Made by a program: the position numbers and the translations under genes
Assembly: GCF_900314695.1 (NCBI RefSeq)
Contig: NZ_OMWD01000007.1
Span: 12,641 to 44,640 of the forward strand
DNA: 32,000 bases
DNA from: an uncultured Methanobrevibacter sp.
GTDB taxonomy: Archaea; Methanobacteriota; Methanobacteria; Methanobacteriales; Methanobacteriaceae
Direction: 5' to 3'
The notes under the pieces: model-generated
What the model was told of the DNA's origin: nothing
Database searches by the model: none
Seen by the model: the letters and a program-made list of their open reading frames with translations, nothing else
In this document: positions 1 to 32,000 of the stretch, one piece after another
Position numbering within the stretch: the stretch's first letter is position 1
Layout of the letters: each line of letters begins with the position of its first letter

Positions 1-194
1 AGTAGGGCAGCTACGGCAACATACATTGCCCTTTTTGCAGGGTATGTAGTTTTTTCTCCAATCAAATAATCAAAAGCTTCTCCTCTTCCATGTGCAATCA
101 TTCCAGAATCTGCAAGGTAGCCTTTCTGTGAAGCTTTAACTATTTTGTCTCTTAAAAGCAATGACTCATAACGGGGGTGAGATTTTGGTATCAT
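1..194 (-). CDS. 4-phosphopantoate--beta-alanine ligase (archaeal phosphopantothenate synthetase), N-terminal part; the gene runs off the window start
   Basis: Reverse translation from the ATG at 194 gives [63 protein letters not shown]. The HPRY...[13 protein letters not shown] pattern matches my recollection of the COG1701/DUF137 archaeal enzyme. There is an ATGA stop/start overlap with ORF 191..574. Confidence 0.55.
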
Positions 195-574
195 TTTAAA
201 TCAATCCTCATTTGGGCAAGATATCCTAAAAATGTTGTTATCAGTAAAGTTATTATAATCATTGAAGTAATATGAAATGGATAATCTCCAATTATTGGAT
301 TATTTACATTAGGTATAATAAAAAATATGTAATCTAGAATCATATTCACTATTATAAATGCTATTCCTGCAAGTAAACCTTCAACAACCTCATTTTCGTT
401 AATATTTCGAATGTAGAGTATTCCGAAAAATCCGGTTATGATAATTATGAGTATTGGAACCATAATATTGACATATGGGAGGTTATTATTAAAAATTGGA
501 TTGAAAATATTTGTTAAAAAATATGTTAAAAACCATATTAATGCTCCAAATATTATCGCTAATTTTAATTTCAT
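191..574 (-). CDS. small integral membrane protein (about 4 TM helices), unknown function
   Basis: 127-aa ORF that is almost entirely hydrophobic segments. It is translationally coupled (ATGA) to the downstream pantothenate-pathway gene. Confidence 0.6.
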
Positions 575-677
575 ATTAATTAAACCTTAAAATAACTATC
601 AATAGTATCTTTGATTTAGAAATATTAAATACTTTTCTAAGTTAATCTAAAGTCTATTTAAAAAAAGTGTTGGGATG

Positions 678-711
678 GTTAGGTAGATAATTATGTAATT
701 ATCCACCTAAC
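678..711. other. 15-bp-stem inverted repeat (possible sRNA hairpin or operator) in a divergent intergenic region
   Basis: gttaggtagataatt / aattatccacctaac pair with one mismatch. The mismatch is A.C on the + strand and a G.U wobble in a minus-strand transcript. Loop is about 4 nt. A T6 run follows on the + strand and a T7 run lies 14 nt after the hairpin on the - strand. Confidence 0.35.
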
Positions 712-775
712 TACTTGTTTTTTACAAGCTTTTAGAGAAATGAATTTTAAAATTTGGCTGTTTAATCTATCTCTC

Positions 776-790
776 GGCTACATTGTAGCC
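776..790. promoter_or_regulatory. perfect 15-bp palindrome GGCTACA-T-TGTAGCC, candidate dimeric transcription-factor site
   Basis: Read directly from the sequence. It is unusually GC-rich for this AT-rich spacer and sits about 110 bp upstream of the ATG at 902. Confidence 0.3.
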
Positions 791-901
791 AAGTAATACT
801 TTATACATTCAAGTATATAAACTTATTTGAATTTTATTAAAATTCAAGTATACTTTACTAATAACCTATATATTCTTTGATTTACTAAAATTAAATTGAC
901 C

Positions 902-1945
902 ATGTATAATGAGGAACAAGAAAATTATTATCAAAGAATGTTATCTAACTCCATTTCTTCAATGTATCCGTCAGAAGAAGCTAAAAAAAGAGCTAGAAGA
1001 AAATCCCCACTTTATTTTGATGATTTAAAAGAAAAATTATTAGTAAAATATGGTGGAAAAAAAGTAACTGATATTAAAAATTCAGAAATAATTTCCACAG
1101 ATTATGGGGAGACTTTGAAGATAACAACAAAAGAAAAGATTAATTTCAATATTGTTGATAATGATTTTAAAAATCAGATGAACCATAATCTGAAATTGCT
1201 TCCAAAAATTGGCATTAAAAAAGAACAAAACCTCAAAAATCAAGGTTATGACACAATAGAATCACTTAAAAAACATGATACATACTGTAATGTAGCATCT
1301 AAATTTTTGGATAGCATCGAAGATATGTCATTCCAGGATGTGATGAATTTGCTTGACCGCAATAAGTACTCCCGTAAATGCAGAGATAATCTGATAAAAT
1401 GCGTCAGTCTTACAGATTGCGAGAACTTCAAATTCATGGACATAGAAACAAAAGGTCTTTCAAATGTGCCTGTAATCCTAATAGGGGTTGCTGAAATAAA
1501 AAATGATAACATTATAACTTCACAATATTTTTTAAGAGATTATGGCGAGGAACCTGTAATTCTGGAAGCTTATCTGTCACATTTGGATGAAGATTCTGTT
1601 CATGTGACTTTCAATGGAAAAAGTTTTGATGTACCATTTATTAATAATAGATGCATATATAATAGAATTAATGCCAACCTTGATTTGGCTCATATAGATT
1701 TGATGTATTTTGCAAAAAATTTATGGAAAGATGAATTGCCAAATTGCAAACTTCAAACAATTGAAAGGGAGTTTTTTGGCATTGAACGGGAAGACGATGT
1801 TCCTGGCCAATATATTCCAGGATATTATGATACTTATTTATCCAAAAACAATATTGGTCCTATTGTGCCCATTATAGAACACAACAGGCAGGATATTGTT
1901 TCACTAGCATCTTTTTTGGAGAAAATGTATAAGGATGTAAATTAA
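902..1945 (+). CDS. RNase H-like / DEDD-type 3'-5' exonuclease (YprB, COG3359-like)
   Basis: Motifs FMDIETKGL (Exo I, DxE), VTFNGKSFDVPFI (Exo II) and IEHNRQDIVSLA (Exo III, H..D). An N-terminal extension carries an HhH-like segment (LLPKIGIKKEQNLKNQGY). I chose the ATG at 902 over the TTG at 896. Confidence 0.7.
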   Translation: MYNEEQENYYQRMLSNSISSMYPSEEAKKRARRKSPLYFDDLKEKLLVKYGGKKVTDIKNSEIISTDYGETLKITTKEKINFNIVDNDFKNQMNHNLKLLPKIGIKKEQNLKNQGYDTIESLKKHDTYCNVASKFLDSIEDMSFQDVMNLLDRNKYSRKCRDNLIKCVSLTDCENFKFMDIETKGLSNVPVILIGVAEIKNDNIITSQYFLRDYGEEPVILEAYLSHLDEDSVHVTFNGKSFDVPFINNRCIYNRINANLDLAHIDLMYFAKNLWKDELPNCKLQTIEREFFGIEREDDVPGQYIPGYYDTYLSKNNIGPIVPIIEHNRQDIVSLASFLEKMYKDVN

Positions 1946-1946
1946 A

Positions 1947-3452
1947 ATGGGACTTTTTGATAGATTTAAGAAAAATGATAAAAAAGAACGCAAAGCCATT
2001 TCAAAAGATGATGTGGAAATTGAAGAAGATCAACTGTTATTGCAAAAAATAGCCACAACAAACAAGGACAGGTACGAACGGGCGGCAGCTGCAGATCAAA
2101 TAACTAATCAGTATGTTGCATTGGACATGGCTAAAAATGTAAAGGATAGGGCAATCAGATTAATTGCAGCAAATAAGCTCACAGATGAAAATTTACTGTG
2201 GGATGCTGCTGAAAACTCAAAATTCTTTGACGTAAGGAGTTTTGCATACGAAAGACTGGGCGAAAACAACAAGTCAATTGCCGAAATTGTAATAAATACA
2301 AAGAAAAATCAACATGTGGATGAAATATTTGAAAAGGTCGTTGATGAGGAAACCCTTAAATGGATTGCTATTGAAGCTGACGACAAACGATATAGGAATG
2401 AAGCAGTAAGTAAAATAGAGTCCCGAGAAGTTCTGCAGGATTTGATCTTTAAGGCTAATGATAATGATATTAAAAAAGCAGCAATCAATAAAGATAAATT
2501 TGATGATGAAAATGTCCTTGAAGAAATTGCAATTTCTCAAAAAGATGAAGGTGTCAAAACTGCAGCAATTAACAAAATCACTGACGGTGAAAAATTAGCA
2601 AATATAGCTAAAAATGAAGACAATGCAAAAATCCGTTCACTTATTTTTGAAAAGATAGATAATCCCGAAATATTAAAGGACATAGTTTTAAACTCCGACA
2701 AATCTGATGTACGTCTGGATTTGGTTCCAAAATTGGATGATGAAGAATTGCTTACACAAATAGCCTTAAATGATCCTGATAAAATTGTCAGAAGCGAAGC
2801 TGTTAAGAAAATTAGTAATGAAGATGATTTGTTGAAGATTATTAAAAATGATGATGACAGGTTCGTTCGCCAAATTGCAGTAAACAATATTAAAAATCCT
2901 CAAATATTAATAAACATAGCATTAAACGACGATGACCAATTTGTAAGAAATCATGCAATTAAAAATCCAAATTTAGTTGATGAAAACGATTATTTGGAAA
3001 TAGTAATCAATTCGACTCATGAAGATGTGGCCAGTGAAGCCATGAAACACATTCATGATGAAAAATCATTTATTAAAATCCTGAACGAAGCAAAATTGGA
3101 AAATATCAGAAAGGACACATTGGATAATATTGATGATTTGGAAACATTGATAAAAATTGTTTTAGCCAATAAAGATGAGGAATTTTCACTTAAGGCCTTA
3201 AATAAAATCAATGTTGAAAGCTGTCTGATAAAGATATATGAACAGGGGATTTCTGAAAACATCTCAGTCAGAGCAGTTTCCAAAGTCAGAAACCAGAAAT
3301 TTTTAACAAAAATAGTTAAAAAGGAGCCTCAATGGAGAGTTCGTGAAGCCGCTGTAAAACATATTGTAAGTAAAAAGGTTTTAAAAGAAGTTTCAATCAA
3401 TGATGAAAACGAATATGTAAGAAATGTGGCAAAAAAGAGGATGAATCTATAA
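1947..3452 (+). CDS. HEAT / PBS-lyase-like repeat protein
   Basis: About 16 repeats with a 28-31 aa period and the signature D..VR..A...I (for example DKIVRSEAVKKI, DRFVRQIAVNNI, DQFVRNHAIKN, WRVREAAVKHI, EYVRNVAKKRM). The start is 1 nt after the exonuclease stop. Confidence 0.7.
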   Translation: MGLFDRFKKNDKKERKAISKDDVEIEEDQLLLQKIATTNKDRYERAAAADQITNQYVALDMAKNVKDRAIRLIAANKLTDENLLWDAAENSKFFDVRSFAYERLGENNKSIAEIVINTKKNQHVDEIFEKVVDEETLKWIAIEADDKRYRNEAVSKIESREVLQDLIFKANDNDIKKAAINKDKFDDENVLEEIAISQKDEGVKTAAINKITDGEKLANIAKNEDNAKIRSLIFEKIDNPEILKDIVLNSDKSDVRLDLVPKLDDEELLTQIALNDPDKIVRSEAVKKISNEDDLLKIIKNDDDRFVRQIAVNNIKNPQILINIALNDDDQFVRNHAIKNPNLVDENDYLEIVINSTHEDVASEAMKHIHDEKSFIKILNEAKLENIRKDTLDNIDDLETLIKIVLANKDEEFSLKALNKINVESCLIKIYEQGISENISVRAVSKVRNQKFLTKIVKKEPQWRVREAAVKHIVSKKVLKEVSINDENEYVRNVAKKRMNL

Positions 3453-4205
3453 GTAGAATTCAACTTCTTTTCTTTCGCTGTTTGCATTTTCAAATTCAGG
3501 TTTTTTAGCTTCAAATGCATCTCCTGAAAATGAACGTGCATTTTCACCACAAATGCTGATGCATGCAGTACATCTGCTGCAAAGATCTAAATTTGTTGAA
3601 ATAGGATCATCATCTGGAATTGCCTTTTCAGGACAAATTGAAACGCAATCATAACAGAATGCACAGATTGTTTCATCGCAGCTGATTTCAAACGGCAGCT
3701 GTTTGTAATCGACATAAGGCCTGTTTCCTGGAATTTCACTTTCAAGACTTTTTCCGCTTTTTATTTTTTCAATGCATTTTTTTGAAAATTCATCGATTTT
3801 TTCAATGTCGGCACTGTCAGGTCTTCCCAATGCAACTCCATCAAAAATGGAATGGTGGCTGATGGTTGTTGCAGCTGCAATCACATCAAAATTATTTTCT
3901 TTTAACAAATCAATTAATTCAAGTAATGCATCAGTAACATGAGCGTTTCCGTAGTTTGCTATAGCAATTGCTTTAGTGTTATTCCCTTTTAATTTTTCTA
4001 ATCTTTCACGACCGCTTTTTGGGATTCTGCCTGCAAAAACGGGCATTCCTACAATAGCAATGGTATCTTGCGGAAATTCTTTTTCGCCATTGAAATTCAA
4101 CAAGTCATAAGTTTCACTACCATCATCAAAATTACTTGCAATCTGTTCGACTACTTTTTTAGTTGTATTGGATGGACTAAAATAAACTTTAACAATTTTT
4201 GACAT
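3447..4205 (-). CDS. flavodoxin-like domain fused to a 2x[4Fe-4S] ferredoxin domain
   Basis: The N-terminus KIVKVYFSPSNTTKKV is typical of short flavodoxin-family proteins. The C-terminus has CAFCYDCVSICP and CSRCTACISIC (CxxCxxCxxxC twice). I preferred the ATG at 4205, which has a GGTGAGAG SD, over the ATG at 4220. Confidence 0.75.
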   Translation of the reverse strand: MSKIVKVYFSPSNTTKKVVEQIASNFDDGSETYDLLNFNGEKEFPQDTIAIVGMPVFAGRIPKSGRERLEKLKGNNTKAIAIANYGNAHVTDALLELIDLLKENNFDVIAAATTISHHSIFDGVALGRPDSADIEKIDEFSKKCIEKIKSGKSLESEIPGNRPYVDYKQLPFEISCDETICAFCYDCVSICPEKAIPDDDPISTNLDLCSRCTACISICGENARSFSGDAFEAKKPEFENANSERKEVEFYL

Positions 4206-4308
4206 ACTCTCACCTGACATTAATTATATTTTTCATACAACTTAATGATTTTTAAATCAATAGAAACTATTTAATAATATTAAATTTAAAAAATAATTTG
4301 GTGATACG

Positions 4309-5337
4309 ATGGAATTAATGAGAGAGCTTTCTTTAGCACCTGGTGTATCAGGTTCTGAAGAGGAAATAGCTAATATAATTACACGTGAATTAAAAGATGT
4401 TGCTGATAAAATCGAAACTGACAGTATGGGAAACTTAATTGCCACTAAAAAAGGTGAAAAAAAGGCTCCTAGTATTATGTTAGCAGCACACATGGACGAA
4501 ATTGGTCTAATGGTAAGATATATTGATGATAACGGATTTATTAAATTTTCAAATATTGGTGGAATAAACGATCAAATGCTAATGAACCAAACCGTAACAG
4601 TTCATTCATCAGTTGGCGAACCGATTGTCGGAGTAATTGGATCCAAACCACCTCACGTTACCAAACCTGAAGAAAGAAACAAAGTTGTTAAATCTGACGA
4701 CATGTTTATTGATATTGGTGCTAAAGATAAGGAAGATGCAGAAAAAATGGTCAGAATAGGAGATAAAATGACCTTCAACGCATTATTCGAAGAGTATCCA
4801 AACAACTTAATCATGGGTAAGGCATTAGATAACCGTGTAGGATGTTATGTAATGATGGAAGTTTTAAAAAGGGTTGAAACCAGAGCTACTGTTTATGGTG
4901 TTGGAACCGTACAGGAAGAAGTAGGTCTTAAAGGAGCTAAAACTTCTGCATTTAGATTAAACCCTGATTTGGCTATTGCACTTGATGTTACATTATCAGG
5001 TGACCACCCTGGAATCAAACCTGAAGAGGCACCTGTAGTGATGGGTAAAGGTCCGGCTATTATTTTAGCAGATGCAAGCGGAAGGGGAATTTTAACCCAA
5101 CAATCAATTAAGGGCATGTTAATCGAAGCTGGGGATGATAATGATATTCCATATCAACTTGAAGTGAGTGATGGTGGAACTACTGATGGAACTGCAATTC
5201 ACTTAACTCGTGAAGGAATTCCTACTGGTGTTTTATCTGTTCCTACTCGTTATATCCACACTCCAGTAAGTGTATGTAGTATGGATGATATTGAATCAAC
5301 TATTCAATTGATTACTGAAGCTATAAATAAATTATAG
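4309..5337 (+). CDS. M42 family metallopeptidase (TET aminopeptidase / FrvX-like)
   Basis: [33 protein letters not shown] and [10 protein letters not shown] are characteristic M42 motifs. The 342-aa length is typical. Confidence 0.85.
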
Positions 5338-5380
5338 CTATTTTTTTTCTTTTTTTTGATTAAATTAAACATATATTGTT

Positions 5381-5866
5381 TTATTTAAATCTGTCGTCTG
5401 ATTTTTGTGATTTTGCTTTTTTGTGTTTGGTTTCAAACCAGCCTATCTTTAGCTCATCAATAGTGTCTTCATATAATTGGGGTACATAGGGTTTGATGTC
5501 AAGCAGTGGTGTTCCATCCAAAATGTCAACATTTTCAACATGTATCGTGTTTCCTTCAACTGCATTGACTTTAACAACACTCATTCCAATACGATTTGGC
5601 CTTTTGGGAGATCTTGTAGCGAATACTCCATGTGTATCATTATCCATAAACGGTTTTACTTCAAGCATGTAACCTTCTACTTTATGAAGCAGGTAAATCA
5701 AATGGATGTGTGAAAAATCTTCAAGGTCTTTTAGACCATCAGCATATTTGTCTTTAATTTCTATTGTTCCTTTTATTCCTTTTGCCCCAGTAGGTTGAAT
5801 GGGCATTCCTTCAATTTCACTAAATTCGGTATGGATTGTACCGATTGATTCCATTTCGATATTCAT
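5381..5866 (-). CDS. trmO: tRNA (t6A37-N6)-methyltransferase TrmO family (YaeB/UPF0066)
   Basis: IGTIHTEF...GMPIQP, FATRSPKRPNRIGMSVVKV and LDGTPLLDIKPYVP. The ATG at 5866 removes an implausible low-complexity leader that the ATG at 5953 would add. Confidence 0.8.
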   Translation of the reverse strand: MNIEMESIGTIHTEFSEIEGMPIQPTGAKGIKGTIEIKDKYADGLKDLEDFSHIHLIYLLHKVEGYMLEVKPFMDNDTHGVFATRSPKRPNRIGMSVVKVNAVEGNTIHVENVDILDGTPLLDIKPYVPQLYEDTIDELKIGWFETKHKKAKSQKSDDRFK

Positions 5867-6200
5867 AATTATTATTTTCGTTTTGATTTGTAATATAATT
5901 TTCTGGTTGAATTTTATTAATTTTATGAATTTCGATAAAATAACTTTTAACAAATTATATGATTTCTATTTTTAATAAATTTACTTATAAATTTTTATTT
6001 TTATTTTTTATTCTTTAATAATTCTAATTATAATAAATTAAACTTTTTAATTTGTTTTATAAATGAGTTAATATAATTTTATATCGATATGAAGTATTTT
6101 CGGTAATCGATTTTAAATGTCTTATTTCATAGAAAAAACGAAACATTTATATACAATTCGATACAACTTAGTATTGTCAAAAACATATTGATGTGAAATT

Positions 6201-6407
6201 ATGAAATTAAGTGCTAGAAATCAATTAAATGGAAAAATTACTAATGTTGAAAAAGGAGCTGTTATGTCTAATGTTAAAATTGAAATCAGTGAACCTGGTG
6301 TTATTACTGCTGTGATTACTAAAGAGTCTGCTGAGAAATTAGGTTTATCTGAAGGTGATGATGTAACTGCAATCATCAAATCTACTGAAGTTATTATAGG
6401 AAAATAA
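6201..6407 (+). CDS. mop: molybdenum-pterin/molybdate-binding protein Mop (single TOBE domain)
   Basis: 68 aa. MKLSARNQLNGKITNVEKGAVMSNVKIEI...VTAIIKSTEVIIGK is a classic Mop/TOBE sequence. Confidence 0.85.
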   Translation: MKLSARNQLNGKITNVEKGAVMSNVKIEISEPGVITAVITKESAEKLGLSEGDDVTAIIKSTEVIIGK

Positions 6408-6434
6408 AATTATTATATTTGGATGTGAATAGTT

Positions 6435-6641
6435 ATGCAATTAAGTGCTAGAAATCAATTAGAAGGAAAAATTACTAATGTTGAAAAAGGAGCTGTTATG
6501 GCTAATATTAAAATTGAAATTGCTGATCCTAATGTTATTACTGCTGTGATTACTAAAGAGTCTGCTGAAAAATTAGGTTTATCTGAAGGTGATGATGTAA
6601 CTGCAATCATCAAATCTACTGAAGTTATTATAGGAAAATAA
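6435..6641 (+). CDS. mop: molybdenum-pterin/molybdate-binding protein Mop, tandem paralogue
   Basis: 68 aa, differing from the upstream copy at 7 residues. The family signature is the same. Confidence 0.85.
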   Translation: MQLSARNQLEGKITNVEKGAVMANIKIEIADPNVITAVITKESAEKLGLSEGDDVTAIIKSTEVIIGK

Positions 6642-6656
6642 GTTTAGGAATTAGGA

Positions 6657-6791
6657 TTAAATTCCTAATAATCCTAATAATATAGAAATAATAAATATAA
6701 TTATTGCGGCTTTAAACAATGTTTTAAAGCCTTTTACCACTGCATAAATTATTAGAAATAGTATTAATATTCTAATAATATTCATTACCAT
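6657..6791 (-). CDS. possible 44-aa hydrophobic micro-protein (two predicted TM segments)
   Basis: It is below the ORF-track length cutoff. The sequence is ATG GTA ATG AAT..., giving MVMNIIRILILFLIIYAVVKGFKTLFKAAIIIFIISILLGLLGI*. An AGGAGG SD sits 6 nt upstream and overlaps the moaE stop. Confidence 0.3.
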   Translation of the reverse strand: MVMNIIRILILFLIIYAVVKGFKTLFKAAIIIFIISILLGLLGI

Positions 6792-6793
6792 TT

Positions 6794-7231
6794 TTAACCT
6801 CCTGCGAGGATTGTTTTAGTTCCTTCTTCGGAAATTTCCTCTTTTTTAAATTCAACTTCATATTTTACGGTTTCAATAACTTCTTTTAATGCATCAAGGG
6901 TTTCTCCCCTGTGTGCACCTAAAACCGCAACAAGGAATAACATGTCTCCAGTATAGAATTCACCAATGTAGTGAACGACTGAAATTTCGTGAACATTATA
7001 TTTAATTTTAGCATTATCTACAATCTTTTCAATTTCTGATTTTGTTTTTTCTTTATCAGGTGTTGTTAGAATAAGCTTTTTTAAGTTCATGTTCTCTTCT
7101 TTTCCACGTACAATTCCTTCAAATGTGAAAATTGCACCGGAATAATCTATTTTGCTACTTTTTTTCAATTCGTCTATTAAATCTGCTGTTGTTACTTTGT
7201 CTTCTTTTGCTTCGATTACACGTACAACCAT
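6794..7231 (-). CDS. moaE: molybdopterin synthase catalytic subunit MoaE
   Basis: GAIFTFEGIVRG ... VVHYIGEFYTGDMLFLVAVLGAHRGETLDA ... EVEFKKEE aligns with E. coli MoaE (GAVVTFTGKVRN ... VIHRIGELWPGDEIVFVGVTSAHRSSAFEA ... PFWKRE). Confidence 0.8.
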   Translation of the reverse strand: MVVRVIEAKEDKVTTADLIDELKKSSKIDYSGAIFTFEGIVRGKEENMNLKKLILTTPDKEKTKSEIEKIVDNAKIKYNVHEISVVHYIGEFYTGDMLFLVAVLGAHRGETLDALKEVIETVKYEVEFKKEEISEEGTKTILAGG

Positions 7232-7279
7232 TTTATCTCTCCATTAGTTAATAGGATTTTATAATATAAATAACTATTG

Positions 7280-8532
<1,253 letters not shown>

Positions 8533-8655
8533 ATTTTAACCTAAGAATATTTTTACATTACTTTTTATTCTTTTTAATAAAAATACTTTTTTAGTAAACC
8601 AAACTTTATAAAACAGTATTTACTAAATAATAATATAAATTATGGAGTTTACATA

Positions 8656-9321
8656 ATGGAAAAGAAAAATATTATTTTAATTGCAGTAGTTATTATAGCA
8701 ATAGTTGCAGTTGCGGCAGCTATATTTTCTACTAATTTTACTGGTGGATCTGGAAAAAGCATAATTGGGGAATCTACTCAATTTAAAAATTCATTCATGG
8801 AAGGTTCTTTTTCAGGAGACGTTAAATTAGCAAATAACTCTTCAAAATACATGCAGTCATATGAAGATAAAAAACACAATATCACATACAATATCTCAAC
8901 TGTTGATAATTCAACTGCTTTGATGGATATTTATTATCTTCAGGGAGTTATGAATCCTGAACACCGTTCATACAATGGAAATGATTGGAATATTTACTTC
9001 TCCCAAGCTATTGAAGGAAATAACTCAAACAACACATTATCAATCGTAATCTGTCAATGTCAAAAAGATAAACAGGGTTATCTGGTCTATATGATTGTCG
9101 GATCTAAAACAGATGTAAATACATCTTCACTAAATGTTTACGGAGATGTTTACAAAGGATATGTCGAACCGTTACTCAAATCTTTAACCTTGAAAGAAAG
9201 CAAAAACGTTCCGACTATTAACGAAGAATTCGGCCTATCATCTAGTGAGTTCGCTCAACAGATGGAACTTGTAAAACAGTATAAGGCTGGAAATACTTCC
9301 GCATTGAACCAACAATCTTAA
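8656..9321 (+). CDS. signal-anchored extracellular protein, unknown function
   Basis: N-terminal TM helix (IILIAVVIIAIVAVAAAIF) followed by an N/S-rich soluble domain with many N-x-S/T sequons. I recognise no family. Confidence 0.6.
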   Translation: MEKKNIILIAVVIIAIVAVAAAIFSTNFTGGSGKSIIGESTQFKNSFMEGSFSGDVKLANNSSKYMQSYEDKKHNITYNISTVDNSTALMDIYYLQGVMNPEHRSYNGNDWNIYFSQAIEGNNSNNTLSIVICQCQKDKQGYLVYMIVGSKTDVNTSSLNVYGDVYKGYVEPLLKSLTLKESKNVPTINEEFGLSSSEFAQQMELVKQYKAGNTSALNQQS

Positions 9322-9336
9322 GAGGCGTCAGGTTAA

Positions 9337-9849
9337 ATGAAAATTACAGTTTTTCATGCAGATGAATGCGACAGAAAAAAATGCACATCCATCAAAATGG
9401 AGAAAATGGGTAAATGCAGGTTGGTTTATAACATAAATAAAATACCTTCCGGAGCCATCGTATTGAATCCATATGCTGAAAAAGCTGTATCCTATGAAGA
9501 CTATAGATATGTTCAAAGAAGAGGAATTGTGGGGCTTGACTGTTCATGGAACGAAGTTTCAAGCTCTAAAAAATTCTTTTCTCTTTCAAAATATCATCGG
9601 TCATTACCTTTTTTGATAGCAACCAATCCTGTTAATTATGGGAAACCATGCATTTTATCAACTGTTGAAGCTATTTCAGCTACACTGTACATTACTCGCT
9701 TTAAGGATGAAGCTCGTGAATTGATGGATGGTTTTAAATGGGGTCATACATTTTTGGAACTCAATCATGATTTGCTTGAAGCATATAGTGAAGTTGACAG
9801 CAGTGCTGAAGTTGTAAAAATTCAAAATGAATTCCTTTCGGAATCCTGA
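9337..9849 (+). CDS. tsr3: 16S rRNA aminocarboxypropyltransferase Tsr3
   Basis: ADECDRKKCTS, GLDCSWNE, NPVNYGKPCILSTVEAISATLYI and KWGHTFLELNHDLLEAY match the Tsr3/DUF367 family. Confidence 0.85.
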   Translation: MKITVFHADECDRKKCTSIKMEKMGKCRLVYNINKIPSGAIVLNPYAEKAVSYEDYRYVQRRGIVGLDCSWNEVSSSKKFFSLSKYHRSLPFLIATNPVNYGKPCILSTVEAISATLYITRFKDEARELMDGFKWGHTFLELNHDLLEAYSEVDSSAEVVKIQNEFLSES

Positions 9850-10041
9850 TAAATATCACCTATTTTTTTCATACTTTTTTATATTTTTTATACAAAATGA
9901 GTCATTCCTCAAGAATCAAACAAAATACTTATTTTTTTTAAAAAATAATTAATTTTGAGCCTCTTTTAAATAAAAAACTTAAAATATTTATATGTCATGA
10001 TATAATAGTATTACTTAATAAATCTAAATTATAGTGATTAA

Positions 10042-10569
10042 ATGAATTATGTTGTTCTTGCAGTTCTTTTTATTCTATCTGGTTTTTTCATGAAATATTC
10101 CGATGACTTATATGATGAGAAACATGATTTGGTTTTTTCAACATTTTTCGGCATTTTATGTGCTATTGCATCTGTTGCAGCTACAGTATACAATACTGGG
10201 GCAGCATATATTTTTATTTCTATCCTAATAGGCAATCTCATAGCTTTAAAAGTAGATGGAATCCATCATATTATTACTTTGATTGTTTTTTTAGCAGTGC
10301 TGTTGGTTGTAGGAATTCCTGATTTGAGTTTAGTTATTTTGCTGATATGTATTTTAACCATTTTGGCTGATGAAGTATGTCATGAAATAATTCCAAAAAG
10401 GACTGAAAACAGGTTTTTAAATTTATTTTTTGAATACCGTTTTTTGATGAAGATTGTAGTATTATTGCTTGCTGTTTGTGGCGTATTTGATATTTGGGTC
10501 TTTGTTTGCTTTATTTTATTTGATTTGTCCTACGCTGGAGCAGGTATTGTTTTTGAAAAATTCAATTAA
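10042..10569 (+). CDS. integral membrane protein (5-6 TM), unknown function
   Basis: 175-aa hydrophobic ORF with acidic loop motifs SDDLYDE and ADEVCHE. No family recognised. Confidence 0.55.
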   Translation: MNYVVLAVLFILSGFFMKYSDDLYDEKHDLVFSTFFGILCAIASVAATVYNTGAAYIFISILIGNLIALKVDGIHHIITLIVFLAVLLVVGIPDLSLVILLICILTILADEVCHEIIPKRTENRFLNLFFEYRFLMKIVVLLLAVCGVFDIWVFVCFILFDLSYAGAGIVFEKFN

Positions 10570-10658
10570 AAAAGTCTGTAAAATTTGGTGTAGATGTTGT
10601 AAAGATGTTATGAAGCATAACTATTGTTTCACATCAATGATTTTTTTAAAAAAAGGTT

Positions 10659-10679
10659 AATGAGAGATAAACTCTCATT
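10659..10679. terminator. bidirectional hairpin between convergent genes
   Basis: AATGAGAG-ataaa-CTCTCATT (8-bp stem), followed by a T-run on the + strand and preceded by a T7/A7 tract. It overlaps the MFS stop codon. Confidence 0.4.
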
Positions 10680-12198
10680 TTTTAATTTTTTTATCCTTTA
10701 ACCTGAACGTCAGGACAAAAACAATAGCCATCAGGGCAGCCGTTACCAGCATTACGAATGCCATTGAATCTTGAATAACAGTATCTGCAATATTAATGAC
10801 AGTACTGTTCTCTGATTTAATTTCATCTACATTTCCTACTTTTTTGAAGTAATCAAAGATGTCTTGATGTACTTGTTCATTTCCTGAATATTCCGGTGCG
10901 TAGGTATCGACTCCATTAGCAATGCCTCCCATTACTCCGAGAATTAGAATTACTCCGATAATTGCCGTACCCATTGATTCACCTAATGTCTGACCGGTTG
11001 TAGTAATGCCTGATGCGTTATTTTGATTTTCATCCGGAATATTGATTAATGCAATATCAGTACTTAAAGCCATTATGAAACCAATTCCAGATCCCAATAT
11101 GAACATTCCAGGCATTAAATTCAGCATTGTTGTATTTATTTTAAATTGATAACTTAAAATCACACATCCGATGATTGCTATTATGCTTCCAATTGCCATA
11201 AGTGACTTGTGATTCAATTTTTCAGTTAAACTTGGAGCTATCGCTGCAAAAATAAGCAAACCTACAGTCAAAGGAAGTGTGGTCAAACCGGTATTGAATG
11301 CATTTAAATTTAATACAGTTTGCATAAACAGGGAAACTACAAATAATCCTCCTCCCATTACAATATAACTCAATAATATAATGATTGAGCCAACGCGTAA
11401 ATTTTTGTCTTTAAATAGGTCCATATCAAGTAATGGTACTTCACCTTTTCTTTTTCTTTTGATTTCAAACAATGCAAATACTGCTAAGGCAATTACGCCT
11501 AAAATAATTACAACTATGCTGGTGGTGGCATCCTCACTCAACATCAAAATACCAAGAACAAATAAAATAAGGCCTATAAATGAAATTATGGCGCCGGTAA
11601 TATCCAAATCTCTTTTGGATTCTGTAGGTTCGAAATCAGGTATTTTATTTCGCATTGCTAAAATAATGATAACGATTAGTAGTTCACTTGCAAACCCATA
11701 TCTCCAACTGAGAAATGTTGTCATTATTCCTCCGAAAAGTGGGCCGACAGCGGCTGAAAGTGCGGCCATTACACTCTCAATTGCCAAAGCAAATGTGCGT
11801 CTTTCTCCGGAATATGTTCCACTTATTATGGAAACGGTTGCAGGTGTCATTAATGCCCCTGCAAGACCTTCTATCACTGCCCATCCGATAAATAACATTG
11901 TATCACTTTGACTTATTGCTGCAATGAATGTACCGATACCATAAAGTACAGCACCGATTAAAAACAGTCTCTTTTTACCAACTATATCTTGAAGTTTGGT
12001 ACTTAACAGCATGAATGCTGCAGTTATGAGGGTATAAAATGCCATGGTCATTTGGATGGTACTCACATTAGTATTCAAATCAGCAACAACCTGGGAAATA
12101 CTAACGTTCATGAATGTAGAATCCAATGTTATAATAAATGAAGCACAGGCCACTAATATCAATGGAATCCAAGAGTGCTCCCTAATAGTTTCATTCAT
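10675..12198 (-). CDS. MFS transporter, 14-TMS DHA2 (EmrB/QacA-like) drug:H+ antiporter family
   Basis: 507 aa with about 14 hydrophobic segments. The early LDSTFMNVSISQV motif and the QDIVGKKRLFLIG loop are typical of the DHA2 subfamily. Confidence 0.85.
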   Translation of the reverse strand: MNETIREHSWIPLILVACASFIITLDSTFMNVSISQVVADLNTNVSTIQMTMAFYTLITAAFMLLSTKLQDIVGKKRLFLIGAVLYGIGTFIAAISQSDTMLFIGWAVIEGLAGALMTPATVSIISGTYSGERRTFALAIESVMAALSAAVGPLFGGIMTTFLSWRYGFASELLIVIIILAMRNKIPDFEPTESKRDLDITGAIISFIGLILFVLGILMLSEDATTSIVVIILGVIALAVFALFEIKRKRKGEVPLLDMDLFKDKNLRVGSIIILLSYIVMGGGLFVVSLFMQTVLNLNAFNTGLTTLPLTVGLLIFAAIAPSLTEKLNHKSLMAIGSIIAIIGCVILSYQFKINTTMLNLMPGMFILGSGIGFIMALSTDIALINIPDENQNNASGITTTGQTLGESMGTAIIGVILILGVMGGIANGVDTYAPEYSGNEQVHQDIFDYFKKVGNVDEIKSENSTVINIADTVIQDSMAFVMLVTAALMAIVFVLTFRLKDKKIKK

Positions 12199-12563
12199 TT
12201 ATTAATCCTCCAATATATTGTCTGTAATATAATTATATGTATAGAGATACCTTCAATCAATTTATATCTCATTGTGTGTTATTTTTCTTTTTGTTGTTTT
12301 ATATAATTTTCATAAAAAAAATTAGATGAAGATATCCTTAAAAAAGCAAGAATTTTCGAAAAAATCAATCAATTGCTAATTATATGCAAATACAAATCCT
12401 TAAGGTAATGGAGAAAGTTACCATAAACAATCCTTTAAATCATTAAATTGCTGAATTAAAAGTTTTGAAATGGCAATTGAAAGAGAATATAAAAACATTT
12501 ATCCAATTATTGAATTTTTACAGGTGATTATATTAAATCACGTATTTGATAAAAAAATAGATG

Positions 12564-12584
12564 ATTGTAGATTGAATCTACAAT
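12564..12584 (-). terminator. hairpin plus T7 immediately after the yqhA-like stop
   Basis: ATTGTAGAT-tga-ATCTACAAT (9-bp stem) sits directly 3' of the stop at 12586. It is followed on the minus strand by TTTTTTT (12551..12557). Confidence 0.45.
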
Positions 12585-12585
12585 A

Positions 12586-13158
12586 TTAAAACTTGTTTTT
12601 CATTTCAGCCAGATGGTCTTTGTTTTTCATTTCATGTCTTTTTTCGGCTAATATTTCCATTCCTGCAAATACCAAACCGGTTAAAACAAATGTCAAATGA
12701 AGCGCTATTCTCCAGAATTCAACATTTGGATCGACTGTTGTTGTTGCATTTAAAAAGTCCTGAAGCAATTCAATTAGGGATATTGCCACTACGGAACCGA
12801 TAATCTTAAGTTTAAGACCTGAAAAATCCAAACGTCCCATCCATGAAGGGCGGTCTCTGTGCTTTTCTGCAACATCTATCTTTGATATGAAATTTTCATA
12901 GCCTGAAAATGCTACAATGACCACTAAATTTGCGACCAGAGTCAAGTCCAGCAATTCTAAAACATGAACAATCCATTCGTCATCAGTCAATGTGTTCATT
13001 ATCTGGATAAAGTGGATTACGTCCCCTATGAATTTCCATAATATTAAAAACAGTACTAAAATTAATATTATATACATTGGGGATAAAATCCATCTGCTTG
13101 CAAACAGCAGTTTTTCAGCTTTGTCTTCTAGCCAGTGTCTGTTGTCTTTCAGTGAAAT
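12586..13158 (-). CDS. UPF0114 / YqhA family membrane protein; start codon uncertain (ATT at 13158 proposed; first ATG is at 13077)
   Basis: VAFSGYENFISKIDV, WMGRLDFSGLKLKIIGSVVAISLIELLQDF and ALHLTFVLTG align with E. coli YqhA. The conserved N-terminal ASRW(L/I)L(A/S)P(V/M)Y element is encoded upstream of the first ATG. Confidence 0.7.
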   Translation of the reverse strand: MSLKDNRHWLEDKAEKLLFASRWILSPMYIILILVLFLILWKFIGDVIHFIQIMNTLTDDEWIVHVLELLDLTLVANLVVIVAFSGYENFISKIDVAEKHRDRPSWMGRLDFSGLKLKIIGSVVAISLIELLQDFLNATTTVDPNVEFWRIALHLTFVLTGLVFAGMEILAEKRHEMKNKDHLAEMKNKF

Positions 13159-13170
13159 AGTTTCCTCCTC

Positions 13171-14853
13171 CTATAGGTATTTTATATTCAGGCTCTCATT
13201 ACCTGATTTTACATAATCTTTAAGTTCCTTTTCAATTTCCAGAATATTGTTGTTGTATATCAAGTTGTTTGAAAGATTTTCAAATTTTAGATTTTCAACT
13301 TTAACAACTGCATTTTCATTATATATGATAAATGAATCTTCATGCTCTCTTTTGATTATGAATTGTGATGATTTGATATGTGATTTGCCGTTTTCAAGGA
13401 ATATCAAATTGTTGTTAAAGCTGTCTCTTGTAAATCTGGATTTTTCAATTATCAATTCGCTGCTTTCATTATCATTTTGAAATATTATGTTGGAATACTT
13501 GTTTGAAATGTTATTAATGGATTTGCAATTTTTCATCCAAACAATTGAGGCATTGAATAGAACGCTTCCCTGTTTAAACGCTTTGTTTTCTTTAAACCTG
13601 CATTCATCAAGTGAAACATTTCCCTCATTATTGAGGACTCCTCCATTTTTAGCGACGTTTGATTTAAAACAACAATTGTTCAAATCTAAAATCTTTTTGT
13701 TGTCGATTGCACCGCCATTTCCAATGGCTGAATTGTATAAAAAATTGCAGTCAGTCAGTTTCAAATTTCCACAATTGCCTATTGCACCTCCATTATCGGA
13801 ATTTGCAATGTTCTTGTTGAAATTGCACTTTTTCGCCTCAAGGGTGCCTTCGTTTTTGAGGGCTCCTCCGTAAGATGAAATGTTGCAATCGAAATCGCAG
13901 TTGAATAAGCTCAGAGATTTTCCTTTGTTGATTATCGCTCCGCCTTCTTTGGATGTGCCATTCCTGAAGTTGATGTTTGATAAAGAAACATTGTCCGCAG
14001 TGATTTTGAAGATATTTGACATTCCCATGGCATCAATCCTGTGGCCGGCCCCATCAATCCTTAAATTGTCGATGTCAATAACAATCTCATTTTTTCCTTT
14101 AAATTCAATATCGCAATCAAGTTTGATTTCACTTTTTCCGCTTTGAATCAAATCATTCAGGTATTTTGGTGATTTTGCATCATTTGAATTGATGTGTATG
14201 AATCCACCGTGGGTTATCCCATTAATGAAATCCTTTTGAAAGCTTTTGATGTTAATGATTCCAACATTATAAACTTCAATGTCCTGTGCTTTGCGGCCCA
14301 TTTTAAAGTTGCAGGTTTCCAAAGTCAAATCCGATGCATTGAATATTGACGGTCCCTTTGACGAATTGTTGTTTGAAAAATTGGAAAACATCACGGTCAT
14401 GGTCTTTTTGTTGTATATTGCACCTCCAAAGCGAGCAGTATTGCTTCTAAAATCACAGCTATCAATAATTACAGAGCCGTTTTCATTGTAAATAGCTCCA
14501 CCATTGTCTCGGGCGGAATGGTTGTTGATGAAATTGCATTCAATAATTCTCAATTTCCCATTCCTGTTGTAGATGGCGCCTCCGGCCTGATCTGGATGTG
14601 CATTTTTAAAGGTAATGTTTTTTAGGGTAATGTTGTCTCCAGTGATATTGAAGATTTGTTCCCTGTTTGAGGTGATTGCATAGTTTTTCCCGTCAATTGT
14701 GATGTTGTCTGTGTTGATATTGACGGTTTTGGTTAAATCAATGTCCTTTTTTAAAGTGATTTCCTTTAAACCTTTATTGATTAAGGACTCAATGTCATTT
14801 TCATCAATTTCTGGGGAAGAAATAACCTTTGTAATTCTGTCTTTAAAACCCAT
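13171..14853 (-). CDS. parallel beta-helix protein with PMP-type GGAI repeats (Methanobrevibacter 'adhesin-like protein' type), no signal peptide
   Basis: At least 8 GGA(I/L)xN motifs (GGAIYNRNG, GGAIYNENG, GGAIYNKK, GGAIINKG, GGALKNEG, GGAIGNCG, GGAIDNKK, GGVLNNEG) are interleaved with C.F..N motifs. The N-terminus MGFKDRITKVISSPEIDEND is hydrophilic. Confidence 0.75.
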   Translation of the reverse strand: MGFKDRITKVISSPEIDENDIESLINKGLKEITLKKDIDLTKTVNINTDNITIDGKNYAITSNREQIFNITGDNITLKNITFKNAHPDQAGGAIYNRNGKLRIIECNFINNHSARDNGGAIYNENGSVIIDSCDFRSNTARFGGAIYNKKTMTVMFSNFSNNNSSKGPSIFNASDLTLETCNFKMGRKAQDIEVYNVGIINIKSFQKDFINGITHGGFIHINSNDAKSPKYLNDLIQSGKSEIKLDCDIEFKGKNEIVIDIDNLRIDGAGHRIDAMGMSNIFKITADNVSLSNINFRNGTSKEGGAIINKGKSLSLFNCDFDCNISSYGGALKNEGTLEAKKCNFNKNIANSDNGGAIGNCGNLKLTDCNFLYNSAIGNGGAIDNKKILDLNNCCFKSNVAKNGGVLNNEGNVSLDECRFKENKAFKQGSVLFNASIVWMKNCKSINNISNKYSNIIFQNDNESSELIIEKSRFTRDSFNNNLIFLENGKSHIKSSQFIIKREHEDSFIIYNENAVVKVENLKFENLSNNLIYNNNILEIEKELKDYVKSGNESLNIKYL

Positions 14854-15001
14854 GGCTACACCTTGTTTAATAATATATTATTTATTAAATATAAATGGTT
14901 TTTTAACGGTTCTTAATGAAAGCTTTTGCTTTATATGACTTATATTAAATATTCAATAAAAATAGTTCTATATTATAAAACATGTTTTAATTGGTGAAGT
15001 C

Positions 15002-15907
15002 ATGGCGCATGATGTTTTTATTAGTTATTCAACAAAAAATACAGAATATGCAGATGCGGTCTGTAAAAAACTAGAAGATAATGGTATTGAATGTTGGATT
15101 GCACCGAGGAATATTAAAACTGGTACCAATTATGCCAAAGAGATTATGGACGGTTTGAAATTATCCAAACTGGTTGTTTTGATTTTTTCTAAAGACGCGC
15201 AGGAATCTGAATATGTCAACAATGAAATCGATACTGCTTTTTCGAAAAACGGTCAACCTATTGTTGCATTGAAAGTTGATGATTCATTTCCTGAAAAACA
15301 AATGGAATTCTTTTTGAAAAATTCCCAATGGTTGGATGCATCTCCTACTGCACTTAAAAAAGAAAACAAAACACTTGACAGTTGTTATGACCAATTAGTT
15401 GGTGATGTTCAACGCATATTGGATGGAAAAACTCCAGTTTCAGATTCTGGCGGTGTTGGAAACATTGTTATACCTGGCAAGGAAAAAGGATTTTTTGATA
15501 AATATAAATGGCCTATTGTAATTGCGGTTATTCTTTTGATTGCTGTTGGAGGGTTTTTGGCTTATAGTAATATGAACGGTCAATCAGGCAACGGGTCAAA
15601 TGAAACTGGAATGTCTATAGGGTATATTGGTTTGGAAAAATATGGTGATGCCTACACTTATTTTGTATTTGGAGATATTGCTGAAGGATTCAGCAACTCA
15701 TCTAGTGATGTGATTCATATTGATTATTATGACAATTCTGGAAAAGTTGTCAAAAGCAGCAATACTAAAATTGGTGATGTTGACGGTAATATTTTAGGTT
15801 CTGTTGACGTAAACAAAAAGGATATAGTTAAAGTTTCAGCACAATTGCAGAATAAGGACAAAAAGGTATTGTATAGTGTAGAAAGTGATAATATTATAGA
15901 ACAGTAG
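15002..15907 (+). CDS. TIR domain - TM helix - small extracellular domain protein (paralogue 1)
   Basis: HDVFISYSTKN...GIECWIAPRNIKTG.NY..EI...LKLSKLVVLIFSKDAQESEYVNNEIDTA...PIVALKVDD is a TIR_2-type domain that includes the conserved Glu (NNEID). The TM helix is KW-PIVIAVILLIAVGGFLAY (aa 170-188) with Lys-rich residues on its N side. The C-terminal ~110 aa carry a VIHIDYYDNSGKVV (FxLYD-like) motif. A GGTGA SD precedes the ATG. Confidence 0.85.
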   Translation: MAHDVFISYSTKNTEYADAVCKKLEDNGIECWIAPRNIKTGTNYAKEIMDGLKLSKLVVLIFSKDAQESEYVNNEIDTAFSKNGQPIVALKVDDSFPEKQMEFFLKNSQWLDASPTALKKENKTLDSCYDQLVGDVQRILDGKTPVSDSGGVGNIVIPGKEKGFFDKYKWPIVIAVILLIAVGGFLAYSNMNGQSGNGSNETGMSIGYIGLEKYGDAYTYFVFGDIAEGFSNSSSDVIHIDYYDNSGKVVKSSNTKIGDVDGNILGSVDVNKKDIVKVSAQLQNKDKKVLYSVESDNIIEQ

Positions 15908-15918
15908 TGGGGTTTATT

Positions 15919-16794
15919 ATGGCTGATGAGGTATATATCTGTTATGATGAACGGGACTTGGAAATGGCAAAAAAGGTTTGTGACACTTTAGAGGACAATG
16001 GATTGGATTGCTGGTTGAAAAACCGTGACACCGGCGCAAAACACATGGTTGATGAAATCATGAATGCAATCAAAAAATCCAAAGTTATGGTTTTGTTATA
16101 TTCACAAAACTCCAAGGATTCCAATTTTGTTAACAATGAGGTGGATATTGCATTCGCAGAAAAAAGATCAATTTTGGTCTTTCAAATTGATGATTCAAAA
16201 TTGGACGGCAGTTTAGAATTCTTCTTGAGGAATAAACCTAGGATTCAAGCTTATCCAAATCCTGAAGATAGATTTGACCGTTTGGTTCAAAACACTTCAA
16301 AACTTGTAAAAGAACAGTCAGCAATCGACAGGAACATTGGTAATGTTATTAAAAATCATAAAGTTCCAGTAATTATTGGAATTGTAGTTATTTTGCTTGT
16401 TGTAGGTGTTTTAGGATATATGATGTATAATGGAGGAAGTGGCACAACGAATGCCACTCAAATAAAAGCAGGTGATATTAAGCTCAATATCACAGATTTC
16501 CATGTGGATGATGTCAGAAAGGAAAAAACTAACTGGAACTACTCTTATTATGTGGGTGGAAAAATTTCTCCAGCACCTGGTGATCAGGATGGGTGCGTGA
16601 TTGTCGTTGATTTCTATGATGAATCAGGTAAACTGGTTGAAACAACAGAAACTCCATTTAAAGATGCTCAAAAGGTTAGTTCTGGATTTTTACTAGGATC
16701 TGCAACATCTGATAAGAACAATATTAAACTTGCAGATGCCCAATTGGTTAATAAGGAGAATATTATTATTGCTCAGGATGAAGCGCAATTATGA
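15919..16794 (+). CDS. TIR domain - TM helix - small extracellular domain protein (paralogue 2)
   Basis: EVYICYDERD...GLDCWLKNRD...KKSKVMVLLYSQNSKDSNFVNNEVDIA...ILVFQIDD. The TM helix is VPVIIGIVVILLVVGVLGYMMY. The C-terminal domain has VIVVDFYDESGKLV. An alternative GTG start at 15907 would overlap the upstream stop (TAGTG). Confidence 0.85.
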   Translation: MADEVYICYDERDLEMAKKVCDTLEDNGLDCWLKNRDTGAKHMVDEIMNAIKKSKVMVLLYSQNSKDSNFVNNEVDIAFAEKRSILVFQIDDSKLDGSLEFFLRNKPRIQAYPNPEDRFDRLVQNTSKLVKEQSAIDRNIGNVIKNHKVPVIIGIVVILLVVGVLGYMMYNGGSGTTNATQIKAGDIKLNITDFHVDDVRKEKTNWNYSYYVGGKISPAPGDQDGCVIVVDFYDESGKLVETTETPFKDAQKVSSGFLLGSATSDKNNIKLADAQLVNKENIIIAQDEAQL

Positions 16795-16818
16795 TTTTTG
16801 TTAAGGGTGATGATTATT

Positions 16819-17598
16819 ATGGATAAAAAATATATTCTAATAATTCTTTTGATTGCAGTGATTGCCGTGGTTGGAGGTTATTTCCTATTGAATGGAAACA
16901 ATATTCAAACTGTATCCGGCGAACAAACTACAATTGTTTTAAGTAAATCAGCATATATGGAAGTTCCTAAAGATTCAAATGCTACATCCAATGCTGATAA
17001 AAAGGGAATTTTCTATTATAAGGATAAAGATGATAATATAAACATTACTAGTTGTTCCAATTTGTCCGCTTCATCAAGTGTTAAGGAAATGAAGAAACTT
17101 AAGAATTCAGTTTCAACCGGAGCCAAGAAAATGGTTGAAAACGATGTGGTTGTGTATGAAAAGGATGGTATATACTCAGTATTCGCTAAAAATACTCAGT
17201 ATAATGATACCTTATTGATACAATCATCTGATAAAAACGTTTTATTGGCATGTTGGAATAGTGTTAAATACCACGATCCAACCGATAAAATTAAGTTTAA
17301 CGGTACTGCAGGCGATAATGGATCTGGTTCTGTAGTTAATGCTATCGAGCAAACTCAAAGTGCTGTTCAGGCTAGTGAATCTTCTTCTAGTTCTTACAGT
17401 GAGTCATCATCTTCCAGTTCCTCATCCGATTCATCTTATGATTATTCAGGTTCTGGTAGTGGAGGTTACAGTGACTTTGGTTTTGACACTGGTTCATCCA
17501 GTTCAGGTTCCAGTTCTAGTGGATCCAGCGGCGGGGGTTACAGTGACTTTGGTTTCGGATACTTTGGTTACTATAGAGATTTAGGATTTATCCTTTAA
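16819..17598 (+). CDS. signal-anchored extracellular protein with a Ser/Gly-rich tail and GGYSDFGF repeats
   Basis: N-terminal TM helix (YILIILLIAVIAVVGGYFL), a ~150-aa soluble domain, then SESSSSSYSESSSSSSSSDSSYDYSGSGSGGYSDFGFDTGSSSSGSSSSGSSGGGYSDFGFGYFGYY. A GGTGA SD lies 8 nt before the ATG at 16819. Alternative starts are at 16798 and 16810. Confidence 0.65.
   Translation: MDKKYILIILLIAVIAVVGGYFLLNGNNIQTVSGEQTTIVLSKSAYMEVPKDSNATSNADKKGIFYYKDKDDNINITSCSNLSASSSVKEMKKLKNSVSTGAKKMVENDVVVYEKDGIYSVFAKNTQYNDTLLIQSSDKNVLLACWNSVKYHDPTDKIKFNGTAGDNGSGSVVNAIEQTQSAVQASESSSSSYSESSSSSSSSDSSYDYSGSGSGGYSDFGFDTGSSSSGSSSSGSSGGGYSDFGFGYFGYYRDLGFIL
17464..17555 (+). repeat. 20-nt direct repeat ggttacagtgactttggttt (17464..17483 and 17536..17555) within a low-complexity Ser/Gly coding tract
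   Basis: Read directly from the sequence. It encodes the duplicated GYSDFGF peptide. Confidence 0.8.
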
Positions 17599-17815
17599 TC
17601 TCTTTTTTTCTATTTTCATGTACATGGGTATTTTAACAATTTTTCTTTTTATGGTTCATCATGTTTTTTCAGTAAGTAATGGTCAATTAAACTGATGGTT
17701 TTGTGCTTTTTTTCATTTTAATTAATGACTTCTTTACAAATATTTGACTTTTCAAGTGGCACTGAATATCGTTTTTCTTAATTAAAGCATTTGCTTTACA
17801 TTAGAATTTAAAATA

Positions 17816-17825
17816 TTTATATATA
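17816..17825 (+). promoter_or_regulatory. TATA-box-like element (TTTATATATA) upstream of the HD-RyR gene pair
   Basis: It lies about 77 nt upstream of the ATG at 17902, inside a 303-bp non-coding spacer. TATA-like strings are common in this AT-rich DNA, so specificity is low. Confidence 0.25.
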
Positions 17826-17901
17826 CTAATTGATTCCATATTTAAACATATAAAAATTAAATCAATGGGTAACTAGAAAATTGATATGATTAGGTGTTAG
17901 C

Positions 17902-20157
17902 ATGGGTGAAAGTAATTTAAGACAATATATTGATGATTTTTTTGATGAATTAATCCTCTATGATGATTATTACAATGGCCATTACTATAAAATGCTGTTA
18001 AAAACAGGAATTGATGTTTTTCTAGATAATGAGAATTCATATACTGCCTATGAAATTTATAGGACATTTTTCATGATTTATCAGATCTCACATGAAAACA
18101 AATCTGAAAAACATTCTCCTAACGAAATAAAAATCGTTAAAGAGAAAAATATCCTTTTGGATTTGGTTAAGACAATGAAAGATTATGAAGAAAATACTGG
18201 AGATTTGATTGAAAAGCAAAGGGACCATTTTATTCACTCTGTAAATGTTTTTCTATTAGGATTGGCAATTTATTCTCAAAATAAAAGTTATAGGGATAAA
18301 TTCAAACAGTATGTTCTTAATAGTCCTTATAAAAAATATTATAGGATTGACGGCGAATTTTCTCATGAGGAATTTTTATACCGTTGGGGTGTAGCAGCCC
18401 TTTTCCATGACATAGGTTATCCTGTTGAAATTATTGGAAAACAATTAAAAAAATTTATCAATGATGGAATTAAATCTATTTCAAGTAGCTACAATGCCGA
18501 TACTGCAATTGATTTTAAAGATTTCAATGAATTTAACACAATCGTTAAAAAGGATCCTAATTTTGCAGACAAATACACTTCCGTTTATCCTGAAGCAAAA
18601 TTTTTAAACTTATTTAAACCTACTGACATCATGGCCCATAAGATTTCTACTGATTTTAAGGGAATTGATGTTAATCAGGTAATCAAACACCTTGACTCCT
18701 TTGTTGACATCATGGGGGACAGCGGTTTTATCGACCACGGGTTCTTTTCATCAATTTTGGTTTTAAATTCCTACGGGTATCTGATTCAAAAATATGCTAA
18801 AAACAATGATTTCTTCTTTTATCCGATAGTTGACAGTGCTACAGCTATTCTGTTGCACAACTATTATAGAAATGTTTTGCAAAAAAAGCCTTTTGATTTA
18901 AAAACTTTGCATCCGTCTCAATCTCCATTGGCGTTCCTGCTGATTTTATGTGATGAGCTTCAGGAATGGAACAGACAGCCTTTTGGTGTTAAAGACAAGC
19001 AAAGAAGCCATGTAAATGAATTGGTTATAAATATTGATGACAGGGGAATGGATGTGGAATATATTGTTAGGGAAGGTGCAATGGGACTCGGCTTTTCTGA
19101 AGATAAAGAGGAATTCCTTAAAACAGTCTTATCATTAAGAAGCATTTTCAAATTTGGTTTGAGAATAATCACCGATGTTTCACAGGATAACATTATTAGG
19201 GAAAATGTTCACTCAGAAGCTCAAGCGCCGGATATCCTGCTTAGAAATGTTGAAACCATTGCTATTCAAATTCACAATCAGTATGTGGAAACCACCAAAC
19301 AGCAATATGAAGAAAAGCTTGCACTGGGTGAAGAAATTGATGATGAATTCATGGAAAAATACAATAACCTGACTACATTTGATGAGTTAACTCCACAGCT
19401 TAAAATAGCAAACATTAGACAGGCAAGGTCAATCCCAAATAAATTGGATATCATCGGCTGTGAAATTGCATCTAATGATGATGAAAGAGATGCAATTTTA
19501 AGATTCTCTAAAGATGAAATTTTGGATTTGGCTATTCTGGAGCATCAGGAATGGTGTGATGAAAAAATAGGTACTGGTTGGACTTTGGGTGAAAAAGATG
19601 TTGAGAATCTCGTTACTCCTTATCTTGTTCCATGGGATGAGTTGACAGAGGATATTCAACAGTATGATATTGACCCTATTAAGAACATTATTCCGCTTAT
19701 GGATTCTTTAGGGTTGAAGGTTGTAAGAACTAAAGAGAGGCTTTTAACATTTGAAATGCATAATTTTTACTCAGAATATAACAAGAGTGCCGGTCATTTC
19801 GATGATTTGCCAAGCTATATTAAATATTCCAACTATAAACAGACTGATTTCCTTTTAAGAATCTTGTCTGAGTTGGGTTATGATGTAATTGATATTGAAG
19901 ATGCTGGTGAGACAGTAATGTCATTTGATGAGGATTCAATTGAATATTTAGCTAAAAGGGAACATAATGAGTGGTATAAACTTAAAGTTAACTTGGGATG
20001 GACATATGATGCAGTCAAAGATGATGTGGCAAAAACCAACCCTAATTTAGTGGAATGGGATCAGCTTGACCATGAAACCAAGGAGCTGAACAGACGCACA
20101 TTCAGAAACCTCCCTCAATTATGTGGAAATGTTGGCTTGAAAATTGTTAAAAATTAG
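17902..20157 (+). CDS. HD-domain phosphohydrolase fused to four RyR (ryanodine-receptor-type) repeats, paralogue 1
   Basis: HD motifs: RDHFIHSVNV (H109/H112), AALFHDIGYP (H169-D170), IDHGFFSS (H279), AILLHNYY (H319) and LILCDELQEWNR (D351). Canonical RyR-type repeats: LAILEHQEWCDEKIGTGWTLGEKD...TPYLVPWDELTEDIQQYDIDPIKNI...LGLKVV, and LAKREHNEWYKLKVNLGWTYDAV...NPNLVEWDQLDHETKELNRRTFRNL...VGLKIV. Each is preceded by a divergent repeat (IAIQIHNQY...FDELTPQLKIANIRQARSIPNKLDIIGCEI, and LTFEMHNFY...FDDLPSYIKYSNYKQTDFLLRILSELGYDV). An AGGTG SD is present. Confidence 0.8.
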   Translation: MGESNLRQYIDDFFDELILYDDYYNGHYYKMLLKTGIDVFLDNENSYTAYEIYRTFFMIYQISHENKSEKHSPNEIKIVKEKNILLDLVKTMKDYEENTGDLIEKQRDHFIHSVNVFLLGLAIYSQNKSYRDKFKQYVLNSPYKKYYRIDGEFSHEEFLYRWGVAALFHDIGYPVEIIGKQLKKFINDGIKSISSSYNADTAIDFKDFNEFNTIVKKDPNFADKYTSVYPEAKFLNLFKPTDIMAHKISTDFKGIDVNQVIKHLDSFVDIMGDSGFIDHGFFSSILVLNSYGYLIQKYAKNNDFFFYPIVDSATAILLHNYYRNVLQKKPFDLKTLHPSQSPLAFLLILCDELQEWNRQPFGVKDKQRSHVNELVINIDDRGMDVEYIVREGAMGLGFSEDKEEFLKTVLSLRSIFKFGLRIITDVSQDNIIRENVHSEAQAPDILLRNVETIAIQIHNQYVETTKQQYEEKLALGEEIDDEFMEKYNNLTTFDELTPQLKIANIRQARSIPNKLDIIGCEIASNDDERDAILRFSKDEILDLAILEHQEWCDEKIGTGWTLGEKDVENLVTPYLVPWDELTEDIQQYDIDPIKNIIPLMDSLGLKVVRTKERLLTFEMHNFYSEYNKSAGHFDDLPSYIKYSNYKQTDFLLRILSELGYDVIDIEDAGETVMSFDEDSIEYLAKREHNEWYKLKVNLGWTYDAVKDDVAKTNPNLVEWDQLDHETKELNRRTFRNLPQLCGNVGLKIVKN

Positions 20158-20171
20158 TGTCGGTGGAAATT

Positions 20172-22535
20172 ATGGATAATGGGGGAAGTTCTACTAATAT
20201 CGGCAAGTATGTTGATAAGTTCTTTGACATGCTGGTTTTATACGATGATAATCTGGTATTTAAGGACGGTACAAAAAGCAATCATGACTATAAAGGCCTT
20301 CTAAAAGCAGCAATTGATGTATTTTTAAACCATCAATCCAACTATACTGCTTATGAGGTCTATCAAACTTTTTTCATGATGTATCAAATCACTCCTGAAG
20401 ACAAAAGTGAAATCGATGAAAAAAGCCCTGACGTTTTGATTAGTGAACCCAATTATCTTCTTGATTTGGTAGACATAATGAGAAAGTATGAGGAAAATAC
20501 TGGTGAATTGATAAACTGGCAAAGGGACCATTTCATCCACTCAGTCAATGTTTTCATATTGGGTTTAGCAGTATATGCTCAAAATCAATCTTACAGAGCC
20601 ATATTTCAAAATTATATTCTTAAAAATAAGCATTATAAAAAATATTATCGGATTGATGGCAATTTTTCTCATGAGGAATTCCTATATCGATGGGGTGTAG
20701 CAGCGCTGTTTCATGATATAGGCTATCCATTTGAAATAATAGGAAAACAGCTGGATAAGTTAATCGAAGATGGGATAAAAAACATTTCCCATAGCTATGA
20801 CAATGTCAAGATGGGTCTTGATTTTAGGGATTTCGATGAATTTAATGTAATTGCCAAGCTGGATCCGTTTGATTATGCAGACCAATACCGTGAAAGATAT
20901 TCAGATTCTAAAGTTCTAGACTTATTTAAGCCTACAGATATTATGGCTCATAAGCTCAAATTGGACTTTGGATTTGACAATGAAGTATATAAAAAGTTAA
21001 TCAAACATCTCAACGGTTTTCCCAGATTCATGACTGAAAGGGATTTTGTTGACCATGGATTTTTCTCAGCTATCTTGGTTTTGAATTCCTATGGAAAACT
21101 GATACAGAAATATGCAAAAAAGGATAAGGATTTCTTTTTCTATCCTATTGTAGATAGTGCTACTGCAATCCTGCTTCATAATTATTACAGTAATGCCCTA
21201 CAAAAGCCACCCTTTAATTTTGGCAAGCTAAGGCCTAAACAGTCTCCAATTTCTTATTTGTTAATTTTATGCGATGAGCTTCAGGAATGGAACAGACAGC
21301 CATATGGCGTTTTGGATGTAAAGGAAAACCATGTAAACGATTTGGATGTTGTCATTGATGATGAATACATGAAGGTTATCTATATTTTAAATAATGGGCC
21401 TATGGGTTTTGGATTTTCCAAAAAGAAGGATGATGTGATTGATAATGTCTTGGAGATTCAGGATATTTTCCTTGGTAAATTATCCATCAGAACAAAAATT
21501 GAATTGGATAATGTTATAAGGGACATTTCCATTGCTGAAATTCAAACTCCCAATATTTTACTAAGAAATGTTGAAAAATTGGCCAGGCAAATCAATGATG
21601 AGTACAATGAGGAATTGAAAGCCAAACTGGATGAAGCCATTAAAAAAGGTGATGAAAAGGAAATTGAAGAATATAAAGAAAAATGTTCATATTTATGTGA
21701 TTTTGAAGATTTAAGTGCCGATTATAAAATTTCCAATATTCGTCAGGCAAAATCAATTCCAAAGAAATTGAGCATGATAGGATGCGAAATTGCACACATT
21801 GATGATGAAAGGGACGAAATCACCAAATTTGATGAAAAGGAGATTGAGGATTTGGCGATATTTGAGCATGTTGACTGGTGCAGGGAAAGAAAAGGTACCG
21901 GATGGTCTTATGGTGATGTAAAAAATCCTGAAGAGCGCAGAACACCTTATCTTGTCTCATGGGAAAAGCTTCCTGATGATATAAAGGATATGGATCGAAA
22001 AGCAACTGAAAATATTCCAAATCTTTTAAATTCAATTGGTCTGAAAGTCGTTAGAAATAAAATCAGATTGCTTACCTTTAAAATGCATCAGTTTTATGAA
22101 ACAGGCAGTTTGGATGATAAGTCAGATGGTGAAAAAAGATTTAAGGAATTGCCGAAGCATGTTCAGTATTCCAATTATAAGCAAGCCGATTATCTGGTTA
22201 AAATTTTAAAGGAAAAAGGATTTGAATTGGTTTCTCTAAATGATTCAAGGGATAAAATTCATAGATTTGATGAAGAGGATATTGAATATTTCGCCAAAAG
22301 GGAACATGAAGGGTGGTTAAAACTTAAACTTAATTTAGGTTATGCACATCTTCCGATTGACGAATCAGATATTCAAAAAATAGAAGAAGGTATTCGAGAG
22401 TCCCATAATCCAAATCTTGTTTCCTGGAAAGACCTTGATATAAATGTTAAAAAGGCAAATAAGGATACTTTCATCAATCTTCCGAAATTATGTGAAGACC
22501 CGAATGTAGCTTTAAAAATTGTCAGAAGGCAGTAA
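20172..22535 (+). CDS. HD-domain phosphohydrolase fused to four RyR-type repeats, paralogue 2
   Basis: Same architecture and motifs: RDHFIHSVNV, AALFHDIGYP, VDHGFFSA, AILLHNYY, LILCDELQEWNR, LAIFEHVDWCRERKGTGWSYGDV...TPYLVSWEKLPDDIKDMDRKATENI...IGLKVV, and FAKREHEGWLKLKLNLGYAH...NPNLVSWKDLDINVKKANKDTFINL. A GGTGGA SD precedes the ATG at 20172. An alternative GTG at 20157 overlaps the upstream stop (TAGTG). A 29-nt string (gatgagcttcaggaatggaacagacagcc) is identical in both paralogues. Confidence 0.8.
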   Translation: MDNGGSSTNIGKYVDKFFDMLVLYDDNLVFKDGTKSNHDYKGLLKAAIDVFLNHQSNYTAYEVYQTFFMMYQITPEDKSEIDEKSPDVLISEPNYLLDLVDIMRKYEENTGELINWQRDHFIHSVNVFILGLAVYAQNQSYRAIFQNYILKNKHYKKYYRIDGNFSHEEFLYRWGVAALFHDIGYPFEIIGKQLDKLIEDGIKNISHSYDNVKMGLDFRDFDEFNVIAKLDPFDYADQYRERYSDSKVLDLFKPTDIMAHKLKLDFGFDNEVYKKLIKHLNGFPRFMTERDFVDHGFFSAILVLNSYGKLIQKYAKKDKDFFFYPIVDSATAILLHNYYSNALQKPPFNFGKLRPKQSPISYLLILCDELQEWNRQPYGVLDVKENHVNDLDVVIDDEYMKVIYILNNGPMGFGFSKKKDDVIDNVLEIQDIFLGKLSIRTKIELDNVIRDISIAEIQTPNILLRNVEKLARQINDEYNEELKAKLDEAIKKGDEKEIEEYKEKCSYLCDFEDLSADYKISNIRQAKSIPKKLSMIGCEIAHIDDERDEITKFDEKEIEDLAIFEHVDWCRERKGTGWSYGDVKNPEERRTPYLVSWEKLPDDIKDMDRKATENIPNLLNSIGLKVVRNKIRLLTFKMHQFYETGSLDDKSDGEKRFKELPKHVQYSNYKQADYLVKILKEKGFELVSLNDSRDKIHRFDEEDIEYFAKREHEGWLKLKLNLGYAHLPIDESDIQKIEEGIRESHNPNLVSWKDLDINVKKANKDTFINLPKLCEDPNVALKIVRRQ

Positions 22536-22555
22536 TTAGTTGGGAAATAATAATT

Positions 22556-22574
22556 ATTTTTCATTATGAAAAAT
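22556..22574 (+). terminator. weak A/T palindrome followed by T-runs after the HD-RyR pair
   Basis: ATTTTTCAT-t-ATGAAAAAT followed by ttttgttctttt. The stem is almost all A/T, so it is weak. The oligo-T runs alone could act as an archaeal terminator. Confidence 0.3.
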
Positions 22575-22722
22575 TTTTGTTCTTTTGATGCTTTATTACT
22601 AAACCTTTAAATACTATTAAGTTAATATAATTTATTAATAGTTATGAAAACGGACATATTGTTTTTTATTTCATAGCATTTTTATTATTATTGAATTTTC
22701 ATGATTATAGGAGGAGTTATTA

Positions 22723-22869
22723 ATGGCAAGATTTGAAGAAGCAGAAAATAGAATGTTTAATGTAAAAATCTGCTTAAAATGTAATGCTCGTAACCCTGCT
22801 GCTGCAACTACTTGCAGAAAATGTGGTTACAAAGGTTTAAGATTCAAAGCTAAAGAACCGAGAGGATAG
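22723..22869 (+). CDS. rpl40e: 50S ribosomal protein L40e
   Basis: It is not in the ORF track (48 aa). [48 protein letters not shown] has a CxxC...CxxC zinc ribbon typical of archaeal L40e. A strong AGGAGGAG SD lies 8 nt upstream. Confidence 0.85.
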
Positions 22870-22958
22870 ATTCATTCTCTTTTACTTTTTTTTTATTATT
22901 TTTTTAAAACAATTAATTTAATATATTATTTTTTATAAAACTTATTTTAGGTATTCTT

Positions 22959-23711
22959 ATGAAAGACGTTGAAAATTACATTAGAGATATATTAAAAACA
23001 AGGAAAATACATTTCACTTTAATTGATCCTGATGAACAGACACCGGAGGAAGCTTTAGAAATTGCTACAGCTGCAATAGAAGGTGGTACTGATGGAATTA
23101 TGATTGGAGGGTCTACTGTTAATGGTGATGACGTCGACAATACCTGTAAGATATTGTCTGAAAACATTGCAGTTCCAATTATTATTTTCCCGGGCAATAC
23201 CAGTAGTGTAAGTAAATACGCAGATGCAATATTCTATATGAGTTATGTAAACTCAACCAATCCTTACTGGATTAATGGTGCTCAGGCATTAGCAGCACCT
23301 GCCGTTAAAGCATCAGGAATGGAAATATTGTCCATGGCATATATGGTCGCAGAACCTGGTGGAACCGTTGGATGGGTCGGGGATGCAAAATTGGTACCTA
23401 GAAATAAGCCAAAAATACCTGCAGTCTATGCAATGTCTGCAGAGATGTTTGGAATGAAATTCTTTTATATTGAAGCTGGATCAGGTGCATCAGAACCAAT
23501 TCCTCCTGAAATGGTTGCATACACTAAAAAAGCCACTGAAAACATGATTGTGGTTGTTGGTGGTGGAATTCGTGATGCCAAAGCAGCATATACTGCAGCT
23601 AAAGCTGGCGGAGACATCATTGTAACAGGTACTGTTGTAGAAGATACAGATAATGTTTTAGCTAAAATTCAAGAATTAACTGGGGCTATCAAAAAAGCTT
23701 CAATGGAGTAG
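22959..23711 (+). CDS. geranylgeranylglyceryl phosphate synthase (GGGPS, PcrB family)
   Basis: HFTLIDPDEQTPEE, GGTDGIMIGGST, FYIEAGSGA and VVVGGGIR are TIM-barrel GGGPS signatures. Confidence 0.9.
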   Translation: MKDVENYIRDILKTRKIHFTLIDPDEQTPEEALEIATAAIEGGTDGIMIGGSTVNGDDVDNTCKILSENIAVPIIIFPGNTSSVSKYADAIFYMSYVNSTNPYWINGAQALAAPAVKASGMEILSMAYMVAEPGGTVGWVGDAKLVPRNKPKIPAVYAMSAEMFGMKFFYIEAGSGASEPIPPEMVAYTKKATENMIVVVGGGIRDAKAAYTAAKAGGDIIVTGTVVEDTDNVLAKIQELTGAIKKASME

Positions 23712-23765
23712 TTTTCAGCTGCTCTTACCATACTTTTTTATTTATTTATTAACATAAGATATATT

Positions 23766-24833
23766 ATGTTAAATTCACTATATGAAAAAGCCATCGCTAA
23801 AAGAGGATTTATACAAGATATTGAGTCAGACAATAATTTGGATGCTCAACTTGAAGTAAACTGGTTTTCAAGAGAATTCAGTGAGAGTTCTGATGATTTT
23901 TCCATCGCTGCGGGAGATGGGAGCTTCAACAAAAAGAAGTTTTTAAAAAGCAACTTCTGTGCTGTAGGTGCCGAATCCATAATTTACGATGGTGAAATAA
24001 AAAAAATCGATGATGCTGATATTTTGGAAGTAAATCATATCTCTTTTTTGGATGAGCTTTTAAGCAGTTATATGTCAATATTGGAACTTAAATGTGCGTC
24101 TAGGGCTATCAAGGAATATGATGTAGATTATTACTTATTCGATGGATCCATTTTAGGAGATTTGGAAAATGCATATCCAAGAGGTGCTGAACTTCCATCC
24201 AAAATCAGAGATAACTTGGATGAAACCATTTTGAATGAATTTAAGAGAAGATTGGAAATAACACCATTTGGATTCGTATTTCCTCAAATTAAAGAAAGAA
24301 TATTGGCTGATGTAAGTGTAAATGAGGAATTTGAGCAAAAGGAAGATTTTGACCTTCATTTGTCTTCAATCGAGAAAATAATATTGTTAAAAGAAATTTT
24401 GGAAAACAAGAAAAAAATCATTTCAATATCCAAAACATCTTCAGACAATGATTTGTTTGGATGGAACATTCCGGACATTTCAATTTTAGATAATTTGACA
24501 GATAAAAAGCAGGGAATATCAAGAATTGAGTATAGGCGAGTCTATAAGAATGCATCTTTCCAGTATTTCAATGATTTTTTCAAACAATTGAAATTTACGG
24601 TATTTTATGTAAGGCTTCAGGACAATAAAAATGTATTGAAAGTTGAATTGCCTTACAAAGCATCGATAAGTGAAGTTGTAGATGTTGTAGAGAAGATAAA
24701 TGTATTGTCAGTTCAAGGTTATCCTTATTTGCTGAGTAAGGCACATAATGATGTAGTCATTACTGACAGGAATATTAAAGAATTATTAAAACTTGCTAAA
24801 ATTTATGAAACAACAAACAGGGAAATGTTATAG
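23766..24833 (+). CDS. nurA: DNA double-strand-break repair nuclease NurA
   Basis: IAAGDGSFNKK (catalytic Asp motif), YYLFDGSILGDL and a C-terminal GYPYLLSKAHNDVVI. It sits immediately upstream of herA. Confidence 0.8.
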   Translation: MLNSLYEKAIAKRGFIQDIESDNNLDAQLEVNWFSREFSESSDDFSIAAGDGSFNKKKFLKSNFCAVGAESIIYDGEIKKIDDADILEVNHISFLDELLSSYMSILELKCASRAIKEYDVDYYLFDGSILGDLENAYPRGAELPSKIRDNLDETILNEFKRRLEITPFGFVFPQIKERILADVSVNEEFEQKEDFDLHLSSIEKIILLKEILENKKKIISISKTSSDNDLFGWNIPDISILDNLTDKKQGISRIEYRRVYKNASFQYFNDFFKQLKFTVFYVRLQDNKNVLKVELPYKASISEVVDVVEKINVLSVQGYPYLLSKAHNDVVITDRNIKELLKLAKIYETTNREML

Positions 24834-24842
24834 GTGGTTTAG

Positions 24843-26342
24843 ATGGTAGTTGGAATTTGTGTTGGCGAAACATCACTTTCAGAAGTTACTTTCATTTCAG
24901 ATAAGATGCCGAAAGTTGGAGAATATGTGACTATTGAATACGATGGAAAAAAAGTATTGGGAATGATTGAAAATCTAATTAGAGGTAATGATGCTTTAAA
25001 TGTTGATATCAACGATTTCAAAGCCATTCGAAAGATTTCACAAATAGGTGCTGAGGATAACTATATTCGAGGTAAAGTAAAGATTCTTGGAGATGTCAAT
25101 GATAATCTGAAATTGCCGAGAACCCCTGTGCTTCCTGGAACTGAAATAAAGCTGGCTGACAGGGATACTTTAAATGAAATATTCAAGGTTAACAATCCCA
25201 TTAAATTAGGATGTCTTGTAAATCAGAGTGATGTGGACGTTAATGTTGAAGCAAACCCAATTTTGTCAAGACACCTTGCAATTTTAGCAATGACTGGAGC
25301 TGGAAAATCAAATACTGTATCTGTTTTAATAAATGAAATGTTAAGTTATTTTGTTCCGGTATTCGTATTTGATATGCATGGTGAGTATGTTGGAGCCAAT
25401 TTCCCAAATGGTGAAGTTAATGTTATTAAACCTAAAATAAATCCTGTTTACATGTCTTTTCATGAGATAAAAAGATTGGTTAACATTCCGAGTAATGGTT
25501 ATATTCAGGAAAGACATTTCAGAAGAGCATTTAAGACAGCTAAGGAAATGGTTCGCAGTGGAACAGCACATACAAATAACTTTTTACAAATTATTTATGA
25601 TATTCTATTAAGCGATTCTCAAGAAGAGGGCTCAGACAAGCAAATTGTTGATGTAATGAATAAGATTGACGATTCGATGGATAAGTATGCCAATATCTTT
25701 GACAATAACATTGGAAATATATTGACAAACATTAAAATAGGTCATGTTAATGTTTTGGACTTAAGCCAGTCTGACGAATCAATTGCAAATGTATTGGTAA
25801 GTCATATTATGAGAAATGCTTTGCAAATGAGAAAAAATGCAGTTCATGGAAAAGATGAAAGAGCATTGGATTTTCCAGTATTTTTCATATTGGAGGAGGC
25901 ACATATATTGGCTCCTAATAAACGTGATTCAGATTCAAAACGTTGGATTCAAAGGGTTGCTAGAGAAGGACGTAAATTCGGATTGGGATTATGTTTGGTA
26001 AGTCAGTCTCCAAAAACAGTTGACCATGATGCATTGTCCCAAATGAATAATATGATTATTTTGAGGCTTGTTGAACCTGAAGACCAAAGGCATGTTCAGT
26101 CTGCAAGTGAAAGTTTATCACAGGATTTGGTTAATCAGCTTCCATCCTTAAATGTTGGTGAAGCTGTTGTTTTAGGTTTGATGAGCAAAGTACCAACTCT
26201 TGTCAAAATTGATGAATTTAAAGGTCGTCTTCATGGGGATGACATGGATATTGTTTCCTATTTTGCTGATATCAGGCAGAAAGAACAAGAAGAAATTGAA
26301 GAGTTGGAAAAAGAAAGCATGGAAATGGGTTATAATTATTAA
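24843..26342 (+). CDS. herA: DNA double-strand-break repair helicase HerA
   Basis: N-terminal HAS-barrel-like region, Walker A LAMTGAGKSNTV, Walker B FFILEEAHILAP and REGRKFGLGLCLVSQSP. An AGGTGG SD is present. Confidence 0.9.
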   Translation: MVVGICVGETSLSEVTFISDKMPKVGEYVTIEYDGKKVLGMIENLIRGNDALNVDINDFKAIRKISQIGAEDNYIRGKVKILGDVNDNLKLPRTPVLPGTEIKLADRDTLNEIFKVNNPIKLGCLVNQSDVDVNVEANPILSRHLAILAMTGAGKSNTVSVLINEMLSYFVPVFVFDMHGEYVGANFPNGEVNVIKPKINPVYMSFHEIKRLVNIPSNGYIQERHFRRAFKTAKEMVRSGTAHTNNFLQIIYDILLSDSQEEGSDKQIVDVMNKIDDSMDKYANIFDNNIGNILTNIKIGHVNVLDLSQSDESIANVLVSHIMRNALQMRKNAVHGKDERALDFPVFFILEEAHILAPNKRDSDSKRWIQRVAREGRKFGLGLCLVSQSPKTVDHDALSQMNNMIILRLVEPEDQRHVQSASESLSQDLVNQLPSLNVGEAVVLGLMSKVPTLVKIDEFKGRLHGDDMDIVSYFADIRQKEQEEIEELEKESMEMGYNY

Positions 26343-26521
26343 TCCTATTTCTTTTTTTTAATTTTAATATTAATTTTTCCTTATAATATTGTATGGACTT
26401 ATTTAGAAACTTATTTATATTAAATTGCTTATATAATTACTTAAAATTAAATATTGGAATTTATTATTTGTTTAAAAGCAATTTTACATATTAATAGCAA
26501 TTTTTCAATATTAAATCAATA

Positions 26522-26929
26522 ATGGGTACAATCATGTTTCAATGGAAAGATTTCAAAACGGTCGGCGATGAATTGATGGCTAATTCGCAGGGAGCATATA
26601 TAAGATGTGCTACAAGCAGATATTATTATTCTATTTTCGGTTCAACAAGAGAATATTTAATCGATATTATGAATAAACATCAATTTTGTAACGGAAAAGA
26701 TATTCATAAAAGAGTATCTGACGAGTTAATTAAGTCTAATGATCCAAATGAGGTAAATTTGGCTGAATGTTTAAAATTTTTAAGGGAAGTTAGAAACCGT
26801 GCTGATTATGATAGATTAAATGAATGTAATACTTTTTTTAAAAATAATTCTGATAAGTTTGTTGATACAACAAATGATGCATTTAATTCATTAAATGTGT
26901 TAATGAATAATCCGCCATATAATTTTTGA
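26522..26929 (+). CDS. HEPN-like domain protein
   Basis: RCATSRYYYSIFGSTREYL (the aisRaYYaxF helix) and LKFLREVRNRADYD (the R-N-x-A-D-Y helix-4 motif) resemble PF05168/SAV_6107-type HEPN domains. There is no canonical Rx4-6H histidine. An alternative start is at 26534. Confidence 0.6.
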   Translation: MGTIMFQWKDFKTVGDELMANSQGAYIRCATSRYYYSIFGSTREYLIDIMNKHQFCNGKDIHKRVSDELIKSNDPNEVNLAECLKFLREVRNRADYDRLNECNTFFKNNSDKFVDTTNDAFNSLNVLMNNPPYNF

Positions 26930-26938
26930 GGTGTTATT

Positions 26939-27331
26939 GTGGATGATTTGGATTTCGTTAAAAAATTAGAAAGTAATGCGGAGTTATTCAACAGAGAATA
27001 TGATAAATTGGGAGAATTTTATAATGTTCGTCATTATGAAAAAATTCATGATTACTTTGTTAAACATAAGGGCCTTATTGTATTATTAAATAAACTTAAA
27101 TCTAGGTTATCTGAAGATTTTCCTACTGGTAAATTTGATTTAGTGCATTATACTGATTATGAATATTCAGATTGGTCTTATATTTTGTTATATATTAAAG
27201 TTGATGATTATACATTTAATAATGGGGTTATGGAAGATATAAAAAAGATTACTTTTGATTTTATTCCATTAAGACGTAAATTAGGTGTAATGTCTGATTT
27301 GTCTTTAAGGCCTGCATTATATGATTGCTAA
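26939..27331 (+). CDS. hypothetical protein, translationally coupled partner of the HEPN-like protein
   Basis: The GTG start is preceded by a GAGGTG SD that overlaps the HEPN gene stop. It is 130 aa, with no family and no MNT-type GSx10-20DxD motif that I can recognise. Confidence 0.5.
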   Translation: MDDLDFVKKLESNAELFNREYDKLGEFYNVRHYEKIHDYFVKHKGLIVLLNKLKSRLSEDFPTGKFDLVHYTDYEYSDWSYILLYIKVDDYTFNNGVMEDIKKITFDFIPLRRKLGVMSDLSLRPALYDC

Positions 27332-27505
27332 TCAAATTTAAGTCATTTATTTTCATTTTCTTTTTAAATTTTAAATTCATTTTACTTTTCAACTGCTCTC
27401 TTTCCAAACTATTAAATATACTATATGATAAAATATTATTCAATTAAATACTTTGATTTAAGTGTTTAAATTGGTTATATACAATTGACAAAAAAAGGTA
27501 ATATA

Positions 27506-28741
27506 ATGAAATTTGCACATTTAGCAGACACTCATTTAGGTTATCGTCAATTTGGTTTAATTGAACGTGAAAAAGACTTTTATGAAGTGTTTGAAAAGGT
27601 TATAGATAAAATAATTGAAGAAAAAGTGGATTTTGTAATCCATAGTGGTGATCTATTTGAAACCGCAAGACCGTCCCCTATTGCACTTTTAACCTTCCAG
27701 AAAGGATTGCTTAAATTAAAAGGTGCTGGAATTCCTATGTATGCAATAGCAGGTAATCATGATATTGTAATGCGTAATGATTCAATCCCGCCTCAAGTAA
27801 TCTTTAAAAAGTTGGGTTTAAAAGTAATCAGTCCTATTAATACTACTTATATGCATGGTGATATTTTTATAGCGGGCTTACCATTTTATCCGTCTTCTCA
27901 AGTTAAGAATTTAAAGTCTAAATTAGCTGATTTATCTAAAAAGGCTGCAAAACATGAAAAATCAATTCTTGTATTGCACCAAGGCATTGATAAATACTTT
28001 GGACAAAATTATGAACTTGAAATCGGAGATTTGCCTGATAATTTTAATTATTATGCTTTGGGACACATTCACAATTATATCAATGATAATTTTGGAAATG
28101 GAAAATTGGTCTATCCGGGTTCTAGCGAAATATGGAAAACTAATGAATTAAAGGACTATAAGGAAAACGGAAAAGGTTTTGTTATAGTTGACTTTGATGG
28201 TCCAAAACCTCTTGTCAAAAGGGTTAAAGTTGATATTTCCCGTACATTCATTGAAAGGTCACTTGATTACAATGAACTTGAAAGTGGAATTGCCGGTTTA
28301 AAAGAAACAATTGTCGGCTTTGATAAAAAACCGATTTTAGATTTGAAAATTAACAATGTCGAATCAGATACCAACAGAGTTTATGAACTGATTAAGGAAG
28401 AGCTTGGTGATTTGTCTTTAATGATAAGACCTACATTCAGCATGCTTGGTGAAGATGACATTGATGTTATAATCAATCAAAAGGATTCTTTAGGTCCTTT
28501 GGAAATTCTAAAAGAGCAATTGGATGCTTATGGTGATGAATCTGTTACCCGATTGGGACTTGACGTTTATACTTTCCTATCAAAGGATAAGATTGATGAA
28601 GCTGATGAAATATTAAATCACTTCTTCGATGATTATTATCATAAAGACGAAGATGAAGAAACTGAAACTGAAGAAGAGGGAGAAGCAGAATCAGCTGATG
28701 AAAAGGATATTCAAGTTACATTTAAGGAGGTTCTAGAATGA
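27506..28741 (+). CDS. mre11: DNA double-strand-break repair nuclease Mre11
   Basis: Phosphoesterase motifs HLADTHLG, HSGDLFE, AGNHD, VLHQG and LGHIH, plus an acidic C-terminal tail. There is an ATGA overlap with rad50. Confidence 0.9.
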   Translation: MKFAHLADTHLGYRQFGLIEREKDFYEVFEKVIDKIIEEKVDFVIHSGDLFETARPSPIALLTFQKGLLKLKGAGIPMYAIAGNHDIVMRNDSIPPQVIFKKLGLKVISPINTTYMHGDIFIAGLPFYPSSQVKNLKSKLADLSKKAAKHEKSILVLHQGIDKYFGQNYELEIGDLPDNFNYYALGHIHNYINDNFGNGKLVYPGSSEIWKTNELKDYKENGKGFVIVDFDGPKPLVKRVKVDISRTFIERSLDYNELESGIAGLKETIVGFDKKPILDLKINNVESDTNRVYELIKEELGDLSLMIRPTFSMLGEDDIDVIINQKDSLGPLEILKEQLDAYGDESVTRLGLDVYTFLSKDKIDEADEILNHFFDDYYHKDEDEETETEEEGEAESADEKDIQVTFKEVLE

Positions 28742-31485
28742 TTTTCACAAAATTAAAACTGGTTAATTTCAAATCCCATGAAAATACTATTATTGACTTT
28801 GAAAAAGGGATTAGTGTTATTGTGGGTGAAAATGGTGCTGGAAAATCCACAATTTTAGAAGCGATTAGTTTTGCTTTATTCAAACAGCATACTGCTAAAA
28901 AAATCGATGATTTGGTAAGAAATAATGCAGATTCAATGACTGTTGAATTGGAATTCAATTCCAATAATCGTGAATATAAGATAGTTCGTAATAAAAAATC
29001 AATGTTAAAATCCTCCATTTACAAAAAAACCTCCAATGATGGTGGTTTTGTTCATATCTGTACTGGAGATAAGGAAGTTGCAAATGAAATTCTCCAGATA
29101 TTGGACATTGATTCTGATTTGTTCCTCAATGCAATTTACATAAGACAAGGTGAAATTGCAGAGCTTGTTGATAAAACATCTGCTGAGAAAAAAGAGCTGA
29201 TTGCTAAATTGCTTGGAATTGATTCCTTGGAAAAAGCCTGGAAAAATTTATTGCCATTCATCAGCGGATATGAAAATCAGTTGGCAGAACTTAAAGGGAA
29301 ACTATTCAATTCTGATGAGTTGAAAGATGAATATTCTAAGAAAAAAGCAGAATTGGAATCTCTTAAGGATAGGGGTCATGAACTTGAAGAACAAATAGAA
29401 GATGTAACTGCCTCCCTGAAGGATATTTCTGAAAGTAAAAGAAATATGGAAAGAGAAAAAGAAATTTATGATACTCAGGTTAATAATCTTGAAAATGAAC
29501 AAAAAACTTTGGCCAAATTAGAAAATGATAAACATGTTGTTCAGGAGAATCTGGATAAAATCAGTGAAGCTGAAGAAAAAATTACCAGATTAGACAAGTA
29601 TGTTTCAAAATTGGAAGTGTATCTTGACTTTGAAAAGTCAGTTACCAGCATTCAAAGATTGAAAAAAGATGAGGAAGAAATCAATAATAAATTAGATTCA
29701 ATATCCAATCAGAAAGCTATTGTTAATGATAAAAAAGAGGAATATAATAAGTTTTTAGCATCCGATGAAGAAATTAACAAATTGAATAATCAAAAACTCA
29801 ATCTTGAAAAGCAATTGGCTACAGCCGCTAAAATGGAAAAGGATAAAAAAGAATTGCTATTGCACATTGAGAATGAAAGAAATGATATTGAAGACTTTTT
29901 CTCAAGAACAAAAGATAAATTGGCTGATTTCGGATTATCACAAGATACCTTGGCAGAGGTTGAACATTTTAATCAAATTGAAGAAGTCACTAATGATTAT
30001 ATTGTTGAAGTTGCAGAAAGCATTGAAAAATTATCCGGTGATATCCTTTCTAAAAAGGAAAGTCTTGTAGAATTTAAGCAAAATATTAAAGCTGCTCAAA
30101 AACCGTTAGAAGAGTTAAATGAAGTTAATAATAAATGTCCGGTTTGTCAATCAGACATCAGTTCAGATCAGAAGAAGGATTTAATCGAAAGTTATGAATC
30201 AACAATCAGTGAAAATGAGAAATTAATTTCTGAAACTGAAGAGGATGTTCGTTTATTTAATCAGAATAAGGAAAGCTTTGAAGATAAACAAACCAAACTT
30301 CAGGAGTTATCTAAAAATATTGTCGAGTATAAACAGAAGTTTGTTCATTTGGAAGATGATGTTGTTAAACTAAATGAAATAGATGAAAATCTTGAGTCAA
30401 AAGAATACATCAGTAATAAATTAGGAGAACTTATACTTGTTATTGCTCGTGAAAGAGATGCTAAAGAAAGTTATAAGGAGTCTTATGATGCATATGTTCA
30501 AGCTAAAGGTGCTTTGGATGTTTTAGGTAGTGAAACTGAATCTCAATATAAATTAAATCAAATTAAAAATGAGATTGACAATCACGTTACTAATATTAAA
30601 TTAGCCATTAATCAGGACCCTCATCTAAGCGGAGACATCAGTCCTGGTGAACTTCAGGATAGAATAGCTGATTTAAAACAGAAAAATGAAGAATTTAATC
30701 AACTTAAGGGTTTTGTTCAAAATAAAAAATCCCTATTGTCTCAACATGATTCTATTAAGGAGGATATTGGCGTATCTAAAAATCAGATTGACATCATTCA
30801 AAATAAAATTGCCGCCTCTCTGTATGATAAGGAGAAATATGAACAAATCATTTATCGCTCAGAGTTATATGAAAGACGTCAAAATACATTTAATTCAGAA
30901 CTTTCTGAAATTAAAGGCAGAGCCCGTGAATCAATAACTTACATTAAAGAGTTAAATGAGAAAATAATAATGGCTGACAAGTTTAAAAGGGAATATGATA
31001 ATTTGGAAAGTTATATTTCCATGTTGAAAAACATTAGGGAATTATATGGTAAAAATGGTGTTCAAAAAGATTTAAGGAATATTTCCAGACCGTTAATTCA
31101 AAAATACACCAAAGAATTCTTTAATGAGTTTAACTTCAATTACTCTGATTTAACTTTGGATGATGAGTATAATGTAACAGTCTATGGTCCTGAAGGTGAA
31201 TCTTCAATGAGCATGGTTAGTGGTGGTGAAAAAATAGCTATTGCCCTAGCTTTAAGACTTGGTATCACTCAAGCAATTTCCAAAGGAGATTTGGATACAA
31301 TATTATTGGATGAGCCTACAATTCATTTGGACAGTTCCAGAAGACATGAATTAATTAATTTATTAAAGGACATGTCTTTATTGCCTCAAATGATTATTGT
31401 AACTCATGAAAGTCAGCTTGAAAATGCAGCTGATAACATAATTAAAGTTGAAAAAGAAAATGGTATTTCAAAAGTTATGATGTAA
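28738..31485 (+). CDS. rad50: DNA double-strand-break repair ATPase Rad50
   Basis: Walker A GENGAGKST, a long coiled coil with the zinc hook CPVC, signature SGGE and Walker B ILLDEPT. Confidence 0.9.
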   Translation: MIFTKLKLVNFKSHENTIIDFEKGISVIVGENGAGKSTILEAISFALFKQHTAKKIDDLVRNNADSMTVELEFNSNNREYKIVRNKKSMLKSSIYKKTSNDGGFVHICTGDKEVANEILQILDIDSDLFLNAIYIRQGEIAELVDKTSAEKKELIAKLLGIDSLEKAWKNLLPFISGYENQLAELKGKLFNSDELKDEYSKKKAELESLKDRGHELEEQIEDVTASLKDISESKRNMEREKEIYDTQVNNLENEQKTLAKLENDKHVVQENLDKISEAEEKITRLDKYVSKLEVYLDFEKSVTSIQRLKKDEEEINNKLDSISNQKAIVNDKKEEYNKFLASDEEINKLNNQKLNLEKQLATAAKMEKDKKELLLHIENERNDIEDFFSRTKDKLADFGLSQDTLAEVEHFNQIEEVTNDYIVEVAESIEKLSGDILSKKESLVEFKQNIKAAQKPLEELNEVNNKCPVCQSDISSDQKKDLIESYESTISENEKLISETEEDVRLFNQNKESFEDKQTKLQELSKNIVEYKQKFVHLEDDVVKLNEIDENLESKEYISNKLGELILVIARERDAKESYKESYDAYVQAKGALDVLGSETESQYKLNQIKNEIDNHVTNIKLAINQDPHLSGDISPGELQDRIADLKQKNEEFNQLKGFVQNKKSLLSQHDSIKEDIGVSKNQIDIIQNKIAASLYDKEKYEQIIYRSELYERRQNTFNSELSEIKGRARESITYIKELNEKIIMADKFKREYDNLESYISMLKNIRELYGKNGVQKDLRNISRPLIQKYTKEFFNEFNFNYSDLTLDDEYNVTVYGPEGESSMSMVSGGEKIAIALALRLGITQAISKGDLDTILLDEPTIHLDSSRRHELINLLKDMSLLPQMIIVTHESQLENAADNIIKVEKENGISKVMM

Positions 31486-31494
31486 TATCATTAC

Positions 31495-31513
31495 TTTTTT
31501 TTTATTTTTTTTT
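31495..31513 (+). terminator. oligo-T tract (T9-a-T9) immediately after rad50
   Basis: Read directly from the sequence. Oligo-T runs are the usual archaeal termination signal. Confidence 0.5.
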
Positions 31514-31907
31514 ACATGGTTTCGCAAGCGTTTTTGATGGAATCAACAATACAATTCGCATTCCATCCGACAATGGTTGCTGCTTTTTCTTCAAGTGTTT
31601 CGGGAACTTCTTCAAGTCCGTATGGTCTTACTAATATTATTGGAATGTCATAGCTTTCACTTGCCTTTAAAAGACTTTCAAAAAGTTCCTTATTGTCTTT
31701 ATATAATCCTGCTAATAAAATTATTCTATCAATTTTTTTGTAGAATTCTTCACCTGCGAGGGAAAAATCACCTGATATGGATTCCTTCCATAAAAAATCC
31801 ACTTTTGAAAATAGCTTTTCTGTAAATTGCCCATATTCGTTGTTTCTATCTATGCCGTTACTTATGATGAGGTTGTAAATTTTATCGTCTTTTTCATCTT
31901 CAAACAT
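31512..31907 (-). CDS. small MTH538-type TIR-like (DUF1863-like) flavodoxin-fold protein (tentative)
   Basis: The 131-aa sequence has an alternating beta/alpha pattern: IYNLIISNG, RIILLAGLY, IPIILVRPYGLEEVPETLEE and ATIVGWNANCIVDSIKNA. This resembles what I recall of the MTH538/DUF1863 family. It has not been verified by any search. Confidence 0.4.
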   Translation of the reverse strand: MFEDEKDDKIYNLIISNGIDRNNEYGQFTEKLFSKVDFLWKESISGDFSLAGEEFYKKIDRIILLAGLYKDNKELFESLLKASESYDIPIILVRPYGLEEVPETLEEKAATIVGWNANCIVDSIKNACETM

Positions 31908-32000
31908 TTTATCACCTTGCTTTTATTTTAACTGTTATTGTATAAAATAATTTGTTTTACAAAATATTTATTAGTTTTAAAGTAGTATAATTGTATAGAA

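Follow-up and report, generated by a model that had tools for sequence, protein, structure and literature searches.

The window, a stretch of 32,000 nucleotides from an uncultured Methanobrevibacter sp., carries five open reading frames between positions 15002 and 22535, all on the plus strand and in the same direction. The opposite strand beneath them has no ORF longer than 77 aa, which bears out the initial annotation of five co-directional genes facing an empty strand. Its description of the flanks, an adhesin-like gene on one side and L40e, GGGPS and DSB repair genes on the other, is matched as well. The host is a rumen methanogen. The features are:

13171–14853, minus strand: adhesin-like POMP-repeat protein (flank)
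15002–15907, plus strand: TIR1, with N-terminal TIR domain (aa 5–114), TM helix (aa 171–189) and C-terminal ectodomain
15907–16794, plus strand: TIR2, a paralogue of TIR1, with TIR domain (aa 9–126, including Glu78), TM helix (aa 155–173) and then an ectodomain
16798–17598, plus strand: gene 3, signal-anchored Ser/Gly-tailed protein with TM helix (aa 13–31)
17599–17901, no strand: AT-rich spacer of 303 bp (direct reading and pattern scan)
17902–20157, plus strand: HD-RyR1, 751 aa, with N-terminal module, beta subdomain and RyR repeats A and B
20157–22535, plus strand: HD-RyR2, 792 aa counted from GTG, a paralogue of HD-RyR1 sharing its architecture
22723–22869: L40e (other flank), followed by GGGPS, NurA and HerA

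The reading of the first two genes as paralogous TIR-TM-ectodomain proteins agrees with our results. Both exceed the Pfam cut-off for TIR_2 (E 9.6e-22 for TIR1, 8.4e-17 for TIR2), they share 31% identity (BLASTP E 5e-41), and hydropathy places a single strong hydrophobic helix C-terminal to each TIR domain. The ectodomain of TIR1 is beta-rich and ~110 aa long. Glu75 of TIR1 (nt 15224–15226) is of the catalytic type; it aligns with the Glu in the NYELD motif of AbTIR and the QKELD motif of PdTIR. Among 125 related TIRs, 122 have a Glu in this column, with both TIR domains of the fusion proteins discussed below among them. The catalytic residue named for AbTir is E208 (PMC10022894). Gene 3 has the annotated signal anchor, a strong hydrophobic helix at its N-terminus, then a core on the extracellular side and a tail rich in Ser and Gly. 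The protein matched nothing in Pfam, NCBIfam or PADLOC, and forms the third member of a conserved TIR-TIR-X trio, lying 3' of the TIR pair in loci L002, L004, L021, L025 and L030–L033.

The TAGTG stop/start overlaps reported for the TIR1/TIR2 and HD-RyR1/HD-RyR2 junctions are present in the sequence, but in-frame ATGs 4–5 codons downstream are at least equally likely to be the true starts. TIR2 probably starts at ATG 15919, which gives MADEVYICY, the counterpart of MAHDVFISY in TIR1. Similarly, ATG 20172, preceded by an SD-like GGTGGA, is the likely start of HD-RyR2, and gene 3 likely starts at ATG 16810 or 16819.

HD-RyR1 and HD-RyR2 are 55% identical over their full length (BLASTP), and such tandem H1-type/H2-type pairs are kept in most of 25 Methanobrevibacter loci. 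Their RyR identity stands, with Pfam RyR over the cut-off in HD-RyR1 (E 2.6e-27, two stretches) and HD-RyR2 (E 9.3e-16). In the PDB, HD-RyR1 matched RyR Repeat12, with a best E of 1.7e-20 (RyR1 repeat chimera) and 6e-14 for RyR3 R12. The proposed four repeats per protein are ruled out, as each has two full repeats and one weak partial match. In HD-RyR1, repeat A (aa 535–613) contains H548, W551, T and D, and repeat B (aa 675–750) contains H688, W691, N and N. In HD-RyR2, repeat A (about aa 557–638) contains H571, W574, T and D, and repeat B (about aa 704–791) has diverged and carries an insertion.

In the phage proteins RyDEP and RyR Tad, H, W, H and D residues mediate the binding or cleavage of 2'/3'cADPR (PMC13232231; 10.64898/2026.06.04.730250; both 2026 preprints), and the majority of phage RyR homologues tested bind the signal without cleaving it (PMC13232231). 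Repeat A of the Methanobrevibacter proteins keeps the equivalents of H, W and D, i.e., three of the four pocket residues, and so do 14 of 14 distant HD-like-RyR units among those listed. At the position of RyDEP H100, the phosphate-contacting His, repeat A has Thr or Ser, as do 49 of the 50 distant-family units scored; repeat B has lost the equivalents of both H100 and D117. Therefore, the ligand may differ from 2'/3'cADPR. Repeat A also retains the full catalytic dyad of RyDEP (H75 and D117).

The N-terminal module of HD-RyR1 (aa 1 to ~365) is all-alpha and is followed by a small beta subdomain (aa 372–426). It had been annotated as an HD phosphohydrolase, and the motifs behind that reading (H..H, HD, DH, H, D) are present, with H109, H112, H169-D170, D278-H279, H319 and D351 invariant through the HD-RyR family. 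This ordered set of HxxH, (F)HD(I)G, DH, H and D on an all-alpha scaffold resembles the HD superfamily (PF01966, HD-GYP, class I PDE, PPX C-terminal). The fold assignment itself did not hold. Pfam HD reached 14 bits against a cut-off of 22 bits; HD was the sole Pfam family matched more than once (6 of 31 family members), at scores that were all below the cut-off; and hhalign to HD aligned 14 columns, the HDIG motif alone. A PDB sequence-profile search with the module gave no match at E<=10. Foldseek with the two AF2 models used for HD-RyR1 (pLDDT 81 and 84) returned no HD fold and nothing significant, and its weak, non-significant matches point to the PPX domain, which is HD-like. The module may thus be either a very divergent HD domain or a new fold. 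Its HxxH...HD...D motif set resembles the sites of cyclic-nucleotide phosphodiesterases and HD-GYP-type sites.

Between gene 3 and HD-RyR1, the AT-rich spacer has exactly the annotated length, with 23% GC. Oligo-T tracts start immediately 3' of gene 3 (17603–17609, with further ones), a TATA-like box TTTATATATA lies at about 17823–17832, ~70 bp 5' of the HD-RyR1 ATG, and an SD-like GGTG precedes this ATG at 17902. In line with the earlier suggestion of a promoter in the spacer, these elements, read from the sequence, fit a probable terminator and a putative promoter that serves HD-RyR1 and HD-RyR2 separately. The two gene sets are probably transcribed apart from each other.

Contrary to the initial annotation, the five genes do not form a discrete island. 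The TIR-TIR-gene 3 trio is conserved among Methanobrevibacter species, and in L030–L032 it adjoins L40e/GGGPS without HD-RyR genes. Conversely, the HD-RyR pair has no TIR gene nearby in about 14 of 25 species loci, where it lies 3' of RtcB-SIS-FHA-kinase/Hsp70-phosphatase (Metallophos) genes. In L004 and L025, the trio shows 41–57% identity and HD-RyR1 81–82%, and therefore their histories differ. Trio and pair are separate modules that lie side by side in this lineage only. Both modules are kept in fixed synteny through the genus rather than patchily. Classical defence systems behave differently, and around distant homologues the defence-island signal is weak, with no clear embedding. The proposed immune role, antiviral or other, is unproven.

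Nevertheless, the two families are tied together by evidence independent of their local adjacency. Fusions of the type TIRx2-HD-like-RyR are known from Methanosphaera and Methanobrevibacter; P0139, P0142, P0150 and P0152 are TIRx2-HD-like-RyRx2 fusions, P0187 is a TIR-HD-like fusion, and in P0354 and P0374 TIR is fused to RyR while the HD-like module is lacking. Fused and unfused paralogues occur in the same arrays, and precomputed TIR_2 plus RyR assignments exist for 16 clusters, including P0291 of Methanosphaera sp. BMS. At distant loci, which are metagenomic, outside the genus, partly redundant and without taxonomic label, a TIR gene immediately adjoins the HD-like-RyR gene in 27 of 67 cases, in 25 of the 50 with neighbours at both sides, and in 18 of 45 clusters at 80% identity. 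Based on a home-made TIR HMM and ORF calls, TIR occupied 27 of 116 adjacent slots versus 10 of 386 other slots (odds ratio 11.4, p 2.4e-11), a strong enrichment. Pfam TIR_2 was confirmed in eight of eight sampled partner proteins. A TIR-then-TM layout occurs in 11 of 24 distinct partner TIRs (e.g., TIR-TM-SBP_bac_5), and some partners bear STAND NTPase, WD40 or LRR sensor modules. With independent TIR-HD-like-RyR and TIR-RyR fusions and an 11-fold enrichment of TIR, a general functional link is hard to avoid.

On balance, we lean towards an undescribed variant of Thoeris-like signalling, in which RyR would be the sensor of a TIR-made signal and the HD-like module the effector. TIR1, TIR2 and gene 3 would assemble in the membrane into a receptor-like complex whose small ectodomains face outwards and whose catalytically competent TIR domains lie within the cell. 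We infer that, on a cue at or beyond the membrane, the TIR domains would use NAD+ to make a signal derived from ADP-ribose, for which a cADPR isomer is the likeliest candidate. The HD-RyR proteins would be the receivers: repeat A, with its His, Trp and Asp, would bind the signal and thereby switch on the N-terminal module, a putative metal-dependent hydrolase (HD-like by motif), possibly with an antiviral role. This layout of N-terminal enzyme and C-terminal sensor parallels that of ThsA (SIR2-SLOG). In Methanobrevibacter olleyae, TcpO-TIR has NADase activity, depleting NAD+ and producing v-cADPR (2'cADPR) (PMC10022894). The earlier proposal of one pathway with RyR as its ligand-binding part is well backed by the fusions, the TIR enrichment, the shared TIR-TM topology and the binding of TIR-made cADPR isomers by phage RyR domains. 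Overall, the annotated observation was confirmed in part and its interpretation supported in part.

An alternative explanation, which we consider unlikely, might be that the pathway is the same and the role opposite, with HD-like-RyR as a signal-turnover enzyme that resets or buffers signalling, in the manner of HD-GYP and EAL domains for c-di-GMP or ring nucleases for cOA. The RyR repeat would capture the nucleotide produced by TIR, which would then be destroyed by the HD/PDE-like module or else by the His-Asp dyad of RyR, as in the glycosidase RyDEP. The phosphodiesterase and HD-GYP likeness of the motif set and the intact dyad in repeat A would be consistent with such an enzyme. GGDEF-EAL/HD-GYP proteins offer a synthase-hydrolase precedent for the TIRx2-HD-like-RyR fusions, and other possible effectors, DUF4231 (SLATT-type) and TrkA_N-RyR, sometimes lie alongside. 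However, many distant operons consist of TIR and HD-like-RyR alone, where HD-like-RyR is the sole effector candidate and signalling would otherwise have no output. Moreover, an N-terminal enzyme with a C-terminal sensor is the usual effector design of Thoeris, CBASS and type III CRISPR, and the phage RyR homologues tested mainly bind the signal rather than cleave it.

It is also improbable, and ranks next, that the adjacency in the window is coincidental and the modules are independent here. The trio would then be a self-contained, surface-linked system whose TIR domains deplete NAD+, act as scaffold or signal to another partner. HD-RyR would be a housekeeping adenine-nucleotide sensor of ATP, ADP, ADPR or NAD+, possibly tied to the FHA-kinase/Hsp70-phosphatase genes upstream. 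This would fit the occurrence of each module without the other, their separate histories and probably separate promoters, their core-gene-like conservation and the recurrent FHA/STK-Hsp70/PPP neighbourhood, with an Hsp70-family gene near the Methanosphaera pair as well. Animal RyR Repeat12 binds ATP and adenine ligands (PMC13232231; 10.64898/2026.06.04.730250). Against it stand the independent fusions and the TIR enrichment beside distant homologues. Furthermore, Methanobrevibacter genomes encode many further TIR-TM proteins, which could feed the HD-RyR receivers in trans.

That the large proteins are mobile-element RyR sponges or anti-defence factors like RyDEP and RyR Tad is highly improbable: among prokaryote-associated proteins with RyR domains, phage anti-Thoeris factors are the only ones characterised (PMC13232231; 10.64898/2026.06.04.730250) and IMG/VR contig L114 carries an HD-like-RyR protein, but the genes lie in fixed chromosomal synteny beside GGGPS/NurA/HerA or RtcB/SIS, phage and plasmid collections are nearly without matches, 2.9 million viral contigs yield just two weak loci, a conserved, enzymatic-looking 420-aa module is always attached, and HD-like-RyR is found fused to TIR.

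The preferred Thoeris-like reading can be compared with known systems. Thoeris (types I–XI) combines a ThsB TIR with a signal-activated effector, and the TIRs with catalytic Glu adjoining or fused to an N-enzyme/C-binding-domain protein resemble it, as do the sensor modules of the distant partner TIRs. It differs in that the sensor here is putatively a RyR repeat (PF02026), the effector an HD-like module, and the TIRs are membrane-anchored with ectodomains. Thoeris is anti-phage, whereas the present genes, known from sequence alone, are conserved genus-wide. With RyDEP (mycobacteriophage DyoEdafos) and RyR Tad (Pectobacterium phage CB1 gp68), HD-RyR shares the Pfam family and the HxxW helix and Asp of repeat A. 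In contrast, HD-RyR is cellular and 750–790 aa long, has two repeats per chain besides the N-terminal module, has Thr or Ser for RyDEP H100, and presumably serves signal reception rather than evasion. Animal RyR R12 and the 'putative ryanodine receptor' of Bacteroides thetaiotaomicron (PDB 3NRT, 6UAG) are homologous in sequence and have two tandem repeats; unlike the animal protein, HD-RyR has no channel, and its repeats adjoin a module resembling a hydrolase in one chain and show genetic linkage to TIR. TcpO has a TIR_2-type domain with catalytic Glu, but at its C-terminus (aa 204–341 of 341), whereas TIR1 and TIR2 begin with the TIR domain.

In keeping with the initial annotation, we found no described system of TIR plus HD-RyR: neither a RyR (PF02026) sensor nor an HD-like effector is present in PADLOC 2.0 or in the parts of the 29-type Thoeris survey available to us, and the other literature searched yielded no host TIR plus RyR system. 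If our interpretation is true, the RyR repeat would serve the host as receptor of a signal that TIR makes from NAD.

Five open reading frames (ORFs) lie on the plus strand at 15002-22535 of the window, where no opposite-strand ORF exceeds 77 aa. The first three form a trio (TIR1, TIR2 and gene 3), and genes 4 and 5 are the pair HD-RyR1 and HD-RyR2. The initial annotation read all five as one candidate TIR-based sensing and immunity island with HD-RyR effectors. This reading holds in part: some of its observations stand and a TIR/RyR pathway is supported, whereas the single island, the HD fold and the count of four RyR repeats are not. The flanks are as it had them, with an adhesin-like gene on one side and L40e, GGGPS and DSB-repair genes on the other:

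13171-14853, minus strand: adhesin-like POMP-repeat protein, upstream of the TIR trio
15002-22535, plus strand: the trio followed by the HD-RyR pair
22723-22869: L40e (48 aa), downstream of HD-RyR2
23766-31485: GGGPS, NurA, HerA and two ORFs, after L40e
27485-28741 and 28738-31485: the two ORFs after HerA, whose syntenic counterparts in the homologous loci L030-L032 are of Mre11 and Rad50 type

The block from L40e through GGGPS, NurA and HerA to the two ORFs is a conserved downstream anchor of the locus. On the other side, the adhesin-like genes 5' of the trio (POMP/Chlam_PMP, beta-helix, Big) vary in number and size between the window and loci L021, L025, L030 and L032, so that the variable part is the surface-protein array and not the TIR trio. 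Further upstream, a stretch of ~840 bp (5954-6793) holds no ORF of 80 aa or more, and GC is low here (0.265 over 6001-7000). Neither Rfam nor tRNA scans of the full window gave a match. The source is a rumen-type Methanobrevibacter: all close relatives of the window are Methanobrevibacter MAGs, and one locus from a metagenome co-assembly (L034) is 100% identical to its contig.

TIR1 and TIR2 (301 and 295 aa, 31% identical) share a layout of TIR domain, one strongly hydrophobic helix and a C-terminal domain of ~110 aa. Gene 3 combines a signal anchor at the N-terminus with a Ser/Gly-rich tail; it matches no family in Pfam, NCBIfam or PADLOC, and no similarity was detectable between it and the TIR1 and TIR2 ectodomains. 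HD-RyR1 and HD-RyR2 (751 and 792 aa) are 55% identical. The TAGTG stop/start overlaps described within each pair are present in the sequence, but translation may plausibly begin at in-frame ATGs 4-5 codons further on. One of these, ATG 15919, would give TIR2 an N-terminus parallel to that of TIR1, and ATG 20172 of HD-RyR2 is preceded by an SD-like GGTGGA; the five genes are tightly packed whichever starts are used. The 303-bp spacer between genes 3 and 4 (23% GC) opens with oligo-T tracts, and a TATA-like TTTATATATA lies in it ~70 bp 5' of the HD-RyR1 ATG. The trio and the HD-RyR pair are probably transcribed as separate units. A scan for sigma-70 promoters and intrinsic terminators, of a type not meaningful for an archaeon, gave no enrichment.

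The TIR assignment was confirmed. Pfam TIR_2 (PF13676) matched genes 1 and 2 with 78.2 and 62.2 bits against a cut-off of 28 bits (E 9.6e-22 and 8.4e-17); ThsB_TIR was above cut-off in both proteins and TIR (PF01582) in TIR1 only. E75 of TIR1 shares an alignment column with the Glu in the NYELD motif of AbTIR and the QKELD motif of PdTIR, and its counterpart in TIR2 is E78. This column, part of a (W/Y)xxxE motif, is Glu in 122 of 125 TIR homologues. In AbTir, E208 is the named catalytic Glu (PMC10022894). Judged by sequence, TIR1 and TIR2 thus carry the catalytic glutamate of the enzymatic NADase class and are predicted to be NADases. The only precedent for NAD+ cleavage or cyclisation that applies to them is TcpO, a TIR protein of Methanobrevibacter olleyae, which experiments showed to be an active NADase producing v-cADPR (PMC10022894). 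Methanobrevibacter holds a large TIR repertoire (proteins P0293, P0334-P0346, P0352-P0384, P0473-P0507), with fusion partners that include surface-type domains (DUF285, BspA-type LRR_5, Big, CarboxypepD_reg), SIS and STAND-like NTPases, and a further family of ~270 aa combining TIR with PF27171. The pattern suggests that receptor-like TIR proteins have expanded across the lineage.

The RyR assignment of genes 4 and 5 was likewise confirmed, with Pfam PF02026 at 95.3 and 58.3 bits (cut-off 27.4 bits; E 2.6e-27 and 9.3e-16). PDB entries for RyR1/2/3 Repeat12 and from B. thetaiotaomicron match the HD-RyR proteins with E 1.7e-20 to 1e-8. Instead of the four repeats first counted, each protein has two full ones (repeats A and B, core motif HxxW...GW); a home-built HMM added one weak partial match N-terminal to repeat A. 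Two phage anti-Thoeris proteins with RyR domains have TIR products as their targets. RyDEP cleaves or binds 2'cADPR and 3'cADPR via H75, W78, H100 and D117 (2026 preprint, PMC13232231), and RyR Tad is a 3'cADPR sponge at 43 nM that also binds 2'cADPR and cADPR (2026 preprint, 10.64898/2026.06.04.730250). We mapped the RyDEP pocket residues onto HxxW ... HP ... YD(R) by motif spacing, not by structural superposition. On this mapping, repeat A of both window proteins keeps the His, Trp and Asp equivalents, as do all 14 distant single-repeat HD-like-RyR proteins compared. The H100 position is Thr in repeat A of the window proteins and Ser or Thr in 49 of the 50 distant-family units scored. Repeat B is degenerate, and Asn stands in for both H100 and D117.

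The N-terminal all-alpha part of the HD-RyR proteins, described as an HD phosphohydrolase, has the motifs of that superfamily but neither a Pfam match above cut-off nor an HD fold by Foldseek. In A4, a RyR-free family alignment of 31 sequences that are 23-40% identical to the query, seven residues do not vary (H109, H112, D170, D278, H279, H319 and D351), and an eighth, H169, occurs in at least 90% of members. At the sequence level, the family therefore shows the ordered H...HD...(H)...D motif of putative metal ligands that characterises HD proteins. Pfam HD (PF01966) reached 14.4 bits against a cut-off of 22 in HD-RyR1 and did not match HD-RyR2. It is the only Pfam family seen more than once across the module family, in 6 of 31 members, all below threshold (best E 0.0037). 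The A4 profile gave zero matches to PDB sequences at E<=10, and a profile from family alignment A1 was swamped by its RyR columns. When A4 was compared by hhalign with a true HD domain, that at the C-terminus of P0219, the alignment covered only 14 columns, the LFHDIG(Y/K)P stretch. AlphaFold models of the module are confident (pLDDT 81 and 84), and Foldseek found no significant match in the PDB for either the 445-aa model or its 281-aa core. The sensible weak matches were confined to the exopolyphosphatase C-terminal domain, which is HD-like. Because the support lies in motifs and not in profile or fold, we use the name "HD-like" for the module, which may be either a new fold or a strongly diverged HD/PDE domain. 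A 1020-aa HD-RyR variant (P0065, P0082, P0099; L027:6898-9963), the first gene in the four-gene paralogue array of L027, has an N-terminal extension of ~275 aa that matched neither Pfam nor a home-built TIR HMM.

Synteny does not support a single five-gene island. In Methanobrevibacter the trio and the HD-RyR pair are both conserved and syntenic, in fixed order. When the window genes were mapped onto loci of 25 Methanobrevibacter species (L001-L025), only the closest relatives (L002, L004, L021, L025) had the TIR pair and gene 3 upstream of HD-RyR. Of the trio, L001 retains gene 3 alone and L012 nothing. A block of RtcB, SIS, HTH-FHA, a Ser/Thr-kinase-Hsp70 fusion (1170 aa) and a Metallophos phosphatase precedes the HD-RyR pair in ~14 other species (for instance L020:734-7995 and L027:1-6887); close to the Methanosphaera pair, too, there is an Hsp70-family gene, of 834 aa (L026). 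This FHA/kinase-Hsp70 block may mark a second functional link of HD-RyR, to phospho-signalling or a chaperone, or may just be synteny. Conversely, L030-L032 carry TIR1 orthologues (69%, 61% and 53% identity) in a trio of two TIR proteins and a 235-aa protein; this trio immediately precedes L40e-GGGPS-NurA-HerA-Mre11-Rad50, and no HD-RyR gene intervenes. Identities are unequal as well: the trios at L004:1543-3875 and L025:7426-9759 are 41-57% identical to window 15002-17598, and the adjoining HD-RyR1 genes are 81-82% identical. These values suggest that the membrane trio as a whole evolves fast or has undergone allele replacement. Together, the trio without HD-RyR, the pair in other contexts and the unequal identities indicate that this lineage juxtaposed two separately conserved modules. 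Taken alone, synteny thus bears out a caveat of the initial annotation, that the adjacency could be coincidental.

A functional link between TIR and HD-RyR is nevertheless upheld by fusions and by TIR-enriched neighbourhoods outside the genus. The N-terminal module (aa 1-445), used as query in an exhaustive search, gave 1,223 representative clusters at 50% identity. Among 62 diverse members with the module, 39 carry RyR and five carry TIR_2 in the same chain: P0139, P0142, P0150 and P0152 are TIRx2-HD-like-RyRx2, and P0187 is TIR-HD-like. A follow-up search added sixteen clusters with precomputed TIR_2 and RyR, one of them a named Methanosphaera sp. BMS protein; TIR-RyR fusions without the HD-like module were found too. 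The catalytic Glu is kept in both TIR domains of the fusions. Fused forms share arrays with unfused paralogues, as [TIRx2-HD-RyR][HD-RyR] in Methanosphaera and as [HD-RyR 1021 aa][TIRx2-HD-RyR][HD-RyR][HD-RyR] in one Methanobrevibacter with the FHA/kinase context.

A metagenome scan yielded 80 loci, mostly of 38-51%-identical proteins of ~580-600 aa with the HD-like module and one RyR repeat; the distant-homologue contigs come from many non-rumen metagenomes. An immediately adjacent TIR gene was present in at least 27 of 67 distant loci, at least 25 of the 50 that have a neighbour on each side and at least 18 of 45 clusters (80% identity); these are lower bounds, since the TIR HMM was built from Methanobrevibacter sequences only. 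TIR genes filled 27 of 116 adjacent but 10 of 386 other slots (odds ratio 11.4, Fisher p 2.4e-11, with loci partly redundant). The Thoeris-type pattern, in which a TIR gene recurs beside a signal-binding effector gene across genomes, is therefore found in the distant loci. By Pfam, the partners include TIR_2-LRR_5, TIR_2-SBP_bac_5, TIR_2-WD40 and TIR_2-STAND NTPase architectures and a DUF4062-NACHT-TPR protein. Such TIR architectures (STAND, WD40, LRR), like the DUF4231 neighbours described below, are typical of conflict systems. As in the window, 11 of 24 distinct partner TIRs have an N-terminal TIR followed by a TM helix.

TrkA_N-RyR and DUF4231 proteins are other recurrent partners. In nine environmental loci (L054:3643-5394, L064:9853-11619, L062, L065, L067, L080, L086, L092, L111), a TrkA_N (Rossmann/RCK)-RyR protein of 583-591 aa directly follows a 603-aa HD-like-RyR gene, and six of the nine include a large TIR gene; this protein is a candidate second RyR-bearing output. 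DUF4231 proteins (530-572 aa), presumably of the SLATT-type 2TM effector class, made up four of 103 neighbours scanned and lie directly 3' of HD-like-RyR genes (L102:9589-11307, L106:3390-4982). The narrow TIR HMM had no match in these loci, where LRR or DUF4062-NACHT-TPR proteins occupy the neighbouring slot. The 103 other neighbours in distant loci gave scattered single PADLOC-family matches only, and many are housekeeping genes. The role of the system may lie in defence or in general signalling: fixed synteny in Methanobrevibacter and the make-up of these neighbours speak against the former, the partner TIR architectures and the DUF4231 proteins in its favour.

The expectation that no known system would match was borne out: PADLOC gave nothing for genes 3-5 and weak matches of the TIRs to ThsB models, NCBIfam gave nothing above cut-off for the five proteins, and PADLOC has no model for a host TIR and RyR system. 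The searched text and supplements of a survey of 29 Thoeris types, figures aside, contain no RyR, PF02026, HD or TrkA term, and a text search of the literature found no paper combining RyR with TIR, SLOG or SLATT. We found no description of a host TIR and RyR system in the literature searched, a scope that excludes unlabelled figure cartoons. We class the system as a Thoeris-like TIR pathway in which an RyR repeat is the predicted sensor and the HD-like module the predicted output, here with receptor-like TIR-TM proteins. TIR-to-effector signalling is of the kind established for Thoeris, whereas a host pathway with this sensor and output has no counterpart in PADLOC or in the survey text searched.

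The mechanism we propose, with moderate confidence, is that the TIR-TM proteins and their signal-anchored partner sense an envelope cue and make an NAD-derived signal, which would be bound by RyR repeat A of the HD-RyR proteins; binding would then activate the N-terminal module as a metal-dependent hydrolase. In a bolder reading, less likely than not, host RyR repeats would be native receptors of TIR-made cADPR-type messengers, and the archaeal and bacterial TIR-TM-ectodomain proteins Toll-like transmembrane receptors that convert an extracellular cue into an NAD-derived messenger read by HD-like-RyR effectors. The family would then be the source of the phage RyR sponges and also a prokaryotic antecedent of the animal connection between cADPR and ryanodine receptors. 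An effector role is favoured by the layout, with the enzyme N-terminal and the sensor C-terminal, and by the many two-gene loci without another candidate output. Somewhat unlikely is the alternative that HD-like-RyR proteins belong to the same pathway but degrade the signal, as many distant two-gene loci would then have no other output. It is unlikely that the modules are independent in this genome and that RyR senses ordinary adenine nucleotides. Their separate conservation and probably separate transcription would agree with this, but the TIR-HD-like-RyR fusions and the TIR enrichment outside the genus argue against it. That HD-RyR is a mobile anti-defence factor is highly improbable, and we rejected a mobile-element or anti-defence origin because tblastn against plasmids and phages was almost empty and a viral-contig scan gave two weak loci. 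Rare weak homologues of the HD-like module do occur on viral-labelled contigs, namely L114:8001-8942 (IMG/VR UViG_2898606423_000005), which encodes a 681-aa HD-like-RyR protein, and MT836912.1 (human faecal 'Bacteriophage sp.').

If the effector reading is true, the repertoire of effectors gains a widespread class, the module having >1,200 representative clusters at 50% identity. The existence of phage RyR sponges and glycosidases against TIR signals would then make sense, since these may be copies of the host receptor. The system would, besides, offer a simple, soluble and genetically linked model for the old question of whether RyR Repeat12-type domains read cADPR-like ligands. The TIR-TM-ectodomain partners suggest receptor-like sensing of the outside, which is unusual for prokaryotic TIR systems. 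All this concerns methanogens of the rumen and gut, a group in which little is known of virus defence or surface signalling.

What the first reader, a model, noticed from the sequence alone, without database searches (positions are those of the whole stretch)
15002..16794. Tandem TIR proteins with a Toll-like-receptor-style membrane topology in an archaeon (TIR inside, sensor domain outside)
Seen: both proteins start directly with a TIR domain and have no signal peptide. A basic stretch then precedes a single about 20-residue TM helix, followed by a ~110-aa C-terminal domain that would face outward by the positive-inside rule. The two ectodomains are homologous (VIHIDYYDNSGKVV versus VIVVDFYDESGKLV) and resemble the FxLYD/DUF4352-type Ig-like fold motif. 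Both TIR domains keep the glutamate in the S..V.NE(I/V)D helix, at the position where catalytic TIR NADases carry their essential Glu. Established: that Glu is required for NAD+ cleavage in SARM1-, plant- and bacterial-type TIRs. Animal TLRs couple an ectodomain through one TM helix to a cytoplasmic TIR. Inference: these are type-II-oriented analogues that could link an envelope or extracellular cue, such as virus adsorption or cell-wall damage, to cytoplasmic NAD+ chemistry. The diverged pair suggests hetero-oligomerisation or two specificities.
Basis: partly seen in the sequence, partly recalled or inferred. Interest (0 to 1): 0.65.

Follow-up and report, generated by a model that had tools for sequence, protein, structure and literature searches.

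The report
Membrane-anchored TIR protein pair in Methanobrevibacter
Two neighbouring genes of a rumen/gut methanogen encode proteins with an NAD-cleaving-type TIR domain inside the cell, one membrane helix and a small Ig-like domain outside, and with a third membrane protein they form a fast-evolving three-gene unit that may let a microbe switch on TIR chemistry from outside the cell.

Summary
ORFs 15002-15907 and 15919-16794 encode paralogues (31% identical): an N-terminal TIR_2 domain, one TM helix and a ~105-aa beta-sandwich. Several lines place the TIR inside and the C-domain outside. The Glu in NNE(I/V)D aligns with the catalytic Glu of AbTir, PdTir and Methanobrevibacter TcpO.

Corrections and additions:
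- The C-domain is a generic Ig-like sandwich, not DUF4352.
- The unit has three genes: A-type TIR, B-type TIR and a conserved N-anchored exoprotein (16819-17598). It recurs in eight syntenic Methanobrevibacter loci and at other sites. One contig fuses the B-type TIR and TM to the third gene's ectodomain.
- The three genes co-diverge (r 0.8-0.9) but are uncoupled from flanking core genes. Species with NurA 90% and PcrB 96% identical have TIR-A only 35-42% identical. This points to cassette replacement or very rapid divergence.
- TIR-TM-ectodomain is common among the closest bacterial TIRs, with LRR, FGE-sulfatase, WD40 or PPC ectodomains. I found no published characterisation.

Best reading (inferred, ~0.45): a heteromeric outside-in sensor whose clustering activates cytoplasmic TIR NADase chemistry in a conflict or recognition role. 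Activity, trigger and output are untested.

The parts
14940..15001 (+). Upstream intergenic region: A/T-rich TATA-like boxes and a GGTGA ribosome-binding-like motif 4 nt before the ATG. Presumed promoter and start of the three-gene unit.
   Evidence: Read directly from the sequence. The promoter function is inferred, not tested.
15002..15907 (+). Gene A (A-type TIR-TM-Ig protein, 301 aa).
   Evidence: ORF. TIR_2 E 1e-21. AF2 model. Orthologues at 39-89% identity in 8 syntenic loci.
15002..15421 (+). Gene A TIR domain (residues 1-140). It contains the clade motif CWIAPRNI (BB-loop region) and the YVNNEID helix.
15224..15226 (+). Codon GAA for E75 of gene A, aligned with the catalytic Glu of AbTir (E208), PdTir and TcpO (E279).
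   Evidence: Invariant in 22 family members.
15506..15574 (+). Gene A transmembrane helix (KWPIVIAVILLIAVGGFLAYSNM), preceded by GKEKGFFDKY.
   Evidence: Hydropathy. AF2 helix 169-183. Flank charges.
15599..15904 (+). Gene A extracellular Ig-like beta-sandwich (about 102 aa), with NET and NSS sequons.
   Evidence: AF2 pLDDT 91.7, 8 strands. Foldseek returns generic Ig-like domains. Weak Big_15 hits. Sequon enrichment.
15919..16794 (+). Gene B (B-type TIR-TM-Ig protein, 291 aa from MADEVY; an alternative GTG lies at 15907).
   Evidence: ORF. TIR_2 E 8e-17. 31% identical to A. Orthologues at 44-95% identity. B-type motif CWLKNRD-TG..H.VD, also seen in L095_B and P0219.
16138..16140 (+). Codon GAG for E74 of gene B (FVNNEVD), at the catalytic-Glu position.
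16363..16431 (+). Gene B transmembrane helix (VPVIIGIVVILLVVGVLGYMMYN).
16456..16791 (+). Gene B extracellular Ig-like domain, homologous to that of gene A.
16819..17598 (+). Gene C ('g3', about 259 aa). It has a short basic N-terminus (MDKKY), an N-terminal signal-anchor helix, a ~135-aa globular ectodomain of unknown fold, and a Ser-rich tail with repeated GGYSDFGF motifs.
   Evidence: ORF. Hydropathy. Conserved directly after gene B in 8 of 8 syntenic loci and in L097. 97 clusters, those named all Methanobrevibacter, no Pfam or PDB match. Natural fusion of B-TIR and TM to this ectodomain in P0219/L098.
17599..17660 (+). T-rich tracts after gene C, resembling an archaeal terminator. They are followed by a ~300-nt A/T-rich intergenic region before the next gene.
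   Evidence: Sequence. DNA similarity to L007 resumes exactly at 17902. The terminator function is inferred.

Best explanation
Genes A, B and C form one transcription unit. It encodes a heteromeric complex of three single-pass membrane proteins.

Shown or strongly supported:
- A and B each carry a TIR domain on the cytoplasmic face. The fold and the catalytic Glu match those of proven NADases.
- A and B each carry one Ig-like domain on the outer face.
- C contributes an N-anchored ectodomain on the same outer face.
- The three genes are inherited, and exchanged between lineages, as one unit.

Inferred mechanism: TIR enzymes are inactive as monomers and switch on when TIR domains pack against each other. 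A cue acting on the ectodomains would cluster or re-arrange the A/B/C complex in the membrane. Candidate cues are virus adsorption, pseudomurein damage or contact with a foreign surface. Clustering would bring the A-type and B-type TIR domains into an active asymmetric assembly. That assembly would cleave NAD+, either depleting it (growth arrest or abortive infection) or producing an ADPR-derived signal.

The rapid, cassette-wise divergence marks this as a conflict or recognition system rather than housekeeping.
For: - TIR fold and Glu position. TcpO, from the same genus, is a proven Glu-dependent NADase (PMC10022894, PMC10937652).
- Topology: no signal peptide. K+R averages 2.76 on the TIR side versus 0.18 on the C side of the TM in 80 members, 76:0. 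Lys/Glu-rich linkers of up to ~200 aa occur only on the TIR side. Sequon density is 0.46 versus 2.39 per 100 aa. Bacterial relatives have PT-rich linkers plus BspA-LRR, PPC, FGE-sulfatase and DUF6273 domains after the TM.
- Unit of three genes: A-B-C order holds in 8 of 8 syntenic loci and in L097; A-B in L095/L096. There is a B::C ectodomain fusion. Gaps between genes are 11 and 24 nt, with T-tracts after C.
- A and B are distinct conserved types, including different BB-loop motifs.
- Co-divergence: r is 0.92 for A-B and about 0.8 for A or B versus C, but about 0 versus NurA or PcrB.
- Incongruence with the genome: window versus L007 is 80.6% identical in DNA from 17902 onward, but about 64% in patches across the cassette. 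Window versus L001 is 74% in both regions.
- Family expansion into several loci per genome.
Against: - No enzymatic, topological or phenotypic data exist for any member.
- The Glu is present in more than 70% of all TIRs and does not always predict activity (PMC7075850).
- The aromatic residue four positions before the Glu is W in AbTir, TcpO and PdTir, but Y or F here.
- The locus lies among housekeeping genes, next to PcrB-NurA-HerA-Mre11-Rad50. No recognised defence gene or Thoeris-type effector is adjacent.
- No viral copies were found.
- The ectodomain is not more variable than the TIR domain. This is not what a simple ligand arms race predicts.
- The closest relative (L002/P0002) carries an in-frame 15-aa deletion of TIR-A strand betaC, so A may be dispensable there.
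- One family member (P0083) has a CarboxypepD_reg domain on the TIR side of the TM.
Confidence: 0.45

Rival explanations
1. Non-enzymatic scaffold. The TIR domains act only as homotypic and heterotypic interaction modules, as in animal TLR, IL-1R and MyD88. They would organise a membrane complex involved in envelope or surface-protein (adhesin-like protein) biology, with no NAD+ chemistry.
For: - The chromosomal position is conserved next to core genes in eight species.
- Adhesin-like surface proteins lie within a few kb at most loci, and immediately adjacent in L095 and L097.
- The Glu is not a reliable predictor of catalysis (PMC7075850).
- No effector or defence neighbours were found.
Against: - The Glu is invariant in both paralogue types and in bacterial relatives.
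- The best matches among defence models are enzymatic TIRs: TIR-SAVED, ThsB and Aga-TIR.
- Cassette-wise divergence uncoupled from the genome is unusual for a structural housekeeping complex.
- Adhesin-like genes are so abundant in this genus that adjacency is weak evidence. This last point rests on my own knowledge and was not tested.
Confidence: 0.2
2. Allorecognition or kin discrimination. A, B and C would be polymorphic surface receptors. Their Ig-like ectodomains would bind matching or non-matching partners on neighbouring cells, and the TIR domains would execute the response. This is functionally analogous to polymorphic single-pass Ig-like receptor pairs such as Dictyostelium TgrB1/TgrC1.
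For: - There is a pair of adjacent single-pass Ig-like ectodomain proteins plus an accessory exoprotein.
- Deeply diverged cassette 'alleles' sit at one conserved locus in closely related species. All three genes co-vary.
- No virus-related neighbours were found.
Against: - The ectodomains are no more variable than the TIR domains.
- There is no within-species polymorphism data.
- The comparison with Tgr proteins is from memory and is not a sequence relationship.
Confidence: 0.1
3. Thoeris-like two-part system with the neighbouring RyR-domain proteins (17902-22535, the first with a weak HD-like motif) as the effector. These would sense a TIR-made nucleotide.
For: - Both TIRs pass the ThsB_TIR Pfam cut-off (30 and 30.9 bits versus 21.2).
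- Thoeris loci often carry several thsB genes (PMC13434031).
- The RyR pair lies directly downstream on the same strand in the window, L002, L007 and L008.
Against: - The RyR pair is absent from 5 of 8 syntenic loci and from L095 and L097.
- It does not co-diverge with the cassette: 81% versus 42% identity between the window and L007.
- It is separated from the cassette by a ~300-nt intergenic region with T-tracts.
- It has no SLOG, Macro, SIR2 or caspase domain and no PADLOC or NCBIfam hit.
Confidence: 0.05
4. Inverted topology. The TIR domains are outside the cell and the Ig-like domains inside.
For: One family member (P0083) has a CarboxypepD_reg/PEGA-like domain, usually extracytoplasmic, between the TIR and the TM.
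Against: - There is no signal peptide, and strand betaA of the TIR starts at residue 4.
- The positive-inside count is 76:0.
- Sequons are depleted in the TIR domain and enriched in the C-domain.
- Surface-type domains and PT-rich linkers follow the TM in bacterial relatives.
- Gene C, which has a classical N-terminal signal anchor, supplies its ectodomain to a B-type TIR-TM in the P0219 fusion.
- NAD+ is cytoplasmic.
Confidence: 0.03

Closest known systems
Prokaryotic TIR NADases AbTir (A. baumannii), PdTir and TcpO (Methanobrevibacter olleyae)
   Same: They share the TIR fold: Foldseek TM 0.75 to AbTir, and 33% identity over 81 aa to TcpO-TIR. The catalytic Glu is aligned (AbTir E208, TcpO E279). 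TcpO shows that a TIR from this genus can be a Glu-dependent NADase (PMC10022894).
   Different: Those proteins have a C-terminal TIR after a non-TIR N-terminal region (TcpO TIR = residues 204-341 of 341; PMC10022894). By my own knowledge they are soluble, with no ectodomain. Here the TIR is N-terminal and tethered to the membrane with an outside domain. The residue four positions before the Glu is Y or F instead of W. The genes come as an A/B pair plus a third membrane protein.
Thoeris ThsB sensors (types I-IV)
   Same: They are small TIR proteins, often present in several tandem copies that act as infection sensors. The PF08937 ThsB_TIR hit is above the cut-off (PMC13434031).
   Different: There is no ThsA-type effector (SIR2-SLOG, Macro-TM or caspase-like) nearby. 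The NCBIfam Thoeris model scores far below cut-off (23.5 versus 220 bits). ThsB proteins are cytosolic (own knowledge), whereas these are single-pass membrane proteins with ectodomains.
Animal IL-1 receptor family and Toll-like receptors
   Same: The logic is the same: ectodomain, one TM helix, cytoplasmic TIR. IL-1R family members have Ig-like ectodomains and work as heterodimers with an accessory chain (PMC7075850). This parallels the A/B(/C) arrangement.
   Different: The order is inverted (type II: TIR at the N-terminus). The ectodomains have no detectable sequence relationship. No MyD88-like adaptor is present. Animal receptor TIRs signal by scaffolding, whereas these keep the NADase Glu. 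The analogy is one of architecture, not family membership.
Uncharacterised bacterial TIR-TM-X proteins (Chloroflexota, Acidobacteriota, Bacteroidales, Clostridia and others)
   Same: They have the nearest TIR domains, at 34-50% identity with the shared motif CWIAPRD. They have the same N-terminal TIR and a single TM at about residue 155-190. 45 of 62 loci have one TM. 69 of 137 top representatives have at least one TM.
   Different: Their ectodomains are large and varied: BspA-type LRR_5, FGE-sulfatase, WD40, PPC, 3-keto-disaccharide-hydrolase-like and DUF6273. They are mostly single genes; only 7 of 62 loci carry a second TIR. No homologue of gene C was found outside Methanobrevibacter.

Membership tests
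TIR domain superfamily (Pfam TIR_2, PF13676) | HMM score above the curated cut-off | tested here: met
   78.2 and 62.2 bits versus a cut-off of 28.
TIR domain superfamily (Pfam TIR_2, PF13676) | Flavodoxin-like TIR fold | tested here: met
   AF2 pLDDT is above 90 over residues 1-140. Foldseek gives probability 1.0 to TRR-2, RPP1, AbTir, SARM1, RUN1 and MAL, with TM-target up to 0.80.
Catalytic TIR NADases (SARM1, AbTir, TcpO and plant TIR type) | Glutamate at the catalytic position of helix alphaC | tested here: met
   E75 and E74 align with the Glu of AbTir, PdTir and TcpO E279. Invariant in the family.
Catalytic TIR NADases (SARM1, AbTir, TcpO and plant TIR type) | Glu-dependent NAD+ cleavage or cyclisation | not testable with these tools
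   This needs an enzyme assay. The Glu alone is not sufficient evidence (PMC7075850).
Thoeris (ThsB + ThsA) | ThsB-type TIR protein | tested here: inconclusive
   PF08937 scores 30.0 and 30.9 bits versus a cut-off of 21.2. PADLOC ThsB models give only E 5e-5 to 5e-6. NCBIfam ThcB4 scores 23.5 versus 220 bits.
Thoeris (ThsB + ThsA) | Adjacent ThsA-type effector (SIR2-SLOG, Macro-TM or caspase-like) | tested here: not met
   No such domain was found in any neighbouring ORF by Pfam, PADLOC or NCBIfam, nor in the Pfam gene calls or the ORFs I read at related loci.
DUF4352 / FxLYD Ig-like domain | Match to the Pfam DUF4352 model | tested here: not met
   16 C-domains scanned at E<=10 gave no DUF4352 hit; 11 of 16 gave weak Big_15 hits, best E 8e-4. 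The Foldseek top 50 are GH2 Ig-like and MG-type sandwiches.
Toll-like receptor / IL-1 receptor families | Type I orientation: N-terminal LRR or Ig ectodomain with a signal peptide, then a TM, then a C-terminal TIR | tested here: not met
   The order is reversed: TIR at residues 1-140, TM at about 169-191, Ig-like domain at the C-terminus, and no signal peptide. The resemblance is one of architecture only.
CBASS or Pycsar TIR effectors (TIR-SAVED, PycTIR) | Sensor domain for a cyclic nucleotide, and a neighbouring cyclase | tested here: not met
   The PADLOC SAVED_TIR hit covers only the TIR part (profile positions 14-133 of 404). There is no SAVED domain and no cyclase gene nearby.

The most novel reading that the evidence does not exclude
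Prokaryotes have true outside-in TIR receptors. In this reading, the Methanobrevibacter A/B/C cassette is a heteromeric transmembrane receptor whose extracellular Ig-like domains and accessory exoprotein detect an event at the cell surface, such as virus docking, wall damage or a non-kin cell. The signal crosses the membrane by clustering cytoplasmic TIR domains, which then cleave NAD+. The bacterial TIR-TM-LRR, TIR-TM-FGE-sulfatase and TIR-TM-WD40 proteins would be receptors of the same kind. The receptor logic of animal IL-1R and TLR (ectodomain, one TM, TIR, hetero-pairing) would then exist in archaea and bacteria with an enzymatic output. Surface-level sensing would become a new entry point for TIR immunity.
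Probability: 0.3. Interest if true: 0.85.

Novelty: new variant of a known kind. Interest (0 to 1): 0.6.

Why it matters
All characterised prokaryotic TIR systems sense infection from inside the cell: Thoeris, CBASS and Pycsar effectors, SPARTA, retron-TIR and Cat1. A TIR tethered to an extracellular domain would mean the NAD+-cleaving switch can be thrown from the cell surface, before or without genome entry. That is the logic of animal TLR and IL-1R receptors.

The family is large. The TIR domain query finds 23,677 representative clusters at E<=1e-3. Half of the 137 newly retrieved top-scoring representatives carry a TM helix. I found no paper that describes this architecture.

In Methanobrevibacter, the dominant methanogen of rumen and human gut, the cassette is one of the fastest-changing features next to a conserved core block. 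It is therefore a candidate determinant of virus resistance or of cell-cell and host interactions. It also offers a compact set of proteins for testing how membrane clustering activates a TIR enzyme: two ~300-aa proteins and one ~260-aa protein.

Tried and rejected
1. DUF4352/FxLYD identity of the ectodomain. Rejected.
2. The RyR-domain pair as obligate partner or effector. Rejected, because it is absent in most loci and does not co-diverge.
3. Carriage by viruses. Only TIR-only matches at 35-39% identity were found in IMG/VR.
4. Known defence-system membership through PADLOC and NCBIfam. Only domain-level TIR hits were found.
5. Hypervariability of the ectodomain relative to the TIR. Not seen.
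6. Homology of gene C to the arrays of small N-anchored exoproteins next to other TIR clusters (L014). Not detectable by phmmer or a 9-sequence HMM.
7. Fold or family of the gene C ectodomain. No Pfam or PDB sequence match.
8. A profile search with the C-domain alone. It returned only 5 short proteins, either TM + C-domain fragments or stand-alone forms, and was uninformative about other fusions.
9. Literature on prokaryotic TIR-TM proteins. Seven searches found nothing specific. The TIR survey PMC7075850 and the Aravind-group paper PMC8195603 do not describe it.
10. TcpO as the same protein type. Rejected, because its TIR is C-terminal and AbTir-like.
11. HerA and NurA next door as defence genes. 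They belong to the canonical archaeal NurA-HerA-Mre11-Rad50 operon.
Full report
**1. What is in the sequence**

- The window is low-GC (about 31%). It carries archaeal marker genes: PcrB/GGGP synthase and a NurA-HerA-Mre11-Rad50 operon.
- Its nearest public DNA is an uncultured rumen Methanobrevibacter (L002, 90-95% nucleotide identity).
- At 15002-15907 and 15907/15919-16794 lie two same-strand ORFs of 301 and 295/291 aa.
- Both match Pfam TIR_2 far above its cut-off: 78.2 and 62.2 bits versus 28.
- Each has exactly one strongly hydrophobic 19-23-residue stretch, at about residues 169-191 and 149-171. This is followed by about 105-115 residues.
- They are paralogues over their full length: 31% identity, E 5e-41.
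The only coordinate remark is that orthologues start at MADEVY/MSHEVY, so ATG 15919 is the likely start of the second gene.

**2. Structure**

- An AlphaFold2 model of protein A, built with a 22-sequence alignment, has mean pLDDT 82. The TIR domain and C-domain are mostly above 90. The TM segment is modelled as a helix at low to moderate confidence, and the flanking linkers are low-confidence.
- Foldseek against the PDB returns TIR domains only for the N-terminal part. The hits are Hydra TRR-2, RPP1, RPS4, AbTir, RUN1, MAL, SARM1, PdTir and BtpA, with TM-target up to 0.80.
- The C-domain modelled alone has pLDDT 91.7 and pTM 0.85, and is an eight-stranded beta-sandwich.
- Its best PDB matches are the Ig-like domains of GH2 glycosidases and macroglobulin MG domains, at TM 0.5-0.67 and E no better than 9e-4.
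- Pfam scans of 16 family C-domains at E<=10 never hit DUF4352. Eleven of the 16 hit Big_15 weakly.
- 'Ig-like sandwich' is therefore supported, and 'DUF4352/FxLYD' is not.

**3. The glutamate**

- HMMER alignments to solved structures put E75 of protein A opposite the Glu of AbTir (NYELD) and PdTir (QKELD).
- I took the sequence of the TcpO TIR construct from the supplement of PMC10022894. Residue 76 of that construct is E279.
- In the MAFFT alignment, E75 of A, E74 of B, TcpO E279, the AbTir and PdTir Glu, and the Glu of two bacterial TM-linked relatives all fall in one invariant column.
- BLASTP gives 33% identity over 81 residues between A and TcpO-TIR.
- TcpO comes from the same genus and depletes NAD+ in a Glu-dependent way (PMC10022894; PMC10937652).
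- Two cautions apply. [quoted passage not shown] The tryptophan four residues upstream in AbTir, TcpO and PdTir is Y or F here.

**4. Topology**

- There is no signal peptide. Strand betaA of the TIR starts at residue 4-5.
- In 80 archaeal family members with one TM, the 15 residues on the TIR side hold 2.76 K+R on average, against 0.18 on the C side. Seventy-six members have more on the TIR side, and none has fewer.
- Longer family members insert up to about 200 residues of Lys/Glu/Ser/Asp-rich low-complexity linker, always between the TIR and the TM.
- N-X-S/T sequons are depleted in the TIR domain (0.46 per 100 aa; shuffled expectation 0.76). They are enriched after the TM (2.39; shuffled expectation 1.57).
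- Gene C has a textbook N-terminal signal anchor (MDKKY plus a helix). In one metagenomic contig its ectodomain is fused in frame behind a B-type TIR and TM helix (P0219/L098). That places the C ectodomain and the B C-domain on the same side.
- All of this points to TIR-in, C-domain-out.
- The one discordant item is P0083, known from a single 1.3-kb contig. It has a CarboxypepD_reg-like domain between the TIR and the TM.

**5. The unit has three genes**

- Directly after gene B comes gene C (16819-17598), 24 nt after the stop codon. It has an N-terminal anchor, a ~135-aa ectodomain with no Pfam or PDB relative, and a Ser-rich tail with GGYSDFGF repeats.
- tblastn of the window's proteins against loci from a scan of one genome per species shows A-B-C in the same order in all eight Methanobrevibacter loci that hold a full-length relative of A (L001-L008). 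Each paralogue is orthologous to its own counterpart.
- The duplication is therefore old and both copies are kept.
- The same A-type/B-type pair, in the same order, occurs at unrelated sites. In L095/L096 it is followed by a 1,330-aa Peptidase_C1/lectin/Big surface protein. In L097 it lies after such proteins, with a gene C homologue.
- B-type proteins share their own motifs (EVYICYD; CW..[RS]RD.G..H.VD). These differ from the A-type motifs (DVFISYS; CWIAPRNI..G.NYA), including the BB-loop region that forms TIR-TIR contacts in active assemblies.
- Gene C homologues number 97 clusters. Every one that carries a source name is from Methanobrevibacter, and all are annotated as hypothetical.
- T-tracts follow gene C, and a 300-nt A/T-rich spacer precedes the next gene.

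**6. Evolution of the cassette**

The cassette always sits just upstream of PcrB-NurA-HerA (or of the RyR pair, see section 8), but it does not evolve with them.

| Comparison | PcrB | NurA | A | B | C |
|---|---|---|---|---|---|
| Window vs L007 | 96% | 90% | 42% | 51% | 57% |
| L005 vs L006 | 96% | 90% | 35-36% | 43% | 54-56% |
| Window vs L001 (more distant) | 88% | 74% | 68% | 74% | 68-69% |

- At the DNA level, window versus L007 is one 8.3-kb block of 80.6% identity. It starts exactly at 17902, just after the cassette's downstream spacer. Inside the cassette only patches of about 64% align.
- Window versus L001 is 74% in both regions.
- Pairwise identities of A, B and C correlate with each other (r = 0.92, 0.79 and 0.81 over 36 pairs). 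They do not correlate with NurA or PcrB (r between -0.17 and 0.21).
- The three genes therefore share one history that is uncoupled from the chromosome around them. This fits replacement of the whole cassette by recombination, long-lived divergent alleles, or very rapid divergence.
- Divergence is spread evenly over the TIR and Ig-like domains, and is greatest in the linker and TM.
- In L002, a 5.6-kb insertion with extra adhesin-like genes sits just upstream of the cassette.
- The L002 copy of A lacks 15 residues, including core strand betaC.

**7. The architecture beyond this genus**

- The TIR domain of A finds 23,677 representative clusters (50% identity level) at E<=1e-3 and 11,441 at E<=1e-10.
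- Of 137 newly retrieved top representatives, 69 have at least one predicted TM helix.
- In the 62 bacterial loci with the most similar TIR domains (34-50% identity, shared CWIAPRD motif), 45 encode TIR plus one TM plus a C-terminal region of about 100-670 aa. Five are multi-pass.
- The C-terminal regions include PT-rich linkers and PPC, 3-keto-disaccharide-hydrolase-like, WD40, FGE-sulfatase, BspA-type LRR_5 and DUF6273 domains.
- Positive-inside bias holds there too: 30 members have more K+R on the TIR side, and 1 has fewer.
- Tandem TIR genes are not the rule in bacteria (7 of 62 loci).
- Methanobrevibacter also holds other membrane TIR forms (section 11).
- No full-length relative occurs in IMG/VR viral contigs.

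**8. Neighbours that do not belong**

- The two RyR-domain proteins downstream (17902-20157 and 20157-22535) are about 55% identical to each other. The first has a weak HD-like motif.
- They are present only in the window, L002, L007 and L008. They are 81-98% identical where the cassette is 42-89% identical.
- They are a lineage-specific insertion, not a partner of the cassette.
- HerA hits in PADLOC reflect the housekeeping NurA-HerA-Mre11-Rad50 operon.

**9. How it probably works**

- Shown: the domain content, the fold, the position of the Glu, and the conserved A-B-C linkage with its independent evolutionary history. Strongly supported but predicted: the TIR-in, C-domain-out topology.
- Established knowledge: TIR NADases are activated by self-association that builds the active site across two TIR domains. 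Thoeris loci often carry several TIR sensors (PMC13434031; the AbTir and SARM1 structures found).
- Inferred: A, B and C form a membrane complex. An event at the ectodomains changes its oligomeric state and brings A- and B-type TIR domains into an active asymmetric arrangement. NAD+ is then cleaved.
- I cannot tell whether the output is NAD+ depletion or a signalling nucleotide. I also cannot tell what the cue is.
- The fast, cassette-wise turnover and the expansion into several loci argue for a conflict or recognition role.
- Several points argue for caution. The genes have housekeeping neighbours. There is no effector nearby. The ectodomain shows no focused variability. The closest relative carries a betaC deletion in A.
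- I put 0.45 on this reading, 0.2 on a purely scaffolding role, 0.1 on allorecognition, 0.05 on RyR proteins as effector, and 0.03 on the inverted topology.

**10. Novelty**

- TIR domains, their NADase chemistry and archaeal TIR NADases are known.
- Seven literature searches, plus targeted term look-ups in the main TIR survey and a conflict-systems paper, found no description of prokaryotic TIR-TM-ectodomain proteins or of this cassette.
- The proteins are annotated only as 'TIR domain-containing protein' or 'hypothetical protein'.
- I file it as a new variant of a known kind.

**11. Also seen**

- Other Methanobrevibacter loci carry TIR + 2-3 TM proteins (precomputed Pfam PF27171). They also carry a TIR-TIR-TM-Ig protein followed by five paralogous small N-anchored exoproteins and a TnpB-like gene.
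- Soluble multi-TIR proteins occur, with up to seven TIR repeats in 2,330 aa.
- A CTP_transf_like gene (possibly an NMN adenylyltransferase) lies at 7280-7813 on the minus strand.

Noticed in passing
window 17902-20157 (+) and 20157-22535 (+): Two paralogous 751- and 792-aa proteins, about 55% identical, with C-terminal RyR domains (E 3e-27 and 9e-16). The first has a weak HD-like motif. Neither has a PADLOC or NCBIfam match. They are present only in the window's closest relatives (L002, L007, L008), inserted between the TIR cassette and PcrB. Function unknown.
   Followed up: partly
window 13171-14853 (-); L002 4238-9871: A 560-aa adhesin-like protein with Chlam_PMP/POMP repeats is divergently oriented upstream of the cassette. 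In L002, a 5.6-kb insertion with further adhesin-like genes separates it from the cassette. Adhesin-like proteins, some with Peptidase_C1, lectin and Big domains, also flank the cassette copies in L095 and L097.
   Followed up: partly
L002 10001-10842 / protein P0002: The closest relative's copy of gene A (86% identical overall; 91% over aligned positions) has an in-frame 15-residue deletion (SKLVVLIFSKDAQES). It removes core strand betaC of the TIR domain but keeps the NNEID Glu. The cluster has 5 member sequences. This suggests A may be inactivated or dispensable in that lineage.
   Followed up: partly
L098 1-2352 (proteins: A-type 346 aa; P0219 393 aa): A metagenomic contig carries a normal A-type gene. 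It is followed by a fusion of a B-type TIR, linker and TM helix to the ectodomain and Ser-rich tail of gene C, without B's own Ig-like domain. This is a Rosetta-stone-type link between B and C. It rests on a single contig.
   Followed up: yes
L014 9451-14821 (also L010-L018): A second kind of Methanobrevibacter TIR cluster. It has a 181-aa N-anchored protein, a TIR + 2-3 TM protein (precomputed Pfam PF27171) and a TIR-TIR-TM-Ig protein (463 aa). These are followed by five paralogous ~140-175-aa N-anchored or secreted proteins and a TnpB-like gene. Several such loci occur per genome (for example 4 in MAG RGIG2231).
   Followed up: partly
protein P0083 (356 aa, JGI, 1.3-kb contig): This family member has a CarboxypepD_reg/PEGA-like domain (residues 143-217) between the TIR domain and the TM helix, that is, on the presumed cytoplasmic side. 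It is the only observation at odds with the TIR-in topology.
   Followed up: no
proteins P0062, P0113, P0222-P0230, P0242, P0247, P0278: These are multi-TIR proteins of the same TIR clade, most without a predicted TM helix. They carry 3 to 7 tandem TIR domains and reach 2,330 aa.
   Followed up: no
window 7280-7813 (-): A 177-aa CTP_transf_like protein (E 6e-18). Its size and family fit an archaeal nicotinamide-mononucleotide adenylyltransferase, an NAD biosynthesis enzyme. It lies 7 kb from the TIR genes, which is probably coincidental.
   Followed up: no
window 23766-31485 (+): A canonical archaeal DNA-end-resection operon: NurA, HerA, two small ORFs (26522-27331), Mre11-like phosphoesterase and Rad50 with a zinc hook. 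The HerA gene gives strong PADLOC 'HerA' hits that should not be read as a defence system here.
   Followed up: partly
window 16834-16902, 15506-15574, 16363-16431: The TM helices of A, B and C resemble each other. Each has basic residues just upstream (K-Y/H-K in A and B, K-K-Y in C). The helix is I/V-rich with an AV(G/V)G(F/Y) small-residue motif and is followed by N-G. This could reflect helix-helix packing or common descent of the anchors. In the P0219 fusion, the junction between the B-type and C-type sequence falls in or just before the TM helix.
   Followed up: no

Follow-up and report, generated by a model that had tools for sequence, protein, structure and literature searches.

To our knowledge, the role of the RyR repeat has been an open question ever since the channel was cloned. 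The question is raised anew by a locus of an uncultured Methanobrevibacter sp., where, within a stretch of 32,000 nucleotides (the window), two neighbouring genes encode proteins that join an HD-like N-terminal core to four RyR-type repeats; what would such repeats sense, and what would they control? An earlier note on this DNA held that prokaryotic RyR domains have no assigned function, a view made outdated by two 2026 preprints, in which phage RyR-domain proteins are described that bind or cleave the Thoeris signals 2'/3'cADPR (PMC13232231; 10.64898/2026.06.04.730250). In these proteins, binding is of nanomolar affinity and is mediated by H, W, H and D residues (PMC13232231; 10.64898/2026.06.04.730250), and in the glycosidase RyDEP the catalytic dyad is formed by H75 and D117 (PMC13232231).

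The two genes, called A and B here, overlap by 1 nt on the same strand, and B may truly start at the ATG at 20172:

17902..20157, + strand: HD-RyR protein A, 751 aa (ORF; Pfam RyR 95.3 bits)
20157..22535, + strand: HD-RyR protein B, 792 aa (ORF; Pfam RyR 58.3 bits)
Parts of B, + strand: HD core at ~20457-21338; RyR units 1 to 4 at ~21555-21830, ~21831-22076, ~22077-22268 and ~22269-22532
18952..18980, + strand: 29-nt stretch in A, found by exact-match scan, identical to 21273-21301 in B

A and B are indeed paralogues, being 55% identical over their full length and having their architecture in common, and the internal repeat is visible as an off-diagonal BLASTP match (E 1e-21). Thirteen further Methanobrevibacter loci keep the order of A followed by B, and HD-RyR paralogues also occur in the family as arrays with up to four copies. 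A is 100% identical to cluster P0001, which has 107 members and carries only the database name 'RyR domain-containing protein'; neither A nor B has a match in PADLOC-DB v2 (at E<=0.1) or in NCBIfam. The 29-nt stretch, which encodes DELQEWNRQP around the last conserved Asp, is a genuine exact match between the two genes, as had been pointed out, but nothing special need be read into it: given 41 windows in which nine or more residues in a row are identical, and the same codon at 55% of identical residues, about 0.19 identical runs of 29 nt are expected by chance. The run is thus within chance, and its reading as a functional element or a trace of gene conversion was rejected.

The C-terminal part of A consists of four RyR-type units, joined to the HD core by a small linker domain whose local Foldseek matches to ferredoxin-like C-terminal domains were not significant:

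19018..19191, + strand: linker of A, small alpha/beta domain, aa 373-430 (AlphaFold2: strands 373-378, 383-389 and 420-426, helix 398-409)
19237..19506, + strand: RyR unit 1 of A, divergent, aa 446-535 (hhalign, AlphaFold2 secondary structure)
19507..19746, + strand: RyR unit 2 of A, canonical, aa 536-615 (Pfam RyR, residue mapping)
19747..19932, + strand: RyR unit 3 of A, divergent (MHNFY ... FDDLPSYIKYSNYKQ), aa 616-677 (hhalign, secondary structure)
19933..20154, + strand: RyR unit 4 of A, canonical, aa 678-751 (best Pfam RyR stretch 678-748; PDB alignments)

The RyR assignment made earlier is confirmed by the PF02026 scores, those of A (from two stretches) and of B both lying well above the gathering threshold of 27.4 bits, and the repeats match PDB sequences of Repeat12 from RyR1/2/3 and of 3NRT from B. 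thetaiotaomicron. By hhalign, the two canonical units align with each other at a probability of 99.6% (E 3e-24), the two divergent units at 98% (E 3e-13) and unit 1 with unit 2 at 91% (E 1e-6, 72 columns); unit 3 aligns only weakly with the canonical units on its own (E ~1e-3), so that its link to them goes via unit 1. In the AlphaFold2 model of aa 440-751 of A (pLDDT 89) a helix-loop-helix-helix-strand element occurs four times, and Foldseek matched this model to RyR3 Repeat12 (E 7e-8, prob 1.0) and to phage RyR proteins (E 5e-4 to 5e-3, prob 1.0). Pfam, hhalign, AlphaFold2 and Foldseek therefore all support the layout that had been proposed, four units as two divergent plus canonical pairs, and the supposed likeness to the paired repeats of the eukaryotic receptor is borne out in that each pair resembles a Repeat12-like module; the pairs are presumably 1+2 and 3+4.

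Of the residues that contact the ligand in phage RyR proteins, the first His and the Trp show 100% conservation in the canonical units; where the second His would stand, unit 2 has H, T or S and unit 4 has N. Unit 2 of A has H548, W551 and D589 at the places of RyDEP H75, W78 and D117, with T572 in place of H100, and its H, W and D are 100% conserved among 243 archaeal and bacterial proteins. Unit 4 of A keeps the His and Trp and has Asn at both the H100 and the D117 positions, as does human RyR3 repeat 2; the change from D to N is found in 124 of the 126 aligned archaeal copies, the remaining two being alignment gaps. Unit 1 of A keeps the His (IHNQY), has Tyr in place of the Trp and is without the GWxYG loop, and with one repeat per pair degenerate in this way, only one canonical pocket per pair is expected. 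Judged from sequence, the repeat pairs appear to be the only plausible regulatory module of HD-RyR enzymes.

The domain that these pairs would regulate is probably a very divergent HD-type metal hydrolase:

18154..19017, + strand: HD-like catalytic core of A, aa 85-372 (alignments; AlphaFold2 pLDDT 86, pTM 0.89)

Both HD motifs described earlier are present in A (QRDHFIHSVNV at aa 105-116 and FHDIGYP at aa 168-174), as is the insert of ~100 aa after the HD motif, the next invariant His, H279, lying 109 aa past D170 and aa 175-275 being variable between members. Eight residues are invariant in diverse alignments (H109, H112, H169, D170, D278, H279, H319 and D351), and all eight are kept together in 98/101 ORFs from the loci, in 116/117 proteins from bacteria and in 120/120 from archaea. 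Retention of this His/Asp set in >97% of non-fused members indicates selection on the domain for enzyme function, while proteins with an N-terminal TIR fusion all have degenerate HD sites, which are probably inactive, and intact RyR units. The former label 'HD phosphohydrolase' was put too firmly, its support being the eight invariant His and Asp residues together with Pfam matches below threshold: the Pfam HD match of A (PF01966; 14.4 bits, E 0.048) is below the gathering threshold of 22 bits, and weak but consistent sub-threshold matches were seen for 7 of 17 diverse cores (best E 0.002). A profile of these 17 cores found nothing among PDB sequences at E<=10, and Foldseek of the all-helical AlphaFold2 core of A found no structure at E<=1e-3, the nearest HD-like folds being the PPX/GppA C-terminal domain (E 0.018, prob 0.8) and PDEs (E ~1). 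Against a genuine HD domain, the C-terminus of P0219, hhalign aligned only the 14-residue FHDIG motif; the 'HD' matches of P0219 and P0249 in the family census were discarded as separate C-terminal HD domains and not the family core. With no dNTPase in the profile search of the PDB or among the Foldseek matches, the suggested resemblance to dGTPase/SAMHD1 is unsupported, and kinship with dNTP triphosphohydrolases was rejected.

A candidate for the source of the signal lies immediately upstream, in two TIR genes that were overlooked by the earlier note, sound though it was on the repeats and the paralogy:

15002..15907, + strand: TIR-TM-ectodomain protein 1, 301 aa (Pfam TIR_2 E 9.6e-22; ThsB_TIR E 7e-7)
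15907..16794, + strand: TIR-TM-ectodomain protein 2, 295 aa (Pfam TIR_2 E 8.4e-17; ThsB_TIR E 3.8e-7)
16798..17598, + strand: single-pass membrane protein with Ser-rich low-complexity tail, 266 aa (TM helix aa 13-31)
17599..17901, + strand: intergenic region of 303 bp, read from the letters

TIR protein 1, which also matches PADLOC ThsB/SAVED-TIR models, has an N-terminal, predicted cytoplasmic TIR domain (aa 1-133), a TM helix (aa ~171-189) and a C-terminal domain of ~110 aa that is predicted to lie outside; it keeps a putative catalytic Glu75 and is a putative signal generator. TIR protein 2 is its paralogue, with a TM helix at aa 147-165 and the catalytic Glu kept, and the start of its gene overlaps the stop of the first. 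The membrane-protein gene, third in the TIR operon, has no significant Pfam match and has homologues in L004, L005, L007 and L025; in the last three of these loci a TIR-TM pair like that of the window is also found upstream of HD-RyR. In the window, the two TIR_2/ThsB-like genes and the membrane gene are thus directly upstream of A/B and on the same strand, the TIR genes ending 1.1 kb upstream of gene A. The gap before A has T-runs right after the stop, an AT-rich TATA-like element at ~17810-17825 and GGTG 8 nt ahead of the ATG, and is probably the A/B pair's own promoter; such a gap with T-runs makes co-transcription with the TIR operon unlikely. The locus as a whole sits at a variable position between housekeeping genes.

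Association with TIR proteins recurs across the family. A TIR gene was adjacent or fused to HD-RyR at 10/57 loci of GTDB species genomes with both flanks, and a TIR ORF was within 10 kb at 27/77 loci of such genomes; adjacent genes often have overlapping stop and start codons, and the genes that flank them are unrelated. In an independent sample of a distant clade, TIR genes were adjacent at 20 of 35 (57%) fully flanked metagenome loci and within 8 kb at 28/35, and among 150 cluster representatives nine had an adjacent or fused TIR. Fusions occur in both orders, as TIR-TIR-HD-RyR (P0139, P0142, P0150, P0152, L016), TIR-HD-RyR (P0158) and HD-RyR-TIR (P0379, P0383, P0397, L058), and both adjacency and both-order fusions are found in archaea and bacteria; in two domains of life, the family is thereby linked to TIR proteins at the level of the genome. 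The partners are TIR-LRR, TIR-Sel1/TPR, TIR-WD40 and TIR-TM-LRR/SBP proteins, often in 2-3 copies; they look like sensors from their domains, and the catalytic Glu is kept in 35/42 partner TIR domains, as in both TIRs of the window. About ten two-gene operons consist of HD-RyR and TIR-LRR with no further conserved gene, and as the only conserved partner there, HD-RyR occupies the position of ThsA, the effector. Other neighbours are DUF4231/SLATT membrane-protein genes, which flank HD-RyR in 15 loci, and a DUF4062-NACHT-WD40 STAND protein, and a distant clade has a weak SLOG-like C-terminal domain; all of these appear to be hallmarks of nucleotide signalling. Of the family representatives, some 40% are HD-only, and in 14-16 species the HD-RyR gene follows an FHA/kinase-Hsp70/phosphatase cluster. 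A profile search from the A1 alignment for wider homologues returned almost only the same Methanobrevibacter proteins. In 50,697 phage genome records the family is essentially absent, with one weak HD-like match, and a phage origin or counter-defence role was rejected.

The adjacency and fusion of HD-RyR with TIR proteins in archaea and bacteria suggest that the repeats probably sense TIR-made ADP-ribose signals and thereby control the enzyme, and the TIR neighbours together with the family-wide fusions turn the idea that the repeats bind something NAD-derived into a specific, testable model. In this model, to which we give an even chance, the locus encodes a system akin to Thoeris: a signal derived from ADPR and made by TIR would be sensed by the RyR pairs, which would thereby gate the HD hydrolase. 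The two membrane-anchored TIR proteins, each predicted to have its TIR in the cytoplasm and a small domain outside, would, once triggered, make from NAD+ a signal derived from ADP-ribose, for example an isomer of cADPR, and A and B would be its soluble receivers, probably acting together and possibly as a hetero-oligomer. By analogy with the phage RyR domains that bind 2'/3'cADPR, the cellular RyR units would bind the TIR product, each divergent plus canonical pair folding as a Repeat12-like module in which a single nucleotide pocket, with its His and Trp, is intact. Ligand in this pocket would switch on the N-terminal HD-like di-metal hydrolase, rather than merely localise it, and the activated enzyme would degrade an essential nucleotide or nucleic-acid substrate and so arrest the cell or the virus; the system may serve in defence against viruses.

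Several observations stand against this Thoeris-like reading. For most A/B pairs of Methanobrevibacter no TIR lies within 10 kb (the sole exceptions are the L016 fusion, L005, L007, L025 and the window), and L004, the closest relative (85% identical), is without the TIR pair at the corresponding site. The window's TIR operon is separated from A/B by the 303-bp gap with T-runs, the HD assignment is sub-threshold, every N-terminal TIR fusion has a degenerate HD site, and where bacterial clusters comprise several genes, the true effector could be a protein of the SLATT type. Since Repeat12 of RyR binds ATP/ADP as well, something other than a TIR product may be the ligand.

The main rival, unlikely as it seems on balance, is that HD-RyR clears the signal. 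In second-messenger pathways, the classic task of an HD domain is to degrade the signal, as with HD-GYP, PgpH and SpoT among the HD-family enzymes that degrade nucleotide messengers, which favours a version in which HD-RyR captures the TIR-made ADPR-type signal in the RyR pocket and destroys it, acting as a brake that resets or thresholds the pathway, much as ring nucleases do in type III CRISPR. The HD phosphohydrolase would destroy the signal, or else a glycosidase dyad of His and Asp in unit 2, where both RyDEP dyad residues (equivalents of H75 and D117) are kept in 100% of members, and the real effector would be the TIR itself, through NAD+ depletion, or a SLATT-type membrane protein. The latter would fit the 15 loci with flanking DUF4231/SLATT, TIR plus SLATT alone being a validated Thoeris system (type VII) according to a recent survey (10.64898/2025.12.03.692087). 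However, the dyad is not diagnostic, since sponge-type phage RyR proteins retain the Asp yet do not cleave (PMC13232231), and the Asp is lost in unit 4 of all archaeal members aligned there. The ~10 two-gene operons of HD-RyR and TIR-LRR would, moreover, be without an effector unless the TIR kills.

Considerably more doubtful is a regulatory role, in which RyR senses a general adenine nucleotide (ATP, ADP or ADPR) and docking onto TIR proteins is the main task of the HD-like domain, so that HD-RyR sets when the TIR NADase fires and does not act downstream of it. Binding of ATP/ADP by RyR3 Repeat12 (PDB 6UHH and 9L9B are among the Foldseek matches) would agree with such a scaffold, as would the pairing of degenerate HD sites with intact RyR units in the N-terminal TIR fusions, and hetero-oligomers are suggested by the A/B pairs and by the arrays, which hold up to four paralogues; the retention of eight putative metal ligands in >97% of non-fused members is, however, hard to reconcile with a pure scaffold. 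Least probable of all is that HD-RyR is a housekeeping enzyme, a nucleotide-regulated metabolic phosphohydrolase near TIR genes only because both lie in variable islands, for although most Methanobrevibacter loci have no nearby TIR, the gene follows the FHA/kinase-Hsp70/phosphatase cluster instead in 14-16 species and many representatives are HD-only, this is opposed by TIR fusions in both orders in archaea and bacteria, by stop/start overlaps with TIR genes across many unrelated contexts, by the 57% adjacency in an independent distant clade and by the binding of TIR products by RyR domains (PMC13232231; 10.64898/2026.06.04.730250).

If the Thoeris-like reading is right, a new sensor/effector combination would join the Thoeris repertoire, TIR small-molecule signalling would reach gut and rumen methanogens, and a soluble, easily purified system would be at hand for the ligand specificity and allostery of RyR repeats. 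Prokaryotic proteins of TLR topology, with an outside LRR/SBP, one TM helix and an inside TIR, may then signal across the membrane, and cADPR modulation of animal ryanodine receptors would gain an evolutionary rationale. A broader proposal, held with somewhat less than even confidence, is that the RyR module is the host receptor for TIR-made cyclic ADP-ribose and that HD-RyR plus TIR is an unclassified, widespread Thoeris-like pathway of methanogens and anaerobic Bacillota, Chloroflexota and Actinomycetota, whose TIR partners would either be soluble, with LRR, Sel1 or WD40 repeats, or resemble TLRs as membrane proteins that have their sensor outside. The HD-RyR locus and its relatives would then supply the missing host side to the phage RyR/cADPR findings: phage RyR sponges would be captured copies of a host receptor, and the link between cADPR and the animal ryanodine receptor would descend from a prokaryotic signalling pair.

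Thoeris is one of the known systems that come closest. Its types I-XI pair a ThsB TIR with a signal-activated effector (10.64898/2025.12.03.692087), and likewise TIR genes with a catalytic Glu here adjoin a protein made of a putative small-molecule-binding module and a putative enzymatic module. As in Thoeris, the proposed effector gene often comes first and the TIR gene or genes after, the unit moves among unrelated genomic contexts, and SLATT and SLOG-like domains occur in the vicinity. In contrast to Thoeris, the proposed sensor is a RyR-repeat pair and not a SLOG, Macro or newer-type sensor, the proposed effector is a divergent HD-like hydrolase, and LRR, Sel1 or WD40 repeats are found on many of the partner TIRs, as is a membrane anchor with a domain outside; A and B have no match in PADLOC models. 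RyR, PF02026 and PF01966 are not mentioned in the text and the searched parts of the supplementary files of that survey, and no earlier description of the TIR plus HD-RyR architecture was found in the texts and tables searched in the Thoeris literature, although an earlier mention may exist elsewhere, as in figures.

Phage RyDEP (PMC13232231) and RyR Tad (10.64898/2026.06.04.730250) have PF02026 and the fold in common with HD-RyR, and their contact His/Trp, and in unit 2 the Asp, are kept. The phage proteins are, however, small (~110-280 aa) homodimers that act as sponges or a glycosidase against the host, whereas HD-RyR has intramolecular divergent plus canonical pairs fused to an enzyme and is host-encoded beside TIR genes. 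As in Repeat12 and Repeat34 of the ryanodine receptor, two tandem repeats would make up one module of two-fold pseudo-symmetry, and the structures that match best are those of RyR3 Repeat12 in complex with ADP/AMP-PCP and dantrolene (E 7e-8); unlike the receptor, HD-RyR is a predicted soluble enzyme and not an ion channel, and one repeat of each pair is degenerate. With the HD superfamily (PF01966) the core has in common an all-helical make-up, an H...HD...D signature that with extra His residues fits a di-metal site, and an FHDIG(Y/K)P motif that aligns to a bona fide HD domain, but it differs in its score below the Pfam threshold, the lack of a PDB relative by profile or by Foldseek at E<=1e-3, and ~110 variable residues after the HD motif. 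Finally, as in Toll-like receptors and plant TIR-NLRs, the partners join TIR to LRR (or Sel1, TPR or WD40) repeats, and by predicted topology some have, like TLRs, a cytoplasmic TIR, one TM helix and an outside LRR/SBP. Unlike in these receptors, the order is reversed, with TIR at the N terminus, and the TIR proteins of the window have a small ectodomain instead of LRRs; signalling in HD-RyR systems would run by a small molecule to an enzyme, as opposed to adaptor assembly.

Directly upstream of the tandem HD-RyR genes A and B, and on the same strand, lies a pair of TIR genes, a context missed in the earlier note, whose reading from the sequence alone was that of an HD phosphohydrolase pair with four RyR repeats. 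The genes concerned are as follows.

15002-15907, + strand, TIR-domain protein 1 (Pfam TIR_2, E 1e-21; ThsB_TIR match; PADLOC ThsB-like)
15907-16794, + strand, TIR-domain protein 2, paralogue of the first (Pfam TIR_2, E 8e-17; ThsB_TIR match; PADLOC ThsB-like)
16798-17598, + strand, membrane protein, third gene, with a long Ser/Gly-rich low-complexity tail
17902-20157, + strand, gene A, ORF of 751 aa
20157-22535, + strand, gene B, ORF of 792 aa

Both TIR proteins carry one transmembrane (TM) helix C-terminal to the TIR domain, followed by a C-terminal domain of ~110 aa. Related loci also keep the membrane protein next to their TIR-TM pair; the 81-aa ORF that overlaps the membrane-protein gene (17339-17584, +) is an artefact of reading the repeat in another frame. 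The 303-bp gap ahead of A/B contains T-runs and a TATA-like element, which suggests that A/B are served by a predicted promoter of their own. The two ORFs share one base, as the GTG start of gene B overlaps the stop of gene A (20157); because an in-frame ATG lies five codons on (20172) and orthologues differ in their starts, it is uncertain where B truly begins. As had been proposed, the proteins are paralogous, with 55% identity end to end by BLASTP, and the 29-nt stretch identical in both genes is real (18952-18980 = 21273-21301; chance expectation ~0.19). Their closest homologues are annotated as Methanobrevibacter and bear only the database names 'RyR domain-containing protein' or 'hypothetical protein'.

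The block is preceded by genes for an MFS transporter, a UPF0114 protein and an adhesin-like protein, and followed by those for PcrB/GGGP synthase, NurA, HerA, an Mre11-like phosphoesterase and Rad50; with housekeeping genes on both sides, it is therefore read as an insertion among them. The G+C content of the window is ~31%. The space separating gene B from PcrB holds a small ORF (22725-22870, +), under the cutoff of the ORF list, whose product is a zinc-ribbon peptide resembling ribosomal protein L40e ([48 protein letters not shown]); further on lies a complete archaeal DNA-end-resection cluster (23766-31485, +) consisting of NurA, HerA, two small ORFs, the Mre11-like Metallophos protein and zinc-hook Rad50.

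In the N-terminal domain the HD motifs noticed earlier are real: H109, H112, H169, D170, D278, H279, H319 and D351 (numbering of A) are invariant or nearly so in alignments down to ~25% identity, and this eight-residue signature is complete in 98 of 101 ORFs of the fetched loci, 116 of 117 bacterial proteins and all 120 archaeal ones. As a sequence pattern, it fits an HD-superfamily di-metal site. The Pfam HD score of 14.4 bits, however, is below the membership cutoff of 22, weak matches being found in 7 of 17 diverse family members, and a family profile gave no PDB match at E<=10. A model of the HD-like core (pLDDT 86, pTM 0.89) had the PPX/GppA C-terminal domain and PDEs as its nearest folds in Foldseek, with no match at E<=1e-3. 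The specific likeness to dGTPase/SAMHD1 that had been drawn is thus rejected. Since the motifs are conserved but formal HD membership is missed, the domain is named a divergent HD-like hydrolase, an assignment that is probable, not proven.

The C-terminal region is assigned more firmly, with Pfam RyR (PF02026) scores of 95.3 bits for A and 58.3 bits for B against a cutoff of 27.4, and PDB sequence matches to Repeat12 of RyR1/2/3 and to the Bacteroides 3NRT protein. It is duplicated internally, as seen in a second BLASTP alignment (E 1e-21). When unit alignments were compared profile to profile, divergent unit 1 matched canonical unit 2 over the whole repeat (probability 91%, E 1e-6) and unit 3 (98%, E 3e-13), while units 2 and 4 matched each other (99.6%, E 3e-24); unit 3 by itself is weakly related to the canonical units, so its tie to them runs via unit 1. 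Modelled with AlphaFold2 (pLDDT 89), aa 440-751 show four times an element of long helix, loop, helix, short helix and strand, which together with the profile comparison bears out the four-unit scheme; the model resembles Repeat12 crystal structures of human RyR3 (E 7e-8, prob 1.0) as well as phage RyR-domain proteins. The pairing of a divergent with a canonical unit is family-wide, with one pair in bacterial homologues and two in Methanobrevibacter proteins.

Additional RyR proteins with other N-terminal domains, among them TrkA_N...RyR (~600 aa) and a 455-aa protein with an uncharacterised N-domain, share operons with HD-RyR and TIR genes in L038, L040, L041 and L043 (Anaerolineales) and in L106, L110, L112, L127, L128, L134 and L148; the RyR module seems to move between several output domains. 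A distant clade of ~760-aa proteins (P0216, P0218, P0220, P0245, P0258) has a further ~190-aa C-terminal domain beyond the RyR pair, with G-x-D...GGT motifs and, in P0258, a weak Pfam match to YAcAr of the SLOG family (E 0.0034); this is possibly a second nucleotide sensor.

The link between TIR and HD-RyR is real at the family level, on three independent lines. Relatives are encoded in more than 537 GTDB species representatives, and a census of the HD-like domain gave 1223 clusters at E<=1e-3, of which 150 representatives were examined for architecture; nine contain TIR domains, as TIR-TIR-HD-RyR, TIR-HD-RyR and TIR-HD fusions, and HD-RyR-TIR fusions occur among bacterial relatives. Among 77 loci fetched from GTDB species genomes, 27 have a TIR ORF within 10 kb, and in about ten Clostridia and relatives, whose neighbourhoods are otherwise unrelated, a TIR-LRR gene lies immediately 3' of HD-RyR, often overlapping its stop codon. 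In a second sample, independent metagenome loci of a distant clade ~25% identical to A, 35 loci have both flanks present; of these, 20 have a TIR as direct neighbour and 28 have one no more than 8 kb away. Catalytic Glu is kept in 35 of 42 partner TIRs, which often occur in two or three copies. These partners have repeats of the LRR, Sel1/TPR or WD40 kind, or outside LRR or solute-binding domains together with a TM helix.

A TIR domain with one TM helix and an LRR, solute-binding (SBP_bac_5) or uncharacterised C-terminal domain is found in L055, L062, L065, L070, L076, L079 and L080, in L041 and L063, and at 15002-16794 of the window; these proteins have a topology like that of a Toll-like receptor with the domain order reversed. 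All N-terminal TIR fusions (P0139, P0142, P0144, P0150, P0152, P0158, P0187; L016 12285-15497) have lost at least one of the eight HD-site residues, and P0144 and P0158 all eight, while C-terminal fusions (P0379, P0383, P0397, L058) keep all eight; the degenerate sites hint at pseudo-enzyme subunits in hetero-oligomers. Further conserved neighbours are a DUF4062-NACHT-WD40 protein and DUF4231/SLATT membrane proteins, the multi-TM DUF4231 (SLATT superfamily) gene being present in 15 loci, one of them Methanobrevibacter (L051 11907-13499, L062 5453-7045, L021 9006-9980 and 12 others). The family is practically absent among phage genomes.

Among Methanobrevibacter the link is patchy. The TIR-TM pair recurs in L005, L007 and L025, and L016 has a TIR-TIR-HD-RyR fusion inside a four-gene array; L004, an 85% identical locus, is without the pair, and most other species have no TIR within 10 kb. 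The A-then-B tandem is kept in 13 loci. In 14-16 other species an FHA/kinase-Hsp70/phosphatase cluster lies 5' of HD-RyR instead, a conserved series of genes for an SIS protein, an FHA protein, a fusion of Ser/Thr kinase with Hsp70 (1167 aa) and a calcineurin-like phosphatase (L009, L011, L012, L016-L020, L022, L023, L026, L028, L030, L032). This second signalling-type context may be functional or mere synteny.

Phage RyR-domain proteins have been shown, in two preprints of 2026, to defeat Thoeris, a TIR-based anti-phage signalling system, by nanomolar binding of 2'/3'cADPR or by their cleavage (PMC13232231; 10.64898/2026.06.04.730250), using H75, W78, H100 and D117 in RyDEP (PMC13232231) and H129/W132, K147/H154 and K170/D171 in RyR Tad (10.64898/2026.06.04.730250). 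These ligand residues have identical spacing in the present units. In RyDEP numbering, the H75 and W78 equivalents are His and Trp in 100% of units 2 and 4; that of H100 is H, T or S in unit 2 and Asn in unit 4; and that of D117 is Asp in 100% of unit 2, while in unit 4, of 126 archaeal copies, 124 have Asn there and two have gaps.

HD-RyR is in effector position within two-gene operons, and the most economical reading, given an even chance here, is a Thoeris-like pathway in which an ADPR-derived signal made by the TIR proteins would, by analogy with the phage proteins, be bound by the RyR pair(s) and so switch on the HD-like hydrolase. The observation of the earlier note is confirmed, and its interpretation is supported in part and sharpened by the TIR context. 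The main rival, that HD-RyR clears the signal as a brake, is rather improbable; it draws on messenger turnover being the usual role of HD enzymes, on unit 2 having kept its His/Asp dyad, and on the SLATT genes, which could be the true effectors. A role as regulator or scaffold is less likely again, and pure coincidence of TIR and HD-RyR genes, set beside the fusions and the two samples of loci, is the least likely of all.

The largest Thoeris survey validated eleven types and predicted 29, with no mention of RyR, PF02026 or PF01966 in its text or in the four supplementary files covered (10.64898/2025.12.03.692087). While TIR small-molecule signalling is known, a partner that joins a putative RyR sensor to an HD-like enzyme is undescribed in the literature covered, and this proposed pathway is open to direct testing.
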